From positions 1 through 64,000 of the forward strand of contig JBNGIO010006231.1 of the NCBI GenBank assembly GCA_049999805.1: 64,000 nucleotides of DNA. The letters run 5' to 3'. The notes beneath the pieces are model-generated. The model had not been told where the DNA came from, ran no database searches, and saw nothing but the letters and a program-made list of their open reading frames with translations. The stretch comes from Folioceros fuciformis. Taxonomy: Eukaryota. The position numbers were made by a program, and so were the translations under genes. Below, one piece after another: positions 1-64,000 of the stretch (the stretch's first letter is position 1; the number at the start of each line of letters is the position of its first letter).

Positions 1-2715
1 AATGGAGGAGAATTTACCTCCCAAGCATTTTTTGATTATTGTCGGGTTGAAGGCATAGCCCAGCAATTTTCCATTGCTTATACTCCTCAGCAAAATGGTG
101 TGGCCGAGAATAAAAATCTACGTTTACACGAAATCACTGGATGCTTATTATCTCAAGCTAAATTACCTAAGATTTATTGGGCTGAAGCCATTCTTACTGC
201 CACTTATCTTCTGAATAGATTACCTACCTCTGCTGTAAAGAACATGACTCCATATGAAGCTTTATTGGTCGCAAGCCCTCGATTGAGCACCTTCGTATTT
301 TTGGCTCCCCAGCTTATGCTTTTATTCCTCCTGCACAACGCAAGAAATTTGATCCAAAAGTTGTCCAATATAAGTTTATTGGCTATACTGAAGGCATCAA
401 AGGCTATAAATTATTCGACCCCTCTAATCATAAGCTTCTATATGCTCGTAGTGTGACCTTTAATGAGTCTGCCCTTCTCTTACCTTTAGTGGGAGGATCT
501 GTCGATTTTCCTTCACTCTCGGCTACTCCCACACCATTTCCTTCTGATAACGAAGATTCCTCTATTTTTCCTGATTATGATCCCCTTAATCACTTCCCTT
601 TTCCTTCTTCTCGTGTTGTCTCTGATTTGCAGGAGGAGGAGGAGTCAATCCTCCTACGACGACCTACTACACCAGATCCTGACTNNNNNNNNNNNNNNNN
701 NNNNNNNNNNNNNNNNNNNNNNNNNNNNNNNNNNNNNNNNNNNNNNNNNNNNNNNNNNNNNNNNNNNNNNNNNNNNNNNNNNNNATCCTGACTTGGAAGA
801 ACCTCAACATCTTCCTAAACCTGGTGACTTTGATTATGAGGATTTTGATCCTGCGTATGAAAATCATGTCGATCATGAGGATTCTCTACTAGTCCTTGAA
901 CCTATTCAGGGACCACATCCGCCATCTGTCGTAAATGACACTTCTAATGATGAGCAACCTGCACCCAGGTACAACTTACGTTCCCGTCCAAGCATCCCTG
1001 GACCTGCCAGTTGGTGAGAGCCTCCCCTTGGGTACCTTGCTATTGCCGATCACACTTCTTCGCTTGCATTACCTTACCTAGAAGCCATATACAAAGCCAC
1101 AGCTGACCCTCAAGAACCTGCTACTTTAAAACAAGCCTTTACCCTACCTGAAAAGGACTTATGGAAAGCAGCTGTAGATTCTGAATACAATTCATTAGTT
1201 AAGAACTCTACATGGGAGCTGGTCAGGCCACCTAAAGGAAGAAAAATTATTCCTAGCAAATGGGTATTCAAAATTAAGAGAAAAGGGGATGGATCAATTG
1301 AACACTACAAGGCAAGACTAGTAGCACGAGGATTCACCCAGATACCAGGTCTGGCCTATATACCATATGCCACATATGCCCCAGTAGCTAAGTTTGCTTC
1401 ATTACGTATGATTTTTGCTTTAACTGCGCAATATGATTTCCATCTCCACATGATGGATGTTAAGACAGCATATTTGTATGGCCGTCTCCAAGAGGAAATC
1501 TATATAAAACAACCCGAGGGTTATGAACTTAAAGGCAAAGAAGATTGTGTATGCAAACTTATTAAATGCATTTATGGCTTAAAACAATCAGGGAAAGAGT
1601 GGAATGTTACAATACATACTAAGCTGGTTAATAGAGGCTTTAAACGTAGTAAAGCCGATGCCAGCATGTATATATTAAAATCAGGAAATGATATTCTTTA
1701 TCTACTATTATATGTTGATGATTTATTCATGTCTTCATCATCAGCTTCTCTCCTAGCAGAAATAAAACTTTGGTTACGAGGTCATTTTGAAATGATTGAT
1801 CTCGGTGAGATGACATATGCTCTTGGAGTTAATATCATTCGTGATAGAATTAATAAAACCTTGAGTATTGTTCAAAAAAAATACATAATTGAAAGCTTGG
1901 CTAAGTTTGGACTTGAGGAAGCAAAGCCCGCTCCTACACCTTTTGCTAGCGGCATATGCCTTACCTCCTCTATGAGCCCAACCACTGATGCGGAAAAACA
2001 AGAGATGTCAGCAGTACCATATAGACATGCTGTTGGCACTTTAATATATTTGAGTAATTTTACAAGACCAGACATATCATTCGAAGTAAGCACCTGCTCA
2101 CAGTTTTTAGAAAATCCTGGACGTGAATACTGGATGTCAGTAAAACGCATCTTCAGGTACCTCAAAGGCACAATGAATACAGGACTCATGTATAGGCATA
2201 CAATTGGTATAGAAAAACTTACTTTGACAGCTTATGCTGATGCTGATTATGCTGGAGATTATGACACTAGGAGGTCAGTCTCGGGTTATGTACTAGTTTT
2301 AGGCAATGCACCTATTTCCTAGTCAAGTAGAAAACAACCTACCATCGCTCTCTCAAGTACTGAGTCAGAATATAGAGTCCTGACATCAACAGCCAAAGAA
2401 ATTGTTTGGAGTAGGTTAGTTTTGAATGAATTAGATCATCCGCAAAATGAACCAACTACATTATTTAGTGATAGTCAAGGAGCCATAGCTTTAGCACATA
2501 ATCCTGTTTTTCATTCTAGGACTAAACACATAGCAGTGGAATATCATTACATTAGAGAAGTTTTGGAAGACAAAACAATAGATATTAAGTATATTTCAAC
2601 TCATGAAAATCCAGCTGACATATTAACCAAATCCCTTGGACGGGATTTACATAACAAACACATGAGAAGTTTGGGCATTTTAGATATTAAATCCAAACCA
2701 CCTTTATTACCATAG
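1..2715 (+). mobile_element. Degenerate Ty1/copia pol (integrase-RT-RNase H), 5'-truncated by the window edge
   Basis: Integrase motifs TPQQNGVAE and WAEAILTATYLLNRLP; RT motifs MDVKTAYLYG, IYGLKQS and LYVDD; RNase H motifs SRTKHI and ADILTK; copia domain order. Frameshifts and stops (e.g. TAG at 2320-2322). No 3' LTR seen. Confidence 0.95.
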
Positions 2716-2945
2716 TAAGTACATTATTGTCAAGGGCTGATATAATTTAACTTCTTTATCCTAGCCCTATATTTGGTCCTTAAATCTCAATGTCTTCTTC
2801 TACCCTTAACTCTTCATCATAGTAGATGTCATTTTCTAGATGTAAGGACCAAATAGAACCTGTTTCCAAAAGAAACTTTTAGAATACATGTAGGGGTAGA
2901 AGGATGAATGGCCTCATAGAAGATATGTAGAATCAAGAGCATAAA

Positions 2946-3163
2946 TGCTCTGATACCATGATGAGAATCATTTCATGCTCTAAGATATGCTTACATTACT
3001 TATGTTGCTTGGAGCAAATGTTTTTATAGTACAAACGGTTATTGGTTGTTATAACTAATATAACCGAAATAACAAATAACTACTTGTGTAACCTCCTAGG
3101 AAACTACTTCTAGCCCTAGAATTAAATACTTATTTAATTCTAGGTATTTATATTGCCCTAACG
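2946..3163 (-). mobile_element. tRNA-Met primer-binding site plus adjacent probable LTR remnant of a further LTR element
   Basis: Minus strand reads CA-TGGTATCAGAGCA at 2960-2946, the canonical tRNAiMet PBS directly after an LTR-like CA end. The outer LTR boundary is approximate. Confidence 0.6.
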
Positions 3164-3239
3164 AATAGTGCAAAAAAAGTATCTATTTTATCAAGATGAA
3201 GGCATTTAAATGTGTTGGGTTGAGATGAAAATTGGGAAG

Positions 3240-6200
3240 TGGTTGGCCAGGCTATTATGGTGTAGGTTGGACAGGTAGTGCTGTTCCCATAGGGATGTCA
3301 TCGTCGCCATCTACAGGATCTGCAGGAAGATTAGATCCTCCCACTTCAATTGAGCCTTGCATGTCCTCTAGGAAGGTGATGTCCCGTGAGTGAGTCACTT
3401 TGTGAGTTCATGGGTACATGATTTTGAATCCCTTGACGCCAATGGTGAAGCCAATGAAGATGTGTTTACGTGGGTGATCCTGTAGCTTGGTTCTTGTGGC
3501 TTTAGGTATGTGTGCGAACACGGGAGAGCCAAAGACCTTGAGGTTTGAGAGGTTAGGCTTGTGCCCCGTCCATACTTCATAAGGAGTCTCTTGTGGCAAG
3601 GCAATTGTGACGAATTTGTTGAAGGGGTAAACTGAAGAGGCCATGGCTTCTAGCTAGTATGTCTTTGGCAAGTTGGCATGGATCAACATGGCCAATCCAT
3701 ACTCTTGCATTGTCCTCTTCATCCTTTTGGATACCCCGTTTTGTTGAAATATGTGGGGTGTACTTACTTGCTTATTGATGCCGCATGATTTGCAGAAAAT
3801 CACTTGAAGCATATTCTCCTCCTCCATCTAAACGGATTGTGAGGAGCTTCTCTCTTGTTCGCTTCTTAGCCCACACTATGTGTTCTTGGAAACAAGTAAG
3901 AACTTGAGATTTGTGCTTCAATAAGTAGAGGACAATGAATCTGCTCATATTGTCGATAACCAATATGAAATACAGCTATTTGTGAACAAATCTCTGGAAC
4001 TGTCCTCAGATGTCGGAGTGTACTAACTCCAAGTGTTTTATGGATCTGATGGTTGATTTAGGAAAGGGGGCACGATGACTCTTCCCGAGTGAGCATGCCC
4101 GGAGATGCCAAACTCCTCCACATTAGTGTGATGCCTTTGGCTGCACCTATTGAGAGCATTTGCTCCATTCTTTGTATCCCCATATGGCCAAGTCTTGCCT
4201 CTCATAAGTAGGATTGATTGTGCTTGGTTGGAGTAGATAGTGATCGAGCAGAGTTGTGACTTCTATCCATGTTGAGGTGATACTGGTTATCATTCGTGAG
4301 ATCTGCAGTGGCAATAAGCTCTCCTTGAGGCGTCTCCACGACGCAATGGCCTTGTCCGAAGCATACATAGCAGCTAGACTCACTAATTTTTTGGACTGAA
4401 AATAGATTTTTAGTTAGTTCTAGAACATGCAGTACGTTTGAAATTTGAAGTGTGCTTCAAATTTCAAACAGTTTGAGCTTGAAGTCTACTAATCCTTGTC
4501 CTTCTATTGCGTGCCTTGTGTTGTCACCCAGGTTGACGAAGTGAGGGGGCTTAAAAGGTGTAAAGTCTTTGAAGTACTTTCAGTGTGGGGTCATATGCTG
4601 TGACGCCCCTAAGTCTATGTACCAGGAATGTTGTCCTTGAGCAATTAGGCATGAACTGACTAGATCTGATGGTGGTGAGTCTGGCTTAGTGTTTTGTAGG
4701 CATAGGAATGTCTTTCACTGTCTCTTCTTGGTTAAACCTAATTGACCTAATGCTTCTTCTCTATCTCTCCTGTGATTATTGTCTGCCATACGTCTTCGGC
4801 ACTCTTCATATGTGTGCCCTAGAATCTTGTAGTAGCCGAATATCTTTTTCCAACTTGGGTTGAAGTTGTCGTGTCCTCTAGGGTGAAGCCTCTACCCCTA
4901 TGTGTTTGCTGTCGTTTGCAGGTGAACCTGTTGCGGCCTCAAGCTCTTCCTCTATCTATGAAGTAGGCAGCACTAGAGGATTCCCCGCCAAAGAAGGAAG
5001 CGAATACCTTCCTTCTTACTTCTTCTGTTAGCATAGCACTATTTACTTTATTTACTATAAGTGACATTGCACCTTGTAGGGATTGGACGATGAAGATCCA
5101 TGATTTGGGTAGAGTTGATGGTAATATTGTTGCTGTTAGATCTTCAGTCATAGTGAAGCCACAAGACTGGAACTTGGCGGTTCAGCTCCTAAACAACATG
5201 GTATGTACATCTACCTAGTCAATTTTTGACATTCTTAAAGTGAAATAATTCTTGATAGTGTAAACTGTGTGCATGATATCGGTGGGAGCATATATGTCAT
5301 GGAGTTGTTGCCAAGCTTTCGCGGCTATCTTGATGCCTTCCAGCTGTTGCACATTTTCAGATCTTATGCCTTGCATGATAACATTATTGGCTTGCTGGTT
5401 TTTATCATCCCACTCTTCCTTTTGAGTGTCTGTGGCATTAGCACCTAATGGGCGTGGTGTAGGAATTGATGGAGAGCCATTTCCTACCACAAATTCATGA
5501 AGTTTCCTCTCCTTGAGGATATTGGTGATTTTGAATTTCCATTGGGGAAATTTTGTTGCTGCCCATGCATCTAATCTATCTTCCTTGGATAGTGAGATGT
5601 TGGAGGTCATTTTGCGCTGTTGTTTGTGTCTAATTTGTGTGTCTGTGGGCACGTGCTAGCATGCGTGGCTACTTTGCTGTTAGCTTATATCTTGAAGATA
5701 CAGTTTCTAAAGGAGGCAAATTGTCTCCAAGTGCATGGTGAGTAGAATCCTGACTATTTGAGGTTTGTTTCTGACTTTGGCATTTTGAAGTTGGCTAATC
5801 TTGTGAATTACTGACGTTTCCAGTGCTTCAATTTCAGGTTATGGAGGATTCTTGAACAAGTTGTTCCTTCTGGATATGGTATCTAAATGGGCATGGATTC
5901 TTTCCGAAGCTAGTTATTGCAGTAGGGGATGACCACATCAAAGGATGTGGTGTATTGATTAATCATTGTAGGTGAATAGGAAGGAGACCTGAATATATGA
6001 CCAATCGCATTCATTAGGCTCTACATATCAGTAGTTCATGTCCTACGAGGAGCAATATGCATGAGACTCTAGATCAGGTATAGACTAGAAGGTCTTCGTT
6101 TGCTTCCTTTGAGTTACTACTCTTTAATGGAATCTTGCGAAATTCGAGGTTATGTGCAACTCGGTGTGCTCTTCTAAGCATGTGCTCTCTCTTCGAGAAC

Positions 6201-6580
6201 TGGCATGATGGTTGGGTTTATTTCTCATAATTAAGAGGACGGGGAAGCATTTATGTTTTGCTCTGATGCCATGACATAGTATAGTGTGTCACTGAATAGG
6301 TAGTTGTGCAAGAGAGAATCATAGATTGATGAATGAGAAGACCATGTTAAGTTGATCGAGTGTTGTACAAGAGAGAATTATAGATTGATCGTCGCGAGAA
6401 TCATATATTGATGGTATGAGAAGTAGATGTTAAGTTCGTATGGTGAAGCGGTGCCTTGGGCTAAGCGCTTCATGACGGTTCGTAAAAATGGCTGAAACGT
6501 GCGCTGAATAATGCTAGATCCAGTACTGTTTCTACAGTGATGAGGTAAGCGTTAGTTTTAAAGCTGTTAGAGCTCTCACA
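3240..6580 (-). mobile_element. Degenerate Ty1/copia element (LTR/PBS, gag, protease, integrase; RT missing)
   Basis: PBS-like TGGCATCAGAGC at 6271-6260; gag KFPQWKFKITNILKERKL (5215-5652); protease WYIDLGASQHMT (~4590-4625); integrase LELVHSD, IRLDGGGEY and TPYEVWTGHKPNLSNLKVFG; many stops and frameshifts. Confidence 0.9.
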
Positions 6581-6843
6581 TGCCTTTCACCCTCCTGTGT
6601 CTTATAAAGTATTTTCTCTCGATAAAGGCTAGATCCATATATTTCTACCATGAGGTGCGCAGAATTGCTTTTTCAAGGAACGCAGGCCTGTTTCCGTAGG
6701 GAACGCAGATCTGCTGCCGTAAGGAACAGAGGCCTCCCTTCTGTTTCTTGGAACAATCCTTGCGCTTGCCTAACAACAGGCGACTAGAGTTGTCTAAGTG
6801 ATTCCTCATCAACGGCAATCTAGGTTGTACAGGCTAAGGTCTC

Positions 6844-8847
6844 ATGCATCCATTTCCACTTCGTCGGCTGGTAGTGGTGGTTGAAAGCACGGCTGCTTTG
6901 AGATATGAATGGTCGCGCCTCAATGACTATGTCGAGAAAATTGTTCGAGGTTTCTATGGTCAGGACGTGAATGGAACTAGAATGTCAGTTACCTCAGCAG
7001 ACACTGGTTTGGTTTTGTTCAACAGCCATAGTGCTTATAATGAAAGGTTGGTAAAGCTCCAGGGCTGGACCAGCAGTATGGATGTCTTCCTTCACTGGCT
7101 GCGTAACATCTGGTTCAGTGGGCGCAGGTTTGGAGAAGTGGCTATGGCCGAGGGGCTTGCAGAGGCTCTTCTCATGTGTCTTCAAGGGCAAAATGTCGCA
7201 AACGTGACTGGATCGGACCAGAAGCACGTCCTCCTGATAGCTACATCTGCTCCCTGCAGCACACCAACGCCGGTTGTCACCCCGCCTATTAATTTAGATG
7301 GCAACTCCAATGCCTCGGAGCCAGGGATTCGCCCACGGCGCCTTGCACATTCACAGGATGTGGCCAAGTGGTTCCCTCAATGCCACGTTTCCTTGTCTGT
7401 CATCTGCCCGAGAAGACATCCCCAGTTGCGCTCCATTTTCGACCTGGCCCAGCGGAATGCAAGCTCAGCTGACCCAGAAGCGTTCATTCCCAAACAGTAT
7501 CCCCACGACACAGTTCTTCTATCCGATGGTTTCTGGGAGGCCCGTGCTGCTTTGGGCATGAATGGGAACATCTCCTCTGTGCCTCGAGGCTGGAAAGCTG
7601 AACGTCATGACATTCCGATTACGTCAGGGCAAACGTCAAGTGTGACTTCACGACGCATGGCCAGCGTTCCACGGCGCCAAGCTAGAGATCACATTTCCTC
7701 AAGACCGCCACCTGTATGGGTTAAAAAGACTACGGCGACGACTGGAACAGGTGAACCTCAACTCAGCACTACTTCCTCTTCAACCAAAGCAGTACACAAT
7801 GACTTGAGCTCTCACTCAAACCTTATGGTCCACTATCAGGCGGACGATAATGATTCCCAGAGTCGGGATGGAAAGTTCGATAGAGCTACAACTTCCCTAC
7901 CGCCTGAGGGAACTGGGGAAGACTTTTTCCCTGGACTTCAAATGGGACAGGCGTTTATGCGAATGGGACTTGACGCAAGTCAGGGTCAAGTGGGCCTGAA
8001 TACTCTGAAGGTAGACATGCTGGGACAGGGATGTTTTGCAACTGAGTTGCATCCTTATGCAATGGAGCCATCAAACTTGATTATGACCCGGGCTGAGCTT
8101 GCTGCTGTCAGTGCGGCGAACAGTCAGCTGCCTGCAGTACTTAGCCAGCTGAGGGGTCTGTATACTGCACCGTTTGGACAACAAAATCCATGGTTCGCAT
8201 GGTATTTGACATCAGGAAGTAATGTTCTGGACAGAGCGGCTACGCAAATTGGAGGCGTCGGTGCAAACAGATTCTCAGGAATTATGGGTACTCTCTTTAA
8301 TATACCAGAGCCTACTCAACGCTTGAAACCATCTTCCGTCACACGAGCTTCACACCAGAGTCTTCAACAACACACATTCGGCCCCCCTCAGCGTACAATT
8401 GGCCTGCCCTCGGTGAATCCACAGCGACAGGTTCCACAGTCTTCTCAGGCACCTGGAGGAAAGTATGCAAGGTTGTGGGACGGTGTGTTAGCAGCTGACC
8501 GTCACGGACAGACTGTGGTTATTTGCAAGTTAGAGTGTTATAGACCGAGTTTGTCACCAGAAACACTTGCTGCAGATTGGCCTTCCACATTTCGCATAAT
8601 GAGGGTCATTGATCAGGACCTCATGAGCAGCGTAGAGTTGGAGGGAAAAGAAGAAGTTTTGGCTTTCAGGGCACTGAATCACCATCCATTCCTCTTTCAG
8701 CTGGCAGAAAAGAAATTGCGTGCTGTGATTGAACTGCCAAGCCAGACAATACTGCTGGCAAGTATGCCTAACGAAGGAAGAATGGTCGGTGTGCTATTTC
8801 CAAGCCACAATGTCATCTTAATGCCAACCAATGCAAATCCTCAGTAG
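6844..8847 (+). CDS. MED25: Mediator subunit 25 (PFT1)-like paralog, intronless, diverged (667 aa)
   Basis: vWF-A motifs LVVVVESTAAL and AMAEGLAEAL; ACID-domain YARLWDG...ETLAADWP...LAEKKLRAVIELPSQT; colinear with the 12744-14909 copy; ORF uninterrupted. Confidence 0.85.
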   Translation: MHPFPLRRLVVVVESTAALRYEWSRLNDYVEKIVRGFYGQDVNGTRMSVTSADTGLVLFNSHSAYNERLVKLQGWTSSMDVFLHWLRNIWFSGRRFGEVAMAEGLAEALLMCLQGQNVANVTGSDQKHVLLIATSAPCSTPTPVVTPPINLDGNSNASEPGIRPRRLAHSQDVAKWFPQCHVSLSVICPRRHPQLRSIFDLAQRNASSADPEAFIPKQYPHDTVLLSDGFWEARAALGMNGNISSVPRGWKAERHDIPITSGQTSSVTSRRMASVPRRQARDHISSRPPPVWVKKTTATTGTGEPQLSTTSSSTKAVHNDLSSHSNLMVHYQADDNDSQSRDGKFDRATTSLPPEGTGEDFFPGLQMGQAFMRMGLDASQGQVGLNTLKVDMLGQGCFATELHPYAMEPSNLIMTRAELAAVSAANSQLPAVLSQLRGLYTAPFGQQNPWFAWYLTSGSNVLDRAATQIGGVGANRFSGIMGTLFNIPEPTQRLKPSSVTRASHQSLQQHTFGPPQRTIGLPSVNPQRQVPQSSQAPGGKYARLWDGVLAADRHGQTVVICKLECYRPSLSPETLAADWPSTFRIMRVIDQDLMSSVELEGKEEVLAFRALNHHPFLFQLAEKKLRAVIELPSQTILLASMPNEGRMVGVLFPSHNVILMPTNANPQ

Positions 8848-9019
8848 CGCCCTCAGGAACATACGCCGTTTCAGTTTAAACTAATGTTATCGGCATTTCA
8901 GTGCTGAAACCGTTAGTAGCTATTGGAAGCTGGTAGAAACATGATTCAAGGACAAGATCTGGGAAGAGGTTCACAACATTTTTCTGTCATGCACGGGACG
9001 AGAGCGGAAGGCAACTTGC

Positions 9020-9283
9020 AAAAAATGTCTTGGTGAGGACAAAGCTGGCCAGGTAGTGTATCCACAGAACGCTTTGTCCTGGGAAACCTGTTAGATTATG
9101 ACATGATACTGAGAACCTCATTGTAGTAGTCATGTATTGAGGTCATCACAAGAACAGAGTCGCTGTGTCAAAGGCAAACCTTCCCTCCCAGTATCCTTGT
9201 GTTATCTTCAACATCCCTCGGTACATGTCTGCCTGCAAGTAAGGGACTCCAATTACATCAACTGCTCGCAACTTCGTACGCTC
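9020..9283 (-). pseudogene. Duplicated, decayed Haspin 3' exons (a last-exon remnant also lies at ~6712-6762)
   Basis: Homologous to 15044-15309. The ADMYRGMLKITQGYWEGR exon is retained, the next exon has a 1-nt insertion (acaaagcgtt vs acaaacgtt), and its donor changed GT>GC. Confidence 0.85.
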
Positions 9284-9399
9284 ATTTGCGAAAGCTATAC
9301 ACCTGCCGATCCCAACAACCAGTCCCTTCCTTGCTGGGACACTGCCATCCTGAATCCACGATTTCAACTTCAGAGCCTCAGAAGACTAAGTGCCGGTGA

Positions 9400-9960
9400 C
9401 CTGGGCCCAATCACCTGGAAAATCGTCTTTATGTCCTTTATACGACACCCTCCTGTGCGGGGAAGCCTTCCTCCGATGTAGTGAACCGAGTACACCCGCC
9501 ACAAACTGATCCCAGACCTTCCAGGCCCGGACTCAATTTGCATGTCTGACTACTCCGGGTATCTTCCAGCACAGCGAGAAACGTACGCCTTCTCCACCTG
9601 CGTTCCCCGTGAGCGGAAAGGTTGAGAATCTTCAACTTCGCAGAAATAGCAGGGGACTAAGGGGCTGCCAGCAACATAGCAATGAGCAGACCGAGCACCC
9701 TGCACCTTGTCCCGTCCCTTACCATGGACTTGACAGTGGCAAACACATGCTCAGAGTACATCCCGGAAGACTTGTTTAACACAATAAATCCCTCATCCTC
9801 ATAGACAATTTGCTGCCTGCTGACTCCCTCGTTGCACTGCATGGCGGCTTCTGCCACAATCGCCCGCTCCACCTCCACCGATCTAGCATATTCGGAGCTG
9901 AATGGGGTAAGGGGAACCGGAAGGTCCAGAGCTTCAACAGAATCCTGCTGAAGCAAGGGA
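9400..9960 (-). pseudogene. RluA-family RNA pseudouridine synthase fragment
   Basis: PVPLTP...IVYEDEGFIVLNKSSGMYSE, then VEKAYVSRCAGRYPE*...SGPGRSGISLWRVY...IKDIKTIFQV. In-frame stop; the catalytic HRLD motif and the C-terminus are not found. Confidence 0.75.
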
Positions 9961-11790
9961 GATGCATCAAGCTACGCATTGGATGAACACTGCGGAGCAA
10001 CACGTGGAGGAACGGCGAGGGCTGCCAAGCTAGTGCCACAACCGTTCGTTGAGGCCACAACCCATGCTATGAAGCTGCCTTTCCCACGACAAAGCCAGCG
10101 CGACCTTGGCTGGACAACAAACCCTAAAAATATTTCAATTTATATTTTGGATATTTATTTAACAGTGTGATAATTTAACTTATAAAAATGAAGATCTTAA
10201 GGGATCAGAACCAAGCGTCTTTTGCCTACTAATGTTTCAATCCTCTGCACACCCCTACGGAATATCGATATGGATACACCACTGTTTGTATATGGTCTCA
10301 TATTTTGAAGCTAATGATAGTATGGGTAGTGGGTGGCTATCAAGGCGTCCCAATCTAGCCATCACTCGACATACACGACTTTTTTTTTCTTTCTCACTAG
10401 TTGCACAACAGCATGGGAAAGCTAAGGACGACCAGCAAAGAAGATGTGGAGAAGTGGAGGCCCCCAATGGAGCTGGACGAGCAAAGGGTTAGAATGAAGT
10501 TGGACAAGCCAAGGGTTAGGACGGGAAAGGCAGTGGAGGCTGCCAATGGGGTTGGACGAGCAAAGGGGTAGGAAGCTCATTTTGACTGCTTGTATGTGTG
10601 TGAGAGAAAACATTTTGTTAGGTTGAAGGTTGTGATTGTGCTGTAGGCAGTTGTTTCCTTGCACTAGAACTTATGGTCATGTGACCTTGGAAATAAATGA
10701 ATTATGTGAATTGAATACCTTTGGTTTACGTAATCGCATCCAAATCCCACACAAACTGGGGTTCAATTGATCAAATCTAGAGAGTTTGTGGGGGCTTTTA
10801 GGTACCCCATAACACCCAAAGAGGGGTGTAGTAATTGCAAGGGAACGTTGCATGTGCAGAAGGTGGGGATTGAAGATTTGCAAAATCAGTGGGCTATGGC
10901 TAGGCTTCATATTAGCAATAACATTGCAATGTAGTTCAGATCCTCCAGCATGGAATGTGAGATGAGAATGTAGGCAATTGCATGAGCTTCTTGTAGACTT
11001 AAGAGGAAAGCTAGCATGGTTGTTTGTGTAGTATGGTGTGAGTTGTAGCCACTGCAACACCCAAATCCCTGTCTAGCTTGATCAAAAAGAGTGCAATAGA
11101 GGAGCTTGATGGTGGGCAAATTGAACGGCTCTTTTAATAGATTCACTTCTCCTCAAGGAACCTATGGAATCTCGAGGAGCACCTAACCAAGCACATGTGC
11201 TATATAAGCCAATCAGCCTTGCGTACCCATTCCTAGATTGTGGCCCCAAGTATGAAATTGAAGAGAACGCATCCTTTCCTGCCTTTCCTGCAAGTTACAT
11301 GTGTGCCCTTGCTTCGCCCATCACTCGAAATTCTCAGAAAAAGGGTGAGAAATTGGAAACCAACACCTAACGGCCTCCCATTACCCTAAATCCTCGGAGA
11401 AGGGTATGCAATTGCAAATGAACACTTGAAGGCCTCTCATGCCCCATTCCTCCACCACACTTGAAGTATTACTAGCTAAGGTAGATACCAAGGATCCTCA
11501 TGCACACCCTCACCCTAAACCATTTATCCATACATGGATAAGAAGAATACCCGAGCACAAGATGTAGCGTGAAGGGTGGAACAATGGCAATATGAAGTTC
11601 AAGGGTTTGAAGTCGAAGGCATGATGTGGGTAGATGAAGCTTGTGCTGGAGAAGATAGCAAGGTATTGATTAGAAAATATTATAAACTAAGAAGAAACAA
11701 AAGTTATGGACCAAAGAAGATTCTTCAATGTTCTTAATTGGTCCATTGAAGTGCGAATGCCATAAGAAAAAAAGTGGTATTATATGGAAG

Positions 11791-12090
11791 GTCATAATGT
11801 GACGTGGAGCCCTAAAATCCATAGAATATTGACGTAAAATATAACATACGGTTGAAAAAGAAAACCCTAATTGTGGATTGTATGTGCCTATTGATATTCC
11901 ATACGGTCCACTAAAGAGGCAATGACACAAGAAAAACAGTCCGTACTATATGCAAGCTCATAATGTGACATGGAGCCCTAAAATCCATATGTACGCAAAA
12001 GATGCCGAAGAATATTCACGTAAAAATATACAGTTGAAAAAAGAAAAGGCTAATCGTAGACAGTATGTTCGTATTGGTATTCCACATACC
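11791..12090. repeat. Imperfect direct repeat, ~165 nt period, two copies
   Basis: tcataatgtgac(g/a)tggagccctaaaatccata...gttgaaaaa...tatt(g)atattcca occurs at ~11792 and ~11958. Confidence 0.7.
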
Positions 12091-12421
12091 TGCCTAACTT
12101 TTTGAAAGGATTATGCTTTTGTGACTCTCATTCATTATATATAATAAAATAATTTACGAAGATTGTTCTTGGAAGCTTTAAAAATATATATAATTGAAAA
12201 CTAGTTTTAAATACTATTTGAAAAATATAAGGCCAAGACAAAGAAATTTTGAAATTTTTTTCCACCTCCAATGACGGAGACCGGGGTTGGTGAAAAATGA
12301 CACCCAATACGTCAAATGTTGAATGTGACGTTCCGTCATCAAGGTGTCAACTCCACACGCCACAAGAAGGACTCAGGGAGTCTCACTGAAGGAAGATAAT
12401 TCGCACAAACAGGCGCAGACA

Positions 12422-12430
12422 AAACCCTAA
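12422..12430 (+). promoter_or_regulatory. Telo-box (AAACCCTAA), candidate MED25 promoter element
   Basis: Exact motif ~315 nt upstream of the MED25 ATG; function is inferred only. Confidence 0.35.
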
Positions 12431-12530
12431 GGCTCAACATCAATCGTACAGATAGCTACGACGCGCACTGAACTTCGCCAATTACTTTGGATGACACCAG
12501 TGTCGAAGTATATGACATTGCGTTGTTTCT

Positions 12531-15500
12531 CTATGACTCCCACATATCCTGGAAAAAGTCATCCGATACTGCTGCTCTGGCGGAATCATAGAGCAGGACT
12601 CGACTGCGGAAGGAACGTAGGTCTCGCTTCTGTTTCGTGGAAGAATTCTGCATGAGCCACAACAGGTAATTAGACGTGTCCAATTGAGTCCTCATCGACG
12701 GCAATCTAGGTTGCACGGGCTAAATTGTCGTGCATCTTGCGCGATGTCACAACAGATGACATTTCAACATCGTCAGCTGGTAGTGGTGGTTGAAAGCACA
12801 GCTGCTTTGGGATATCACTGGTCTCATCTACTCAGGGAGTATGTCGAGAAAATTATTCGAGCTTTCTATGGTCAGGATGTCAATGGGACCAAATTGTCAG
12901 TTACCTCAGGAGAAACTGGCTTGGTTTTGTTCAACAGCCATCATGCTAATCATGGAGGGTTGGTACAGCACGTGGGCTGGACCAGCATTATGGATGTCTT
13001 CCTTCACTGGCTCCATAACATCCAATTCACTGGGGGAGGGTTTGGGGAAGTGGCCATGGCCGAGGGGCTAGCAGAGGCTCTCGTCATGTGCATTCCAGGG
13101 CAAAGTGTGGCAAACGTAACTGGATCAGACAGGCAGAAGCATGTCCTCCTGATAGCTACATCTGCTCCCTGCAGCATACCCAAGCCTGTTGTCACCCCGC
13201 CTATTAGTTTCAATAGCGACTCTAATGCCTCGGAAGCAGAGACACGCCAATGGCGCCTTGCAGATTCAGAGGATGTGGCCAAGTGGTTCCCTCAATGCTA
13301 CGTCTCCTTGTCGGTCATCTGTCCAAGAAGACTTCCCCAGTTGCGCTCGGTTTACAACCTGGCTAAGCGGAACTCAAGGTCAACTGACCCAGAAGTGCTT
13401 ATTCCCAAGCAGTATCCCTACCACACAGTTCTTCTTTCGGATGGTTTCTGGGAGGCCCGTGCTGTTTTGGGCATCAATGGGAACAACTCCTCTGTGCCTC
13501 CAGTCTCAAAAGCTGAACTTCATGACATTCCGATCACGTCAGGGCAAACGGCAACTGGGATTCAAGGACATTCGGTCAGCGTTCCAACTGGGAAAGCCAA
13601 GATTGAGATTTCCTCAGGACTGCCACCTGTCTTGGTTAATAATGCTAAGGTGACCACTGGAACAGGTGTACCTGGGATCAGCACTGGTATGGCCCCTTCC
13701 ACCAATGCAGTACAGGATGCCTTGAACCCTGTCTCAAATGTTGTGGTGAAGCAGGAAGATGTGACGAATACCTCTCTCGTCTCCAACACAAACGTGCTGG
13801 CAACCGGTTATCATGCAGGCACTCAGGTATCACGAGGAGCCAACAATGGTACTTTGCAGGTTCCGGATGGAAGCTTTCAGGGAGTTGCAAATATCCTATC
13901 GTCTCAGGGAACTGGGGTAAACTCTTTCCCTGGAGTTACAATGGGACAGGCGTCTATGGGAATTGGACCTAATGCACTCGGAGGTCAAGTGGGCGTGAGT
14001 AGTCTGCACGTAGACATGGCGGGACAGGGAAATGTTGCAAATGGGTTGCACGCTAAAGTAATGCAGCCATCAAACTTAATAATGAGCCGGGCTGAGGTTG
14101 CTTCTGTCAGTATTCCGAACAGTCAGCTGGCTGGAGGATTGGGCCGTGTAGGGGGTCTAGGTACTGCACCTATGGGCCAACCCAATTCTCGGAGTGCAGG
14201 GGGTCTGACATCAGGAAGTAATCTTCCGAACAGAGCAGCAACTCAAGTTGGAGGAGTTGGTGCAAACAGATTGCCAGGAGTTACTGGTACTCTCTCTAAC
14301 ATAGCACAGCCTACTCAAAGCTTGCAACCATCTTCCATTACACAAACTTCACAGCAGACTCTTCAACAACAGACATTCCAAGCTCAGCATACACTTGGCC
14401 AGTCCCCTGCAAATCCACAGCAACAGGTTCCACAGTCTACTCAGGCATCTGGAGGCAGGTATGCAAAGTTGTGGGAGGGCCTATTAGCAGGTAACCGTCA
14501 AGGAAAGACTGTGGCTATTTGCAAGTTAGAGTGTTTTAGACCGAGTCCGTCACCAGACACACTTGCTGCAGACTGGCCTCCCACAATTCACATAATGAGG
14601 CTCATTGATCAGGAACTCATGAACAGTAAAGAGTTTCAGGGAAAGGCAGAGGGTTTGGTTTTCAGGCCGCTGACTCCACATCCATTTCTCCAGCAGCTGG
14701 CGGAAAAGAAATTGTGTGCTGTGATTCAACTGCCAAGCCAGACATTACTGCTGGCAAGTACTTCTATGGAAAGAAGAATGATGGGTATGTTATTTCCAGG
14801 CGACATGGTTGTCTTCAAGCCAAACAATGCAAATCCTCAGCAGCCAGAAGTTATCAACCCAGCTGCCTCGGCAGCCGCAGGAACGTATGTGGCATCAAGT
14901 ATAAACTAATGTTATTGGTATCCCAGTATTTAAAACGTTAGTGGCTATTGGGAGCTGGTAGAAAATAATTTAAGGACAAGATCTGGGAAGCGGTTCCCAA
15001 CGTTTTTCTGCCATGGACGGGACGAGAGCGGAGGGCAACTTACAAAAGATTTCTTGTTCAGGACAATGCTGGCCAGGTAGTGGATCCACAGAACGTTTGT
15101 CTTGGAAAACCTGTTACATTTTTCCATGATACTCAGAACCTCATTGTAGTAGGCAGGTGTTGAGGGGTCACAAGAACAGAGTTACTGTGTCAAATGCAAA
15201 CCTTCCCTCCCAGTGTCCTTGTGTTATCTTCAACATCCCTCGGTACGTGTCTGCCTGCATGCAATTAAGGCACTCTAATTAAAGCAACTGCTCGCAACTC
15301 CGTACGCTCTTTTGAGAATGCTAGGGACCTGAATATCTCTTGGCGGTCCGTCGAAAATTGCAGGATCGGCGCCTAGATTGCAAAACAGAACTTGTCTTCC
15401 TGCGAGAAACGTCAACCCGATAAGAACGGGAGTTTCTTGTGGAGTGGCAGGAATCTGAAGAAATTTAGGCACCTGTATTCACTCGTGAAAGGGTGAAGTC

Positions 15501-18500
15501 AATTATTGATAACGACAATCCACACGTCCTAGTCCGTAGCGCATTTCCATCCAAACAATAGTCCTTTGCATGCTCTTCAGTTCTAGCTAGCACAAGGTTC
15601 CCCCTGCACGAACAGTGTGGCAACAAGTTGTACTCCCTTGGTCTGTTCAGTGAAGTATTGACAGCCCTGGACATGCCACTCCCAGGATACCAGCAAGCTT
15701 CAGGCGATAAAAACTGAAGGATTAGATGTATTACCAATGGAGATCCCGATGCTCAAATTCGCAAGCAGTTTCTGCAATAGCAAGCGAGAGAACAACCTGC
15801 GCCGAGGCTTAAAAGTTACAGAGCTGTGGACATGGCCCGCATCAGACTGGAAAAAGTGCGCAGTGAGCAATTAGCCCTTACCTGAACAAGCAGGCTTTTA
15901 ACTTCAGCGGAGTCTGCGAGAACGAAGCTTTCCAAATCCTTTCCCCCATCTGCCAGGATGAAAATGACATATCGCTAATTCCCGCCAAAAGTTAGAAATG
16001 CACTAGATGTACATCATCCGGAACAGTCATTAGAGACCCATCAAAGAAAAAGTCGCCATTGATAGTCAGATGAGCGAGGCTAACCTGTTGTTCTGGAAAA
16101 GACATCGGATGATCATTCTCTGATTTGTGTTCAGCATCCCACTCCTCCCATGCCCGGATGAGGTCTTCGTCATACTTTCCTCGACAATATTTGATCCTGA
16201 GAGCAGTAGTGGTGATCATTGCTTGCTATTATGATACACACCTCACCAGAAAGAGACAGCACCCACAGTTTTGCTTTCTCAGCCAAATATACGATTACTA
16301 CCCCTTAGTGGTGATGAAGTTCGTACAAAAGTTTGAACTGTTTGGCAGCTGCAACTTGTTCAAAGTGCTGGAGAGCAGCACCTCGTCATAGAGTTCAGCA
16401 GAAGTCTGCAAAAATGTGGTGAGCAACGTCTGCATTTGGCAAATTTCACCTTACAGGAATGGGCCAAAGCACTGAACAGATTGTGTGTACTTTTTGTAAT
16501 TCCCCGTTAACGCGAAAGTCTCCATCAACAGGAACAATCTTCAAAACAGTGTCCCCTTCTTTGAAAGCTTCTCCATAAGTTCCTTCTCCAATTTTGGTGA
16601 TCTTGCTCATATCACTACCACAGCAACAAAAATGCACAGCTGTTACTGATAGCGAGAGCCATCGGCCAGACAACTAGGTTTCACTCCCCATGACAGTGAG
16701 GTCGTTTGGGACATTACCAGTAAGCAGAGATGGCCTCCCTCTGGGTGGTTAGACGGGTTTGTCCACTTTCTCTGAGGAGCCCGTAGAAAACCGAAACTCT
16801 ATCATCATCCACGAGTGATATATTGCCATTCCCTTTGACTGTAATGTTCTCATTTGCTACGTCTTCCTCATCCTCCTCCAAAATTGCAGAGTACGGTTCA
16901 GCTCTGTCATGAAGTGAGAGGCGGTCCAGCGCCAAAACTCCGAGGCCTGATGCAGGAGTTCTTGCTCTTGCCACTTGATGTAGATGTTGAGATGGGCTTG
17001 TCGAAAATACTTTTCGAGTGGCAAGCTCCTGAAATGTTGACTCTTCAATTTCAGCAGTAAGCCCGAAAGGTGTTCTGGAATGGCTGAAGGATAACCCTTT
17101 CCGACCGACCAACTCCCCGCCTTCTAAGTCTTGAACAGAGGGGGGCCCCTGTTTGTCACTGGAATGATCGTGTGTAAGGTAAGCCGTCTTACAAACGTTA
17201 AGCAGGGTGGTCTGCCCCTGGACCGGAGATCCTGTTGGAGCCCTCAGACTAGAACATTTGTGTGAGCCGTTGTGCTCGCTCTCTTGCATGAGGGCCCCAC
17301 GATATTGGGCAAGGCACAACTCTGCTGTTGGAAACAAATCTGGTAGTTCAGGAGACGGTGCAGACAAACTAGCCGTCAATTTGTGGCCAATTCTTGACCC
17401 CTTGGATCGACAAGTGCTTGACCCTGTAACATCACCGTAAAGAGGTTCGACCAGAGAACAAGCAGCAGTGCCACAAGGCTCGGCTGCAGAAATTCTTTGT
17501 TCCTCCTCCGAATCAGTCACCCGGATGGACCGAGGGAACAGCTCCACAAGTGTTTGCACCTCTTTCTGACATGCTGTAAAGTCTTGAACATCACCCCAAT
17601 GTCTTCCATGAGGAGTTGTGAGCGCAGCAGCTAACATATGTCTGGTCCCTGAAAGAACATAGCTTGCGGGCGTTTGGTGAGAGATCTCCCCTAATGCATC
17701 TTCTGGAACTGCTTCAAGAGGAGCATGCCGAGCATGGAACGGCAACACGATGTCCACAGCTGCTGCATCCGAATTTTCATCTTTCCAGCCTGTGACGTGA
17801 ATGGGAGAGGGAACTGCCTCTTCCAGCTCGAAGGCATCGATCTCAGCGAACATGGCCCGCTGCTCTTGGACAAATTCAATGGGCGCCTCTGCCTTTTTCC
17901 TTCTTTGCATGTGCTGGATCACAACAGCCACCGACACCGCAACTAATTGCCAGTTCACACACAAACTACTGATAGGAATGGCAGAACAGTCTCTGATTTG
18001 CACGTACCGCTCCTCCGCAAGGGACGTCAGCTTTACCTCTCGCATTTCCTCGGTTTTCTGGGCATCCATCGTCCAGGGGATGCACAATGCTGCTCCTCCT
18101 TCGCCTGTCGCAAGCAGGAGATGCGAATCACAGCCAATCCAGCAACACTAGGAATCGCCACTTGCAGGGACGAGCAGGAAATCGGATAAGCGTGGAAGAA
18201 CTCGCCTGAGTGACAGGGACCGGTCCATCCAGCTCTGCCGATTTTGCTCCACCTTGCCAGCACCTCTCTGTGACCTGCCAGTGGTGTGCAAAGAATGGCT
18301 GATTCACAACTGAGAGGAGAATGCCTACAAGCCCCCAGCAGACCGCGATTTCGCATTTTCTGGCAAATGAGTATCAGACTGTACTTCTTGTGTTTGTGTC
18401 TGGAAACAGCTGGGAGCAATTCGCGCACATCATTCTTCAGTGTATCTTGTAAGAGCCGCCGTGGCCCAGCGTCCTTGTGGCGACGTGAATAGACCGCTGT

Positions 18501-18675
18501 GACATGTTTGCCAGTTGCGGAGATAACTTTGTCTGCAATCCAATCCTCCAATACATGAGAATTGAAATTGAGTCTTTGCGAGACGCGAAGAGAATGCGCA
18601 CGCAAGAGAGTGCCCTAGAAGCTCACACAGCCTACCGAACAATAGAGCATCGTTCCGGGATCTTGTGTCCTCCAT
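12531..18675 (-). CDS. HASPIN: Haspin kinase (histone H3-T3), multi-exon; start codon uncertain
   Basis: Exons encode EIDAFELEE, KIGEGTYGEAF, AWEEWD..ENDHP, ADGGKDLESF, EFEHRDLHW|GN, IIDFTLSR, DTYRGM, KTNVLWIHYL..KKSF (ends 15044), and the last exon NSSTKQKRDLRSFRSRVLLYDSARAAVSDDFF (12647-12531). GT-AG junctions checked for the 3' exons. Confidence 0.9.
12744..14909 (+). CDS. MED25: Mediator subunit 25 (PFT1), intronless, 721 aa, nested in the Haspin last intron
   Basis: QLVVVVESTAALG, FTGGGF..AMAEGLAEAL, FPQCYVSLSVICPRRLP; ACID domain YAKLWEG..LAADWP..QLAEKKLCAVIQLPSQTLLL..GMLFPGDMVVFKP. First ATG at 12744. Confidence 0.93.
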   Translation: MSQQMTFQHRQLVVVVESTAALGYHWSHLLREYVEKIIRAFYGQDVNGTKLSVTSGETGLVLFNSHHANHGGLVQHVGWTSIMDVFLHWLHNIQFTGGGFGEVAMAEGLAEALVMCIPGQSVANVTGSDRQKHVLLIATSAPCSIPKPVVTPPISFNSDSNASEAETRQWRLADSEDVAKWFPQCYVSLSVICPRRLPQLRSVYNLAKRNSRSTDPEVLIPKQYPYHTVLLSDGFWEARAVLGINGNNSSVPPVSKAELHDIPITSGQTATGIQGHSVSVPTGKAKIEISSGLPPVLVNNAKVTTGTGVPGISTGMAPSTNAVQDALNPVSNVVVKQEDVTNTSLVSNTNVLATGYHAGTQVSRGANNGTLQVPDGSFQGVANILSSQGTGVNSFPGVTMGQASMGIGPNALGGQVGVSSLHVDMAGQGNVANGLHAKVMQPSNLIMSRAEVASVSIPNSQLAGGLGRVGGLGTAPMGQPNSRSAGGLTSGSNLPNRAATQVGGVGANRLPGVTGTLSNIAQPTQSLQPSSITQTSQQTLQQQTFQAQHTLGQSPANPQQQVPQSTQASGGRYAKLWEGLLAGNRQGKTVAICKLECFRPSPSPDTLAADWPPTIHIMRLIDQELMNSKEFQGKAEGLVFRPLTPHPFLQQLAEKKLCAVIQLPSQTLLLASTSMERRMMGMLFPGDMVVFKPNNANPQQPEVINPAASAAAGTYVASSIN

Positions 18676-19421
18676 TGTCCTCCAGCCCCGAAAGGGGAGC
18701 TAGCTTCAACACCGCCCCCGACACCTCACAATTGGGAACAGCCGCATCCTTCCAAGGAATGGTCTTACGACGTGGGGCATACACGGTGTGTGAGAGTAGC
18801 GGAGTGCGACCAGTTCTGATCCGTCAATCCGCCTTGGGAAGGGCCATTTGAATTTTGTGTCTTGGCGGGACACTGTCAAGTGAGTGTCACATCGCGTCAC
18901 ACAGCCATTGCCTTGACCTGGTTTCCCTCCTCAACTCATGTGGGACGATTTACCCAACCGTCACGTATCAAACACTAATCCCGTAGTAGGGAACATTGGA
19001 CTAATTTAACCGCATAAAGGTTGTTAAAGGAATTCGGGTTCCCTAATCTCAAAACTAAGTGGACCCAAGGGTGGATTAATATTGGTATGATTTACCTTTG
19101 TACTAAGATAATCTTAATATCGTTTAAGAAATTTCATCTTCAAATTATTCAAATCGAAAACTACATACTTATTAAACCTAACCTAAAACTTCGGGGACCA
19201 CAGACACGTGTGCCTCCCTCCTCTGCAATCCCCTCAAAACCCTACTAGTAAATCGGTACATTATTTCCTGACACATCAAACACAATGGTAATCAAACGAC
19301 TGTCGGTAATCTTAAAACAATGGTAACATCATGCACCTTGTACATATCTACTATGCTTTAAATAGGCGAACTTTGCAAGTTGTGAAGTCTTAGGCCACCA
19401 ATGAGCTCATAGTCTGCAACT

Positions 19422-19652
19422 GTGCGAGAACTTGGCCAAGAGCTACAGCCTGGAAGACTCTCAAAGACCAAGGACCGAGTACAACCTGATGTCGTGATGT
19501 GGACGGCCCCCCTCGCAGAATGTTCCCAGCAGGGCATTGGTCACGAGGCTCTTCACGCAAGGAGGACTTATGTACCCAACTCAACGACATTCGTGAAAGC
19601 AGCTGGATGCACAGATAGGTCGAGGCTGATGGGCTTGTTGGCAACAGTTTAG
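19422..19652 (+). pseudogene. Degenerate PLS-type PPR fragment
   Basis: PDVVMWTA...QQGIGHEAL...PNSTTFV and, in a shifted frame, EADGLVGNSL; resembles motifs of the PPR gene at 60228+. Confidence 0.6.
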
Positions 19653-20460
19653 CAAGAAGCAAAGCAGTACTGTCCAGACTGCTTAGACACCTACTGCAAC
19701 ACCAAGCTAGCGGCTGTCAGGCTAGGTGAAGGACTGGCTAGGCTGCAGGCCAATGGAAGGACCACAGTGACCACGCCCCCTTCAGCAACGGAGAGCTGCA
19801 ATGACGACAGCAAGGGAATGAAAATCCGAATCCATATCCTTCATATGTTGAGCAATGATCCAATGGCATTGGTCGTGCTGATTGTCAAACATCACAACGG
19901 GAATACAAGGTCTCCTAGTTGACAGAAACCATAACACCGACCAGCTGCAGTTGCTGAAATGAAGGAAGCATACTACTTCAAGCTCTCTCCACAGTGAGCA
20001 CAGCTCGGCCCTGCAATCCCATCCGCATTTCAGGAAAAACTGCATAGATCAGACTCATCTCGATAGGTGACCAAACCAAGTATGTGCTGAAAAGAGAAGA
20101 GAGAGACTCTCCCGCTCTAGATCAGAGCCGTGGAAAGCACGTGAACCTGAAGATGGTCGGTCAACCACAGTTGCTGTTCAAACGACTGGAATCTGAAGCT
20201 GGTTCGTCAGTTTTTGCTGCTTGTTGCAAACTTGCCGGTAACCGAAAACAAACTTACACTGTGGGTTATGTGGCTACGATACCACAGAGAGGTCACACAC
20301 AGTAAGTAACTACATTTCCAAACTCTGACATTGTACCAAAAAGGTAGGTGAACAGGATATCAACTCGGACATGCAATTAAGAAAAAAAATTGTTATCATA
20401 AGAATGTGAGAAAACATGGACTGCTATGACTTCAGTCTTAGTCGCCAGTGAGCGATCCAG

Positions 20461-21624
20461 CTAGTAAACTTCAACGTGCCATTGCTTTCTCTTTTTCAAA
20501 AGAGACAGTTTTTCTTCCCAGCTCTCTCCTCTTGCCTCCGCTACTCTCTGCAGGGTGTCCTGGATCCCAGGCATCATGCCTTTCAAGCCACAAAAGTAGA
20601 TGTGAGCTCCCTTGTCCAGCAGCTGAAACAACTCCTCGCTGTACTCTTCAATCTTGTCCTGAACATACATCTTCCCACCTCTGGCGTTGCTCTGCTCACG
20701 GCTGAGCGCAACGTCGTACCGGAACTTATCAGGAAACTTAGACTTGTAGCTCTTAAACTCATCATCATACAGGAGGCTGTCGCTGTTGGCCACTCCTAGA
20801 AACAACCAAGCCAAGCCCCCGAACTTGTAGGAGGGCACATCCTCCATGAACATCCGTCTCAAGTATCCTCTATACGGCGCAATTCCCGTTCCGGTAGCCA
20901 CCATAATATGCGTCGCTTTCGGATCCTCCTCCGGTAACAACATAATCTTCCCGCACGGCCCGGAGATAAGCACCTTGTCCCCGGGCTTGCTATCGCAGAG
21001 GTAATTGCTGCACACGCCTTTCTTACTCGGATCCTCCTTCCCCGTCTCCGGGTCGTAATACACGGCTCTCCGCACGCACAAGCTGGCCGTGTTGCCATCA
21101 AACTCATCGCCATACCTGGTGGACGCGATAGAGTAGAGGCGCACTGCATGCGGAGTCCCGGGCTTCTTCGGATTCTCCCCGGGCGGGATGACGCCGTAGC
21201 TCTGCCCCTCCCAATACGGCACATTCCCGCCGTGGTCGATGACAATGTGGCAGGTCTCCCCGGGCGCCCTAGCCCCGACAATCCGCTCCACCGACTTGAT
21301 CGTCGCCTCAAACGGTTGCTTCGGCTTGAAGAGATTCACAGGCGGCTCTTTGGCTCCCTCTAGATCTGGCGCACGCAGGGCCACCTTGCTCGCCCGCACC
21401 TCCAGCAGCCTGCTTCTCCAGCTGGTGCTCTCCGCCGGCCCGGCAGGCCTCCTCTTCACCTGCAACCCGAGCGCATCGAAGGAAGCCACCTGCACGCTGG
21501 GACACGCTACCATCCTGGCCTCCAGGCCCCGATCTCGGCTCCGCCAAAAACAGTAAATTGAAGGCTGCCCGGCCTGCGCCTGTGACTGCGCCTGAGCCGC
21601 CATTGTTGCCGAGTAGCCTGCCAT
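20461..21624 (-). CDS. RFNR: Ferredoxin-NADP+ reductase, root-type isoform, plastid-targeted
   Basis: [61 protein letters not shown], terminal WHVEVY; continuous ORF; first ATG 21624 (alternative 21603). Confidence 0.96.
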
Positions 21625-22149
21625 CTTCCTCTCCAGCTCCCTTCGCAAACAGACTGTAGCAGCTCCGTGGACACTGGACGCTCTGCGCCTTTCTACTGCG
21701 CGAGCAGGGCCGTCACCAACCTGACTGTTCGACCTGCCAAGTGGCGGGTGGTATGCTAAATGGTCGACCAGTGACCGTCCGTCCAAAGCAGGTTCGCCGC
21801 GTCTGCTCTCCGGCGCCCCTCACTCTTTTTAAAGATGTTTCGATAACATACAGTAGCATTGGTCCTTCGACATTATCGGAGAGGTAGGAGGTAATTATTG
21901 AAAAAATATTTGAGAAGAATTGTTCCTCATTTAAATTTTTTAATACTTTAATATTACCTTAGATATAAGACTATTGGTCTCTTATTTATTTTACAAAAAC
22001 AGGGAAAATCCATCTACCCTTAGAGAGGTAGATAAACCACGATAAGACACTAGGTGTTAACTCCCCTCAGCCTAATGACTTCTAATAACACTTAAAATAT
22101 CATGGTATGGGAGGAGAAAGGGTTTACCTACCACTGCAGTTGCTAACAT

Positions 22150-23700
22150 TGCCTTTCTTGCCAAAGTTGACGTCCTATGTATGGCATTAGCCAATGCTCG
22201 CTGTAGAGCAATGGAAACCCTTTGCCAAAAAACGCTATGGCACGCAAAATAGGAAGACCAAGACCCTTTTCTTTTTTTTTTGTTATGAATTGCCTTAACG
22301 CAAGACTTCAAAATCTTGGAAAATGCCTTGCATATAGCCTTGTGGGTCCAATCGCAAGCGGGATAAAGGTGTGTCTAGCTTGTAGAGGGGTGCACTTGTG
22401 CACCTTGGCTGATGTGCTCCTCTTTTCTATCCAAACAACTAAGGAGTTGAGGACAACATGCTTGCAGATTGCAACCTGTGCACTCAGTTATTACCACGTT
22501 AGCAATAGAAACTTGTTGTTCTCCCTAGATAAGGAAAAGGTTAGTTTAAAGAGAAACGTCATATAGTAGATTGTATGGGTACCCTTTGAAGAGCAGACCC
22601 TCCTTGGCCAATGAAAACATGACATCTTGCATAGCATCATGCTTTGCAATCCGTTGACCCCCAATTAGGCAATGGGCAAGATGAGTACCAGAGTTATCTA
22701 GTGGCCCCCTGCAATTGCAAGAGGAGAGAGAGCATACCAAAGGTTGAACCAAACCAAGGCACAACCTCATTGCAGTAGAGAATGTTTTTGGAGCGATTTA
22801 GAATGCCTAGACGCTACATTGTGCAAAGAGCCAAGAGCTTGCGTCCTTTCTCAAGCACGAATGGAGCCACGCCCAAACCGGCCTAGGAATAGAAGATTGA
22901 GCTGCAAATGTTCATATCCTTTCTCAAGAAGAGAAGCTTGAAGCCCCCCAAATTCCCACCTTAAGAAGAGATGAAAATTGAGGCTTAGCAATCGTAGCTG
23001 CAGAAGAAAGAGAGTCTGTGGCTAATCTAAAGGACACTTGCAAAGGGAGGGCACCCTCCTTAGCACTAAGGATGAAAGACTCCAAAAAGTAAGCATCACG
23101 AATGAGAAAACGAGAAGCCGAAAGGGCCCAGCTCCTTAGAAATGCCACTGGTAGCAATATCTGTGTTGCTAGTAAACCAATGTCTCCAAACAAGACAAGA
23201 GGAAACATTTGTCTCCTTGCAAGGTCCCTCACGTCATAATCGATTATATCACCAAAAACTTGCATAATCCTATTATCAAAGCTCCTCAAGCATATTGGGT
23301 ATGTCAAGGAGGGAGGGACTGTTCGAAGAAGGTACTTTGGACGATGTGCGAAACAAGAGGAAAGAGTCCTGAAAGACACATGTGGGTCCCTTAAATTAGC
23401 AAGGTCATCCACATGGGCTAGGTCTTCTCAAGGGCCGCATCTACAAAGCCTTAAACAAAGGCTGGAAGCCCCAACGAGATGCCTAGAACTCCAAGGTCTT
23501 GTGAGAAAGTAATGTTGCCCTCGAGAAGACCAGAGAAGGCAATCCTAGATAAGTAGANNNNNNNNNNGCAATCCTAGATAAGTAGACCAAACCTTGCACT
23601 TAGAAAACTTCACCTTTAGACGAATACGAGCTAACTCAAAAGAAAAAAGCTCGAAAGGCTTACTTGTGCGAAGGCAATAACAGAAAGGGCCCTAGAGTGA
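22150..23700 (-). mobile_element. Decayed CRE-like (RLE-bearing) non-LTR retrotransposon, 3' half
   Basis: DPHVSFRTLSSCFAHRPKYLLRTVP; RLCLG..CNC...D..GTH..HC..GGQRIAKHD (CCHC plus RHD-like motif); C-terminal QRVSIALQRALAN; many disablements. Confidence 0.7.
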
Positions 23701-24151
23701 GCCATTGCAACTAGAGAAAGTGACCAGATTGAGTTGTCAACCATTGCCATGATTTGAGAGAAGGGGAATGAAGGTTACTTGTGCCTACAACCCTAGGGAC
23801 CACCAAAGAAGAATAAGCTTGTTTAAGTTAGATTGGTCGAAATCCTTGTGCATAAGACCCATATGATGACGAATGCCCTGAGCCGTGAATAGTTTTCTAT
23901 GCACCTCAGACTAATAGTCCTTTGCACCAACTTGCAAGCCTACTTCGCATCCAACATCATTCCAATCTACAGTGTTGTCTTCATTTCCCACCCTAATGTG
24001 CCACTCATGGACAACATCCTATGCATGCCAATTTAGTGTGTGCTAAAAAGTGTTTTCTTTTTTGTCACCTTGAAATCCCACACAATTGCATCATCATCTC
24101 TGCATGCCTATCTCCAATGTTAGGTGCAACACTCAGATAGAATGGTGTCCG

Positions 24152-24340
24152 CAACTACCCTAACTGGCTTCATTAGCTCCTTAGTAGGATCTACTATCTT
24201 GTGCCCAACCATCCTAACTTTCTTCATTAGCTCCTTTGTACGATGTACCATCTTGTGCCCAACCACCCTAACTTGCTTCATTAGCTTCTTTGCATGATCT
24301 ACCATCATCTGCCCCAACCACCTTAACTTGCTTCATTCAC
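24152..24340. repeat. 54-bp minisatellite, ~3.5 copies
   Basis: aact(t/g)(g/t)cttcattagct...cttgtgcccaacca recurs every 54 nt. Confidence 0.85.
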
Positions 24341-25261
24341 TGCTTTACATAGTTTATCATCATATGCCCCAAATAGGCATGATAACTAGCCCACCTCACT
24401 TGCTTTAGCTCCTCATCCATGCCCTTCCGCAATGAAAATTGACCCACCTCACTTGCTTCAGGTTCTCATCTATGTTCTTCCGCAATGGTGAGGGGCCACA
24501 ATTGTTGGTTTCAAAAGCTTGAAGATGAACAACAAGAAGGAAAAAAGTTTTGTCTTCCATATTGGTCTACAACCTTGATTCTTTTACAAGAGAGAAAAGT
24601 TTGTACATTAGAGGTATGGCTAGTGATGGGGAACTCAAGAAGAAACTATGAAGAGAAGGGATGCCAAGGCATATTTCCATCTAATATATGAATGGAATAA
24701 ACAAAAAAACACTAAGTACACTTGTCCATATTAGTATTGCATACATCTATGTATTAACCTATCTATTTTTTATTAATAAATAACATTTCATACATATTTA
24801 TTCAAATTTCGAATAAAAATTAATTGATTAAACACTTAACAATAAAAAATGTATAAATAAAAAGATGTCTAAACAAACCTGAAGGAAATCAGATAAAGTG
24901 TTACAAGACCCTTCATTATTTTTAACCGAAGAAAATCTATTAAATGGATAACATTAAATTGAAAATCAAAGATTCAAATTTTCATTAACACACTCAATAT
25001 AATAAATAAGATGCGTGGGGCTAGCAGTCTGAAGTGTTTTGTCCTCTTGTTTCAATGCGGTGGATGTATCGGACGCTGGGTGTCCTGCATGTAGTAGTAA
25101 GGATTGTTCTTACCGAGGCTTCCTCAACGTACTGGGACTCGGAAGCCCTTTGACTCTCTGTTCTCTGGTCCATGCTGTATGATACATTCCACGCACCCGG
25201 AAACTAACCTCGGAACCATCCAGCTGTCTGTGTCCTAGCCAAATTGACTAACCGTAAATTT

Positions 25262-28200
25262 CTAAGCTACCGCACTTGATTCTCCTCGATTTAGAGCCAG
25301 TCTCTGTGAAGAATCAGAAATGCTGCCCAGCTCCCAGATCACCACTCTACCATCCAGTCCTATTAGAGATAGTCAAGGAAGTTAAATACCATTCGAACCG
25401 TTCAAACTCTGTGAAATCGAACAAACACTCACTGCTATACCACATGAGACATACCTGACGTACTGAAGCGACTGACTGTGCTCCCTCCGGGTAACATCAA
25501 AGGCCATATCGTCCTGCGTCAGAAAAACTCACCTCCATCAGAAAGTCCACATGCAGACTGGCTACTAAATGACCGACTTAGCGCTGAACAACATCTACAG
25601 GGAAGGGACTTACGTTATGCAATTCTGGTGCGATGTCTCAAGACCTCCGGAATCGCTGCCCTCAGGTCCTTCACCCCTCTTTGCAAGACTGTGGAATTTG
25701 ACAAGCGTGGCTGAAAACTTCACGACACATGACAAACGACACAAGTCAGCAAAATCTGTACTCGACGCGCACAACTCATGATTCAGAATCTAAGGACCGA
25801 GAGTAGTCGATCACCTGACTGCCACGCTTAACTTCAGACTTCAGTGATTTTGGCTCATCAAGAAACCTCTCGAATTTCCTGCAGAGTGCTTCCAGCACTT
25901 CAGCATAAAGGTACCCAGAACAATACTACTATGTCGCTTTGTTTTGGGCACCCCAATACTAACCATATACCATGTTCATCAACTACAAAGAGCATGGGAT
26001 TGCAATCGTAGCCTCCAGCCACAAGCACCGTCTCTGAGAGAAACAGTACCTAATATCTCCAGAAGACCAAACCCTGAAATCAAAAGCATGTTCAAGGACA
26101 TCTAGCAGCGACCGAGTGAAGTATGCCATCAGAAATACCATGCGACAATTACTTCCTACTGGACAACGTAAACAAAACTTGAAAACGCTGACCTACATCA
26201 CGTATAGGTAGGTGTCGCAAGCTCGTGGACTGTGCAGTTGCCGAAGGTCCAACGTTGGTCAAGATATGAATCGAGGAATCATGACCTAACGTCAAGCTCA
26301 CGATAAGTGTTTCTTGCCAGCTCAAGAGTGCAAACCAGCTTCATCTCCGGAGGTGATAATCGAGTTCAACACTTACCCACGTAGGCCAAGTTCGTGCCGC
26401 TAGGAGACCACTTCACCCCAAAAGCCCATCCCAGAGCAAGATCCAGCTGCACCAGTTGCTGCCAAACAAAGAGAAAAATAACTACTATTGGGCCGGTCAG
26501 CTCACATGACTTTGAGGAAACTCTGCACAAACCTCTCCAAATTTTAGTTCTCCAAAGGGGGTGTTTGCGTCACTTCTGCATGTAATCAGCATTCATGATC
26601 AGACCCAACTTGCACTTGGCTCACAAGGCACCTATCAGCTCTAGAAGAGTTACACATGAACACAGGTTCTCAAGTTAGGTCACGGCAAACCTTGCATCGA
26701 CTCCTTTGATGTAGGCAGCGAAAACCCGGCATTTGCTGTCTGTTGACGTTGTGGCTAAAATAACCTGCAGGCCGGACTGTGGTGAGGAGACTGCAACCCT
26801 CCGAGTCATAAGATCTGCAGAAAGATTCTATGACACGTAGCTCATCAAGATACTGTGCCACCACAACTGGGTTGATGCGATTTTAACTAGCCCTACAAGC
26901 TGATCATTTGCATGCAGAAACTCTGAAATAACAAAGAGGCAACCTTACATTGTTTGGATGCCATGCTACACTCGTAACGGTTGAGCTATGTTTCTTTCTT
27001 ATCAGCTTACTCACCCACCTAGCAAGTTCAACACGGAGACGTGCCGACCAAAGTGAGAAGACGTAGAACTTTCAGAGATGAAGAGCACAACAAAGAAGAT
27101 CATACCAGTTGTTATCTTGTTCATAGTAGCACACACAGACGCTCTTTGCTGAGCTTCCAACAGCAAACTTGTTTTCTGCTAAGAAGTCCTTGTCAAACAC
27201 TTGAAATAGGTGACTTGGCTAGCTCAGGAGAACCACAGTTCAATAGACAGCAATCATTGGTTCAGATAGTAGGCAACGACTCATCATTCAACAGGGGCAG
27301 GGCTATAAACAACCTTTGGGACTCCACTTCACAGAAGTAGCTGCACGATTGAGACGTAAGATGACAAGAGTTGGCTGCCAAGTATTTCCATCAAGACTCC
27401 ACACATATCTGCAGAAGTATCGTGATGGAAGAGTTGGAGACGAAGCCAGAAAATGCAGCCTTGGAAATTTCTGCCTCGAACATGAATGCGTGAATATACG
27501 CTGCAGTTGATAGACAAGACAGGAAAAAACACCTACGAATTTCGATCATGTGATGAGGTCACAATGTAGTTGGAAACAGGAGCCCAGTCGATACCAGAAA
27601 CAAGTTGATCATGCTGCCATTCAAAGAAGACACGGCACCATGGTCAGATTGGCTGCCATACAAGCAAACCCTAAGCAGTCTACCCCAAGAACTGATACAA
27701 GGACGAACTTCAAGCATTCAACGAACCTTACTAAGGACGTACAATCGTTCCCACACGGAATTTGCAGAAGGTGACGCTCTGTAGATATGAACTTCAGCTG
27801 TGTTTGGACACACTGCAACAACTGAAAGAGAAGACAAGCCTGTATCATGCACCGACTATCCACAAGATTGGAGAAGACCCACTTGACAAGCTGTGTCATG
27901 GGCCACTCAATTCCCAGTTCATGGTGCAATTAAAGAAGAGGACAGTTTCAAATCCAGTGTCAAAGAACAGCGACAGGCATACAGGACGAGGTCCAGTTTG
28001 AGGTAAGCAGCAAAATTCCACAAGATCCGCGGTTCCTAAGTTCCACCGCCCCTGACGCCCAATCATAAGGGGCATCACATGTGCAACAAATGACTTCAAT
28101 GCCGATGAAAAACCGTCCGACCACTGTACAGCTGCCAGGTCCTGAAACTACCAGGACCAGGTCCGAGCTCTGAAGAAATATTCGCTCTTTCGTTCTTGAG

Positions 28201-28332
28201 TTTCCTGTCAGCTGACATCACGACCCGAATCCCACATCAAGGTATCGAATTGCAGCACTCACGTGTGAGATCGGCATTCCAGGCATGGCAGGTAATGCTT
28301 TGAGCCAGCTGATGCTTGGCGATCGCCGCCAT
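25262..28332 (-). CDS. ARPC1: Actin-related protein 2/3 complex subunit 1 (WD40), multi-exon
   Basis: [78 protein letters not shown]; stop at 25264-25262. Confidence 0.93.
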
Positions 28333-28525
28333 CGCTGAAGCACACGCCTAGAAGTCACATTACGTGTAAATCCGCCGTGGTGGAGTTTGATCGGTGCTGG
28401 CGACAGATCCAAGGCGGATGGATTCCGTGTGCTACAGCATGTTGTCAAGCTCAGAAATGAAACCTAAAAATTCTCCATCAGGAGTTAAGCGCGTAAGCCA
28501 TGAGAGGGGGACGAGGGCAATAGCA

Positions 28526-29568
28526 ATGGCGAGCATTCGTGAGTTTCGCGGGGCGCAGACAGACTGGGGCGTGGAGACATGGAAGGCAGTGGTTCGCGTG
28601 CGGGAGAAGGTGCGAGGAAGACGAAAGCTGCCTCGGATTGTACCGGATACTCGATTCTCTGACGCGTGGACTGACTGACGATGTAGTTTGTCCCTTCCCT
28701 TCCAGGTCCCGCTGGTGCAATGCATCACCAACTACGTGAGCATGGACATCATGGCCAACACGCTGCTAGCTGCAGGCGCCAGTCCAGCCATGGTGCACGC
28801 GCTGGAGGAGATCCAGGAGTTTACGGCGCTCACCAGCGCGCTATGCATTAACATTGGCACTCTGAGCCCGGACTGGATCTTCTCCATGAAGGTGGCGGCC
28901 ACGCGCGCCAACGAGATGCGCAAGCCCTGGGTGCTGGATCCTGTTGGCGTCGGGGCCACACAGTTTCGCACTGAGAAGTGCGTGGAGCTTATCCGCCTCA
29001 AGCCCACAGTCATCCGCGGCAACGCCTCGGAGATCATGGCGCTAGTCGGGTCGTCCATCAGTCCGTCCACGGTAACTTCTCCTCCACATGTCCATCGCCA
29101 TCCGCTTTCCGATTCGGCCCAGTCCGGTCACGGCTCACGCTTGTGTGCTTCGCTCTCCCCCTTCCACAGGGCGTGGACAGCACTCGCGGATCCCTAGACG
29201 CCATGGACGCGGCCAAGGAGCTGGCCAGGCTCTCGCAGTCCATCGTGGCCGTGACGGGGGCCATGGATCTGGTGACGGACGGGAAGCGGGTGCTGGGAGT
29301 AAGCAACGGCGTGCAGCTGATGCAGCGCATCACGGCCACGGGGTGCGCGGTCACGTCCCTCATCGCGGCATTTGTGGCGGTGCATCCCGGGCAGGCTCTA
29401 GAGGCGGTGGCATTCGCCCTGGCGTTTTTCGGGCTGGCCGGGGAGGCCGGCAACGAAAAGGCATCGGGGCCTGCTTCCCTGCGTATGCACATGCTAGACG
29501 CCTTGCATACTTTGGATGAGGTGACCGTCACTTCTCGGGTCAAGATTGCTCAAATGAGCGCATTTTGA
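28526..29568 (+). CDS. THIM: Hydroxyethylthiazole kinase (thiamine salvage), 3 exons
   Basis: PLVQCITNYVSMDIMANTLLAAGASPAM, INIGTL, WVLDPVG, IRGNASEI, GVDST, ITATGC; GT-AG introns at ~28610-28705 and ~29072-29169. Confidence 0.95.
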
Positions 29569-29610
29569 ACTTCATGCCGGCTTGGCCACGAGTATTATCA
29601 GGCTCTATCT

Positions 29611-31409
29611 ATGGTATCCACTTTTCCGCTGTGCAAACAGGCGGCGTGGGGGAATGGGGGCAATTCGGTGGCCATGATCGGAGCGAGTCCCGGAGCGCTT
29701 GCCTGTTCTCGTGCCCACGCCCCTCGACGGTCTGTCCGTCTTGTGCTTCTGCCCTTGCATGGAGCCCCTCGTTTGGGAGTCGGATGTCTGTCCCCAGCCG
29801 CCTTGCGCAGAGCGCACCGCCGAGCATGGCACCCGCCGGCGGTTGCAGTCCTCGGCACCGTGAAGAAATGGCTGCGGGTCGATGACGATCGAGCGTCTAT
29901 CGGAGAGCGCATCGCAGCCATGGTCCTGGGGGCCAATGCGGCGCCGGTTGCGCAGTATGTGTCTTCCCCTGTCACTGCCCTGCATCAGCTGGACGCCCGC
30001 GTGAAACAGGTGCGTTGCGGATGAGCAGGACTTCGGAATGTAGGTTTCGGGAAGGTTGCGACATGGATTCGTGACAGACTGTGATTGCAATTACTGCAGG
30101 CGTGGTTGTTCGCTCTCGTTTTGCTTCCTTCAAGCTCCAGCTTGATCGTGCGGTCGAGCCTTGTTGGGTTCCTCGTACTTGCTACTATGTGGGTGCTCCC
30201 TCGGCAGATGTGGCAAGTATGGCCGCTCGCAGGTCAAGGCTGTTCTGGCAGGCTTTGTGGTTCTGCTTTGAATTGGTGTGCTGCTTCCATGTTGACTCGC
30301 TATTGGTCCGGCTATGGAATTCTGAGTTTTGACGGCTTGTATACTTTGCTGAATCTTGCAGGATCAGCTAAGGCGCATGCTTCTGTTGTCGACCCTGGTT
30401 ATGGTTATGGTGATGCTAGGGACCGATGGTGCACCCGCATCTGTCCAGGCTCGACGTTTACCACCTTCCATGGAGGGTATACCTAATCTGCCCCGTGCTC
30501 TCTCTGGATATTCTTACCTTCTCCTGAAGGTCGGTCCTATACAGCTGACAAGGCGAGGTCTATCACTTGCTTCTTCAGCTGCTTTCTTGTCCTTCACGGT
30601 AAGTGGCGTTGCACGGTTGTGTTGTGTTCTTACTCGCATTATCACAATCTGACAAAGGGTTACCGCCGTGTTGGCTTTGGCCCAGGTGTTGCAGAGTGCC
30701 ACTCTTTGCCTCACGACAACCACACCCGAGCAATTGGCTGCCGCGCTGCGGTGGTACATGACACCTTTATCCAAGATACGGGTCCCTGTGGATGAAATTA
30801 TTTTCACGCTTCTGCTTTCGTTGAGATTTGTTGGTCTGGTTTTTGATGAAGTAAGTGTTTCATTGAGTTTGCGATTTTAGCTCACACGATTTTCTTCCTC
30901 GGTGGTGCAGTGTGTACTTGAAAGCTTTCATTGGTTAAAAAAGTAGTACAATTTTTGCAGGTTCAAAACGTTGCGTTGGCTATGGTTTCTCGAGGAATGC
31001 AGATGCACAGAATGAAAGCAATGGATGCCGTGGATGGTGAGTTGCCTGAGCCTTTAGGGTTCTCGCCTCTGGTTTGACATTATTATTACTGACGTATCGC
31101 TCGTGGCAGGTCTGTTCACAGTGTGCGGCCGATTGTTTAAGAATCTGTTCATCCACGTTGAACAGATTTCAGAGGTATGTTGTTCTCATCCAACATTATT
31201 TTACTTGAACGAAGGAGGTGGTGTCTACGTAACTTATCAGTGTGCACCGGCATCTGCAGGCAATGGTTGCACGAGGATATAGAGGAGTTGCTGCTGATCA
31301 TGAAGTGTACACGTTTCGAGAATTTCACATGACGGTTGTTGACATAGGTGCTTCTGTCGCTCTGCTGGTTGTGATAGCGGCCGTGTTGGTCATGGAGATG
31401 TTCCTTTGA
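29611..31409 (+). CDS. ABCI12: Plastid ECF-transporter T component (CbiQ/EcfT family, ABCI12-like), multi-exon
   Basis: ALHQLDARVKQ|AWLFALVLLP, LCLTTTTPEQLAAAL, LLLSLRFVGLVFDEV, AMVARGY; start may be 29611 or 29674. Confidence 0.85.
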
Positions 31410-32255
31410 ACTTGACCAGCAAATTTCAGTCTGTTACCAGACAGCCTGTTGACTGTGGCCCTTCCCGTTTCATTATTTCGTGGACTAGAGGTTGCCCTTT
31501 GCATTACGCGGCAATGAACCTAATGAAGCGGAATGGCGATGAGGAGTATCACTCGAGCCATGGTATATTCGATTCGACAGAACGTTCCAAGGCATCAAAA
31601 GGAAACTAACGATTTTAATGACCGTGTTCTTCAGCGGTCCCAGAAATTCATTTCAGACGAACCCACCCGGCACGCGGGACCTCGATAACTTATCCAAGAC
31701 CTTGCGTCCACATAGGGTCATGGCCACCGACAATCTGCCAAGGCAAAGCCGAAAGTGGCAATCACCACATCAACAAGACGTATTCATCAGTCCTCCACGC
31801 TGGATAAGGCCATAAAGCAGACCGAAGAAACCTGTACAACTTCACAGCAAACAACAGCCTTTGCCCTCTATCTGTAATATGAGACGATGAGGAGTACTCA
31901 ACAAAGTAGTCTGATCACACAGTTCAGGACAGGTTGTTACAGGAAGAAAAAGTTTTTTCGTCACTGATGTAAGCATGGCTGCAACTTACATCTGTAACTA
32001 AATCAATAAGCTGTGCCATATGCGACCGAGTGGTCATATACCGCCGGCTACCTGCAGGCCAACATGCGCGCATCAACAGACTGCAGCTTGCCTACAACAG
32101 TCTAGAAAAGGGGTTAGCAAAGGGAATCGACAAGAACATTCAGGGATCGTGATAGATATACCTGCAGAACTCGTATGGCAGTTCAGGGGTTTAATGGCAG
32201 CCACTTCCATGCGCATGCCATTTCACGTCACCATGTATTCATCCAGACTGGACGA

Positions 32256-34247
32256 TTATCTGTGCAGAACATTCTTCTTTGATGTCTTTGATCGCTTTGC
32301 ATTTTGAGCATGATTAACCTGAGCCACAAAAACACAAGAATGAGATTGTACAAATTGGAAAATGCAGCCCTATTTCGAAGACAATCCCACATCCACCCAA
32401 TCTACCTTGTGTCTTTCAATCGCGTCCACATCGGTCCTTTCTTTCCACGTACTCTTCCTCAGCTTTATTGGTCGATTTCCAACATATTTCCCTTCAGCAT
32501 GCACAACAACCAACTCAAAAATCTTCGTTTGAAAACTTGGTACTACAAGACCACTCCATGACAGAACAGGTAAGCTGAAGCGTACCATTCATTTCCTTCA
32601 AGGCCAATGCAAGGTCCGATGGGTTAGCGAAGCTCACGAATCCATAGCCTTTCGTCTTCCCGGTCCGCTTGTCTCGAACAACCTGTGAACGAAAACCAAG
32701 GAGCCCCTAACAAGTCAACCAAAATACACATGATGCTGGATGCACGCGCACAGTCTAGTTCATCATAAGCAGCTACCAAGAGCCAAATGTGCAAGATAGA
32801 GAGAACTTACTCTAGCCATATTGAAGGACGCAAATTTTGTGAACGCTTTGGTTAAAACCTCATCATTAACCTCATTCCCCAGATCTCCGCAGAAAAGACG
32901 ATGATCATCTGAACAGGAGAATTTAAAGAACATCAACAGTCTCTTCCCATAAATGCAACCACTGAAAGTCCGTACACAATGGCCCAAACACAGCGACAGG
33001 AAGAGAGCAGAGGGAAAGGCCTCACTCTCTGGCCAATCGGAAAGAGTCGGGTCCTCCCAGGATTGCCCGGCAGCTTTCCTGGGTATGGCTCTTTTCTTCG
33101 ACTCTGATTTGTGCTCTCCATCTCCACTTGCAAGAGCTGCTTTCACAACTTCCAACGCTTCAGGTGTGATGGTCTGGGCATCTCTTTGAAACAGTTGTTG
33201 AGCCTGCATTTCAGGCAGCATTCACAACACCGACCTCAGAAACGACAAGCAAACGTAGAGTTCGACCTCAGAGTCACGAAACATTGCGGTATTGTACTCT
33301 AATATACCGTCCAAACTGACAAACTATCTCACCTGCTGCTGCTGTGGCAAAGTATAGATGTCGGGAGCCGAAAGCGGTGGCTGGTACATCGACTGGTACT
33401 GAAAGGGGGGACCTTGCGATCCGGAACCCTGACTACCCTGCTGCTGATAATTTTGGCCAGGAAGATACTGCTGCTGTTGCTGCAAGTGGAAAGGGACGGG
33501 AAAATACGAAGGTGGAGGAGGTGCTGAAGGCCGCGTAGGGCCGTAGGAAGAGGATGCTGGCAGGTAAGAGAACTGAGGCGCCGTAGCAGGGGGTGGAGGA
33601 GGTTTAGACACTGAACCAGATGTCTGCGCTCCATTGTTAAGCCACAACATGTGGTTGCCCGCTGATGTAGGAACCTGAACAGGAGGTGGCGCAACATTGG
33701 ATGATGAGAGCGACCGCATTCCTTGCGATACAGAAGGTGGTGAGGAGGGAGGAGGTGGCCTTTGACCTTTTACTGATGCAGATGACTGCGCACCAAAGGC
33801 ACCAGTACCAGCGGGAGACGCCGGGGGAGGGCTCTGCACCAAAACACCAAATCCAAGTCAGCACCGACGTCCACCGCAACATTCGCCATCTCCACCTCTT
33901 CAGCCACAAGCAAACTCACCGGCACCGCAGCATAACCACATACCTACCTGAGGTGTGAAGAAACCTGAAGCCGAAGGAGACGCCGGTGACGGGGCAGTAC
34001 TGGAGGCAGAAGGGGCTGCGAAGATGACAGCAGACGCTGGCCGAGGTGGCGGAGGCGGAGGAGGCAATACAGCCGCCGGCATCCGAGCCAGATTGGAAGC
34101 TCCAGTTCGCGATGGCGGAGGGGGAGGGGGAGGCAGCGGAGCCCTAGCCTTGCTGACCCCTTCCTGTCCAAGAACACTCAACGTGTCCGCGCCTAGGTCC
34201 TTCAGTTCCTGCTCGAAGCGCTCCATTTCGCTGAGGAGACTAGCCAT
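32256..34247 (-). CDS. RBM42: RNA-binding protein 42 (RRM), multi-exon
   Basis: LFQRDAQTITPEALE, RKAAGQSWEDPTLSDWPE, RLFCGDLGNEVND, KTKGYGFVSF, GKYVGNRPIKLRKSTW; Pro-rich N-terminus. Confidence 0.92.
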
Positions 34248-34881
34248 CTTGCCGTCGGCTTCCACCACGCTCCCGGTTGCTGCTTAGAAAACCCTACCAC
34301 ACTCGATGCACAAGACGGCCATAGAACTTGCACGATCTCACCCTGAGGCGCTTCTCAGCGATTTACAACATCCTCAAGCTCATGCTTCCTGAGGCGTGGT
34401 CGGGAACCTGGAGAAAAGCAGGCATTTACACCTCTAATGAAATCATACAGCTGAAGGTAAATCGATCAACACATTTGTCCACTGAACCGCAGCCATGTTA
34501 CTGGGTGGCTGGCCTTCCGAGCTCCTCCCTCGTTTTGGCCGCGAGGATGCGCAATAAGTAATGAATTGACATTCACCACTTACAACCGCATAAATGGTTG
34601 GCAGCTCAGGAGAATGCATACATGTATTATATATTGGAGCTCCAATCCTTCTCTTTTTTTTACTGTATAACTTTTTTTGAATTATATATTGATCTTAGTT
34701 TTATTAAGTAGCACAATAGTAACGATTTTTTCCACCCAAGGAAGCCATTTCTATTATTTTCCATTTTTATTTCTCTTCCATCCAAGGAAGGAAGTCAGTG
34801 TATTTTTTATTATTCAAAAAGATATGGAAAGATTGAACAACCCAAGCAAGGCTTAAGGCCAAAAGGGTACTAGCCACTTGT

Positions 34882-35113
34882 AATATCATTCTCCAAAATT
34901 ACTTATTGCTCCCAAAATATCATGATGTGGAGGCATACCTAGGAATATCATTCTCCAAAATTACTTATTGCTCCCAAAATATCATGATGTGGAAAATAAA
35001 AGGCTTATTGCTCCCAAAATATCATGATGTGGAACAACAAAAGGCATACCTAGGAATATCATTCTCCAAAATTACTTATTGCTCCCAAAATATCATGATG
35101 TGGAATAATAAAA
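34882..35113. repeat. Compound tandem repeat at the 3' end of the CRE-like fragment
   Basis: cttattgctcccaaaatatcatgatgtgga occurs 4 times, three of them preceded by aatatcattctccaaaatta. Confidence 0.85.
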
Positions 35114-35159
35114 GGCGTACCTACAAACAGTGTCGAACAAGCCACTTGACCTGCACTTG

Positions 35160-35764
35160 TTGCTCTCCGAAAACCGTGTTAGCTAATGCTCTTTGCAAAG
35201 CAATGGATACACGTTGTCAAAACAAGCCACCACAAAGGAAAGGGGAGAACACAATTCCTATGACTTTGATAAACCTTGTCGCACTCGTTGATAAACCTTG
35301 AAATGTCCTTGCCCATAGCCCATGAGTCTCAAGAGCAAGGGGGATGAAAGTCTGCCTGTCTTGCAGGGGAGAATTCTTATGGACTTTGGTGCCTGCACAA
35401 CCCTCCGCCGCCCAACAAGGGGGGTTACTGATGAATGCTCGTAGATCGAATCCCTAGTGGGCTCCGTAACAACCACAATAACGACACAAACATATTTCCC
35501 ACTAGTGAAAAGAAGGTTAGCTCTAAGTGAAACCCCATTCCGCAAAGTACATGATCGCTCCCTACACGGATGAAACTCACACTCCCTACCCAATGAAAAC
35601 ATGACATCTCGAACTACATCATGGGTGACACCACGATGCCTTCCAATGGGACAACATGCAAGATGGGGCCATGTATCGACAATGGGAACCCCACAACTGC
35701 ATGTAAAGAGAGAAAAAGCCCAGGGGTGGAGCAAACCTAAGTGAAATCTTATCACAGTGGCCAC
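35160..35764 (-). mobile_element. Second CRE-like non-LTR fragment (Zn knuckle, RLE, C-terminus)
   Basis: IRFHLG..CSCG..D..PHLACC..G..RGVTHDVVRD..SLRANL..VVVTEP and QRVSIALQRALAN; homologous to 22150-22770. Confidence 0.7.
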
Positions 35765-35913
35765 CCTACACCATTCATATTATTTTGTTTTATACTATAC
35801 CTTTTATACTGCANNNNNNNNNNNNNNNNNNNNNNNNNNNNNNNNNNNNNNNNNNNNNNNNNNNNNNNNNNNNNNNNNNNNNNNNNNNNNNNNNNNNNNN
35901 NNNNNNNNNNNNN

Positions 35914-36425
35914 TGCACCACTCATACTGGTGTTTTATATTGCTCCTTTAGTATATCGTCACATCTCCTCTAGCATACCATCACATCGTCATTTCCCCCT
36001 CCTCTCCTAAGCCCATGCACCACTCATACTGGTGTTTTATATTGCTTCTTTAGTATATCGTCACATCTCCTCTAGCATACCATCACATCTCCTCTAGCAT
36101 ACCATCACATCGTCATTTCCCCCTCCTCCCCTAAGCCCATGCACCACTCATACTGGTGTCATCTCCTTTAGCATACCATCACATCGTCGTTTCCCCCTCC
36201 TCTCCTAAGCCCATGCACCACTCATACTGGTGTTTTATATTGCTCCTTTAGTATATCGTCACATCTCCTCTAGCATACCATCACATCTCCTCTAACATAC
36301 CATCACATCTCCTTTAGCATACCATCACATTGTCATTTCCCCCTCCTCTCTTAAGCCCATGCTCCTCTAGCATACCATCACATCGGTCATTTCCCCCTCC
36401 CCTTCTCTTGTGCCCATGCTTCTCT
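35914..36425. repeat. Satellite-like array (~102-bp unit with variable 22-bp subrepeat), flanked by assembly gaps
   Basis: Units begin tgcaccactcatactggtg at 35914, 36016, 36140 and 36214; the subrepeat tcacatctcctctagcatacca varies in copy number. Confidence 0.9.
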
Positions 36426-37132
36426 NNNNNNNNNNNNNNNNNNNNNNNNNNNNNNNNNNNNNNNNNNNNNNNNNNNNNNNNNNNNNNNNNNNNNNNNNNN
36501 NNNNNNNNNNNNNNNNNNNNNNNNNNNNNNNNNNNNNNNNNNNNNNNNNNNNNNNNNNNNNNNNNNNNNNNNNNNNNNNNNNNNNNNNNNNNNNNNNNNN
36601 NNNNNNNNNNNNNNNNNNNNNNNNNNNNNNNNNNNNNNNNNNNNNNNNNNNNNNNNNNNNNNNNNNNNNNNNNNNNNNNNNNNNNNNNNNNNNNNNNNNN
36701 NNNNNNNNNNNNNNNNNNNNNNNNNNNNNNNNNNNNNNNNNNNNNNNNNNNNNNNNNNNNNNNNNNNNNNNNNNNNNNNNNNNNNNNNNNNNNNNNNNNN
36801 NNNNNNNNNNNNNNNNNNNNNNNNNGCCCTGCGCCCTTGGGAGGACCTTTTAAGGAAATGAAGTTGCGGTAACGTTTCCATACGTGTCATCAGGATAAGC
36901 GGGGCCGCCGGGTTACATCGGTCTGGTTACAGGTCGATAGGCACGCTAAATCGTCCGTAGGCTGAAACACTCATGAAATGTATGCGCAACCTCCTAGGAG
37001 TAGAATGATTCGACAGGGCTCCAAGAAGCTTGGTGCCGAGCCGGGTGACGCAGATGGAAAAGCGTCCTCCGGTTGCATAAAAGCTGCAGGGATCCGGAAG
37101 ACGGCACAACAGACTCCCAGGCTTAGGACACG

Positions 37133-37774
37133 ATGGGAGGCGTGGGAGGGAGCATCCAGCAGCGGCGGAGACTCCACATTCGTGAATTCTTCCTCTTGAT
37201 TGCATGTCTGGCCGTTGCCGCATCGCCAGATGTGGAGGCCTCGAGCTACGAGACGTGCAGTTTGCCACTGGAGGCGCAGACTGAGCGGGCGGGTACCAGT
37301 GCTACGAAATTGCAACCGAGTGTGGTCCTCAACTTCTTTATGCACGACAACCTCCTGACGGAGAACCCTAGCGCCATAGTGGTTGTGCCACCGCCGGTGC
37401 TCGACAACTCGACGTTGTCGGACCAGAGCTTCTTCGGCACCGTGGTTGTGTTCGACGACTCCATCACCGAAGACCCCAGCCCCGACTCCCTTGAGCTGGG
37501 CCGCGGCCGCGGGATCTACGTCTTCGATGTCAACAACAATAGCACGCCGGGCATCCAGTTCGTCTGGACGGCCGTCTTCAACGACAACAGCAGCTATGGC
37601 GGCAGCACTTTGAGCTTCCAGGGTCAGGACAACGTGCTGGAGCCGGTGCGTGAAATCTCCATCACGGGAGGTACCGGATTCTTCCGTCTGGCTCGCGGCT
37701 ATGCCGTGATCACCACGTATGAGGCTGTTGCTGCCGCCTTCATCCTCAAAATTGTGTGTTACATATTTTTCTGA
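37133..37774 (+). CDS. Dirigent-like protein, secreted, intronless
   Basis: Hydrophobic signal segment; LNFFMHD, FFGTVVVFDDSITE, LGRGRG, GSTLSFQG, VREISITGGTGFFRLARGYA. Confidence 0.92.
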   Translation: MGGVGGSIQQRRRLHIREFFLLIACLAVAASPDVEASSYETCSLPLEAQTERAGTSATKLQPSVVLNFFMHDNLLTENPSAIVVVPPPVLDNSTLSDQSFFGTVVVFDDSITEDPSPDSLELGRGRGIYVFDVNNNSTPGIQFVWTAVFNDNSSYGGSTLSFQGQDNVLEPVREISITGGTGFFRLARGYAVITTYEAVAAAFILKIVCYIFF

Positions 37775-37822
37775 TACAATTGCTCGAGTAAAGTAGGATA
37801 CCATACAACGGGGAACTAATAG

Positions 37823-37943
37823 AGAATTTGGGACAAAGGGAGCTTACGGTTTGGGGAAGAATTTGGGACAAAGGGAGCTTACGGTTTGGGGAAGAATTTG
37901 GGACAATGGGAAGCTAATAGTGTGGGGTAGAATTTGGGACAAA
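37823..37943. repeat. 35-bp minisatellite in the dirigent 3' region
   Basis: agaatttgggacaaagggagcttacggtttgggga, ~3.5 copies. Confidence 0.85.
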
Positions 37944-38352
37944 CGGGTAATCAATAGTCTTGGGGTACATGTCTGAGATGCGCTAAGCCTAAAGCTGGTG
38001 TTTAATTTGCAGTTACTGTGTAGACTTGTTTCGTGCTCTTCCTTCCCATATTTTGGTGTACAGGATGAAGAGCGATATGTCGCAGGTGAGGGCACATTTC
38101 CATCCTCATCCCTCGTGATCTTGTCTGACCTTAATCTTCACCAGTCCCGATACCTTCCTTAATCCAACATAGAGCACTTGGGAACTTAGGCAGGGCCACA
38201 GCGGTGGCCTGCACCGATGAATGTACAAAGACCAATACGGAATGGCGATCAAACAAAGCAACACTCTCAAAGCATGTACAGAGGAGCTCTTCGAGACGAG
38301 CTTGGACGAAGATTCACAACCATCTAGATGCCCATGTTTGTCAGCGTGACAT

Positions 38353-39153
38353 CTAATTGGGCTGAGCCGATTTCAGCTCCTCTTCTCTAGGGAATTTCTG
38401 AAACATATCTTTCAGCTTGTCCATGGGAGCAGCAAGTAGTCCAGCCACAGTTTCAAAGGGCGGCTTGTCGGGGGCATTGGGATGAGCGCTGCCAGCAAAC
38501 AGATCCAGGGCCGATCAAGACAGATGGACGCATAAAGGGATGGAAACATTTCAAAAACACGTGCACACATGAATTCACAGGGCCCGGTGGGAACGTACTG
38601 CGTGGGAACGCTCTTCTTGCTGATCTCAAACTCGCGACCCAGTTTGCGAGCCTCAGTCGGGTCCAGAGCAGACCTGAGCTTGGGCAGGTCGTGCTGCTCC
38701 TCGTCGTCGATGTGAGTGGAGAGGATGCGCATGCTGTCCTCCATGAGCACATCCATGCGCTCGTCCTCTGCGCTGCATCCCTCCATCTCGTCCAGAAGGT
38801 TCTTCACTTCCAGGTGCTGGGCGCGGTCCTTCTCGGCCATGTCGTGGCCGTCGGGGAGGTACTGCTCGAACGCAGGATACACCACCAGCTCCTCGCCTAC
38901 AGTGTGACGCGCCACTTCCCACCGGTACTGGTTGCTCCATTTTGTGGCCTTGGTGGTGTCGCCCTTGTGGGCCTTGTATTGCTGCAGGGGAGACGGAGCC
39001 ACAGGCGCGGTTCAGGGATTGCGCACACGTCTCGGCATTCGCATCAAGCGTACGTGATCGGTTTCACAGTCATCTGCAGGGTACCTCGTAGTACGACTTG
39101 ATCTCCTTGTGATCCCGGATGACGGCGTCCACCACGTCGCCCTTGTCAGGCAT
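38353..39153 (-). CDS. Hemerythrin HHE-domain protein (fungal-like), copy 1, 3 exons
   Basis: DAVIRDHKEI..|..WEVARHTVGEELVVYPAFE..KDRAQH..HIDDEEQHDLP..|AHPNAPDKPPFE..APMDKLKDMF; introns 39084-38982 and 38598-~38490. Confidence 0.9.
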
Positions 39154-40089
39154 CCTGTTGGCACTGGCGTGAACGGGCCGGGACCGACGAGTGAAGGAAC
39201 AGGAAAGCGGAGCGTTGACGGCGGCTAGCGGAAGGCGATGAAAGCGGAGAGCGTGCGTGAGAGACGTAAGGTGAGTGCAAGGTAGCACACGCTCGCATTT
39301 TATACACCTCTACCTCGGACAGGATCACTCTACCTCTCAAACTTGGCGCTATCTCACAGGCTGGGATCAACTTGTAGCATGTTACCTGACCGACATGCAA
39401 GCCGCAACGCGTCCAAGTATGTCACTCTGGTTGACGCGTCTCCAGCGCACTAATCGATCTGCAGTCGACGTCGACGCTCTTCTCCAAACTCAACACGATG
39501 ATTTCACAGCTTCTCTGGATATCTGTATATCGCCTTGCCGATCTGTGCTCCCGTATGCGTAGCGCCCACAAAAACGGCTAGCACGCTACCTCCGGCAGAT
39601 CTTTCCTTTCCGAAAATACTGCCGCCAGTACGGTTCCACAACACTGGGTACGGGTACATGGCTAGGTTCCCACTCGGATCCGTTGCTTCCTTGTGGCACT
39701 TCTCTGTCGAGAAAGCTGGTGGTCTATCACGCAATAATGGTTCTTCTTCAGAGGGGGAAGTTCCTATCACTGAACAGCTAGTACCCAGGGCAATGTCTCA
39801 GTGCTCACAATGCAGATCCGATATCATCTGCCTGATAGTCGGTTACGAGTATTGCTTTCAACCTTATGAAATGAACGTAACTATGCTCCGAGTTCTGAAG
39901 GGTGCAACTTCCAACTCATTTCAAGGAAGTTGGAAAGGAAAAGGTGAGCCACACACGAAGATGGATGACTCTATCTTGAAAGCTTTGGACTGGTATGTTT
40001 TTACAGTGTTGATTACAATGTCTGCACTAAGATAGACTGGCACACCGGTCCCTCGGACCAGAGGGATGACTGTATACACCAAATTTGCA

Positions 40090-40997
40090 CTAACTGCTCT
40101 GAGTCTGAGCAGCCTTGATCTCTTCGTCTTTAGGGAAGGTCTTGAACATGTCCTTGAGTTTGTCCATAGGAGCAGTCATCAACCCCACGATGTTTTCAAA
40201 GGGTGGCTTGCTAGGCGCTTGTGGGTGAGCGCTGCAAGGAACGTAACATTTCATGTTACTTCGCCTTCTGGTTTAGCTCAGTGCTCAAGATTCAAACCAA
40301 CAGATATGAGAAACGCTAATTGATGCCTTCTGAGGTTGAGAGGGAAATCAGAAGAAAGTGAGATAATCGAAGAAGCCATTCTTAAGCAAACGGAATAGGA
40401 GAAAGGCATGTACCGGGTCGGCGCGAACTTTTTGGTCCTCTCGAACTTTCTTGACAGCTTGTGCGACTGATCCCGAGAGATGGCCGCCATCAGCTTTGGC
40501 AAATCGAGCTGCTCTTCCTCTCTGATGTGCTCCTCCAAGGTCCTCATGGTTTCGTGCATGAGCACGTCAAACTTGGGCTCGCCCACCGTCATCTTCTCCA
40601 GTTGGCGAAGGTTTTCCTTCACGGTCTGGTGCTGGGCGCGGTCCTTCCCGGCCATGTCCTTGCCGTCGGAAAGATACTTCTCGAAGGCAGGGTACACCAC
40701 GATCTCTTCCGCAACGGAGTGCCGGGCCACTTCCCACATGTACTGGTTCGCCCATTTCTTCTGCTCCTGCGCGTTCCCTGCGTGGTGCTGGTATTCCTGT
40801 ACTCGTACGGACAAACGACCATTTCCCACTCAGCAATCTTTCGCAGCCTCATTCAACGAATGGCAACAACATGTGCATGGAATGCAAGACAAAGCGTGTG
40901 CGTCAGACTGGAGACGATTCTGCGCCCGATTGCTTACGTTGTAGAAAGTCCTGATATCGTTATGGTCGTGAATAACAGAGTCGACGATCTCCGTCAT
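40090..40997 (-). CDS. Hemerythrin HHE-domain protein (fungal-like), copy 2, 3 exons
   Basis: DSVIHDH..|..WEVARHSVAEEIVVYPAFE..HIREEEQLDLP..FERTKKFAPTR|AHPQAPSKPPFE; same intron positions as copy 1. Confidence 0.9.
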
Positions 40998-42641
40998 CTT
41001 GTCCAACACGATGCAAGCGTCTGAGTACCACCGCCTTCACACGGCTGCCCGCAGAGAATTCACCTGGAGGATTCAGGAAGCAGCTTAACAAAGCAGAGGA
41101 GCTAAAGACACGAATCGACCGGGCCAGTGAGCTATGCAGGCTCTGCAACTACGGCAGGATCACGTCGGTGACGTGGGGGTCTCTTATAGTCCTATCAGAC
41201 ATACACGCGTTGCTCCCATGCTGACGATTACGAGCCACGTCGTCACGAGGTCTCCCCCTTCCTACGCCCCCAGCAGGAAGTTCAGCACGTTGTGACCAAT
41301 GGCAAACCGCAAGCGAGCCAAGCTGTCTTTTTGCTCACTGTGAGTTCTGACGTCATTCCTCAAACCCAGCACTCTGTGCAAGTTTTCTGTGGATCAAAAA
41401 TCGGACTACGCAGCAGGAAAGAAAATGTTGGTGAAGGAAAGAACATGCGTCCGTGTCCCACTCCTTAAGGGCTAACAGTGGAAAATGTCTTGCTGCTTTG
41501 CTTAAAGATTTGGCTCCTGTGGAGTCTCCAACTGAAAGGATGTAAGGCCTGGGATCCAGACTTGGGAGTAACGACTTTACTCTGCATCTCTTGTTAGTCT
41601 CGTTTTCGTTTCTGTAACAGTTCCATATCATGCCGACGAGATGGTGCTTCTTCTGCTCAGAGCTAAGGTTGAGGTTTTGGGGCAGCTCCTTAGTCGACCT
41701 GAAAATCAGAGTGCCATTGCAGTGAGTGGTTAACTGTTCCCCTAATGTGCGTCATTTGTTGGTTCCTCTTCCTTTCACATTGATGATATGAGTTGGAGAC
41801 TACTCGTGTTTCACAAATGATGCTCTTCCAGTCTTGATGACTGGACTGTTGTTATATCGTGGCAAAGCAGGACCGACTTGCAACTCCCCGTGATCCAGGC
41901 AACTGGAATCCGTAATTAGGAAGACAGCTATGCGCCTGCTGAAGTTTGTGGCTTCCACTGACAGCTTTTGTTTCTTCCTGAAGCTTGGGGCTACAACACA
42001 GAACTTTAGGAGTTCAGCAGACAATATTCCTAGAATCCACGTCTTCTATCTGCCTACACTTTTCTCCCTAGATTATTTATCATTCAAAATACCAAAAATT
42101 GAAAAAAAAATCGTATCTGCAAAGCTGATGGGAGACTGAGCTAGTTTCCTGTCCAAAGCTGAAGCGAGGGTCACGCCTGCGTACCCAAAAGGTCAGATTG
42201 TTTCATTTGTCAGAGGTCATGGATCTATGCCAAGAATGACTGGTTCTTGCTTTCACAGGGTGTACTTTTCGTCCAACCATGAAAAGAATACAGGACAGGC
42301 AGAACAACCGAAGCAATGGCCTCAGTGCTGATACATGTCGTTCATGGTGAGTGACACACTCGTGGGGTTGCACAAGCAGGGCTGTCGTGCATCTGCACCA
42401 GCTGCTTCCCTTCATGACAGATCGAACGATAGCTCGCATGAACAAGACACCTTGTGCATCTCTGAGCAAAAAGTGCCCACAATGCCACCCAGCGTCCTCA
42501 GCATTCCCATATGATTCATGGCCCAGATAACCCCCTGGCCCAGATTTGCCGAACAGGCTAAGGGTATCCACCACCATTCAATGAATGAAACATGCATGCC
42601 TTTTGGCTTGCTCCCATGTCGACTCCTCCTCCTACAAACTA

Positions 42642-44247
42642 CTACGCTATGCCGTGGCTCCCGACCCTTCGATCTTCAGGTGGGATTACAAGATGATTCG
42701 CAAGCATGAATGACAAATCATGCATCTCTGATAATAAGGTGCCCACAACACTACTTGCCTCATTAGAAAGCGGCGCCCGAGTTGCAGGTGTACTCTGCGA
42801 GAGATCAAGCCCCTCGAGCTGGTTGATGAAAAGGTTTCCCTCCGCCGACGTGATACCCCTGANNNNNNNNNNNNNNNNNNNNNNNNNNNNNNNNNNNNNN
42901 NNNNNNNNNNNNNNNNNNNNNNNNNNNNNNNNNNNNNNNNNNNNNNNNNNNNNNNNNNNNNNCACTGTTCCAAGACAACACCAGCGGAGCCTCGTGAGCC
43001 CAAGCTGCCATTGCAACCTGCCCAAGGCTAAATTCAAACACATGCAGATACTCATGGACTTTCAGCTTTAACAGATACCAACCTATCAGCACCCCCGGTT
43101 GTTGCCGAGGGTCCACTACTGTCAGGTTGCTTCGCAAAAAAATCTTCGCTGTCAAAACCTGTGAAATCTCCCACCCCGGCAGAGGTCTTGCTCGCAACTG
43201 ACTGATACTGATCGCCCTCACGAAAGTCTCCTAAACCAGTGGGCAACCCAGCTCCAGAAGTTGATGTCGGGGATGGAAATAAATCATCAGAAAGCCTTGT
43301 GTTGAATGAGTCTAGCTGGTCTGTTGAACCAGTGGAAGGCTCTGCCGAAAACAGAGAACATAATCCTCGTCACAAACTGGAGGTGTAATAACTTTACAAG
43401 GAGAGTCCATACTCCATCACTCAACTTTCATCACCTGAAAGTCGCTTAGGCAACACTGCGTGTGAAGATGAGGGCGCCTGACCTACATTCGCTGCCTGCC
43501 CTCCTTGTTGAAAGCTATTCTTGTTGCTAAACTGGGCATCAGAACCGGTCACCGATCCTGACCTTCCTCCCAATACCTGTGGGCCTGCGGTCAGTGAGCT
43601 CCTGCCAGTAACCGCTTGAGAGGACAAAAAAGGCTGTCCTCTCCGAGACGTGTTGTCCAACCTGCCAAGCCCTCCTGATCCCCGCCGTGACTCTGCTCCA
43701 CTCGGCGCAGCACCTGAGTCTGATCCCCTCCTCGACTCCAAACTACCAACGGATGCAGACCCACGTCGAGAATCGGGCCCATCACCGATCACCCACTGTC
43801 CTCCTTCCAACTTGTCAGGGCCCCCATCCTGCACATACACACAACCCAGCGCAAGCTCATGTCACTGAAGTGCCACTCGAATTCCCAACCCCCAATTACA
43901 GCCAGAGCCAGGAAAATGCCCACCTTCAACTTCCCGGTGGCCAAGAGCCCATCCACGTATCGGCTGAACGCAAGCGATTGGGGGAACTCGATGTCCGGCG
44001 GGTTCTGCAATCCCAGCTCCGTCTTGGTGCCACACCCAACACAGATCACAGACTGCGCCCAGAGCAGACTAACCCCACACTTCCGGCAGCGCGGCTTCTG
44101 TGGGTCGGCTCCAACGACCATGTACTCCTTGAGTGTCTGCAACTTGGGCCACGGGCCCCCCACTCTAGGATCCAAATGCGCCACGGAAGCTGTGATCTTA
44201 TCAAAGCGCTCCTGCAACGTGGGCATGATGATCTCCAAAGCCTCCAT
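42642..44247 (-). CDS. Uncharacterised plant protein with N-terminal CxxC-x10-CxxC Zn ribbon, low-complexity middle and conserved C-terminus
   Basis: CRKCGVSLLWAQSVICVGCG and C-terminal LLSEMHDLSFML..LVIP, motifs seen in plant 'dentin sialophosphoprotein-like' hypothetical proteins; multi-exon; spans an N gap. Confidence 0.65.
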
Positions 44248-45049
44248 GCTTGCCCTCCAGAATTCGCTCCCCAAGATCAGCTTCAAACCCTACAATGCCC
44301 AGCAGCCCAGTCCTCGAACGCCTGACAAGACCGAGAGTCACTAGAAGACCCACAATCTGGCTTGCCCTAGAGAAGCTTTGGTGGCCACTGTCCAACGCGC
44401 TAGTAGGCAGCAGGCACCATGACCGTAAATAAATAGACCTAAGAGTTGTGCATTCCAGAGTTTCGATACCATTGTGGAACTGGCTTGCGGGGGATTCTTC
44501 GGATCTGATTGTCAATGCATTCAATGAACAAGTGCAACATCGAAAGCAAGACTTGGCGGTGTGTTAGGCAAGCATTGATTCACACATGCCTTGACCCGTG
44601 AACAGGGACAGCAGGCCTGCAGAAACGGAAGTACATACGTACTCAGGACGACAGTACCAGGAGGAATGCCATGTTGCGAATTATGGCGGCCTGCTGCCAG
44701 GCGTGAAGCAGGGAGGTGCCCGTCTCCATCTAAGGATGACCATGGCAGAGGGCGGAAATCGGTGGCCCAGACACTGGCCCCCATCCAACCCGGGGTTAAG
44801 TGGATTGAAGGAACGCGAGGCACGGGCATGCAGTGGTGGTTGGGAAGCATTAAGTGGGCGTGTCCTGTGCTGAGTGGATCTGGGCGGGTAATGGATGCGG
44901 ATTAAAAAAGGGGAGAGGAGAGGCCGGGACGCGTGTGATGGAGCAAGAGAGATCGAGCAAGGCGAGGGAGCGGGTTGTGTGTGGGCTGCGCATCCGGTGA
45001 TACCGACACCGGGCCATCATTGGGTGGGACGGCTGGGGCGGAGCTGCGG

Positions 45050-45541
45050 ATGGGGAGAAACGCTGGGCGTTCGGACAGGGACAGGGACGGGGGACGCGCC
45101 GCCGTTGCTGAGAGCTCGGGCGGGGAGGAGCAGCTGCGGAGCCTGCAGCAGGAGAGGCAGCGGGAGGTGGAGACGGCTCGGGGGCGAGTGCAGAGCCTGG
45201 AGCGGGAACGGGAACGCCTGCGGGAGGAGGCCTGGAACCGGCTGCGCAGCCTGGAGAGCGAGCGGGAACGGGAGCGGGAGGCCTTCAGCAAGCGCGAGCG
45301 CAGCCTGGAGCTTGAGCGGCAGAAGGAGCGGGAGGAGGCGTGTATCCAGCTCTGGAAGTTGGAGCGTCAGCGGGAGCGGGAGATCGAGAAGGCACAGCTG
45401 CGGGCCAAGAAATTGGAGAAAGAGCGAGAGAAGGAGCGCCTTGCTGCGTGGAAGCGGGTGATGAATTTGGAGCGGGTTCGTGAGAGGGAGATGGATTCCG
45501 CGCACAATTTGTTGTTCAACCTCCCGTCCATGGACGCCTGA
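45050..45541 (+). CDS. Hypothetical Glu/Arg-rich helical protein (163 aa)
   Basis: Intact ORF with G/C-ending codon bias and repeating EREREEA(W/F/C) blocks; no family recognised. Confidence 0.5.
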   Translation: MGRNAGRSDRDRDGGRAAVAESSGGEEQLRSLQQERQREVETARGRVQSLERERERLREEAWNRLRSLESEREREREAFSKRERSLELERQKEREEACIQLWKLERQREREIEKAQLRAKKLEKEREKERLAAWKRVMNLERVREREMDSAHNLLFNLPSMDA

Positions 45542-45752
45542 CTCGCGGTCGGGGCTCAAGCGATTCGTAGGCGGGTAGTGGGGCAAAGGGGGGTGTAGGT
45601 AGGGGAAGGAGGGAGAGCGTTCCAATTCTGGTTGCATCTGTCTGTGGTCTGTCTTTCGTGGGTTCCGGGCATGAGCCGAGGCTGGGGTGGATTGGAAGAT
45701 GGTGCTGAGAGTGGGTGGAGGTTAGGTGTGGTGTTTATTGCGTTGGGGGACG

Positions 45753-47276
45753 ATGAGCTCCCAAGTGCATCCGGATCCTGGGTCGGGGTCCGATGATGAG
45801 AGGGTTTACGATTGGGAGAGTTACCAGGATGCCGTTGCTCGGCACTGCGGGCTCGCCATCTTACTGGCCCAGGAGCTGAGGAGGAAGAGGGCGTTGGGTG
45901 AGGAGATCGCAAGCGCGTGTGAGGTAATGGGGTTTTGTGTTGGGGGAGGAGACAGGAAGGCGGTTGTGGCTGTGTCTGCTTGCTTGCTGAAAGTGGGTTC
46001 GGCCTGTGCAGGCTCGGTCCAAGGCGCTGGAGCAGCGGGATATTAAGGACGCCTTGAATCGGAGGCTTGAGAGCAAGAAGCTGGAGTTGGTTGAGGCGGT
46101 TCGCGCTGGGCAGAAGGCTGCTCGTGACTTGCTGAAGGCCAATGAGGAGCTCTGGCCATCGGCACAGAGCTTCGCTGCTGCCAAACATGCACTTGAGGCT
46201 GCTCGTCGCAGGGTTGAGGTTAGTTGCCCCGTCAGTCAGCATGGAAGGTTTCTAGTCTCAAGTTGTATGTAGTTGTAGGGGTGGCTCTGATCTGGACAGG
46301 GTGCTCTGTTATTTGCAGGATGCCAATACGCTCTTGGCTGGAGAGAAGGGCCGTGGTCGGCTTTCGCACTTGACAAGGCTGCTGGATGCCAGGCGGCGGA
46401 TCATGGTCAGTCAGGTTGCTTCCCTATACCCTCTCGCAGTTTGCACGTCACCTGCGAGCCCTGGAACTTTGCCGGTGCAGTCACAGGCCCCGTCATCATC
46501 AGGTGCTTAGACACTCTTCTCGTTGCACGTTTTGTGCTCTTTGACACCCGTCTCTGAAGTTCGGTAGCATAACAGAACCAGTTTGTTGTCTGCTTCTTCA
46601 CCAGAAAATGCATCCATGGCTATAGCAGGCCTCCAGTTGCTGGCTCCTCTGAAGAAGAAACCTGGGTTGTTTGATGAGAAGTACGACTACGAAGTATCTG
46701 CTACAGCTCTCGGATATGTCGCACATGTAAGAAACTTTTTCTGTCCGTAGACCGGTGAGGGGAGTTGCACCTTTTTTGCGGAAGCTGACCTTGCGGATAT
46801 CTGTGTTTTGAGTAGGTTGTGTCTCTGGTGGCAGCGTATCTGGATGTCCAACTGCGCTACCCCATACGTCTAAGGGCATCGCGCTCTTATATCCAAGACC
46901 CTTCACCGGCTTTTGATGTCTCGGGGACTGATCTAGGCCCGATCCTGCCGATTCCGGCTGCTGAAGGGGTCTCAAAAGTTGTTGTGGAATTCCCCCTCTT
47001 CTCTGAAGGCCAGGATCTGACCAGGTCTGCCTATGCTGTCTTCTTGCTGAACAAGGTTGGCCGCGATCCTTCACCTTCTCATCTACTGCCATGTTGAAAT
47101 GCTTCGCGGTTGCATGTCTGAAACGGCCATGTCCTCCTGCCTGTGAGCAGGACTTGGAGCAGTTGTTGAATTGGGTGGGGCTCGAAGCTGTTGGGCCACG
47201 ACACACATTACCCAACCTGAACAGGCTCCTTACCAGATTGGTGTGGGAAGGAACAACACCTAATGTGACGAAGTGA
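45753..47276 (+). CDS. VPS38: VPS38/UVRAG (PI3K complex II subunit), multi-exon
   Basis: MVSQVASLYP, SATALGYVAH|VVSLVAAYLDVQLRYP, FPLFSEGQD..RSAYAVFLLNK|DLEQLL, GPRHTLPNL. Confidence 0.88.
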
Positions 47277-48127
47277 TATCAACTTCTCAGATCACACGTG
47301 ACGGATCAAGTAATGCACCTTTTCAGCTCGACTCATTGGACGCGGTAGATTTTATGTACCAAAATTCGGATTAGCCGATGTAGAGATACAGGTAAGAGTA
47401 AGACATGGCACGAAGATTTATCACACAGTCCTGTAACGAAGTGACATTGATTTTGAAGATCAGAGGCTAAAGTTGTCAGCAGGCGGGGAGAGGATTTTAT
47501 TCGTCCGACGACTGTTCTTAGTGCAGTTGCACGTTAGCCGGCAAGGTAGCGGCTAATACGAGAAGTGTCTTGGTTGAGGTGGTTGGATATGACTTGCGGT
47601 GAGCCTGAAGTAAGACGTAAGGCCACACAACACAACACTAGACCACACGTTTAGAAGGCAGCTTTTGGTACAAGAAGCAGACTGGTCGATGCACAGACTT
47701 GCGGACACGAACCTGGCAACAATGTGGAGTTCATCACATAGATTGATAATCCGAACTCCCTACAGTGACGAAAGGCGTCTCTACAACGGAGTCCCAATGC
47801 CTACCAAGGGACTCGTTGAAGCACACATTGAAGCGGAGCCGCGCGAGAACAAGCGCCTCGGCTTGTCGCTTGTAGGCCAAGAACACTGCACTGCCTGCTT
47901 TCACACAAGGGAGACGAGCTCTACACATACAGAAAGCGTGGAGCGGATCCCCTCATGCTTTGCCCGTTCCCCTGTCCAACCTCGTTGAACAGAGTAATCA
48001 GCACCCACGCCGTAGCAGAGGAGGAGGAGAAGAAAGCCGTCGTCCGTTCCAGAGCAAACATTTTCACAGAAAGAATTGGTTTGAGGAAAAGGATGAGACC
48101 GAGATGCGAGGTGGATGGATGTTGGAA

Positions 48128-48361
48128 TCACCACCAACCATACCTCATCTCAATGTACTTCTCCTTGATCCACCGGAAGCTGCTCCGGAACGAGTTCTTC
48201 ACCTTCCCTTCCACGGCGAAAACCTTGTAGGACGCGACGCGTTTTTTTCGTTTCAACTCGGGGTCGTGCAGGCCCCACGAGTTGGTGCTCTGGCTCTTGT
48301 GGTAGTAAGGCCGTTCCTTTTGCGCGGAGTCATATCTCACGCTGTAGCTCCGGTCCCCCAT
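48128..48361 (-). CDS. DUF3511 small protein (77 aa)
   Basis: WGLHDPELKRKKRVASYKVFAVEGKVKNSFRSSFRWIK. Confidence 0.9.
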   Translation of the reverse strand: MGDRSYSVRYDSAQKERPYYHKSQSTNSWGLHDPELKRKKRVASYKVFAVEGKVKNSFRSSFRWIKEKYIEMRYGWW

Positions 48362-49346
48362 GGCTGAACCTCCGTCCGACAAGAGATCCGGCGGTAACCG
48401 TCGGAGAGCAGCGCGCGATCTAGGTCAAGCCACGTCGGGCCGCAGCAACATAAATCCGTCCCCGCGTCCAAGATGCCTGCTCGCTTCGGATCTCGAGCCC
48501 TTCCGCCTGCAGGAGCCGGAACAGAAGCATCAACCTGACCGCGAGCTCCGATCTTGGCCAACGCCGAAAGCTGACGGCGCGGGCAGCACGCGAGGTAGAG
48601 CAGCGCGGGTCGGCGGGACTGGAGACGATGCGCGAGGAGGCGCGCGATGAAGTGGCTCGAGAGGATGGAAAAGAGGCGGGCACAGGCTACGAAAAGAAGG
48701 GAAGAGGTTGCGGTGAGGTGGGACAGGAGGAGAGCGCGAGCGGAGGCTGAGGAGAAGGTTGTGGTAGCACTCTACTCTCTTCATCCCTCTTCAGGGGATA
48801 CCACGACCCACACCCCACTGGCCACCGGGGACCGGGGTCGCCGGAACCTTCGCGTGATCGGATCAGCTGACAGCTTGGTGCTGTTGACCGGCTCTCTGCG
48901 CCTGACACACCAATTGACCGGAGACGACGCGCTAACGTGAGGTTGCACGCACACACACGTTGGGATCATGTCAAGGCGGCAGATTCGTCCGCCGGCCAGG
49001 CGCTACAGGGTTGGCCCAGACCCAGCCCCAGTCCCAGCCCACTAGCACGCTTTCCCTTTCTCGTCTATTGTCAGCGAAGCATAGCTGGTGATCCGCCAGC
49101 CTTGCAACAATGCGTCTTGCTTCATCAAGGGCTTCTCCCGCCCACCACGTTGCAACGAGAGGGTGCTTCGTGTGATGGATCCCACTCGAGCTTCGAACCA
49201 TTGTCCCCACAGTGGTGGCAAGAGCTAGGGGATGGAATCCTCGAAGCTTGGCGATGATATGATATAATTTGCTGAGATATATGTACATTACAGCCGGTTG
49301 GAGTCGGAGAGTTCTATGCGGATGTGATGAGTTATCGAGGATCGTT

Positions 49347-51260
49347 CTATCCTCTGGTCCGCATCACCGTGATGGTTCCGTTTCCCTCTGTGACGATCGT
49401 GGTGAGCGCAAGCACGGACCGCCCAGATCCAGGAGCATCCCGGAGGTCGGGAGGAGAAACTGGGTGAGGATGGTGGCCTCCTTCGGGCTTGCTTGATCTT
49501 GAGCTCGTGGGCCCGGAGATTCGGCGGTTGATGTCGTGGAGCGTGACGTCTCCTTGAGCTCCGCAGGGCTTGAGCAGGGCGAACGGGTAGGCCACCGACG
49601 ACGGCGCAAGGCTGGATCTGGTGCGCGCAAGGGCCAGCCCCTTCCTCCCTGCAACTGCCAGAATGCCACCTTCAGTTGCATTGCATGTGAGTCAAGCCAC
49701 TCCACTTCGATGCTTGCTCTGGTGTGTGTCCGTGAGTGGACGGATGTGTGCGTGTGTGCAGAAACGAGATATACCAGCAGTAGTAGAGGAGGGTCGTGAT
49801 GACAGGGGAGTGAGAGAGCCCAGAAACAGGTTACACTCGGAGTCGAGGGTGGGGGGATGGCCGGAGATTAGAGGAGGACTGGGTCTGCCAAGAGGGAAGC
49901 CTTTTTTCCTGCACCACCGTGAGCATGCAATGCAACCGAATTGAGCTCATGAGCATCGTCCTCGTCAGACATCACCGTCAGCATAGCATAACTTCACACG
50001 CTCACACAAGTACTGGTACTGGAACTCACTTGATGCCATAGCAGTCTACAGCGAACAGGTCACGCCAGTCCCTGCTCTCTTCACAGAGCACGGCTTCACG
50101 GGACTCAAGAACTTGCTCCTGCGAACCCTGAGACGGCTCCTGTGCTTGAGTGATGGAGCTGCGGGACAGCTCATGCTCCTGATTATGCAGCAAGCCGAGC
50201 TCCTGCTCGTACGAGGACTCCTGCGTTTGCTCATGACTGCTGCCCTGGTCACCAAAGCGTTCACGGGGATAGCTCACATCCGCGTGCTCGCCTTCCGAGT
50301 TGTGGTACAGAAGCTGATTGCCATCATGATTATCCTGGGCCTGGGACTCGTGGTGGTCAAGGAGGTTTCGGGTTTGGTCGCATGGGTCCCTAGCTTCTCG
50401 GTTTCCGAAGCATCTGTCCACCCATTTGTCGGACTGATCCACACTGGAGCACGGCTCATCTGCATCTCCTGGGCCAGGTTACCATATACCTCACTCATCA
50501 GTTTGCCCACTGTTGTTACATGCAATGTGACTGAGCTACACACACCTCTCGTCGACCAACTGCCTCTGCATACCTGATCTTAGGTACCATGGAGACGCAG
50601 AGGCAGAGGCTTCGTGCTCATCGGACACCTGACAGAGGCAGACACTCTAATGAGCACAGGGTCATCATGAGGCTCGCGACGTAGACTACAGCGTGCCACC
50701 GGACAAAGCAGTGAGTTACCCCAAACGCGCCATTCCCGGGCCCAAGCTGTGCTTCACAAAGCACGTCAAACTCTGAGGTGCTACAGAAGCTCAGCATGCG
50801 TCGCCTCTTGAACCGGCTTTTGGGAGGACTGGATGCACCTTCTTCATGACCTACACCTCGCAGTCCCAACAGGAGGACACTTCATGAGCAACTCCTGATC
50901 ACACCAGCACAGACACTTGCATCCAAACGCCGCAGCAAAAACCTGCACCGCAGCCACTTACTCACCTCCACTGCTGGAAAGTCCATAAGACCACGACTGC
51001 ACCCTCTCCGGCCCCGGAGTGGACCCAAACAGGGACTTGGACTGGGCTTCGGCTTGAGACAAGTCTTGCAGAAACGACTGAGAGATGGCTGTAGGATAGA
51101 TTCACAGCAGCAGTGTGACGGTGAGGTCCCGGAGAAAGCCAATCACACGTTGTGCGTACCAGAAACAATGAGCGTGACGGAAGAGACCAACGAGCCACGC
51201 ACCTAATGGAGACTCGGCATCAAGCTTGTACGCATCGTCTTGCCAGTCCCAGGGCTCCAT
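49347..51260 (-). CDS. XRI1: XRI1-like protein, multi-exon; start uncertain
   Basis: MEPWDWQ, KRRRMLSF, VAYPFALLKPCGAQGDVTLHDIN, C-terminal TEGNGTITVMRTRG. Confidence 0.8.
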
Positions 51261-52775
51261 AACGTAGGAATGCGAACAACACACCCCCAGAAGCGGAACC
51301 CAATTCAGTCACACTGGCATTCCGACTCCTACCTCACATATCACTCCCCCGCGTACAGCCACATTTCTTTTTCCCCAAGACAGTGCCGCATCAAGGCCCC
51401 CCGCTCCAAGAGGCGAAGCAATCGCAAATCGAATTGAAAAAACGGGGGGCATTCCAAGCCGCGCAGCAGCTGACTGTATTCGGCAGCGGAGAGGTGACGC
51501 CCAATTGGTGGGTCCGCAACGCGCCGTCTTGCTCCCAAAGAAACCCAAGACACCCAAAACCAAGACAAGCCCAGCCCTCAAGGCCTGCTGCCTGCCGCCA
51601 TGCGTACTTCCGGGTCCACACCCGACAGTGTCAAGTTCACGAGGAGGATTACCACCTCGGGACACCTCGGTGCATCGACAATCGCGCCAGCCACACGATC
51701 AAGCCTGAAGCTAAACAGGGTGAGCAGTCGGCTCAAGAAACAACAAACAAAGCGCAGCAGCCACTGCAGGAACAGCAGCAGCAGCAGCCACAGTGGCAAG
51801 CTGAAAGCGAGGTCGCCTTGAAACCGATCTTGCCGACCCAACTTGCTCTGCGTCTGCCGTGGAAGGTTGGCCAGCGCCAGCCAGATGATTCAACGGAAGG
51901 ACAGCGGCTGTGGCAGGAACAGCATGCCATCCAGGCCCAGGGGCATTAAATGCCTGCCGAGCTGATTTCACGCCCCGGGTGGCGCGGGCCTATAAAGAAG
52001 CGGCAGTTACGGGCCAAGGGGTAAAAGGAGGCCTGGCCACGAGGTGACTAGAGTGTCGGGGAGTCGGGGTGAGTCGTGACGCTGGTCCAGACCCCCGACA
52101 CGTGTATCGTGACGCTCCTGTGGGTGGAAACGGAAACCGTTGAGGCAAGCGAATTAAGACGGCGGCCATGCTTGTCGTGGCAACCATAAACCCAGAGCCT
52201 TCCTTCCGTTTGCCACACAGCGCGCAGCGCACAGAATCGCGGGCTCCAAGCCACCAGCACACCGGCATCATCGTCACCTTGAGACTTCAAACCTCGCTAA
52301 TCGACTTCGCGTATCGCGTATGTACTGCGTTCGGCAAGTAGCATCTCACCAGCTTTCCGGCCTGCATAAAACTGAGTGCCGCCCGAAACGGCTGCGACTG
52401 CGGCAACCACTTCCTTCAATAATTGGCGAGGCGAGGCAGAAGAGACGGGGGATGTAACATGTTCGCAATCTTGGGATACAGGGAATGTACCCACTACATA
52501 CCCCAGATCCCACCTTCCTCACAGAGGAACACCAGACTATAGACGGACAGCTTTGGACCCACCAAAAAGATGTACGAGAGCGATAAGAGGATATACCAGA
52601 CAGGACAGGCCCACCTAATGATGCCCCACCCGCTCCAGCGTGACAACACGCATGTACCTCTATTTGACCCAAAGCTGGAGTGAAGTCACGGGCGAGGAGA
52701 CTGATTGAGGGAAGGATGATGGCAGCATTGCAGCTCTGATCTGATTCACATACACTAGGTGGGAGCCAGGTCAAC

Positions 52776-55672
<2,897 letters not shown>

Positions 55673-55887
55673 CTCTTATAATTCCAGCAATACGATGCTG
55701 GACACAGGGTCACTGGCTTGTGTCATGAGATCGCTCCAACTTCCATGCAAGCTGGAGTTTATAGGCGGATACATCGCGCGATAGGATTAGTAAAAACCTA
55801 AAGCAACAAGAGGACTCGTCCGACAACCTTCCTTACGCACCAAGCTTAAAAGAGGACGCGAGTTTCATGCACGGATCAAAACTCAAA

Positions 55888-58112
<2,225 letters not shown>

Positions 58113-58305
58113 TACACGGAGGGACCAAGGGAGCCAGAAACCAATAATCCGCAACGAAAAGAAGATGAGTCACGGCTGTAGTGTAGGTACTCAAGTGATC
58201 AGCACATTATGCAATTTTGGCGAGCTCATTTTGAGAGTATTTAAGAAAGAATGGGGGGCAAGAAATACCGTCTGTTAAGCGCTGTTTCTGTGCCTTATTG
58301 ATGTA

Positions 58306-59491
58306 TTAGACAAAATCTACTCTGTCTTTCTCGGCTAATTTCCTCACAGCAGAGTATCTCACAATGTGCAAGTCATCAGGCGTCATGTCTACCGTCTCGT
58401 CTCCCCTGCAGAAGATCACATGTCCAAAGTCATGGCACCCATGTCATGTCTTTCACGCAAGGCCAGCTAACAGCAACAAAAGCGGCACGCTGTGTCTTAC
58501 TTCTCATCCAGCTGGATGGACCCGATGTTGTCTTTACTCCGGCAGAACACATAGGTGTCCAGCTTTGGAGTGGGCACTGAAGTACAAGTTAAGCAGCAAG
58601 ACAAAGAGAATGCCAAAGCAAAACTAGTACGACGGCAATCACAAGCGTTGATGCGGATACTCATGTCGACTTCTGCGTTGGAGTCCACCTGCCTGAGCAT
58701 GCTCCTATATCCCTCTGGTAATCTGTTCAAAACCGAATAGTGCAAGTGCTTCTCGAGAACGTCACTGTACCTGCCACCGACGTGCACAGTGGTCACATGA
58801 ACATCACAGCATGATGCTTCCACCACAGGATCCCGTGAACGTGCCTGAACTTGGAAACTTCAAGCTCACCACAATGCAACATTGAACGCTTCGACCTGTG
58901 GTTCTGCGAGGTGATGCTCACCTTTCCGCATACCGCTTCTCTTCTGCCGACAGCCTATCGAAGGTCTCTGGACTACTTCCAACGTACAGCACATGTTTCT
59001 CAATCTGCAGGCGAAGAACAAGGCTAAGAAGGAAGTGAGCGGAGACGCAAATTTCTCACAAGGCTTGGCAGGGCAGGGCAAGGGCAAACAAGCGTACCTT
59101 TGAAAGCCGGGTACGCAGATATGATCTGAGCAGAAACTGGATCCTGTTCAGATCCATGCGGTACATGGACAGAACCAGCTCCTGAGTACCTTCTCCCTCC
59201 AATTCCATTATACTCCGCTCCTGCGCACCAACAAGGACTAACTCCCAGCCAACGCGGCTTCTTTTCCAGAACCAACGGGACAGAAATAGAACCGCGCAGG
59301 ATGCAAGGGCGTACCACGAGCTCAATTCGCTCCCGAATCCGCTGGACAAGCGGAGTTCGGACGGGCAAAATTTCAGGTGCCACCTTCTCGTTGCGCCACA
59401 CTGCATTGAGCAGTTCCGCATCACTGCGGCCATCCCCGAACTCTGTATCGTCCCAATCTCCTGCCGTGGATGCTCCTGGGCTCTGGTCCAT
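58306..59491 (-). CDS. SLD5: GINS complex subunit SLD5 (GINS4), multi-exon
   Basis: VWRNEKVAPEILP, MDLNRIQFLLRSYLRTRLSK|IEKH, PKLDTYVFC, DLHIVRY. Confidence 0.93.
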
Positions 59492-59651
59492 AGTGGGAGT
59501 CCGGCAGACGGCGCAGTCAGACTAGGATAGCTGCGACCGCGAATGCATTCAAATCTGTGACGGAAGGAATCGGGGTGTGAAATCGCAGCCTGATTAGGGT
59601 CCGAAGGAGATCGAAACAAACAACGTTGAAGCCAACGCAGTAGTGACGCGC

Positions 59652-62588
59652 ATGACGAGGAGAATGAAGAGAAGTGGTGGGTTGGGCTGGCGTCCGCTTC
59701 TGTCCTGCCTAGTTGTGGGCAGCGAGCACACTGGAAGCAGAGGTTTGGAGGAATGTTGCAGGTATTTGTCGTATTTCCAGGTCGCAGTGGAGCGACCTGG
59801 ATTCGCTGCAGACCCACTGCAGTTCTGGGACAAGAGGTTGAACAAGGTAATTCATGTCACAGATTGGTGCCTTAAGCATGGCTACGAGGTAGATGTTGTT
59901 GGGGCGTTTAATTGTTGCAATTTGCAGAAAATCCTGAACTCTTCGGACTCCCTGCACAGCGTGACGAGGAACGCGCTGCGGGTTCAGGTGCAGCCCTCCT
60001 GGGTCGAGGAACGTGGACAAGGATTACAGGCTGGGATTCCGGTTAGAGAACCTGGGAGGTCTGGTCTTGAACTTTGGATCATTCGGTAGGGTCTGGCAGG
60101 CTTGGAATGAGAGCATTCACACTCCTGCCCGTTTTGCAGGATAAGAACCCTGGATGGAGGGCCTCTTGATGTTGGACTCTGGACGAAAATATGTGAGGAG
60201 GGAAAGCTCTGTGAGGCAGTCCAGGTCTTGCACATCTTCGCGCAGGGTGGGTCGTATGTTGCAGGATCGCTCTTGTATCATGTCCTTAAGGGTTGCATTT
60301 CGAGGAAAGACTTGGTCGTTGGCAAACGTGTTCATGATCTTACTGTTGCAATCGGGTATGAGTCAAACGTGTTTCTGGCGAACCATCTGATCCGCATGTA
60401 TGCTTCTCATGGGAGACTCCAGGAAGCAATGCAGGTGTTCAGCAAGCTTGCTGCGCCAGATTCGTTTATGTGGGATTCCATCATCTGGGCGCATGCTGAT
60501 CGTCAGCAGCCTGCACAGGCTTTAAGTTTGTATCAACGGATGCTAGAGTCCGCGGTGAAGCCGAGTAACTATACATTTGTGGCGGTGCTGAAAGCTTGTG
60601 CTGGTGCAAAGGATTTGGCGTTTGGCAAGCGAGTTCATGCAGATGTTCTCAAGAGTGCTGAGGAGCCAGACAGACTTGTTTGCAACTCTTTGGTGGACAT
60701 GTACGCCAAGTGTGGAAGCTTGAAGAAAGCGCGGGAAGTGTTTGACACGTTGTCCACAAAAGATGTGGTGACATGGAATACCATGTTTGGAGGGTATGCT
60801 CAGCATGGTTTTGGTCACGAAGCTCTCATGCTTTACAGCGAAGGGATGTCTCGGAAGTCCTTCACTCCGGATAGTGTTACATTTGTGTGTCTCCTCAAAG
60901 CGTGCGCCATCATTGGAGCTCTATGTGAGGGCAAACAGCTCCATCGTGAACTTCAGAAAGCAGGCTTGGAGGCTGACGTGGTGGTTGGAAGCAGCCTTGT
61001 AGATATGTATGCGAAGTGTGGCAGCTTACCTGATGCTCGTGACGTTTTTGACGGAATGTCTTCAAAGAATGTGGTGACTTGGACTTCTATGATTTCAGGA
61101 TATGCTCAGAATGGTCTAGGTCACGAAGCTCTTACCCTTTACAAAGGTATGCAACAGGAAGGCGTCACCCCAGCAAACCAAGTTACTTTTGTTTGCCTAC
61201 TAAACGCTTGTGCCAGTATCGGAGCTCTAGCTGAGGGGAAGGAGCTTCATTTCCAGATTCAAGGAAGAGGTCTGGAGTCTGATGTGGTTGTCGGCAGCTG
61301 CCTGGTGGACATGTATGCAAAATGCGGTGACATAGAAGAAGCAAAACGAGTGTTTGATGGATTGCACTCCAAAAACGTGGTCACCTGGACTGCCATGATC
61401 ACTGCGTATTCTCATGGTGGGCTTGTTCAAGAGGCCCTCATGCTTTATGAAAGTATGCAAAAAGAGGGCATTACTCCCGCAGACTCATTTACATTTGTCT
61501 GCCTGCTGAAAGCATGTGCCAGTGTCGGAGCATTGCAACAAGGAAGGGAACTTCATTCTCAAATAGAAGAAAGGGGCCTCGAAGCTGACATGGTCATTGG
61601 CAACAGCCTGGTAGACATGTATGCAAAATGTGGGAATTTGGGCAGTGCCCGTCGAGTGCTTGACAGATTGCCCAGACCCGATGTCGTGACATGGACTGCT
61701 TTGTTGAATGGGTACGCCCAACAGAACGACAGCCAAATGGCAAGGCAGTGCTTTCAAGAGATGCTACAGCATGGGGTTGAACCAGACCATGCTACCTTCA
61801 CCTGCCTACTGGTGGCCTGCAGCCACGAGGGTCTCGTGAATGAGGGACAGCAGTATTTCAAGATGATGAAGGAAGATTATGGCATCACACCCAATTTATA
61901 TCACTACAACTGCATGGTTGATCTTCTTGGACGGTGTGGCCACCTAGCTGACGCAGAGCTTATGTTGCAAACCATGCCATTTGATGGCGACGAGGTCGGC
62001 TGGACATCCTTGCTTACGGCCTGCAAAACACATGGTGATGTAGACCGTGGAAGGCGATGCTTCGACCGTCTCATCCAGTTGCAACCCCAAAACTCAGCCG
62101 CGTACATACTTCTGACGGATTTGTACTCCAGTGCTGGAAGGTGGAGGGATGTAAGCAAAATAGAACACTTGCGAAGATCGGCAGGTGCTAGCAAGATGCC
62201 TGCAAAGGCTTGGATTGAGGTGGACAGCAAGGTGCATTCCTTCAGCGTGGGCGAAGAAAGGGCTGACATCTCCTCGAAACTGAGGAGTGTGAATCTCCTG
62301 CTGAACCAGGAAGCAGAACTCAGCAAGCCATCCATGAAGCTAGCATCTGAGAAAGAACTGGAGGATTCATTGTGCGGACATGCTGAGAAACTTGCTCTGG
62401 CATATGGTCTCCTGAACACTCCAGACGGCACAACTTTACGTGTCACTAAGAACCTTCGGATGTGTGATGACTGTCACACTGGCACCAAAGTGATATCCAG
62501 AATTGAGCAGCGAGAGATCATAGTCAGAGATGCACACCGGCTTCACCACTTTGTGGATGGATTTTGTTCTTGTGGAGATCGCCATTAG
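59652..62588 (+). CDS. PLS-class PPR protein with E domains and DYW:KP-type deaminase domain ending DRH
   Basis: Repeated SLVDMYAKCG/VVTW/TFVCLLKAC motifs; KMPAKAWIEV, HAEKLA, KNLRMCDDCH, HHF.DG.CSCGDRH. Upstream exons splice in frame (acceptor at 60139). Confidence 0.95.
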
Positions 62589-62675
62589 TTTGTCTCTTTT
62601 AAGAGACGTGTGAATAACGTGATTTTGGTGAAAGCCTTCGTCCGGATTCCTTCCAACTTCCCCCTTTTCACGGCT

Positions 62676-63344
62676 ATGGCTGCCTTACAGTGCCTCCATC
62701 TTCAGGTTGCGGCGCCTGCAACGCACCCGCGGCGATATGGCCCTGCGTTGGAGCGACCAGCGGTGGCGGCGACTACCTCGGGAAAGCTTTCATGGACGTC
62801 GGCAATGCAGGCATGCCCTCTGGTGAAATCGCTGGAGTATCGGCAAGCTCGGGCCATCCAGGTTTGTAGCTGCTCCCTTATTCCCGAGGGTTTGGCCTCG
62901 AGAGCGAGCCTCTTTGTTTGACGTCCGGAGAACCGTGTGCAGGCCCCGTTCACGGTCCATGCCGCCTGGACCAGGCGCTCCAAGGGAGACCAGAGCGCTC
63001 CGAGTAAGAAGAGGTCGTGGGGTCAGCGTGCAGACAAGTACATGAAGCCCTTCATGCTGGACGTGTACATCTCGAAGAAGTACGTGAACGCCAAGGTCAC
63101 TCACAGAGTAACGGGCAGGGTGGTGTCCGTGGCTACAAGCAACGCAAGGGACATGAGAGAATCTCTGCGCTCCCTTTCGGATGACCACGCCTGTAAGGTC
63201 ATCTCCAGACTCCTCGCTGAGCGGACAAAAGAAGCAGACGTTTACAGTGTCAAATTCGAGCTTCGGAAGAACGAGAAATTTGAAGGCAAGCTGGCACTGG
63301 TAGTGAACACTGTGGCAGAGGAGGGGATAACGGTCATGGTGTAA
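62676..63344 (+). CDS. Organellar uL18-like (L18p/L5e family) protein, 2 exons
   Basis: Transit-peptide-like exon 1, then AWTRRS..SWGQRADKYMKPF.LDVYISKKYVNAKVTHR..VSVATSN..LAERTKEADV..KFEGKL. Confidence 0.88.
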
Positions 63345-64000
63345 ACACACCTGGGAGAGCAGCACTGGCTGAATGCAATCCTGCACGGTCTAAGGTTTGG
63401 GCATTCATGCAACGCCTTCCAGGTGCACCAACCTTCCTTCTACTGTCTCTGTCTGTCTCACGCTGACTTCCGCTGAAGCAAGGACTCACAGGTTTGCATA
63501 AACCACGCAGGTGAAGGTGCAGCAAGCTCACAAGGCAGTCGGTTGTGCTGTTTGCTCGGCAGCAGTTGGTGCTTGTGATTGTCGTGAGGGCTGGGAACAG
63601 ATGCTTGAATGTGTACGCCTATTTGCATGATTTGGTGTGTAAGTTGTAAATCCTTAGGAAATAACGATCCCACAACCACCCAAAACGTTGCACAGGTGAC
63701 GTGTTTCGAATATCCTTGTGTAACTTCTCTTACGAAATTTCGAGTCCACAAGTCCTGTTGACAATCGACCATCTCAGTTTTCAGCGATGCTCATTCTCTT
63801 GAGGCTGTCCTTCGCAATATTATCCTCTCTTGAGGTTCCCTAGCCTGGTTTCCTTGTCATTTTCGCTATGAAAGAGATCTTGAACTGGGTCGCTGAAAGT
63901 CGCCCTGCATCTACACATCACCCATCTCCAGAGAGTTCTCGAGAGCTGCTCGGTGAAATCCCGGGTGGTATGTTCAGGTTGCTTAGGTGAGAATCTACGA

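What the first reader, a model, noticed from the sequence alone, without database searches (positions are those of the whole stretch)
6675..9283. The nested unit was duplicated: host Haspin exons decayed while guest MED25 stayed open
Seen in sequence: ~6712-9283 is colinear with ~12600-15309 and includes Haspin exon remnants on both sides (a frameshift, a GT>GC donor, and a locally triplicated aggaacgcag motif at 6675-6740). The 2-kb MED25 ORF remains stop-free despite many substitutions and net in-frame deletions. Changes include GGG>GRR in the vWF motif and several in the ACID domain. Inference: a second Mediator-subunit paralog escaped its host gene and may be under selection with altered activator specificity.
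Basis: partly seen in the sequence, partly recalled or inferred. Interest (0 to 1): 0.7.

Follow-up and report, generated by a model that had tools for sequence, protein, structure and literature searches.

The report
Fast-evolving duplicate of nested MED25 gene
In this hornwort-like plant the only MED25 genes found (a transcription co-activator subunit) lack introns; the original sits inside an intron of a kinase gene, and one tandem copy has kept its reading frame while its protein changes unusually fast, a possible regulator in the making.

Summary
Intronless MED25-A (12744-14909) lies antisense in the last predicted Haspin intron. Copy B (6844-8847) is an 80%-identical duplicate with dead Haspin remnants on both sides. 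No spliced MED25 was found in the assembly.

B's frame was kept by selection. All 6 indels versus A are in frame, against 1 of 26 in dead neighbouring DNA, and neutral simulation leaves it stop-free in under 1% of runs. But its protein is barely constrained: dN/dS is 0.9 in the Mediator-docking vWA domain and 2.4 in the linker (p=0.0005; three sequences only). The changes private to B are mostly in vWA (40, versus 11 in C), not in ACID; most ACID changes are shared with C. One RNA data set covers parts of B and also shows an opposite-strand transcript just downstream.

Best reading: a translated, diverging paralogue that is losing Mediator docking. Altered activator specificity is unproven. 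No binding or protein data exist.

The parts
6844..8847 (+). MED25-B, intronless ORF of 667 aa (vWA, linker, ACID); the fast-evolving copy
6675..6735 (+). 23-bp repeat (2.7 copies) grown out of the dead Haspin last exon; a related 23-bp array of 6.3 copies is on C4708
6718..6843 (-). Remnant of the Haspin last exon and intron end, upstream of B
8877..9305 (-). Remnant of two Haspin exons and their introns; +1 frameshift at ~9072, GT>GC donor at 9019-9018
7751..7839 (+). 89-nt GT..AG joint inside B seen in one RNA contig; the spliced form would stop after 305 aa (vWA plus a short tail)
9302..10116 (-). Broken fragment of an RluA-type pseudouridine synthase gene (intact copy on C3602); transcribed, with a 125-nt intron at 9598-9722 whose donor is absent from the intact gene
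10117..12400 (.). Dispersed repeat (81 matches listed in the genome, self included) where the 5' part of the pseudouridine synthase fragment would lie
12744..14909 (+). MED25-A, intronless ORF of 721 aa, the conserved copy; RNA contigs cover 12383-15245 without a joint
12531..18069 (-). Intact Haspin kinase gene, 11-exon model; last intron 15043..12648 holds MED25-A; the true start probably lies further upstream (joint 18100-18202)
1408..6652 (.). Copia-type retrotransposon remnants and a short dispersed repeat (6537-6652) that replace B's ancestral upstream region

Best explanation
History. An intronless MED25 (most likely an old retrocopy whose spliced parent was lost; inferred) sits antisense in Haspin's last intron, next to a pseudouridine synthase gene. 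Local segmental duplications with breakpoints inside the two multi-exon neighbours copied this block at least three times. Each copy carried broken pieces of Haspin and of the synthase but a complete MED25, because an intronless gene fits whole inside the block (layout shown; order of events and contig adjacency inferred). The neighbours survive once each; MED25 survives as A, B and C, with D dead (shown). Function. B is a translated paralogue: selection removed stops and frameshifts (shown statistically) but no longer protects the vWA sequence, while the linker changes at or above the neutral rate. Most likely B is losing its docking on Mediator (vWA binds MED16 in Arabidopsis) while keeping a folded ACID and gaining a new linker surface. 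It would then act as a weakened or competing adaptor rather than a normal subunit (inferred, untested).
For: Four MED25 loci were found, none spliced, in five own-genome searches. Indels: 6 of 6 between A and B are multiples of three (3 of 3 private to B), against 1 of 26 in Haspin and synthase remnants and pseudogene D; Fisher p=8e-6 and 0.001. D, equally diverged from A (80%), has 8 frameshift-size gaps in about 690 bp. Neutral simulation leaves the ORF stop-free with P=0.0066 at 0.075 and 0.0014 at 0.095 substitutions per site. vWA: dN/dS 0.90 on B versus 0.31 on A and 0.41 on C; 40 private replacements versus 11 in C, p=6e-5. Of 56 vWA sites invariant in 7 outgroups and A, 9 changed in B (including G98R, G99R, D174H) and 1 in C. 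Linker: dN/dS 2.39, p=0.0005; base-stratified 0-fold versus 4-fold odds ratio 4.05, p=0.0004, and versus flank 2.17, p=0.0002; single-hit codons only 2.34, p=0.024. Tree (A,(B,C)) has 100/99 support, with branch lengths B 0.23, C 0.067, A 0.053. RNA contigs match B exactly at 7837-8467 and 8735-9223, and one plus-strand GT..AG joint lies inside B. Domain roles come from PMC6609880 and PMC11748718 (passages).
Against: Only three sequences and no population data. Twelve branch-by-region tests were run. B's synonymous rate is uneven (4-fold sites: 16 of 117 in vWA, 7 of 161 in the linker), so the high linker ratio is partly a shortage of synonymous changes; against the vWA 4-fold rate (0.14) the linker replacement rate (0.165) is about neutral. 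vWA may keep some constraint: 0-fold 0.104 versus 4-fold 0.157 in B, against 0.157 versus 0.161 in dead D, and the Pfam score is still 107 bits. B and C are more alike over ACID (0.89-0.91) than upstream (0.81-0.88 in vWA), so gene conversion may have cleaned that part of B. The RNA evidence is one run of unstranded contigs whose RNA status is the tool's guess (the spliced joints support it). A minus-strand intron at 9598-9722 shows opposite-strand transcription just downstream, so the cover at B's 3' end may be antisense. The one sense joint is a single contig at depth 2 and is frameshifting. No protein or binding evidence. The joint across Haspin's last intron was not listed (7 of 10 model introns were).
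Confidence: 0.55

Rival explanations
1. B is a fully incorporated alternative Mediator subunit with changed activator specificity.
For: ACID net charge is -1 versus +4 to +6 in 9 aligned proteins; 8 of 77 other complete ACID domains are at or below -1. The loop-1 arginine R585 is kept (probably the equivalent of AtMED25 R568, PMC10796322 passages; numbering not verified), with a new acidic neighbour, N584D. Twelve derived ACID changes lie on the B+C stem. vWA is still recognisable.
Against: B-private change concentrates in vWA and hits deeply conserved sites as often as other sites (9 of 56 versus 31 of 176). ACID dN/dS on B is not different from 1 (p=0.23). The acidic gain is only p=0.04-0.06 against drift.
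Confidence: 0.2
2. B has no useful function. It is transcribed, and selection only removes nonsense and frameshift alleles because a vWA-only fragment would interfere with MED25-A; the amino acids drift.
For: dN/dS near 1 in vWA; the linker's composition shift is largely what drift gives (aromatic residues 3 to 18 of 300, drift expectation 11, p about 0.02 among 24 tests); the ancestral upstream region is replaced by repeats.
Against: The linker excess over both 4-fold sites and flank is not predicted. A promoter loss or deletion would remove the cost more simply. A spliced form that would encode just such a vWA-only product exists.
Confidence: 0.17
3. B is a pseudogene whose frame survived by chance, by recent loss of function, or by gene conversion from A or C.
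For: Tandem copies can convert one another; B-C identity rises over ACID; four-taxon informative sites conflict (12 AD|BC, 7 AC|BD, 5 AB|CD).
Against: P(no stop) is at most 0.007 at the observed rates, times P(no frameshift) of at most 0.009. B is the most diverged copy over vWA and linker, so it was not recently overwritten there. Recent death predicts dN/dS below 1 over the branch, not 1.58.
Confidence: 0.08

Closest known systems
Plant MED25/PFT1 (Arabidopsis; Marchantia P0001; Selaginella P0002)
   Same: vWA-linker-ACID order; A's ACID matches the solved chain 8y4l_A at 3.5e-45 and its vWA matches mammalian MED25 chains.
   Different: All copies here are intronless (canonical plant MED25 is multi-exon; recalled, not tested). 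All lack the glutamine-rich tail that binds COI1/JAZ in Arabidopsis. Three open tandem copies, one changing 3-4 times faster.
Orphan retrogenes (PMC4972966, green algae; passages)
   Same: Single-exon gene with no multi-exon parent found in the genome, later amplified by DNA duplication (as Volvox fsd1-3).
   Different: Here the gene lies antisense in another gene's intron and overlaps its exons with its transcript; retroposition hallmarks were not shown.
Human PTOV1 (PMC5355357; passages)
   Same: An ACID-bearing MED25 relative that does not bind Mediator and competes for a co-activator: the proposed end point for B.
   Different: PTOV1 has two ACID domains and no vWA; B still encodes a vWA and one ACID, and loss of Mediator binding is only inferred.
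Divergent MED25-like proteins in flowering plants (Capsicum P0013-P0015, Vigna P0199, Prosopis P0198, Asteraceae P0175 and P0195; two-ACID models P0147, P0153, P0155)
   Same: Lineage-specific, fast-diverged MED25-like proteins, several with a neutral or acidic ACID.
   Different: Their gene structure and function were not examined; they show that divergent MED25 paralogues are not unique to this genome.

Membership tests
MED25 subunit | N-terminal Med25 vWA domain | tested here: met
   PF11265 above cut-off for A, B and C
MED25 subunit | ACID/PTOV beta-barrel domain | tested here: met
   A matches 8y4l_A; confident only over ACID in the model of A; B and C align at 65% and 70%
MED25 subunit | Incorporation into Mediator through vWA (MED16 binding) | not testable with these tools
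   No binding test was run; B's vWA has lost 9 otherwise invariant residues
Nested (intronic) gene | Whole ORF inside an intron of an intact opposite-strand host | tested here: met
   Open 11-exon Haspin model with ORF A inside intron 15043..12648
Nested (intronic) gene | Host RNA spliced across the guest | tested here: inconclusive
   7 of 10 model introns were seen as joints; this one was not listed
Orphan retrogene | No introns in the coding region | tested here: met
   Single ORFs; RNA contigs run unjoined across A
Orphan retrogene | Multi-exon parent absent from the same genome | tested here: met
   Five searches found only A, B, C and D; the assembly has 7240 contigs and may be incomplete
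Orphan retrogene | Poly(A) remnant, target-site duplication, or a non-syntenic position relative to the ancestral locus | not tested
   No related genome was available; intron loss in place is not excluded, and the neighbouring FNR gene is also a single ORF
Pseudogene (copy B) | Stops or frameshifts in the coding region | tested here: not met
   None before the end of ACID; neutral expectation is 5-6 stops and about 5 or more frameshifts
Pseudogene (copy B) | dN/dS near 1 throughout | tested here: inconclusive
   0.90 in vWA, 2.39 in linker, 2.2 (not significant) in ACID
PTOV1-like decoy | ACID domain(s) without a vWA domain | tested here: not met
   B still encodes a vWA scoring 107 bits
PTOV1-like decoy | Competes with MED25 for activators | not testable with these tools
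   Needs binding and reporter assays

The most novel reading that the evidence does not exclude
B is a plant counterpart of PTOV1 caught in mid-evolution: a tandem MED25 duplicate whose Mediator-docking domain has become a mere in-frame leader, whose disordered linker is under positive selection and gaining aromatic residues, and which titrates activators away from the sole conserved MED25. A new antisense transcript from the dead neighbours and a vWA-only splice form would add further control.
Probability: 0.2. Interest if true: 0.75.

Novelty: new variant of a known kind. Interest (0 to 1): 0.5.

Why it matters
MED25 is the main adaptor between stress and jasmonate transcription factors and Mediator in Arabidopsis (PMC6609880 passages). 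Here a conserved copy, a moderately changed copy, a fast-changing copy and a dead copy exist side by side, giving a natural series for asking how a Mediator subunit diversifies and which vWA and ACID surfaces matter. The locus also shows a simple rule: an intronless nested gene can survive duplications that break its multi-exon neighbours. No paper with both MED25 and Haspin was found (0 hits). Searches listed nothing on MED25 duplication in hornworts (listings only; the library lacks most subscription papers).

Tried and rejected
No run on record as RNA was listed. X1 was laid anyway and shows spliced joints; X2 and X3 gave 0 contigs, which is no proof of absence. From the bin depths, 8468-8734 of B appears uncovered; 34 of 42 pieces were not shown, and holes prove nothing. 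Contig depths were not used to rank A against B. X1 shows no differences from the window and may be the same material, so it gives no polymorphism data. No close relative of B exists in the protein libraries (best hit 45% identity among 213 hits; exact sequences absent), so orthologue tests were impossible. The AlphaFold model of A was poor outside ACID (mean pLDDT 39) and was not used for vWA. No complex prediction was run. Aromatic enrichment of the linker as proof of selection was rejected as weak (p about 0.02). Multi-nucleotide changes and base composition were tested as artefacts and did not remove the linker signal; using C's other linker copy gave the same result (p=0.04 versus 0.025). 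Two first Haspin exon models were mis-framed and were replaced. PMC8075897 passages mention high gene density but nothing on intronless genes. Earlier-findings look-ups returned nothing. Contig adjacency could not be proven: there is no shared copia sequence between the window start and C4708. No supplements were read.

Full report
Setting. The window is contig C6231 of an 87-Mb plant assembly in 7240 contigs. A PPR-DYW gene at 60396-62588 ends in DRH, a variant described as found in hornworts (PMC9478123, passages). The best named hits for MED25-A are Marchantia and Selaginella, and for the FNR gene Selaginella. A hornwort is therefore likely; this is an inference at lineage level.

Observation. 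Self-BLAST confirms the colinear duplication at 80% identity. An 11-exon Haspin model is open and has GT-AG at all 10 introns; ORF A lies wholly in the 2396-nt last intron. RNA contigs of run X1 show joints for 7 of these 10 introns but not for the large one, and cover 12383-15245 without a joint. So A is unspliced, and its transcript probably overlaps Haspin's last three exons in antisense (contigs give no strand or ends). The frameshift, the GC donor, the repeat and GGG>GRR are all present.

Window 9302-10116 is a broken piece of a pseudouridine synthase gene whose intact copy is on C3602. C4708 holds a third open MED25 (C, 908 aa, with internal duplications), a longer Haspin remnant, another synthase remnant and a Haspin last-exon remnant with a related 23-bp array. 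C3602 holds the intact synthase, a last-exon remnant and a 5' MED25 pseudogene, D. The order of pieces fits a tandem array D-C-B-A broken by repeats. Support for adjacency is weak: a 25-bp match between the end of C3602 and C4708, and the shared repeat. Five searches (two A-domain proteins, the Pfam model, a degenerate pattern, the Selaginella protein) found no spliced MED25. B and C share an 81-bp and a 28-bp deletion, and the tree is (A,(B,C)) with 100/99 support.

Was B's frame kept by selection? Yes. All 6 gaps between ORFs A and B are multiples of three (3 are private to B), against 1 of 26 distinct gaps in dead Haspin, synthase and D sequence. D is a matched control: 80% identical to A, with 8 frameshift-size gaps in about 690 bp. 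B-specific substitution rates are 0.089 in the flank and 0.074 at 4-fold sites; at such rates neutral simulation expects 5-6 stops, and P(none) is 0.001-0.007. Breaks occur only where they are harmless: a stop and a shared frameshift after ACID, and a 23-bp deletion of the start codons that put an upstream ATG in frame.

What is the protein doing? A codon model with one ratio per branch gives, for vWA, linker and ACID: A 0.31, 0.77, 1.27; B 0.90, 2.39, 2.22; C 0.41, 0.89, 0.27. Only B's linker (p=0.0005) and B overall (1.58, p=0.01) lie significantly above 1 (the A branch includes the B+C stem). The linker signal survives stratifying by base, dropping multi-hit codons and swapping C's linker copy. 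It is weakened by uneven synonymous rates: 16 of 117 4-fold sites changed in vWA but 7 of 161 in the linker. I put real positive selection at about even odds. In vWA, B changed 40 residues privately against 11 in C and hit deeply conserved sites as often as others; GGG is kept in 73 of 110 other MED25-like domains that cover the motif, and none has GRR. In ACID, B has 10 private changes, 12 derived changes are shared with C, and the net charge fell to -1. Eight of 77 other complete ACID domains are as acidic, several from divergent MED25-like proteins of flowering plants. Aromatic residues in the linker rose from 3 to 18 of 300, against 11 expected from drift.

Expression. X1 laid 32 contigs (26 at 99% or more, 6 at 90-95%). 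Listed pieces match B exactly at 7837-8467 and 8735-9223, and the bins over its 5' half have cover. One contig shows an 89-nt GT..AG joint on the plus strand, which would give a 305-aa product. A CT..AC joint at 9598-9722 uses a donor absent from the intact synthase gene, so the dead remnant is transcribed on the minus strand towards B's 3' end. B's ancestral upstream DNA is replaced by repeats from about 6652, so its promoter must be new (inferred).

Mechanism. Shown: the layout, four copies, no spliced parent in this assembly, selection on B's frame, loss of vWA constraint, partial RNA cover. Inferred: retroposition, tandem order, translation, and loss of Mediator docking (vWA binds MED16 and recruits MED25 in Arabidopsis; PMC11748718 and PMC6609880, passages). 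A frame kept open through a freely drifting vWA is what is expected if selection acts on the downstream linker and ACID. This points to a weakened or competing adaptor, in the manner of human PTOV1 (PMC5355357, passages), but B fails the PTOV1 membership test because its vWA is still there. A true alternative subunit (0.2), mere nonsense avoidance (0.17) and a lucky pseudogene (0.08) remain possible.

Novelty and verdict. Nested genes, orphan retrogenes (PMC4972966, passages) and diverged MED25 paralogues are each known. Their combination at one locus was not found in print (listings only). It is a new variant of a known kind; interest 0.5, and 0.75 if the decoy reading is confirmed.

Noticed in passing
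L006 (C4708) 4258-6984, minus strand: Third open MED25 copy of 908 aa with a duplicated linker, a truncated extra ACID start and a 90-bp tandem repeat; dN/dS 0.41 in vWA and 0.27 in ACID, so it looks functional.
   Followed up: yes
window 9302-10116: The dead pseudouridine synthase fragment is transcribed and has gained its own 125-nt intron; a probable antisense non-coding RNA running towards MED25-B.
   Followed up: partly
window 20461-21624, minus strand: Root-type ferredoxin-NADP reductase encoded as a single 387-aa ORF; intron loss may be common in this genome.
   Followed up: partly
window 60396-62588: PPR-DYW protein ending in DRH, the hornwort variant of the DYW:KP candidates for U-to-C editing.
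   Followed up: partly
window 38412-38840 and 40278-40739, minus strand: Apparent tandem pair of hemerythrin-domain genes (79% match; Pfam hit for the second only).
   Followed up: no
window 18100-18202: RNA joint upstream of the first Haspin ATG used here, with non-standard ends as listed; the gene probably starts further upstream.
   Followed up: partly
L007 (C3602) 6196-6514 and L006 2230-2490: The pseudouridine synthase 5' end lies within a few hundred bases of the Haspin last exon and, on C3602, head to head with the MED25 start; a shared promoter may have activated the intronless MED25.
   Followed up: no
proteins P0147, P0153, P0155: Gene models from Paspalum, Papaver and Acacia with two ACID domains, a PTOV1-like layout in plants; they may be annotation artefacts.
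   Followed up: partly
window 34882-36419: Short direct repeats and tandem arrays next to an assembly gap.
   Followed up: no
window 28742-29568, 37133-37774, 56778-57152, 59056-59433: Ordinary genes: hydroxyethylthiazole kinase, dirigent protein, isopropylmalate dehydrogenase family, GINS Sld5.
   Followed up: no

What the first reader, a model, noticed from the sequence alone, without database searches (positions are those of the whole stretch)
12531..15110. Intronless MED25 nested antisense inside the last intron of Haspin
Seen in sequence: the penultimate Haspin exon ends ..KKSF at 15044 with a GTAAGT donor. The matching C-terminal exon (NSSTKQKRDLRSF..VSDDFF..*) begins at 12647 after a TGCAG acceptor in the same phase. 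This defines a 2396-nt intron (12648-15043), whereas neighbouring introns are mostly ~80-110 nt. It is almost completely filled by the 2166-nt MED25 ORF on the other strand, with 96 nt and 134 nt to spare. Established: angiosperm MED25/PFT1 is intron-rich. Inference: a MED25 retrocopy inserted into this intron and became a functional nested gene, physically coupling a Mediator subunit to a mitotic kinase.
Basis: partly seen in the sequence, partly recalled or inferred. Interest (0 to 1): 0.85.

Follow-up and report, generated by a model that had tools for sequence, protein, structure and literature searches.

The report
Intronless MED25 gene inside Haspin intron
A single-exon gene for the Mediator subunit MED25 sits backwards inside the oversized last intron of the Haspin kinase gene of a non-flowering land plant, and the unit was later copied 5.9 kb away; this is a good but ordinary example of a retrogene-like nested gene.

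Summary
A 721-codon MED25 ORF (12744-14909, +) lies in a 2396-nt GT-AG, phase-0 gap (12648-15043) between two Haspin exons on the minus strand. The far exon (12647-12531) matches the extreme C-terminus of three angiosperm Haspins. The read-through peptide matches none of the three.

Contigs of one public run carry seven GT-AG Haspin splice junctions (introns 73-131 nt). They also cover MED25 colinearly from 12383 to 15245. So MED25 is transcribed without introns, there is no misassembly, and the covered stretch overlaps the flanking Haspin exons. The 15044^12647 junction itself was not seen, and contigs cannot decide that.

MED25 loci from metagenomes are mostly split at shared positions, so intronlessness is derived. 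Retroposition is the likeliest origin, but no poly(A) remnant, target-site duplication or parent gene could be shown.

Copy B keeps a 667-codon ORF although dN/dS against copy A is about 1.

Verdict: a new member of a known kind (nested intronless gene), of modest interest.

The parts
12744..14909 (+). MED25 copy A coding region, single exon, 721 aa plus stop
   Evidence: ORF. Pfam Med25_VWA E 7.5e-38. Full-length alignment with plant MED25s. Covered without gaps by transcript-derived contigs.
12383..15245 (+). Stretch covered colinearly by two overlapping contigs of run X1 (12383-14304 and 14275-15245). Read as the MED25-A mRNA with its UTRs. The left 150-260 nt may instead be the Haspin last exon and 3'UTR, because the contigs are unstranded.
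   Evidence: table 8: 0 other letters, 0 gaps. The contig is unspliced through the Haspin intron 15111-15201.
12648..15043 (-). Last Haspin intron, 2396 nt, GTAAGT...TGCAG, phase 0. It hosts the MED25 coding region.
   Evidence: Splice signals. Homology of both flanking exons. The junction was not seen in RNA.
12531..12647 (-). Last Haspin coding exon: 38 codons plus the TAG stop at 12533-12531
   Evidence: Matches the C-terminal 34 aa of 3 of 3 angiosperm Haspins, E 1e-7 to 3e-6. Colinear in the alignment.
15044..15110 (-). Penultimate Haspin exon (67 nt), ending ..KKSF
   Evidence: tblastn 59-65% identity to Haspins. Frame analysis.
15111..15201 (-). Inferred 91-nt Haspin intron (GT..AG)
   Evidence: Required by frame and homology. 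No spliced contig covers it.
15202..15254 (-). Haspin exon (53 nt)
   Evidence: Its upstream junction 15255-15328 was seen in a spliced contig. Homology.
15329..18100 (-). Remaining Haspin coding exons: 15329-15399, 15473-15603, 15735-15796, 15882-15974, 16085-16196, 16302-16405, 16491-16614, 16718-18100. First in-frame ATG of the large exon at 18069.
   Evidence: Six further GT-AG junctions in spliced contigs. Intron 15975-16084 inferred from homology. Alignment.
14945..15043 (-). Read-through extension, used if the 15043 donor is skipped: 32 codons and a stop at 14947-14945
   Evidence: No similarity to the three Haspins tested.
6718..9305 (+). Duplicate module B, about 80% identical to 12607-15331, same orientation
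   Evidence: blastn: 80.3% over 1145 nt and 80.0% over 1477 nt. Borders.
6844..8847 (+). MED25 copy B ORF, 667 aa plus stop
   Evidence: ORF. Pfam Med25_VWA E 1.3e-30. 63% protein identity to copy A.
9020..9238 (-). Decayed copies of Haspin exons 15202-15254 and 15044-15110 inside module B
   Evidence: tblastn. Conserved Haspin residues are lost in B.
6721..6760 (-). Decayed copy of the first ~43 nt of the Haspin last exon at the left border of module B

Best explanation
The Haspin (histone H3 Thr3 kinase) gene runs on the minus strand in 11 coding exons. Its last intron is about 20-30 times longer than its neighbours because it contains, on the opposite strand, a complete single-exon MED25 gene.

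Shown: the geometry; the homology of both flanking exons to Haspin; transcription of MED25 colinear with the genome; and MED25 coverage running across the flanking Haspin exons.

Inferred: MED25-A descends from an intron-rich MED25 gene through an RNA intermediate (retroposition) that landed in a pre-existing short Haspin intron. It gained its own promoter near the Haspin 3' end and stayed a working Mediator subunit gene. Haspin must still splice 15044 to 12647 across it to make its conserved C-terminal tail.

Later, a 2.7-kb piece was copied 5.9 kb downstream. It holds MED25, 43 nt of the last Haspin exon, two small Haspin exons and their introns. In copy B the Haspin fragments decayed. MED25-B kept an open frame but evolves much faster than A at conserved sites.
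For: Geometry and splice signals.

MED25 identity: Pfam E 7.5e-38; 96% coverage with Selaginella MED25; ACID-region tblastn identity 64-71% to four plant MED25s.

Last-exon homology: 3 of 3 Haspins, E 1e-7 to 3e-6, at their extreme C-termini. The read-through peptide has no hit. The model is 761 aa and 52-55% identical over ~336 aa.

RNA: run X1 gives 8 joints, 7 of them GT-AG on the minus strand, so it holds spliced RNA. Its contigs cover 12383-14304 and 14275-15245 with 0 differences and 0 gaps. They give no cover at 11500-12252. This rules out misassembly and shows MED25 is intronless and transcribed.

Derived intronlessness: 29 metagenome loci of 4 kb or more have the MED25 match broken at recurring positions (about aa 39/61, 102-117, 183/184, 205-208, 629, 657/658, 686/687). 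None of these breaks exists here.

Constraint on A: at columns >=80% conserved in 11 other MED25s, only A keeps the residue 27 times and only B 5 times; at invariant columns the counts are 13 and 0. Indels between A and B are 6 of 6 multiples of three inside the shared coding part, against 2 of 8 outside it.

Constraint on the Haspin exons of A: the B copies have lost residues that A shares with angiosperms.

Duplication. The borders fall at 12605-12607 and 15331-15333, and identity drops to 0.38-0.42 beyond them.
Against: The 15044^12647 junction was not seen in the only run available. Contigs drop rare variants, so this is uninformative.

The retrocopy hallmarks are absent. There is no A-rich tract (best 12 A in 20 nt) and no flanking direct repeat of 8 nt or more around MED25-A. 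No parent gene could be sought because no genome is held.

Pairwise dN/dS of A against B is 0.95 (bootstrap 0.75-1.16). Differences are flat over codon positions (0.21/0.17/0.19). So constraint since the duplication is weak overall, and A itself has lost 5-14 conserved residues. MED25-A also lacks the Q-rich tail and terminal motif present in all 11 compared MED25s.

Contigs are unstranded. Assigning 12383-12743 and 14910-15245 to the MED25 mRNA rather than to Haspin RNA is therefore an inference.
Confidence: 0.65

Rival explanations
1. Haspin normally ends before MED25. The donor at 15043 is skipped or transcription stops in the intron, giving a 755-aa kinase that ends at the stop 14947-14945. 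Under this view the 12647 exon is a relic or only a minor isoform, and the two genes are simply convergent and overlapping.
For: No contig joins 15044 to 12647, and a contig runs unspliced through 15043. Neither point is decisive. In the mouse H13/Mcts2 pair, transcription of a nested retrogene forces the host to use an upstream poly(A) site (PMC5408686, passages read; PMC13309782, abstract only).
Against: The 12647 exon keeps an open frame, correct phase, a consensus acceptor and 38-50% identity to angiosperm C-termini. Its partial duplicate in module B has lost those conserved residues at similar nucleotide divergence. That argues for continued selection on the A exon. The read-through tail has no homology to the three Haspins tested.
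Confidence: 0.12
2. MED25 is not a retrocopy that was inserted. It is the ancestral MED25 locus, which lost all its introns in place (for example by gene conversion with its own cDNA). It became enclosed when a rearrangement moved or recruited the Haspin last exon beyond it.
For: No poly(A) tract or target-site duplication. No second, intron-bearing MED25 in the 64-kb window. Intronless MED25 ORFs also occur in other, unnamed genomic contigs (L005-L007, L019), so intron loss in this family recurs.
Against: It needs two independent rare events instead of one. All the recurrent intron positions are missing at once, which is the signature of an RNA intermediate in either case. None of the 77 MED25 loci fetched has Haspin beside it, so the adjacency is not ancestral. 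The Haspin exons on both sides are in correct order, strand and phase.
Confidence: 0.18
3. Assembly artefact: MED25 was joined into the Haspin locus by misassembly, for example a collapse between the two 80%-identical copies.
For: Two similar copies lie 5.9 kb apart. There is a run of N near 690-790 in the window.
Against: Transcript-derived contigs match copy A with 0 differences. They bridge from the Haspin last exon into MED25 (12383-14304) and from MED25 into Haspin exons 15044-15110 and 15202-15245. Copy B independently shows the same adjacency.
Confidence: 0.02

Closest known systems
[quoted passage not shown] 2001, Gene 267:49, not read)
   Same: An intronless, retrogene-like gene lies wholly inside an intron of an unrelated host gene, and the Haspin family is involved.
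   Different: The roles are reversed. Here Haspin is the multi-exon host and MED25 the intronless guest. This is a plant lineage, and the guest's covered transcript stretch overlaps host exons.
Nested retrogenes such as mouse Mcts2 in H13, or KTI12 in TXNDC12 (PMC5408686, passages read; PMC13309782 and PMC11694760, abstracts only)
   Same: A single-exon gene sits in a host intron with its own promoter. The arrangement is common (about 20% of animal retrogenes, 44% in human, per PMC5408686). Nested transcription can alter host 3'-end choice.
   Different: No evidence here for imprinting, methylation or a switch of host poly(A) site. The guest is antisense and lies in the last intron. The retrocopy hallmarks and the parent gene are not demonstrated.
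Canonical plant MED25/PFT1 genes (multi-exon)
   Same: N-terminal Med25 VWA domain and conserved ACID-type C-terminal domain, colinear over the whole protein.
   Different: No introns, whereas other loci have recurrent intron positions. It lacks the Q-rich tail and the conserved terminal motif. No relative in a 1.84-billion-representative library matches over most of its length at more than about 41% identity; higher figures come from hits whose best stretch covers under half of the protein.
Orphan retrogenes and retrogene replacement (PMC3548309, PMC5803294; abstracts only)
   Same: This would apply if the multi-exon parent has been lost and only the intronless copies remain.
   Different: Not testable here, because no genome is held.

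Membership tests
MED25 (Mediator subunit 25) | N-terminal Med25 von Willebrand A domain (PF11265) | tested here: met
   Copy A: E 7.5e-38, 130.8 bits, cut-off 21. Copy B: E 1.3e-30.
MED25 (Mediator subunit 25) | Conserved activator-interacting (ACID-type) C-terminal domain of plant MED25 | tested here: met
   tblastn 64-71% identity over ~120 aa to four plant MED25s. Many invariant columns between residues 573 and 693.
MED25 (Mediator subunit 25) | Q-rich C-terminal region with conserved terminal motif, as in the other plant MED25s | tested here: not met
   Absent from copies A and B, present in all 11 compared sequences. This is a truncation relative to the family, not a reason to exclude membership.
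MED25 (Mediator subunit 25) | Incorporation into the Mediator complex | not testable with these tools
   Needs biochemistry.
Haspin kinase | Haspin-type kinase domain (PF12330) | tested here: inconclusive
   Single exons are too short: the best Pfam hit is E 0.074, below the cut-off. The spliced model was compared only locally. It is 52-55% identical over ~336 aa to three proteins that carry PF12330.
Haspin kinase | Conserved C-terminal tail after the ..KKSF-type segment | tested here: met
   Exon 12647-12534 against 3 of 3 Haspin C-termini, E 1e-7 to 3e-6.
Retrogene (retroposed gene copy) | Lacks all introns of the parental gene type | tested here: met
   Colinear RNA contigs. Recurrent intron positions in 29 other loci are absent here.
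Retrogene (retroposed gene copy) | Poly(A) tract remnant at the 3' end | tested here: not met
   The richest 20-nt window downstream has 12 A. The insertion predates a duplication with dS 0.23, so erosion is expected.
Retrogene (retroposed gene copy) | Flanking target-site duplication | tested here: not met
   No shared word of 8 nt or more between the flanks of copy A.
Retrogene (retroposed gene copy) | Intron-bearing parent elsewhere in the genome | not testable with these tools
   No genome held. No third copy in the window.
Host/nested gene pair | Guest coding region wholly inside one host intron | tested here: met
   12744-14909 lies inside 12648-15043.
Host/nested gene pair | Host transcript spliced across the guest | tested here: inconclusive
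   No 15044^12647 joint in the contigs of X1. Supported only by homology and splice signals.
Host/nested gene pair | Guest transcript confined to the intron | tested here: not met
   Contigs continuous with MED25 reach 12383 and 15245, across the Haspin exons. The pair is therefore nested at coding level and overlapping antisense at transcript level, with the caveat that the contigs are unstranded.

The most novel reading that the evidence does not exclude
In this lineage MED25 survives only as retrogenes: an orphan retrogene replaced the multi-exon parent. The working copy is an antisense guest whose mRNA overlaps the last three Haspin coding exons. Transcription of a general co-activator gene would then directly set, by transcriptional interference or sense-antisense pairing, whether the mitotic kinase Haspin is made full-length or truncated at 14947-14945 without its conserved C-terminal tail. 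The fast-evolving but still open copy B would be a neofunctionalised MED25 paralogue.
Probability: 0.1. Interest if true: 0.55.

Novelty: new member of a known kind. Interest (0 to 1): 0.3.

Why it matters
It gives a clean, dated example in an early-diverging land-plant lineage of a core transcription-machinery gene that exists as a single-exon, nested, antisense gene. The later duplicate acts as a built-in control: it carries host-exon fragments whose decay shows which parts remain under selection.

If the multi-exon parent is gone, this would be a case of retrogene replacement of a Mediator subunit. The antisense overlap with Haspin's last exons makes a testable model for host/guest transcriptional interference in plants. 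By itself it does not change what is known about nested genes or about either protein.

Tried and rejected
- Whole genome: none is held for this window. The search for a parent gene and for copy number was therefore impossible.

- Sequencing runs: no RNA holder is listed on record. X1 is labelled only as a guess, and its spliced contigs show that it holds RNA. X2 and X3 laid nothing. No joint 15044^12647, and no joint for the inferred introns 15111-15201 and 15975-16084, appeared in X1's contigs. Contigs drop rare variants, so this counts neither way. Contig depths (34-52 for the MED25 contigs, 2-5 for the Haspin contigs) cannot rank the genes.

- Pfam on single Haspin exons: nothing above the cut-off.

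- Poly(A) and target-site-duplication scan around copy A: negative. Around copy B only a 6-nt word (CTGCCG) sits at both borders, and about 1.4 such matches are my own estimate of chance.

- Direct-repeat scan of 1-13000 found only the A/B pair, with no LTR pair bounding copy B.

- Relatives: the protein searches found no relative matching over most of MED25's length above about 41% identity. None of the 77 metagenome MED25 loci carries Haspin, either with whole Haspin proteins at E<=1e-3 or with the window's own exon peptides, whose best E was 1.1.

- Earlier findings of this scan: nothing relevant.

- Literature: no paper holds both MED25 and Haspin in a nested-gene context. None of the 12 papers listed (of 1,025 holding at least two terms) mentions MED25 in the search for MED25 with intronless, retrogene, retrocopy, hornwort or Anthoceros. 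Supplementary files were not consulted.

The best named hits are Marchantia and Selaginella.
Full report
**1. What is in the sequence**

On the plus strand, 12744-14909 is an uninterrupted 721-codon ORF. Pfam places its first 232 residues in Med25_VWA (E 7.5e-38, 130.8 bits, cut-off 21). It aligns over 96% of its length with Selaginella MED25 at 38% identity, and over its VWA part with Marchantia at 55%. In a 13-sequence alignment both the VWA and the C-terminal ACID-type domain are conserved. The Q-rich tail and terminal motif of the other 11 proteins are missing.

On the minus strand the flanking ORF pieces are Haspin. The exon ending ..KKSF stops at 15044 and is followed by GTAAGT. A ..TGCAG acceptor precedes 12647. 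The two exons join in phase 0, and the gap 12648-15043 is 2396 nt, leaving 96 and 134 nt beside the MED25 ORF. All numbers in the finding are correct.

**2. Is the distant exon real?**

I fetched three angiosperm Haspins (P0019, P0020, P0021; all carry PF12330) using one Haspin exon as the query. The 38-aa peptide of 12647-12534 hits the extreme C-terminus of 3 of 3 of them: subject residues 593-626 of 633, 578-611 of 615 and 513-546 of 546. E-values are 1e-7 to 3e-6 and identity is 38-50%. The 32-aa read-through peptide (15043-14948) has no hit at E<=10.

A model of 11 coding exons gives an open 761-aa protein. It is 52-55% identical to the three Haspins over the last ~336 aligned residues and colinear to the last residue. 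The penultimate exon is therefore only 15044-15110.

**3. RNA evidence**

One public run (X1; its type is on record only as a guess) holds 64% of the sampled words of 12300-18300. Laid on 11500-19000, its contigs show 8 joints. Seven of them resolve to GT-AG introns on the minus strand: 74, 73, 131, 85, 105, 85 and 103 nt. The run therefore contains spliced Haspin RNA, and the short neighbouring introns are confirmed. Nothing covers 11500-12252.

Two overlapping contigs, 12383-14304 and 14275-15245, match the window with 0 differences and 0 gaps. This shows three things:

- MED25-A is transcribed and has no intron anywhere in that span.
- The physical linkage of MED25 to Haspin exons on both sides is not an assembly artefact.
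- The contig continuous with the MED25 3' part runs unspliced through the Haspin intron 15111-15201 and across exons 15044-15110 and 15202-15245.

From the last point I read the stretch as the MED25 3'UTR lying antisense to Haspin exons. The contigs are unstranded, so this is an inference. The part 12383-12743 could be the MED25 5'UTR, the Haspin last exon with its 3'UTR, or both.

No joint 15044^12647 was reported. Contigs drop rare variants, so this says nothing either way. Contig depths cannot be used to rank the genes.

**4.

A self-comparison shows that 12607-13747 matches 6718-7829 (80.3%) and 13862-15331 matches 7863-9305 (80.0%), in the same orientation. The copied unit contains:

- the first ~43 nt of the Haspin last exon,
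- all of MED25,
- the rest of the big intron,
- Haspin exons 15044-15110 and 15202-15254, and
- introns 15111-15201 and 15255-15328.

Identity collapses to 0.38-0.42 just outside both borders. The right border lies within 3-5 nt of an exon boundary (15329). Because copy B carries Haspin pieces in the same arrangement, the nested arrangement is older than the duplication, and copy A, which sits inside the intact Haspin gene, is the source.

In copy B the Haspin fragments have lost residues that copy A shares with angiosperms. This serves as an internal control showing that the A exons, including the distant last exon, remain under selection.

Copy B lies in a transposon-rich stretch: copia pol at 1-2715 and copia gag at 5215-5655. 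No LTR pair or convincing target-site duplication bounds it, and there is no poly(A) tract at its end. I therefore favour a DNA-level segmental duplication. A retrocopy of a long MED25-A transcript is not excluded.

**5. State of the two MED25 copies**

Copy B is an open 667-codon frame with a Med25_VWA hit (E 1.3e-30), 63% identical to copy A (421 of 666 aligned residues).

The pairwise measures look neutral. dN is 0.219, dS is 0.230 and omega is 0.95 (bootstrap 0.75-1.16). By region, omega is 0.54 in the VWA domain, 1.34 in the low-complexity middle and 0.99 in the C-terminal part. Differences are flat over codon positions (0.21/0.17/0.19), and the noncoding flanks differ by 14-27%.

Two observations argue against plain pseudogene decay:

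- A neutral simulation that puts only half of the divergence on one lineage gives a mean of 6.6 stop codons and an open frame in 0.12% of 5000 trials.
- The 6 indels inside the shared coding part are all multiples of three, against 2 of 8 outside it.

Polarising with 11 other MED25s, at columns >=80% conserved only A keeps the residue 27 times and only B 5 times (both keep it 129 times, neither 34 times). At invariant columns the counts are 13 and 0. So copy A is the better-conserved, probably canonical gene. Copy B is a fast-evolving paralogue that has been kept translatable for most of its history. I cannot explain why omega is near 1 while the frame stays open.

**6. Is intronlessness derived, and is it retroposition?**

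A scan of metagenome contigs with the MED25 alignment returned 77 loci. Among loci of 4 kb or more, 29 show the MED25 match broken into several pieces. The break points recur at about aa 39/61, 102-117, 183/184, 205-208, 629, 657/658 and 686/687. These are conserved intron positions, and none of them interrupts the gene here.

Colinear matches also exist. L005-L007 are one 643-aa ORF (P0009) on contigs of up to 41.9 kb, and L019 covers the VWA part. L001-L004 are ~3-kb contigs that may be transcripts. So intronless MED25 copies have arisen elsewhere too.

Loss of every intron at once, together with residence in an unrelated gene's intron, is best explained by retroposition. However, no poly(A) remnant or target-site duplication survives. 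The parent could not be sought because no genome is held, and there is no third copy in the window.

None of the 77 loci has Haspin next to MED25, so the adjacency is not a general plant feature. A library of 1.84 billion representatives holds 274 relatives at E<=0.001. Its best hit, and the only kind matching over most of the length, is 41% identical over residues 8-705; figures up to 49% for other long proteins come from hits whose best stretch covers under half of the query. The arrangement could therefore not be dated by comparison.

**7. Comparison with what is known**

Genes nested in introns, often single-exon retrogenes, are common. About 20% of annotated animal retrogenes and 44% of human ones lie in introns of other genes. 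Nested transcription can force premature host polyadenylation, as in Mcts2/H13 and KTI12/TXNDC12 (PMC5408686, passages read; PMC13309782 and PMC11694760, abstracts only).

[quoted passage not shown] Here the roles are reversed. Plant Haspin is a histone H3 threonine kinase (PMC3113928, abstract only).

I found no paper linking MED25 and Haspin in a nested context. None of the 12 papers listed in the search for MED25 with intronless, retrogene, retrocopy, hornwort or Anthoceros mentions MED25.

**8. Verdict**

This is a new member of a known kind, a retrogene-like nested gene. It has two points of extra interest: the antisense overlap of the covered transcript stretch with the host's last exons, and the ancient duplicate that carries host-exon fragments. 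Interest is about 0.3.

Noticed in passing
window 6718-9305: Second intronless MED25 (ORF 6844-8847) with decayed Haspin exon fragments. Omega against copy A is about 1, yet the frame is open and all coding indels are in frame. This combination is unexplained.
   Followed up: yes
window 1-2715 (+) and 5215-5655 (-): Copia-type retrotransposon parts. A long ORF with integrase, RT and RNase H-like sequence is interrupted by a run of N at about 690-790, and there is a separate gag fragment (Pfam Retrotran_gag_2, E 8.6e-11).
   Followed up: partly
window 11740-11901 and 11905-12084: Two adjacent ~170-180-nt direct repeat units, 72% identical, in the AT-rich spacer just downstream of the Haspin 3' end.
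   Followed up: no
window 9400-11100 (-): Several minus-strand ORF pieces (for example 9657-9971) lie between the two MED25 copies and look like exons of another gene. Pfam gave no hit at E<=0.01. From memory, one piece resembles the start of RluA-type pseudouridine synthases; this was not tested.
   Followed up: no
window 14275-14304: The two MED25 contigs of run X1 break and overlap here, with different contig depths (34.1 and 51.6). No repeat or variant explains the break.
   Followed up: no
window 18100-18202: A spliced contig skips 101 nt upstream of the large Haspin exon, with ends reported as TC..AC (ambiguity of 7). It is probably a 5'UTR or first-exon intron of Haspin, but no GT-AG register was found within the shifts tried.
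   Followed up: partly
L005-L007 (match 6-693) and L019 (match 6-248): Intronless MED25 ORFs on genomic metagenome contigs of up to 41.9 kb, at 38% identity to the window's gene. These are independent single-exon MED25 copies in other, unnamed organisms. One sample (prefix Ga0099826) yields both an intronless locus and an intron-bearing one.
   Followed up: partly
P0018: A 76-aa ORF call on a 14.5-kb genomic contig of a relative is 88% identical to Haspin exon 16491-16613, yet no close MED25 relative exists in either protein library. This is a weak hint that the relative's Haspin locus lacks the nested MED25. The contig could not be fetched.
   Followed up: no
P0017: A Capsicum protein combines a reverse-transcriptase domain (PF00078) with Med25_VWA, and several fragmentary Capsicum MED25-like proteins appear. 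MED25 pieces seem to be associated with retroelements there.
   Followed up: no
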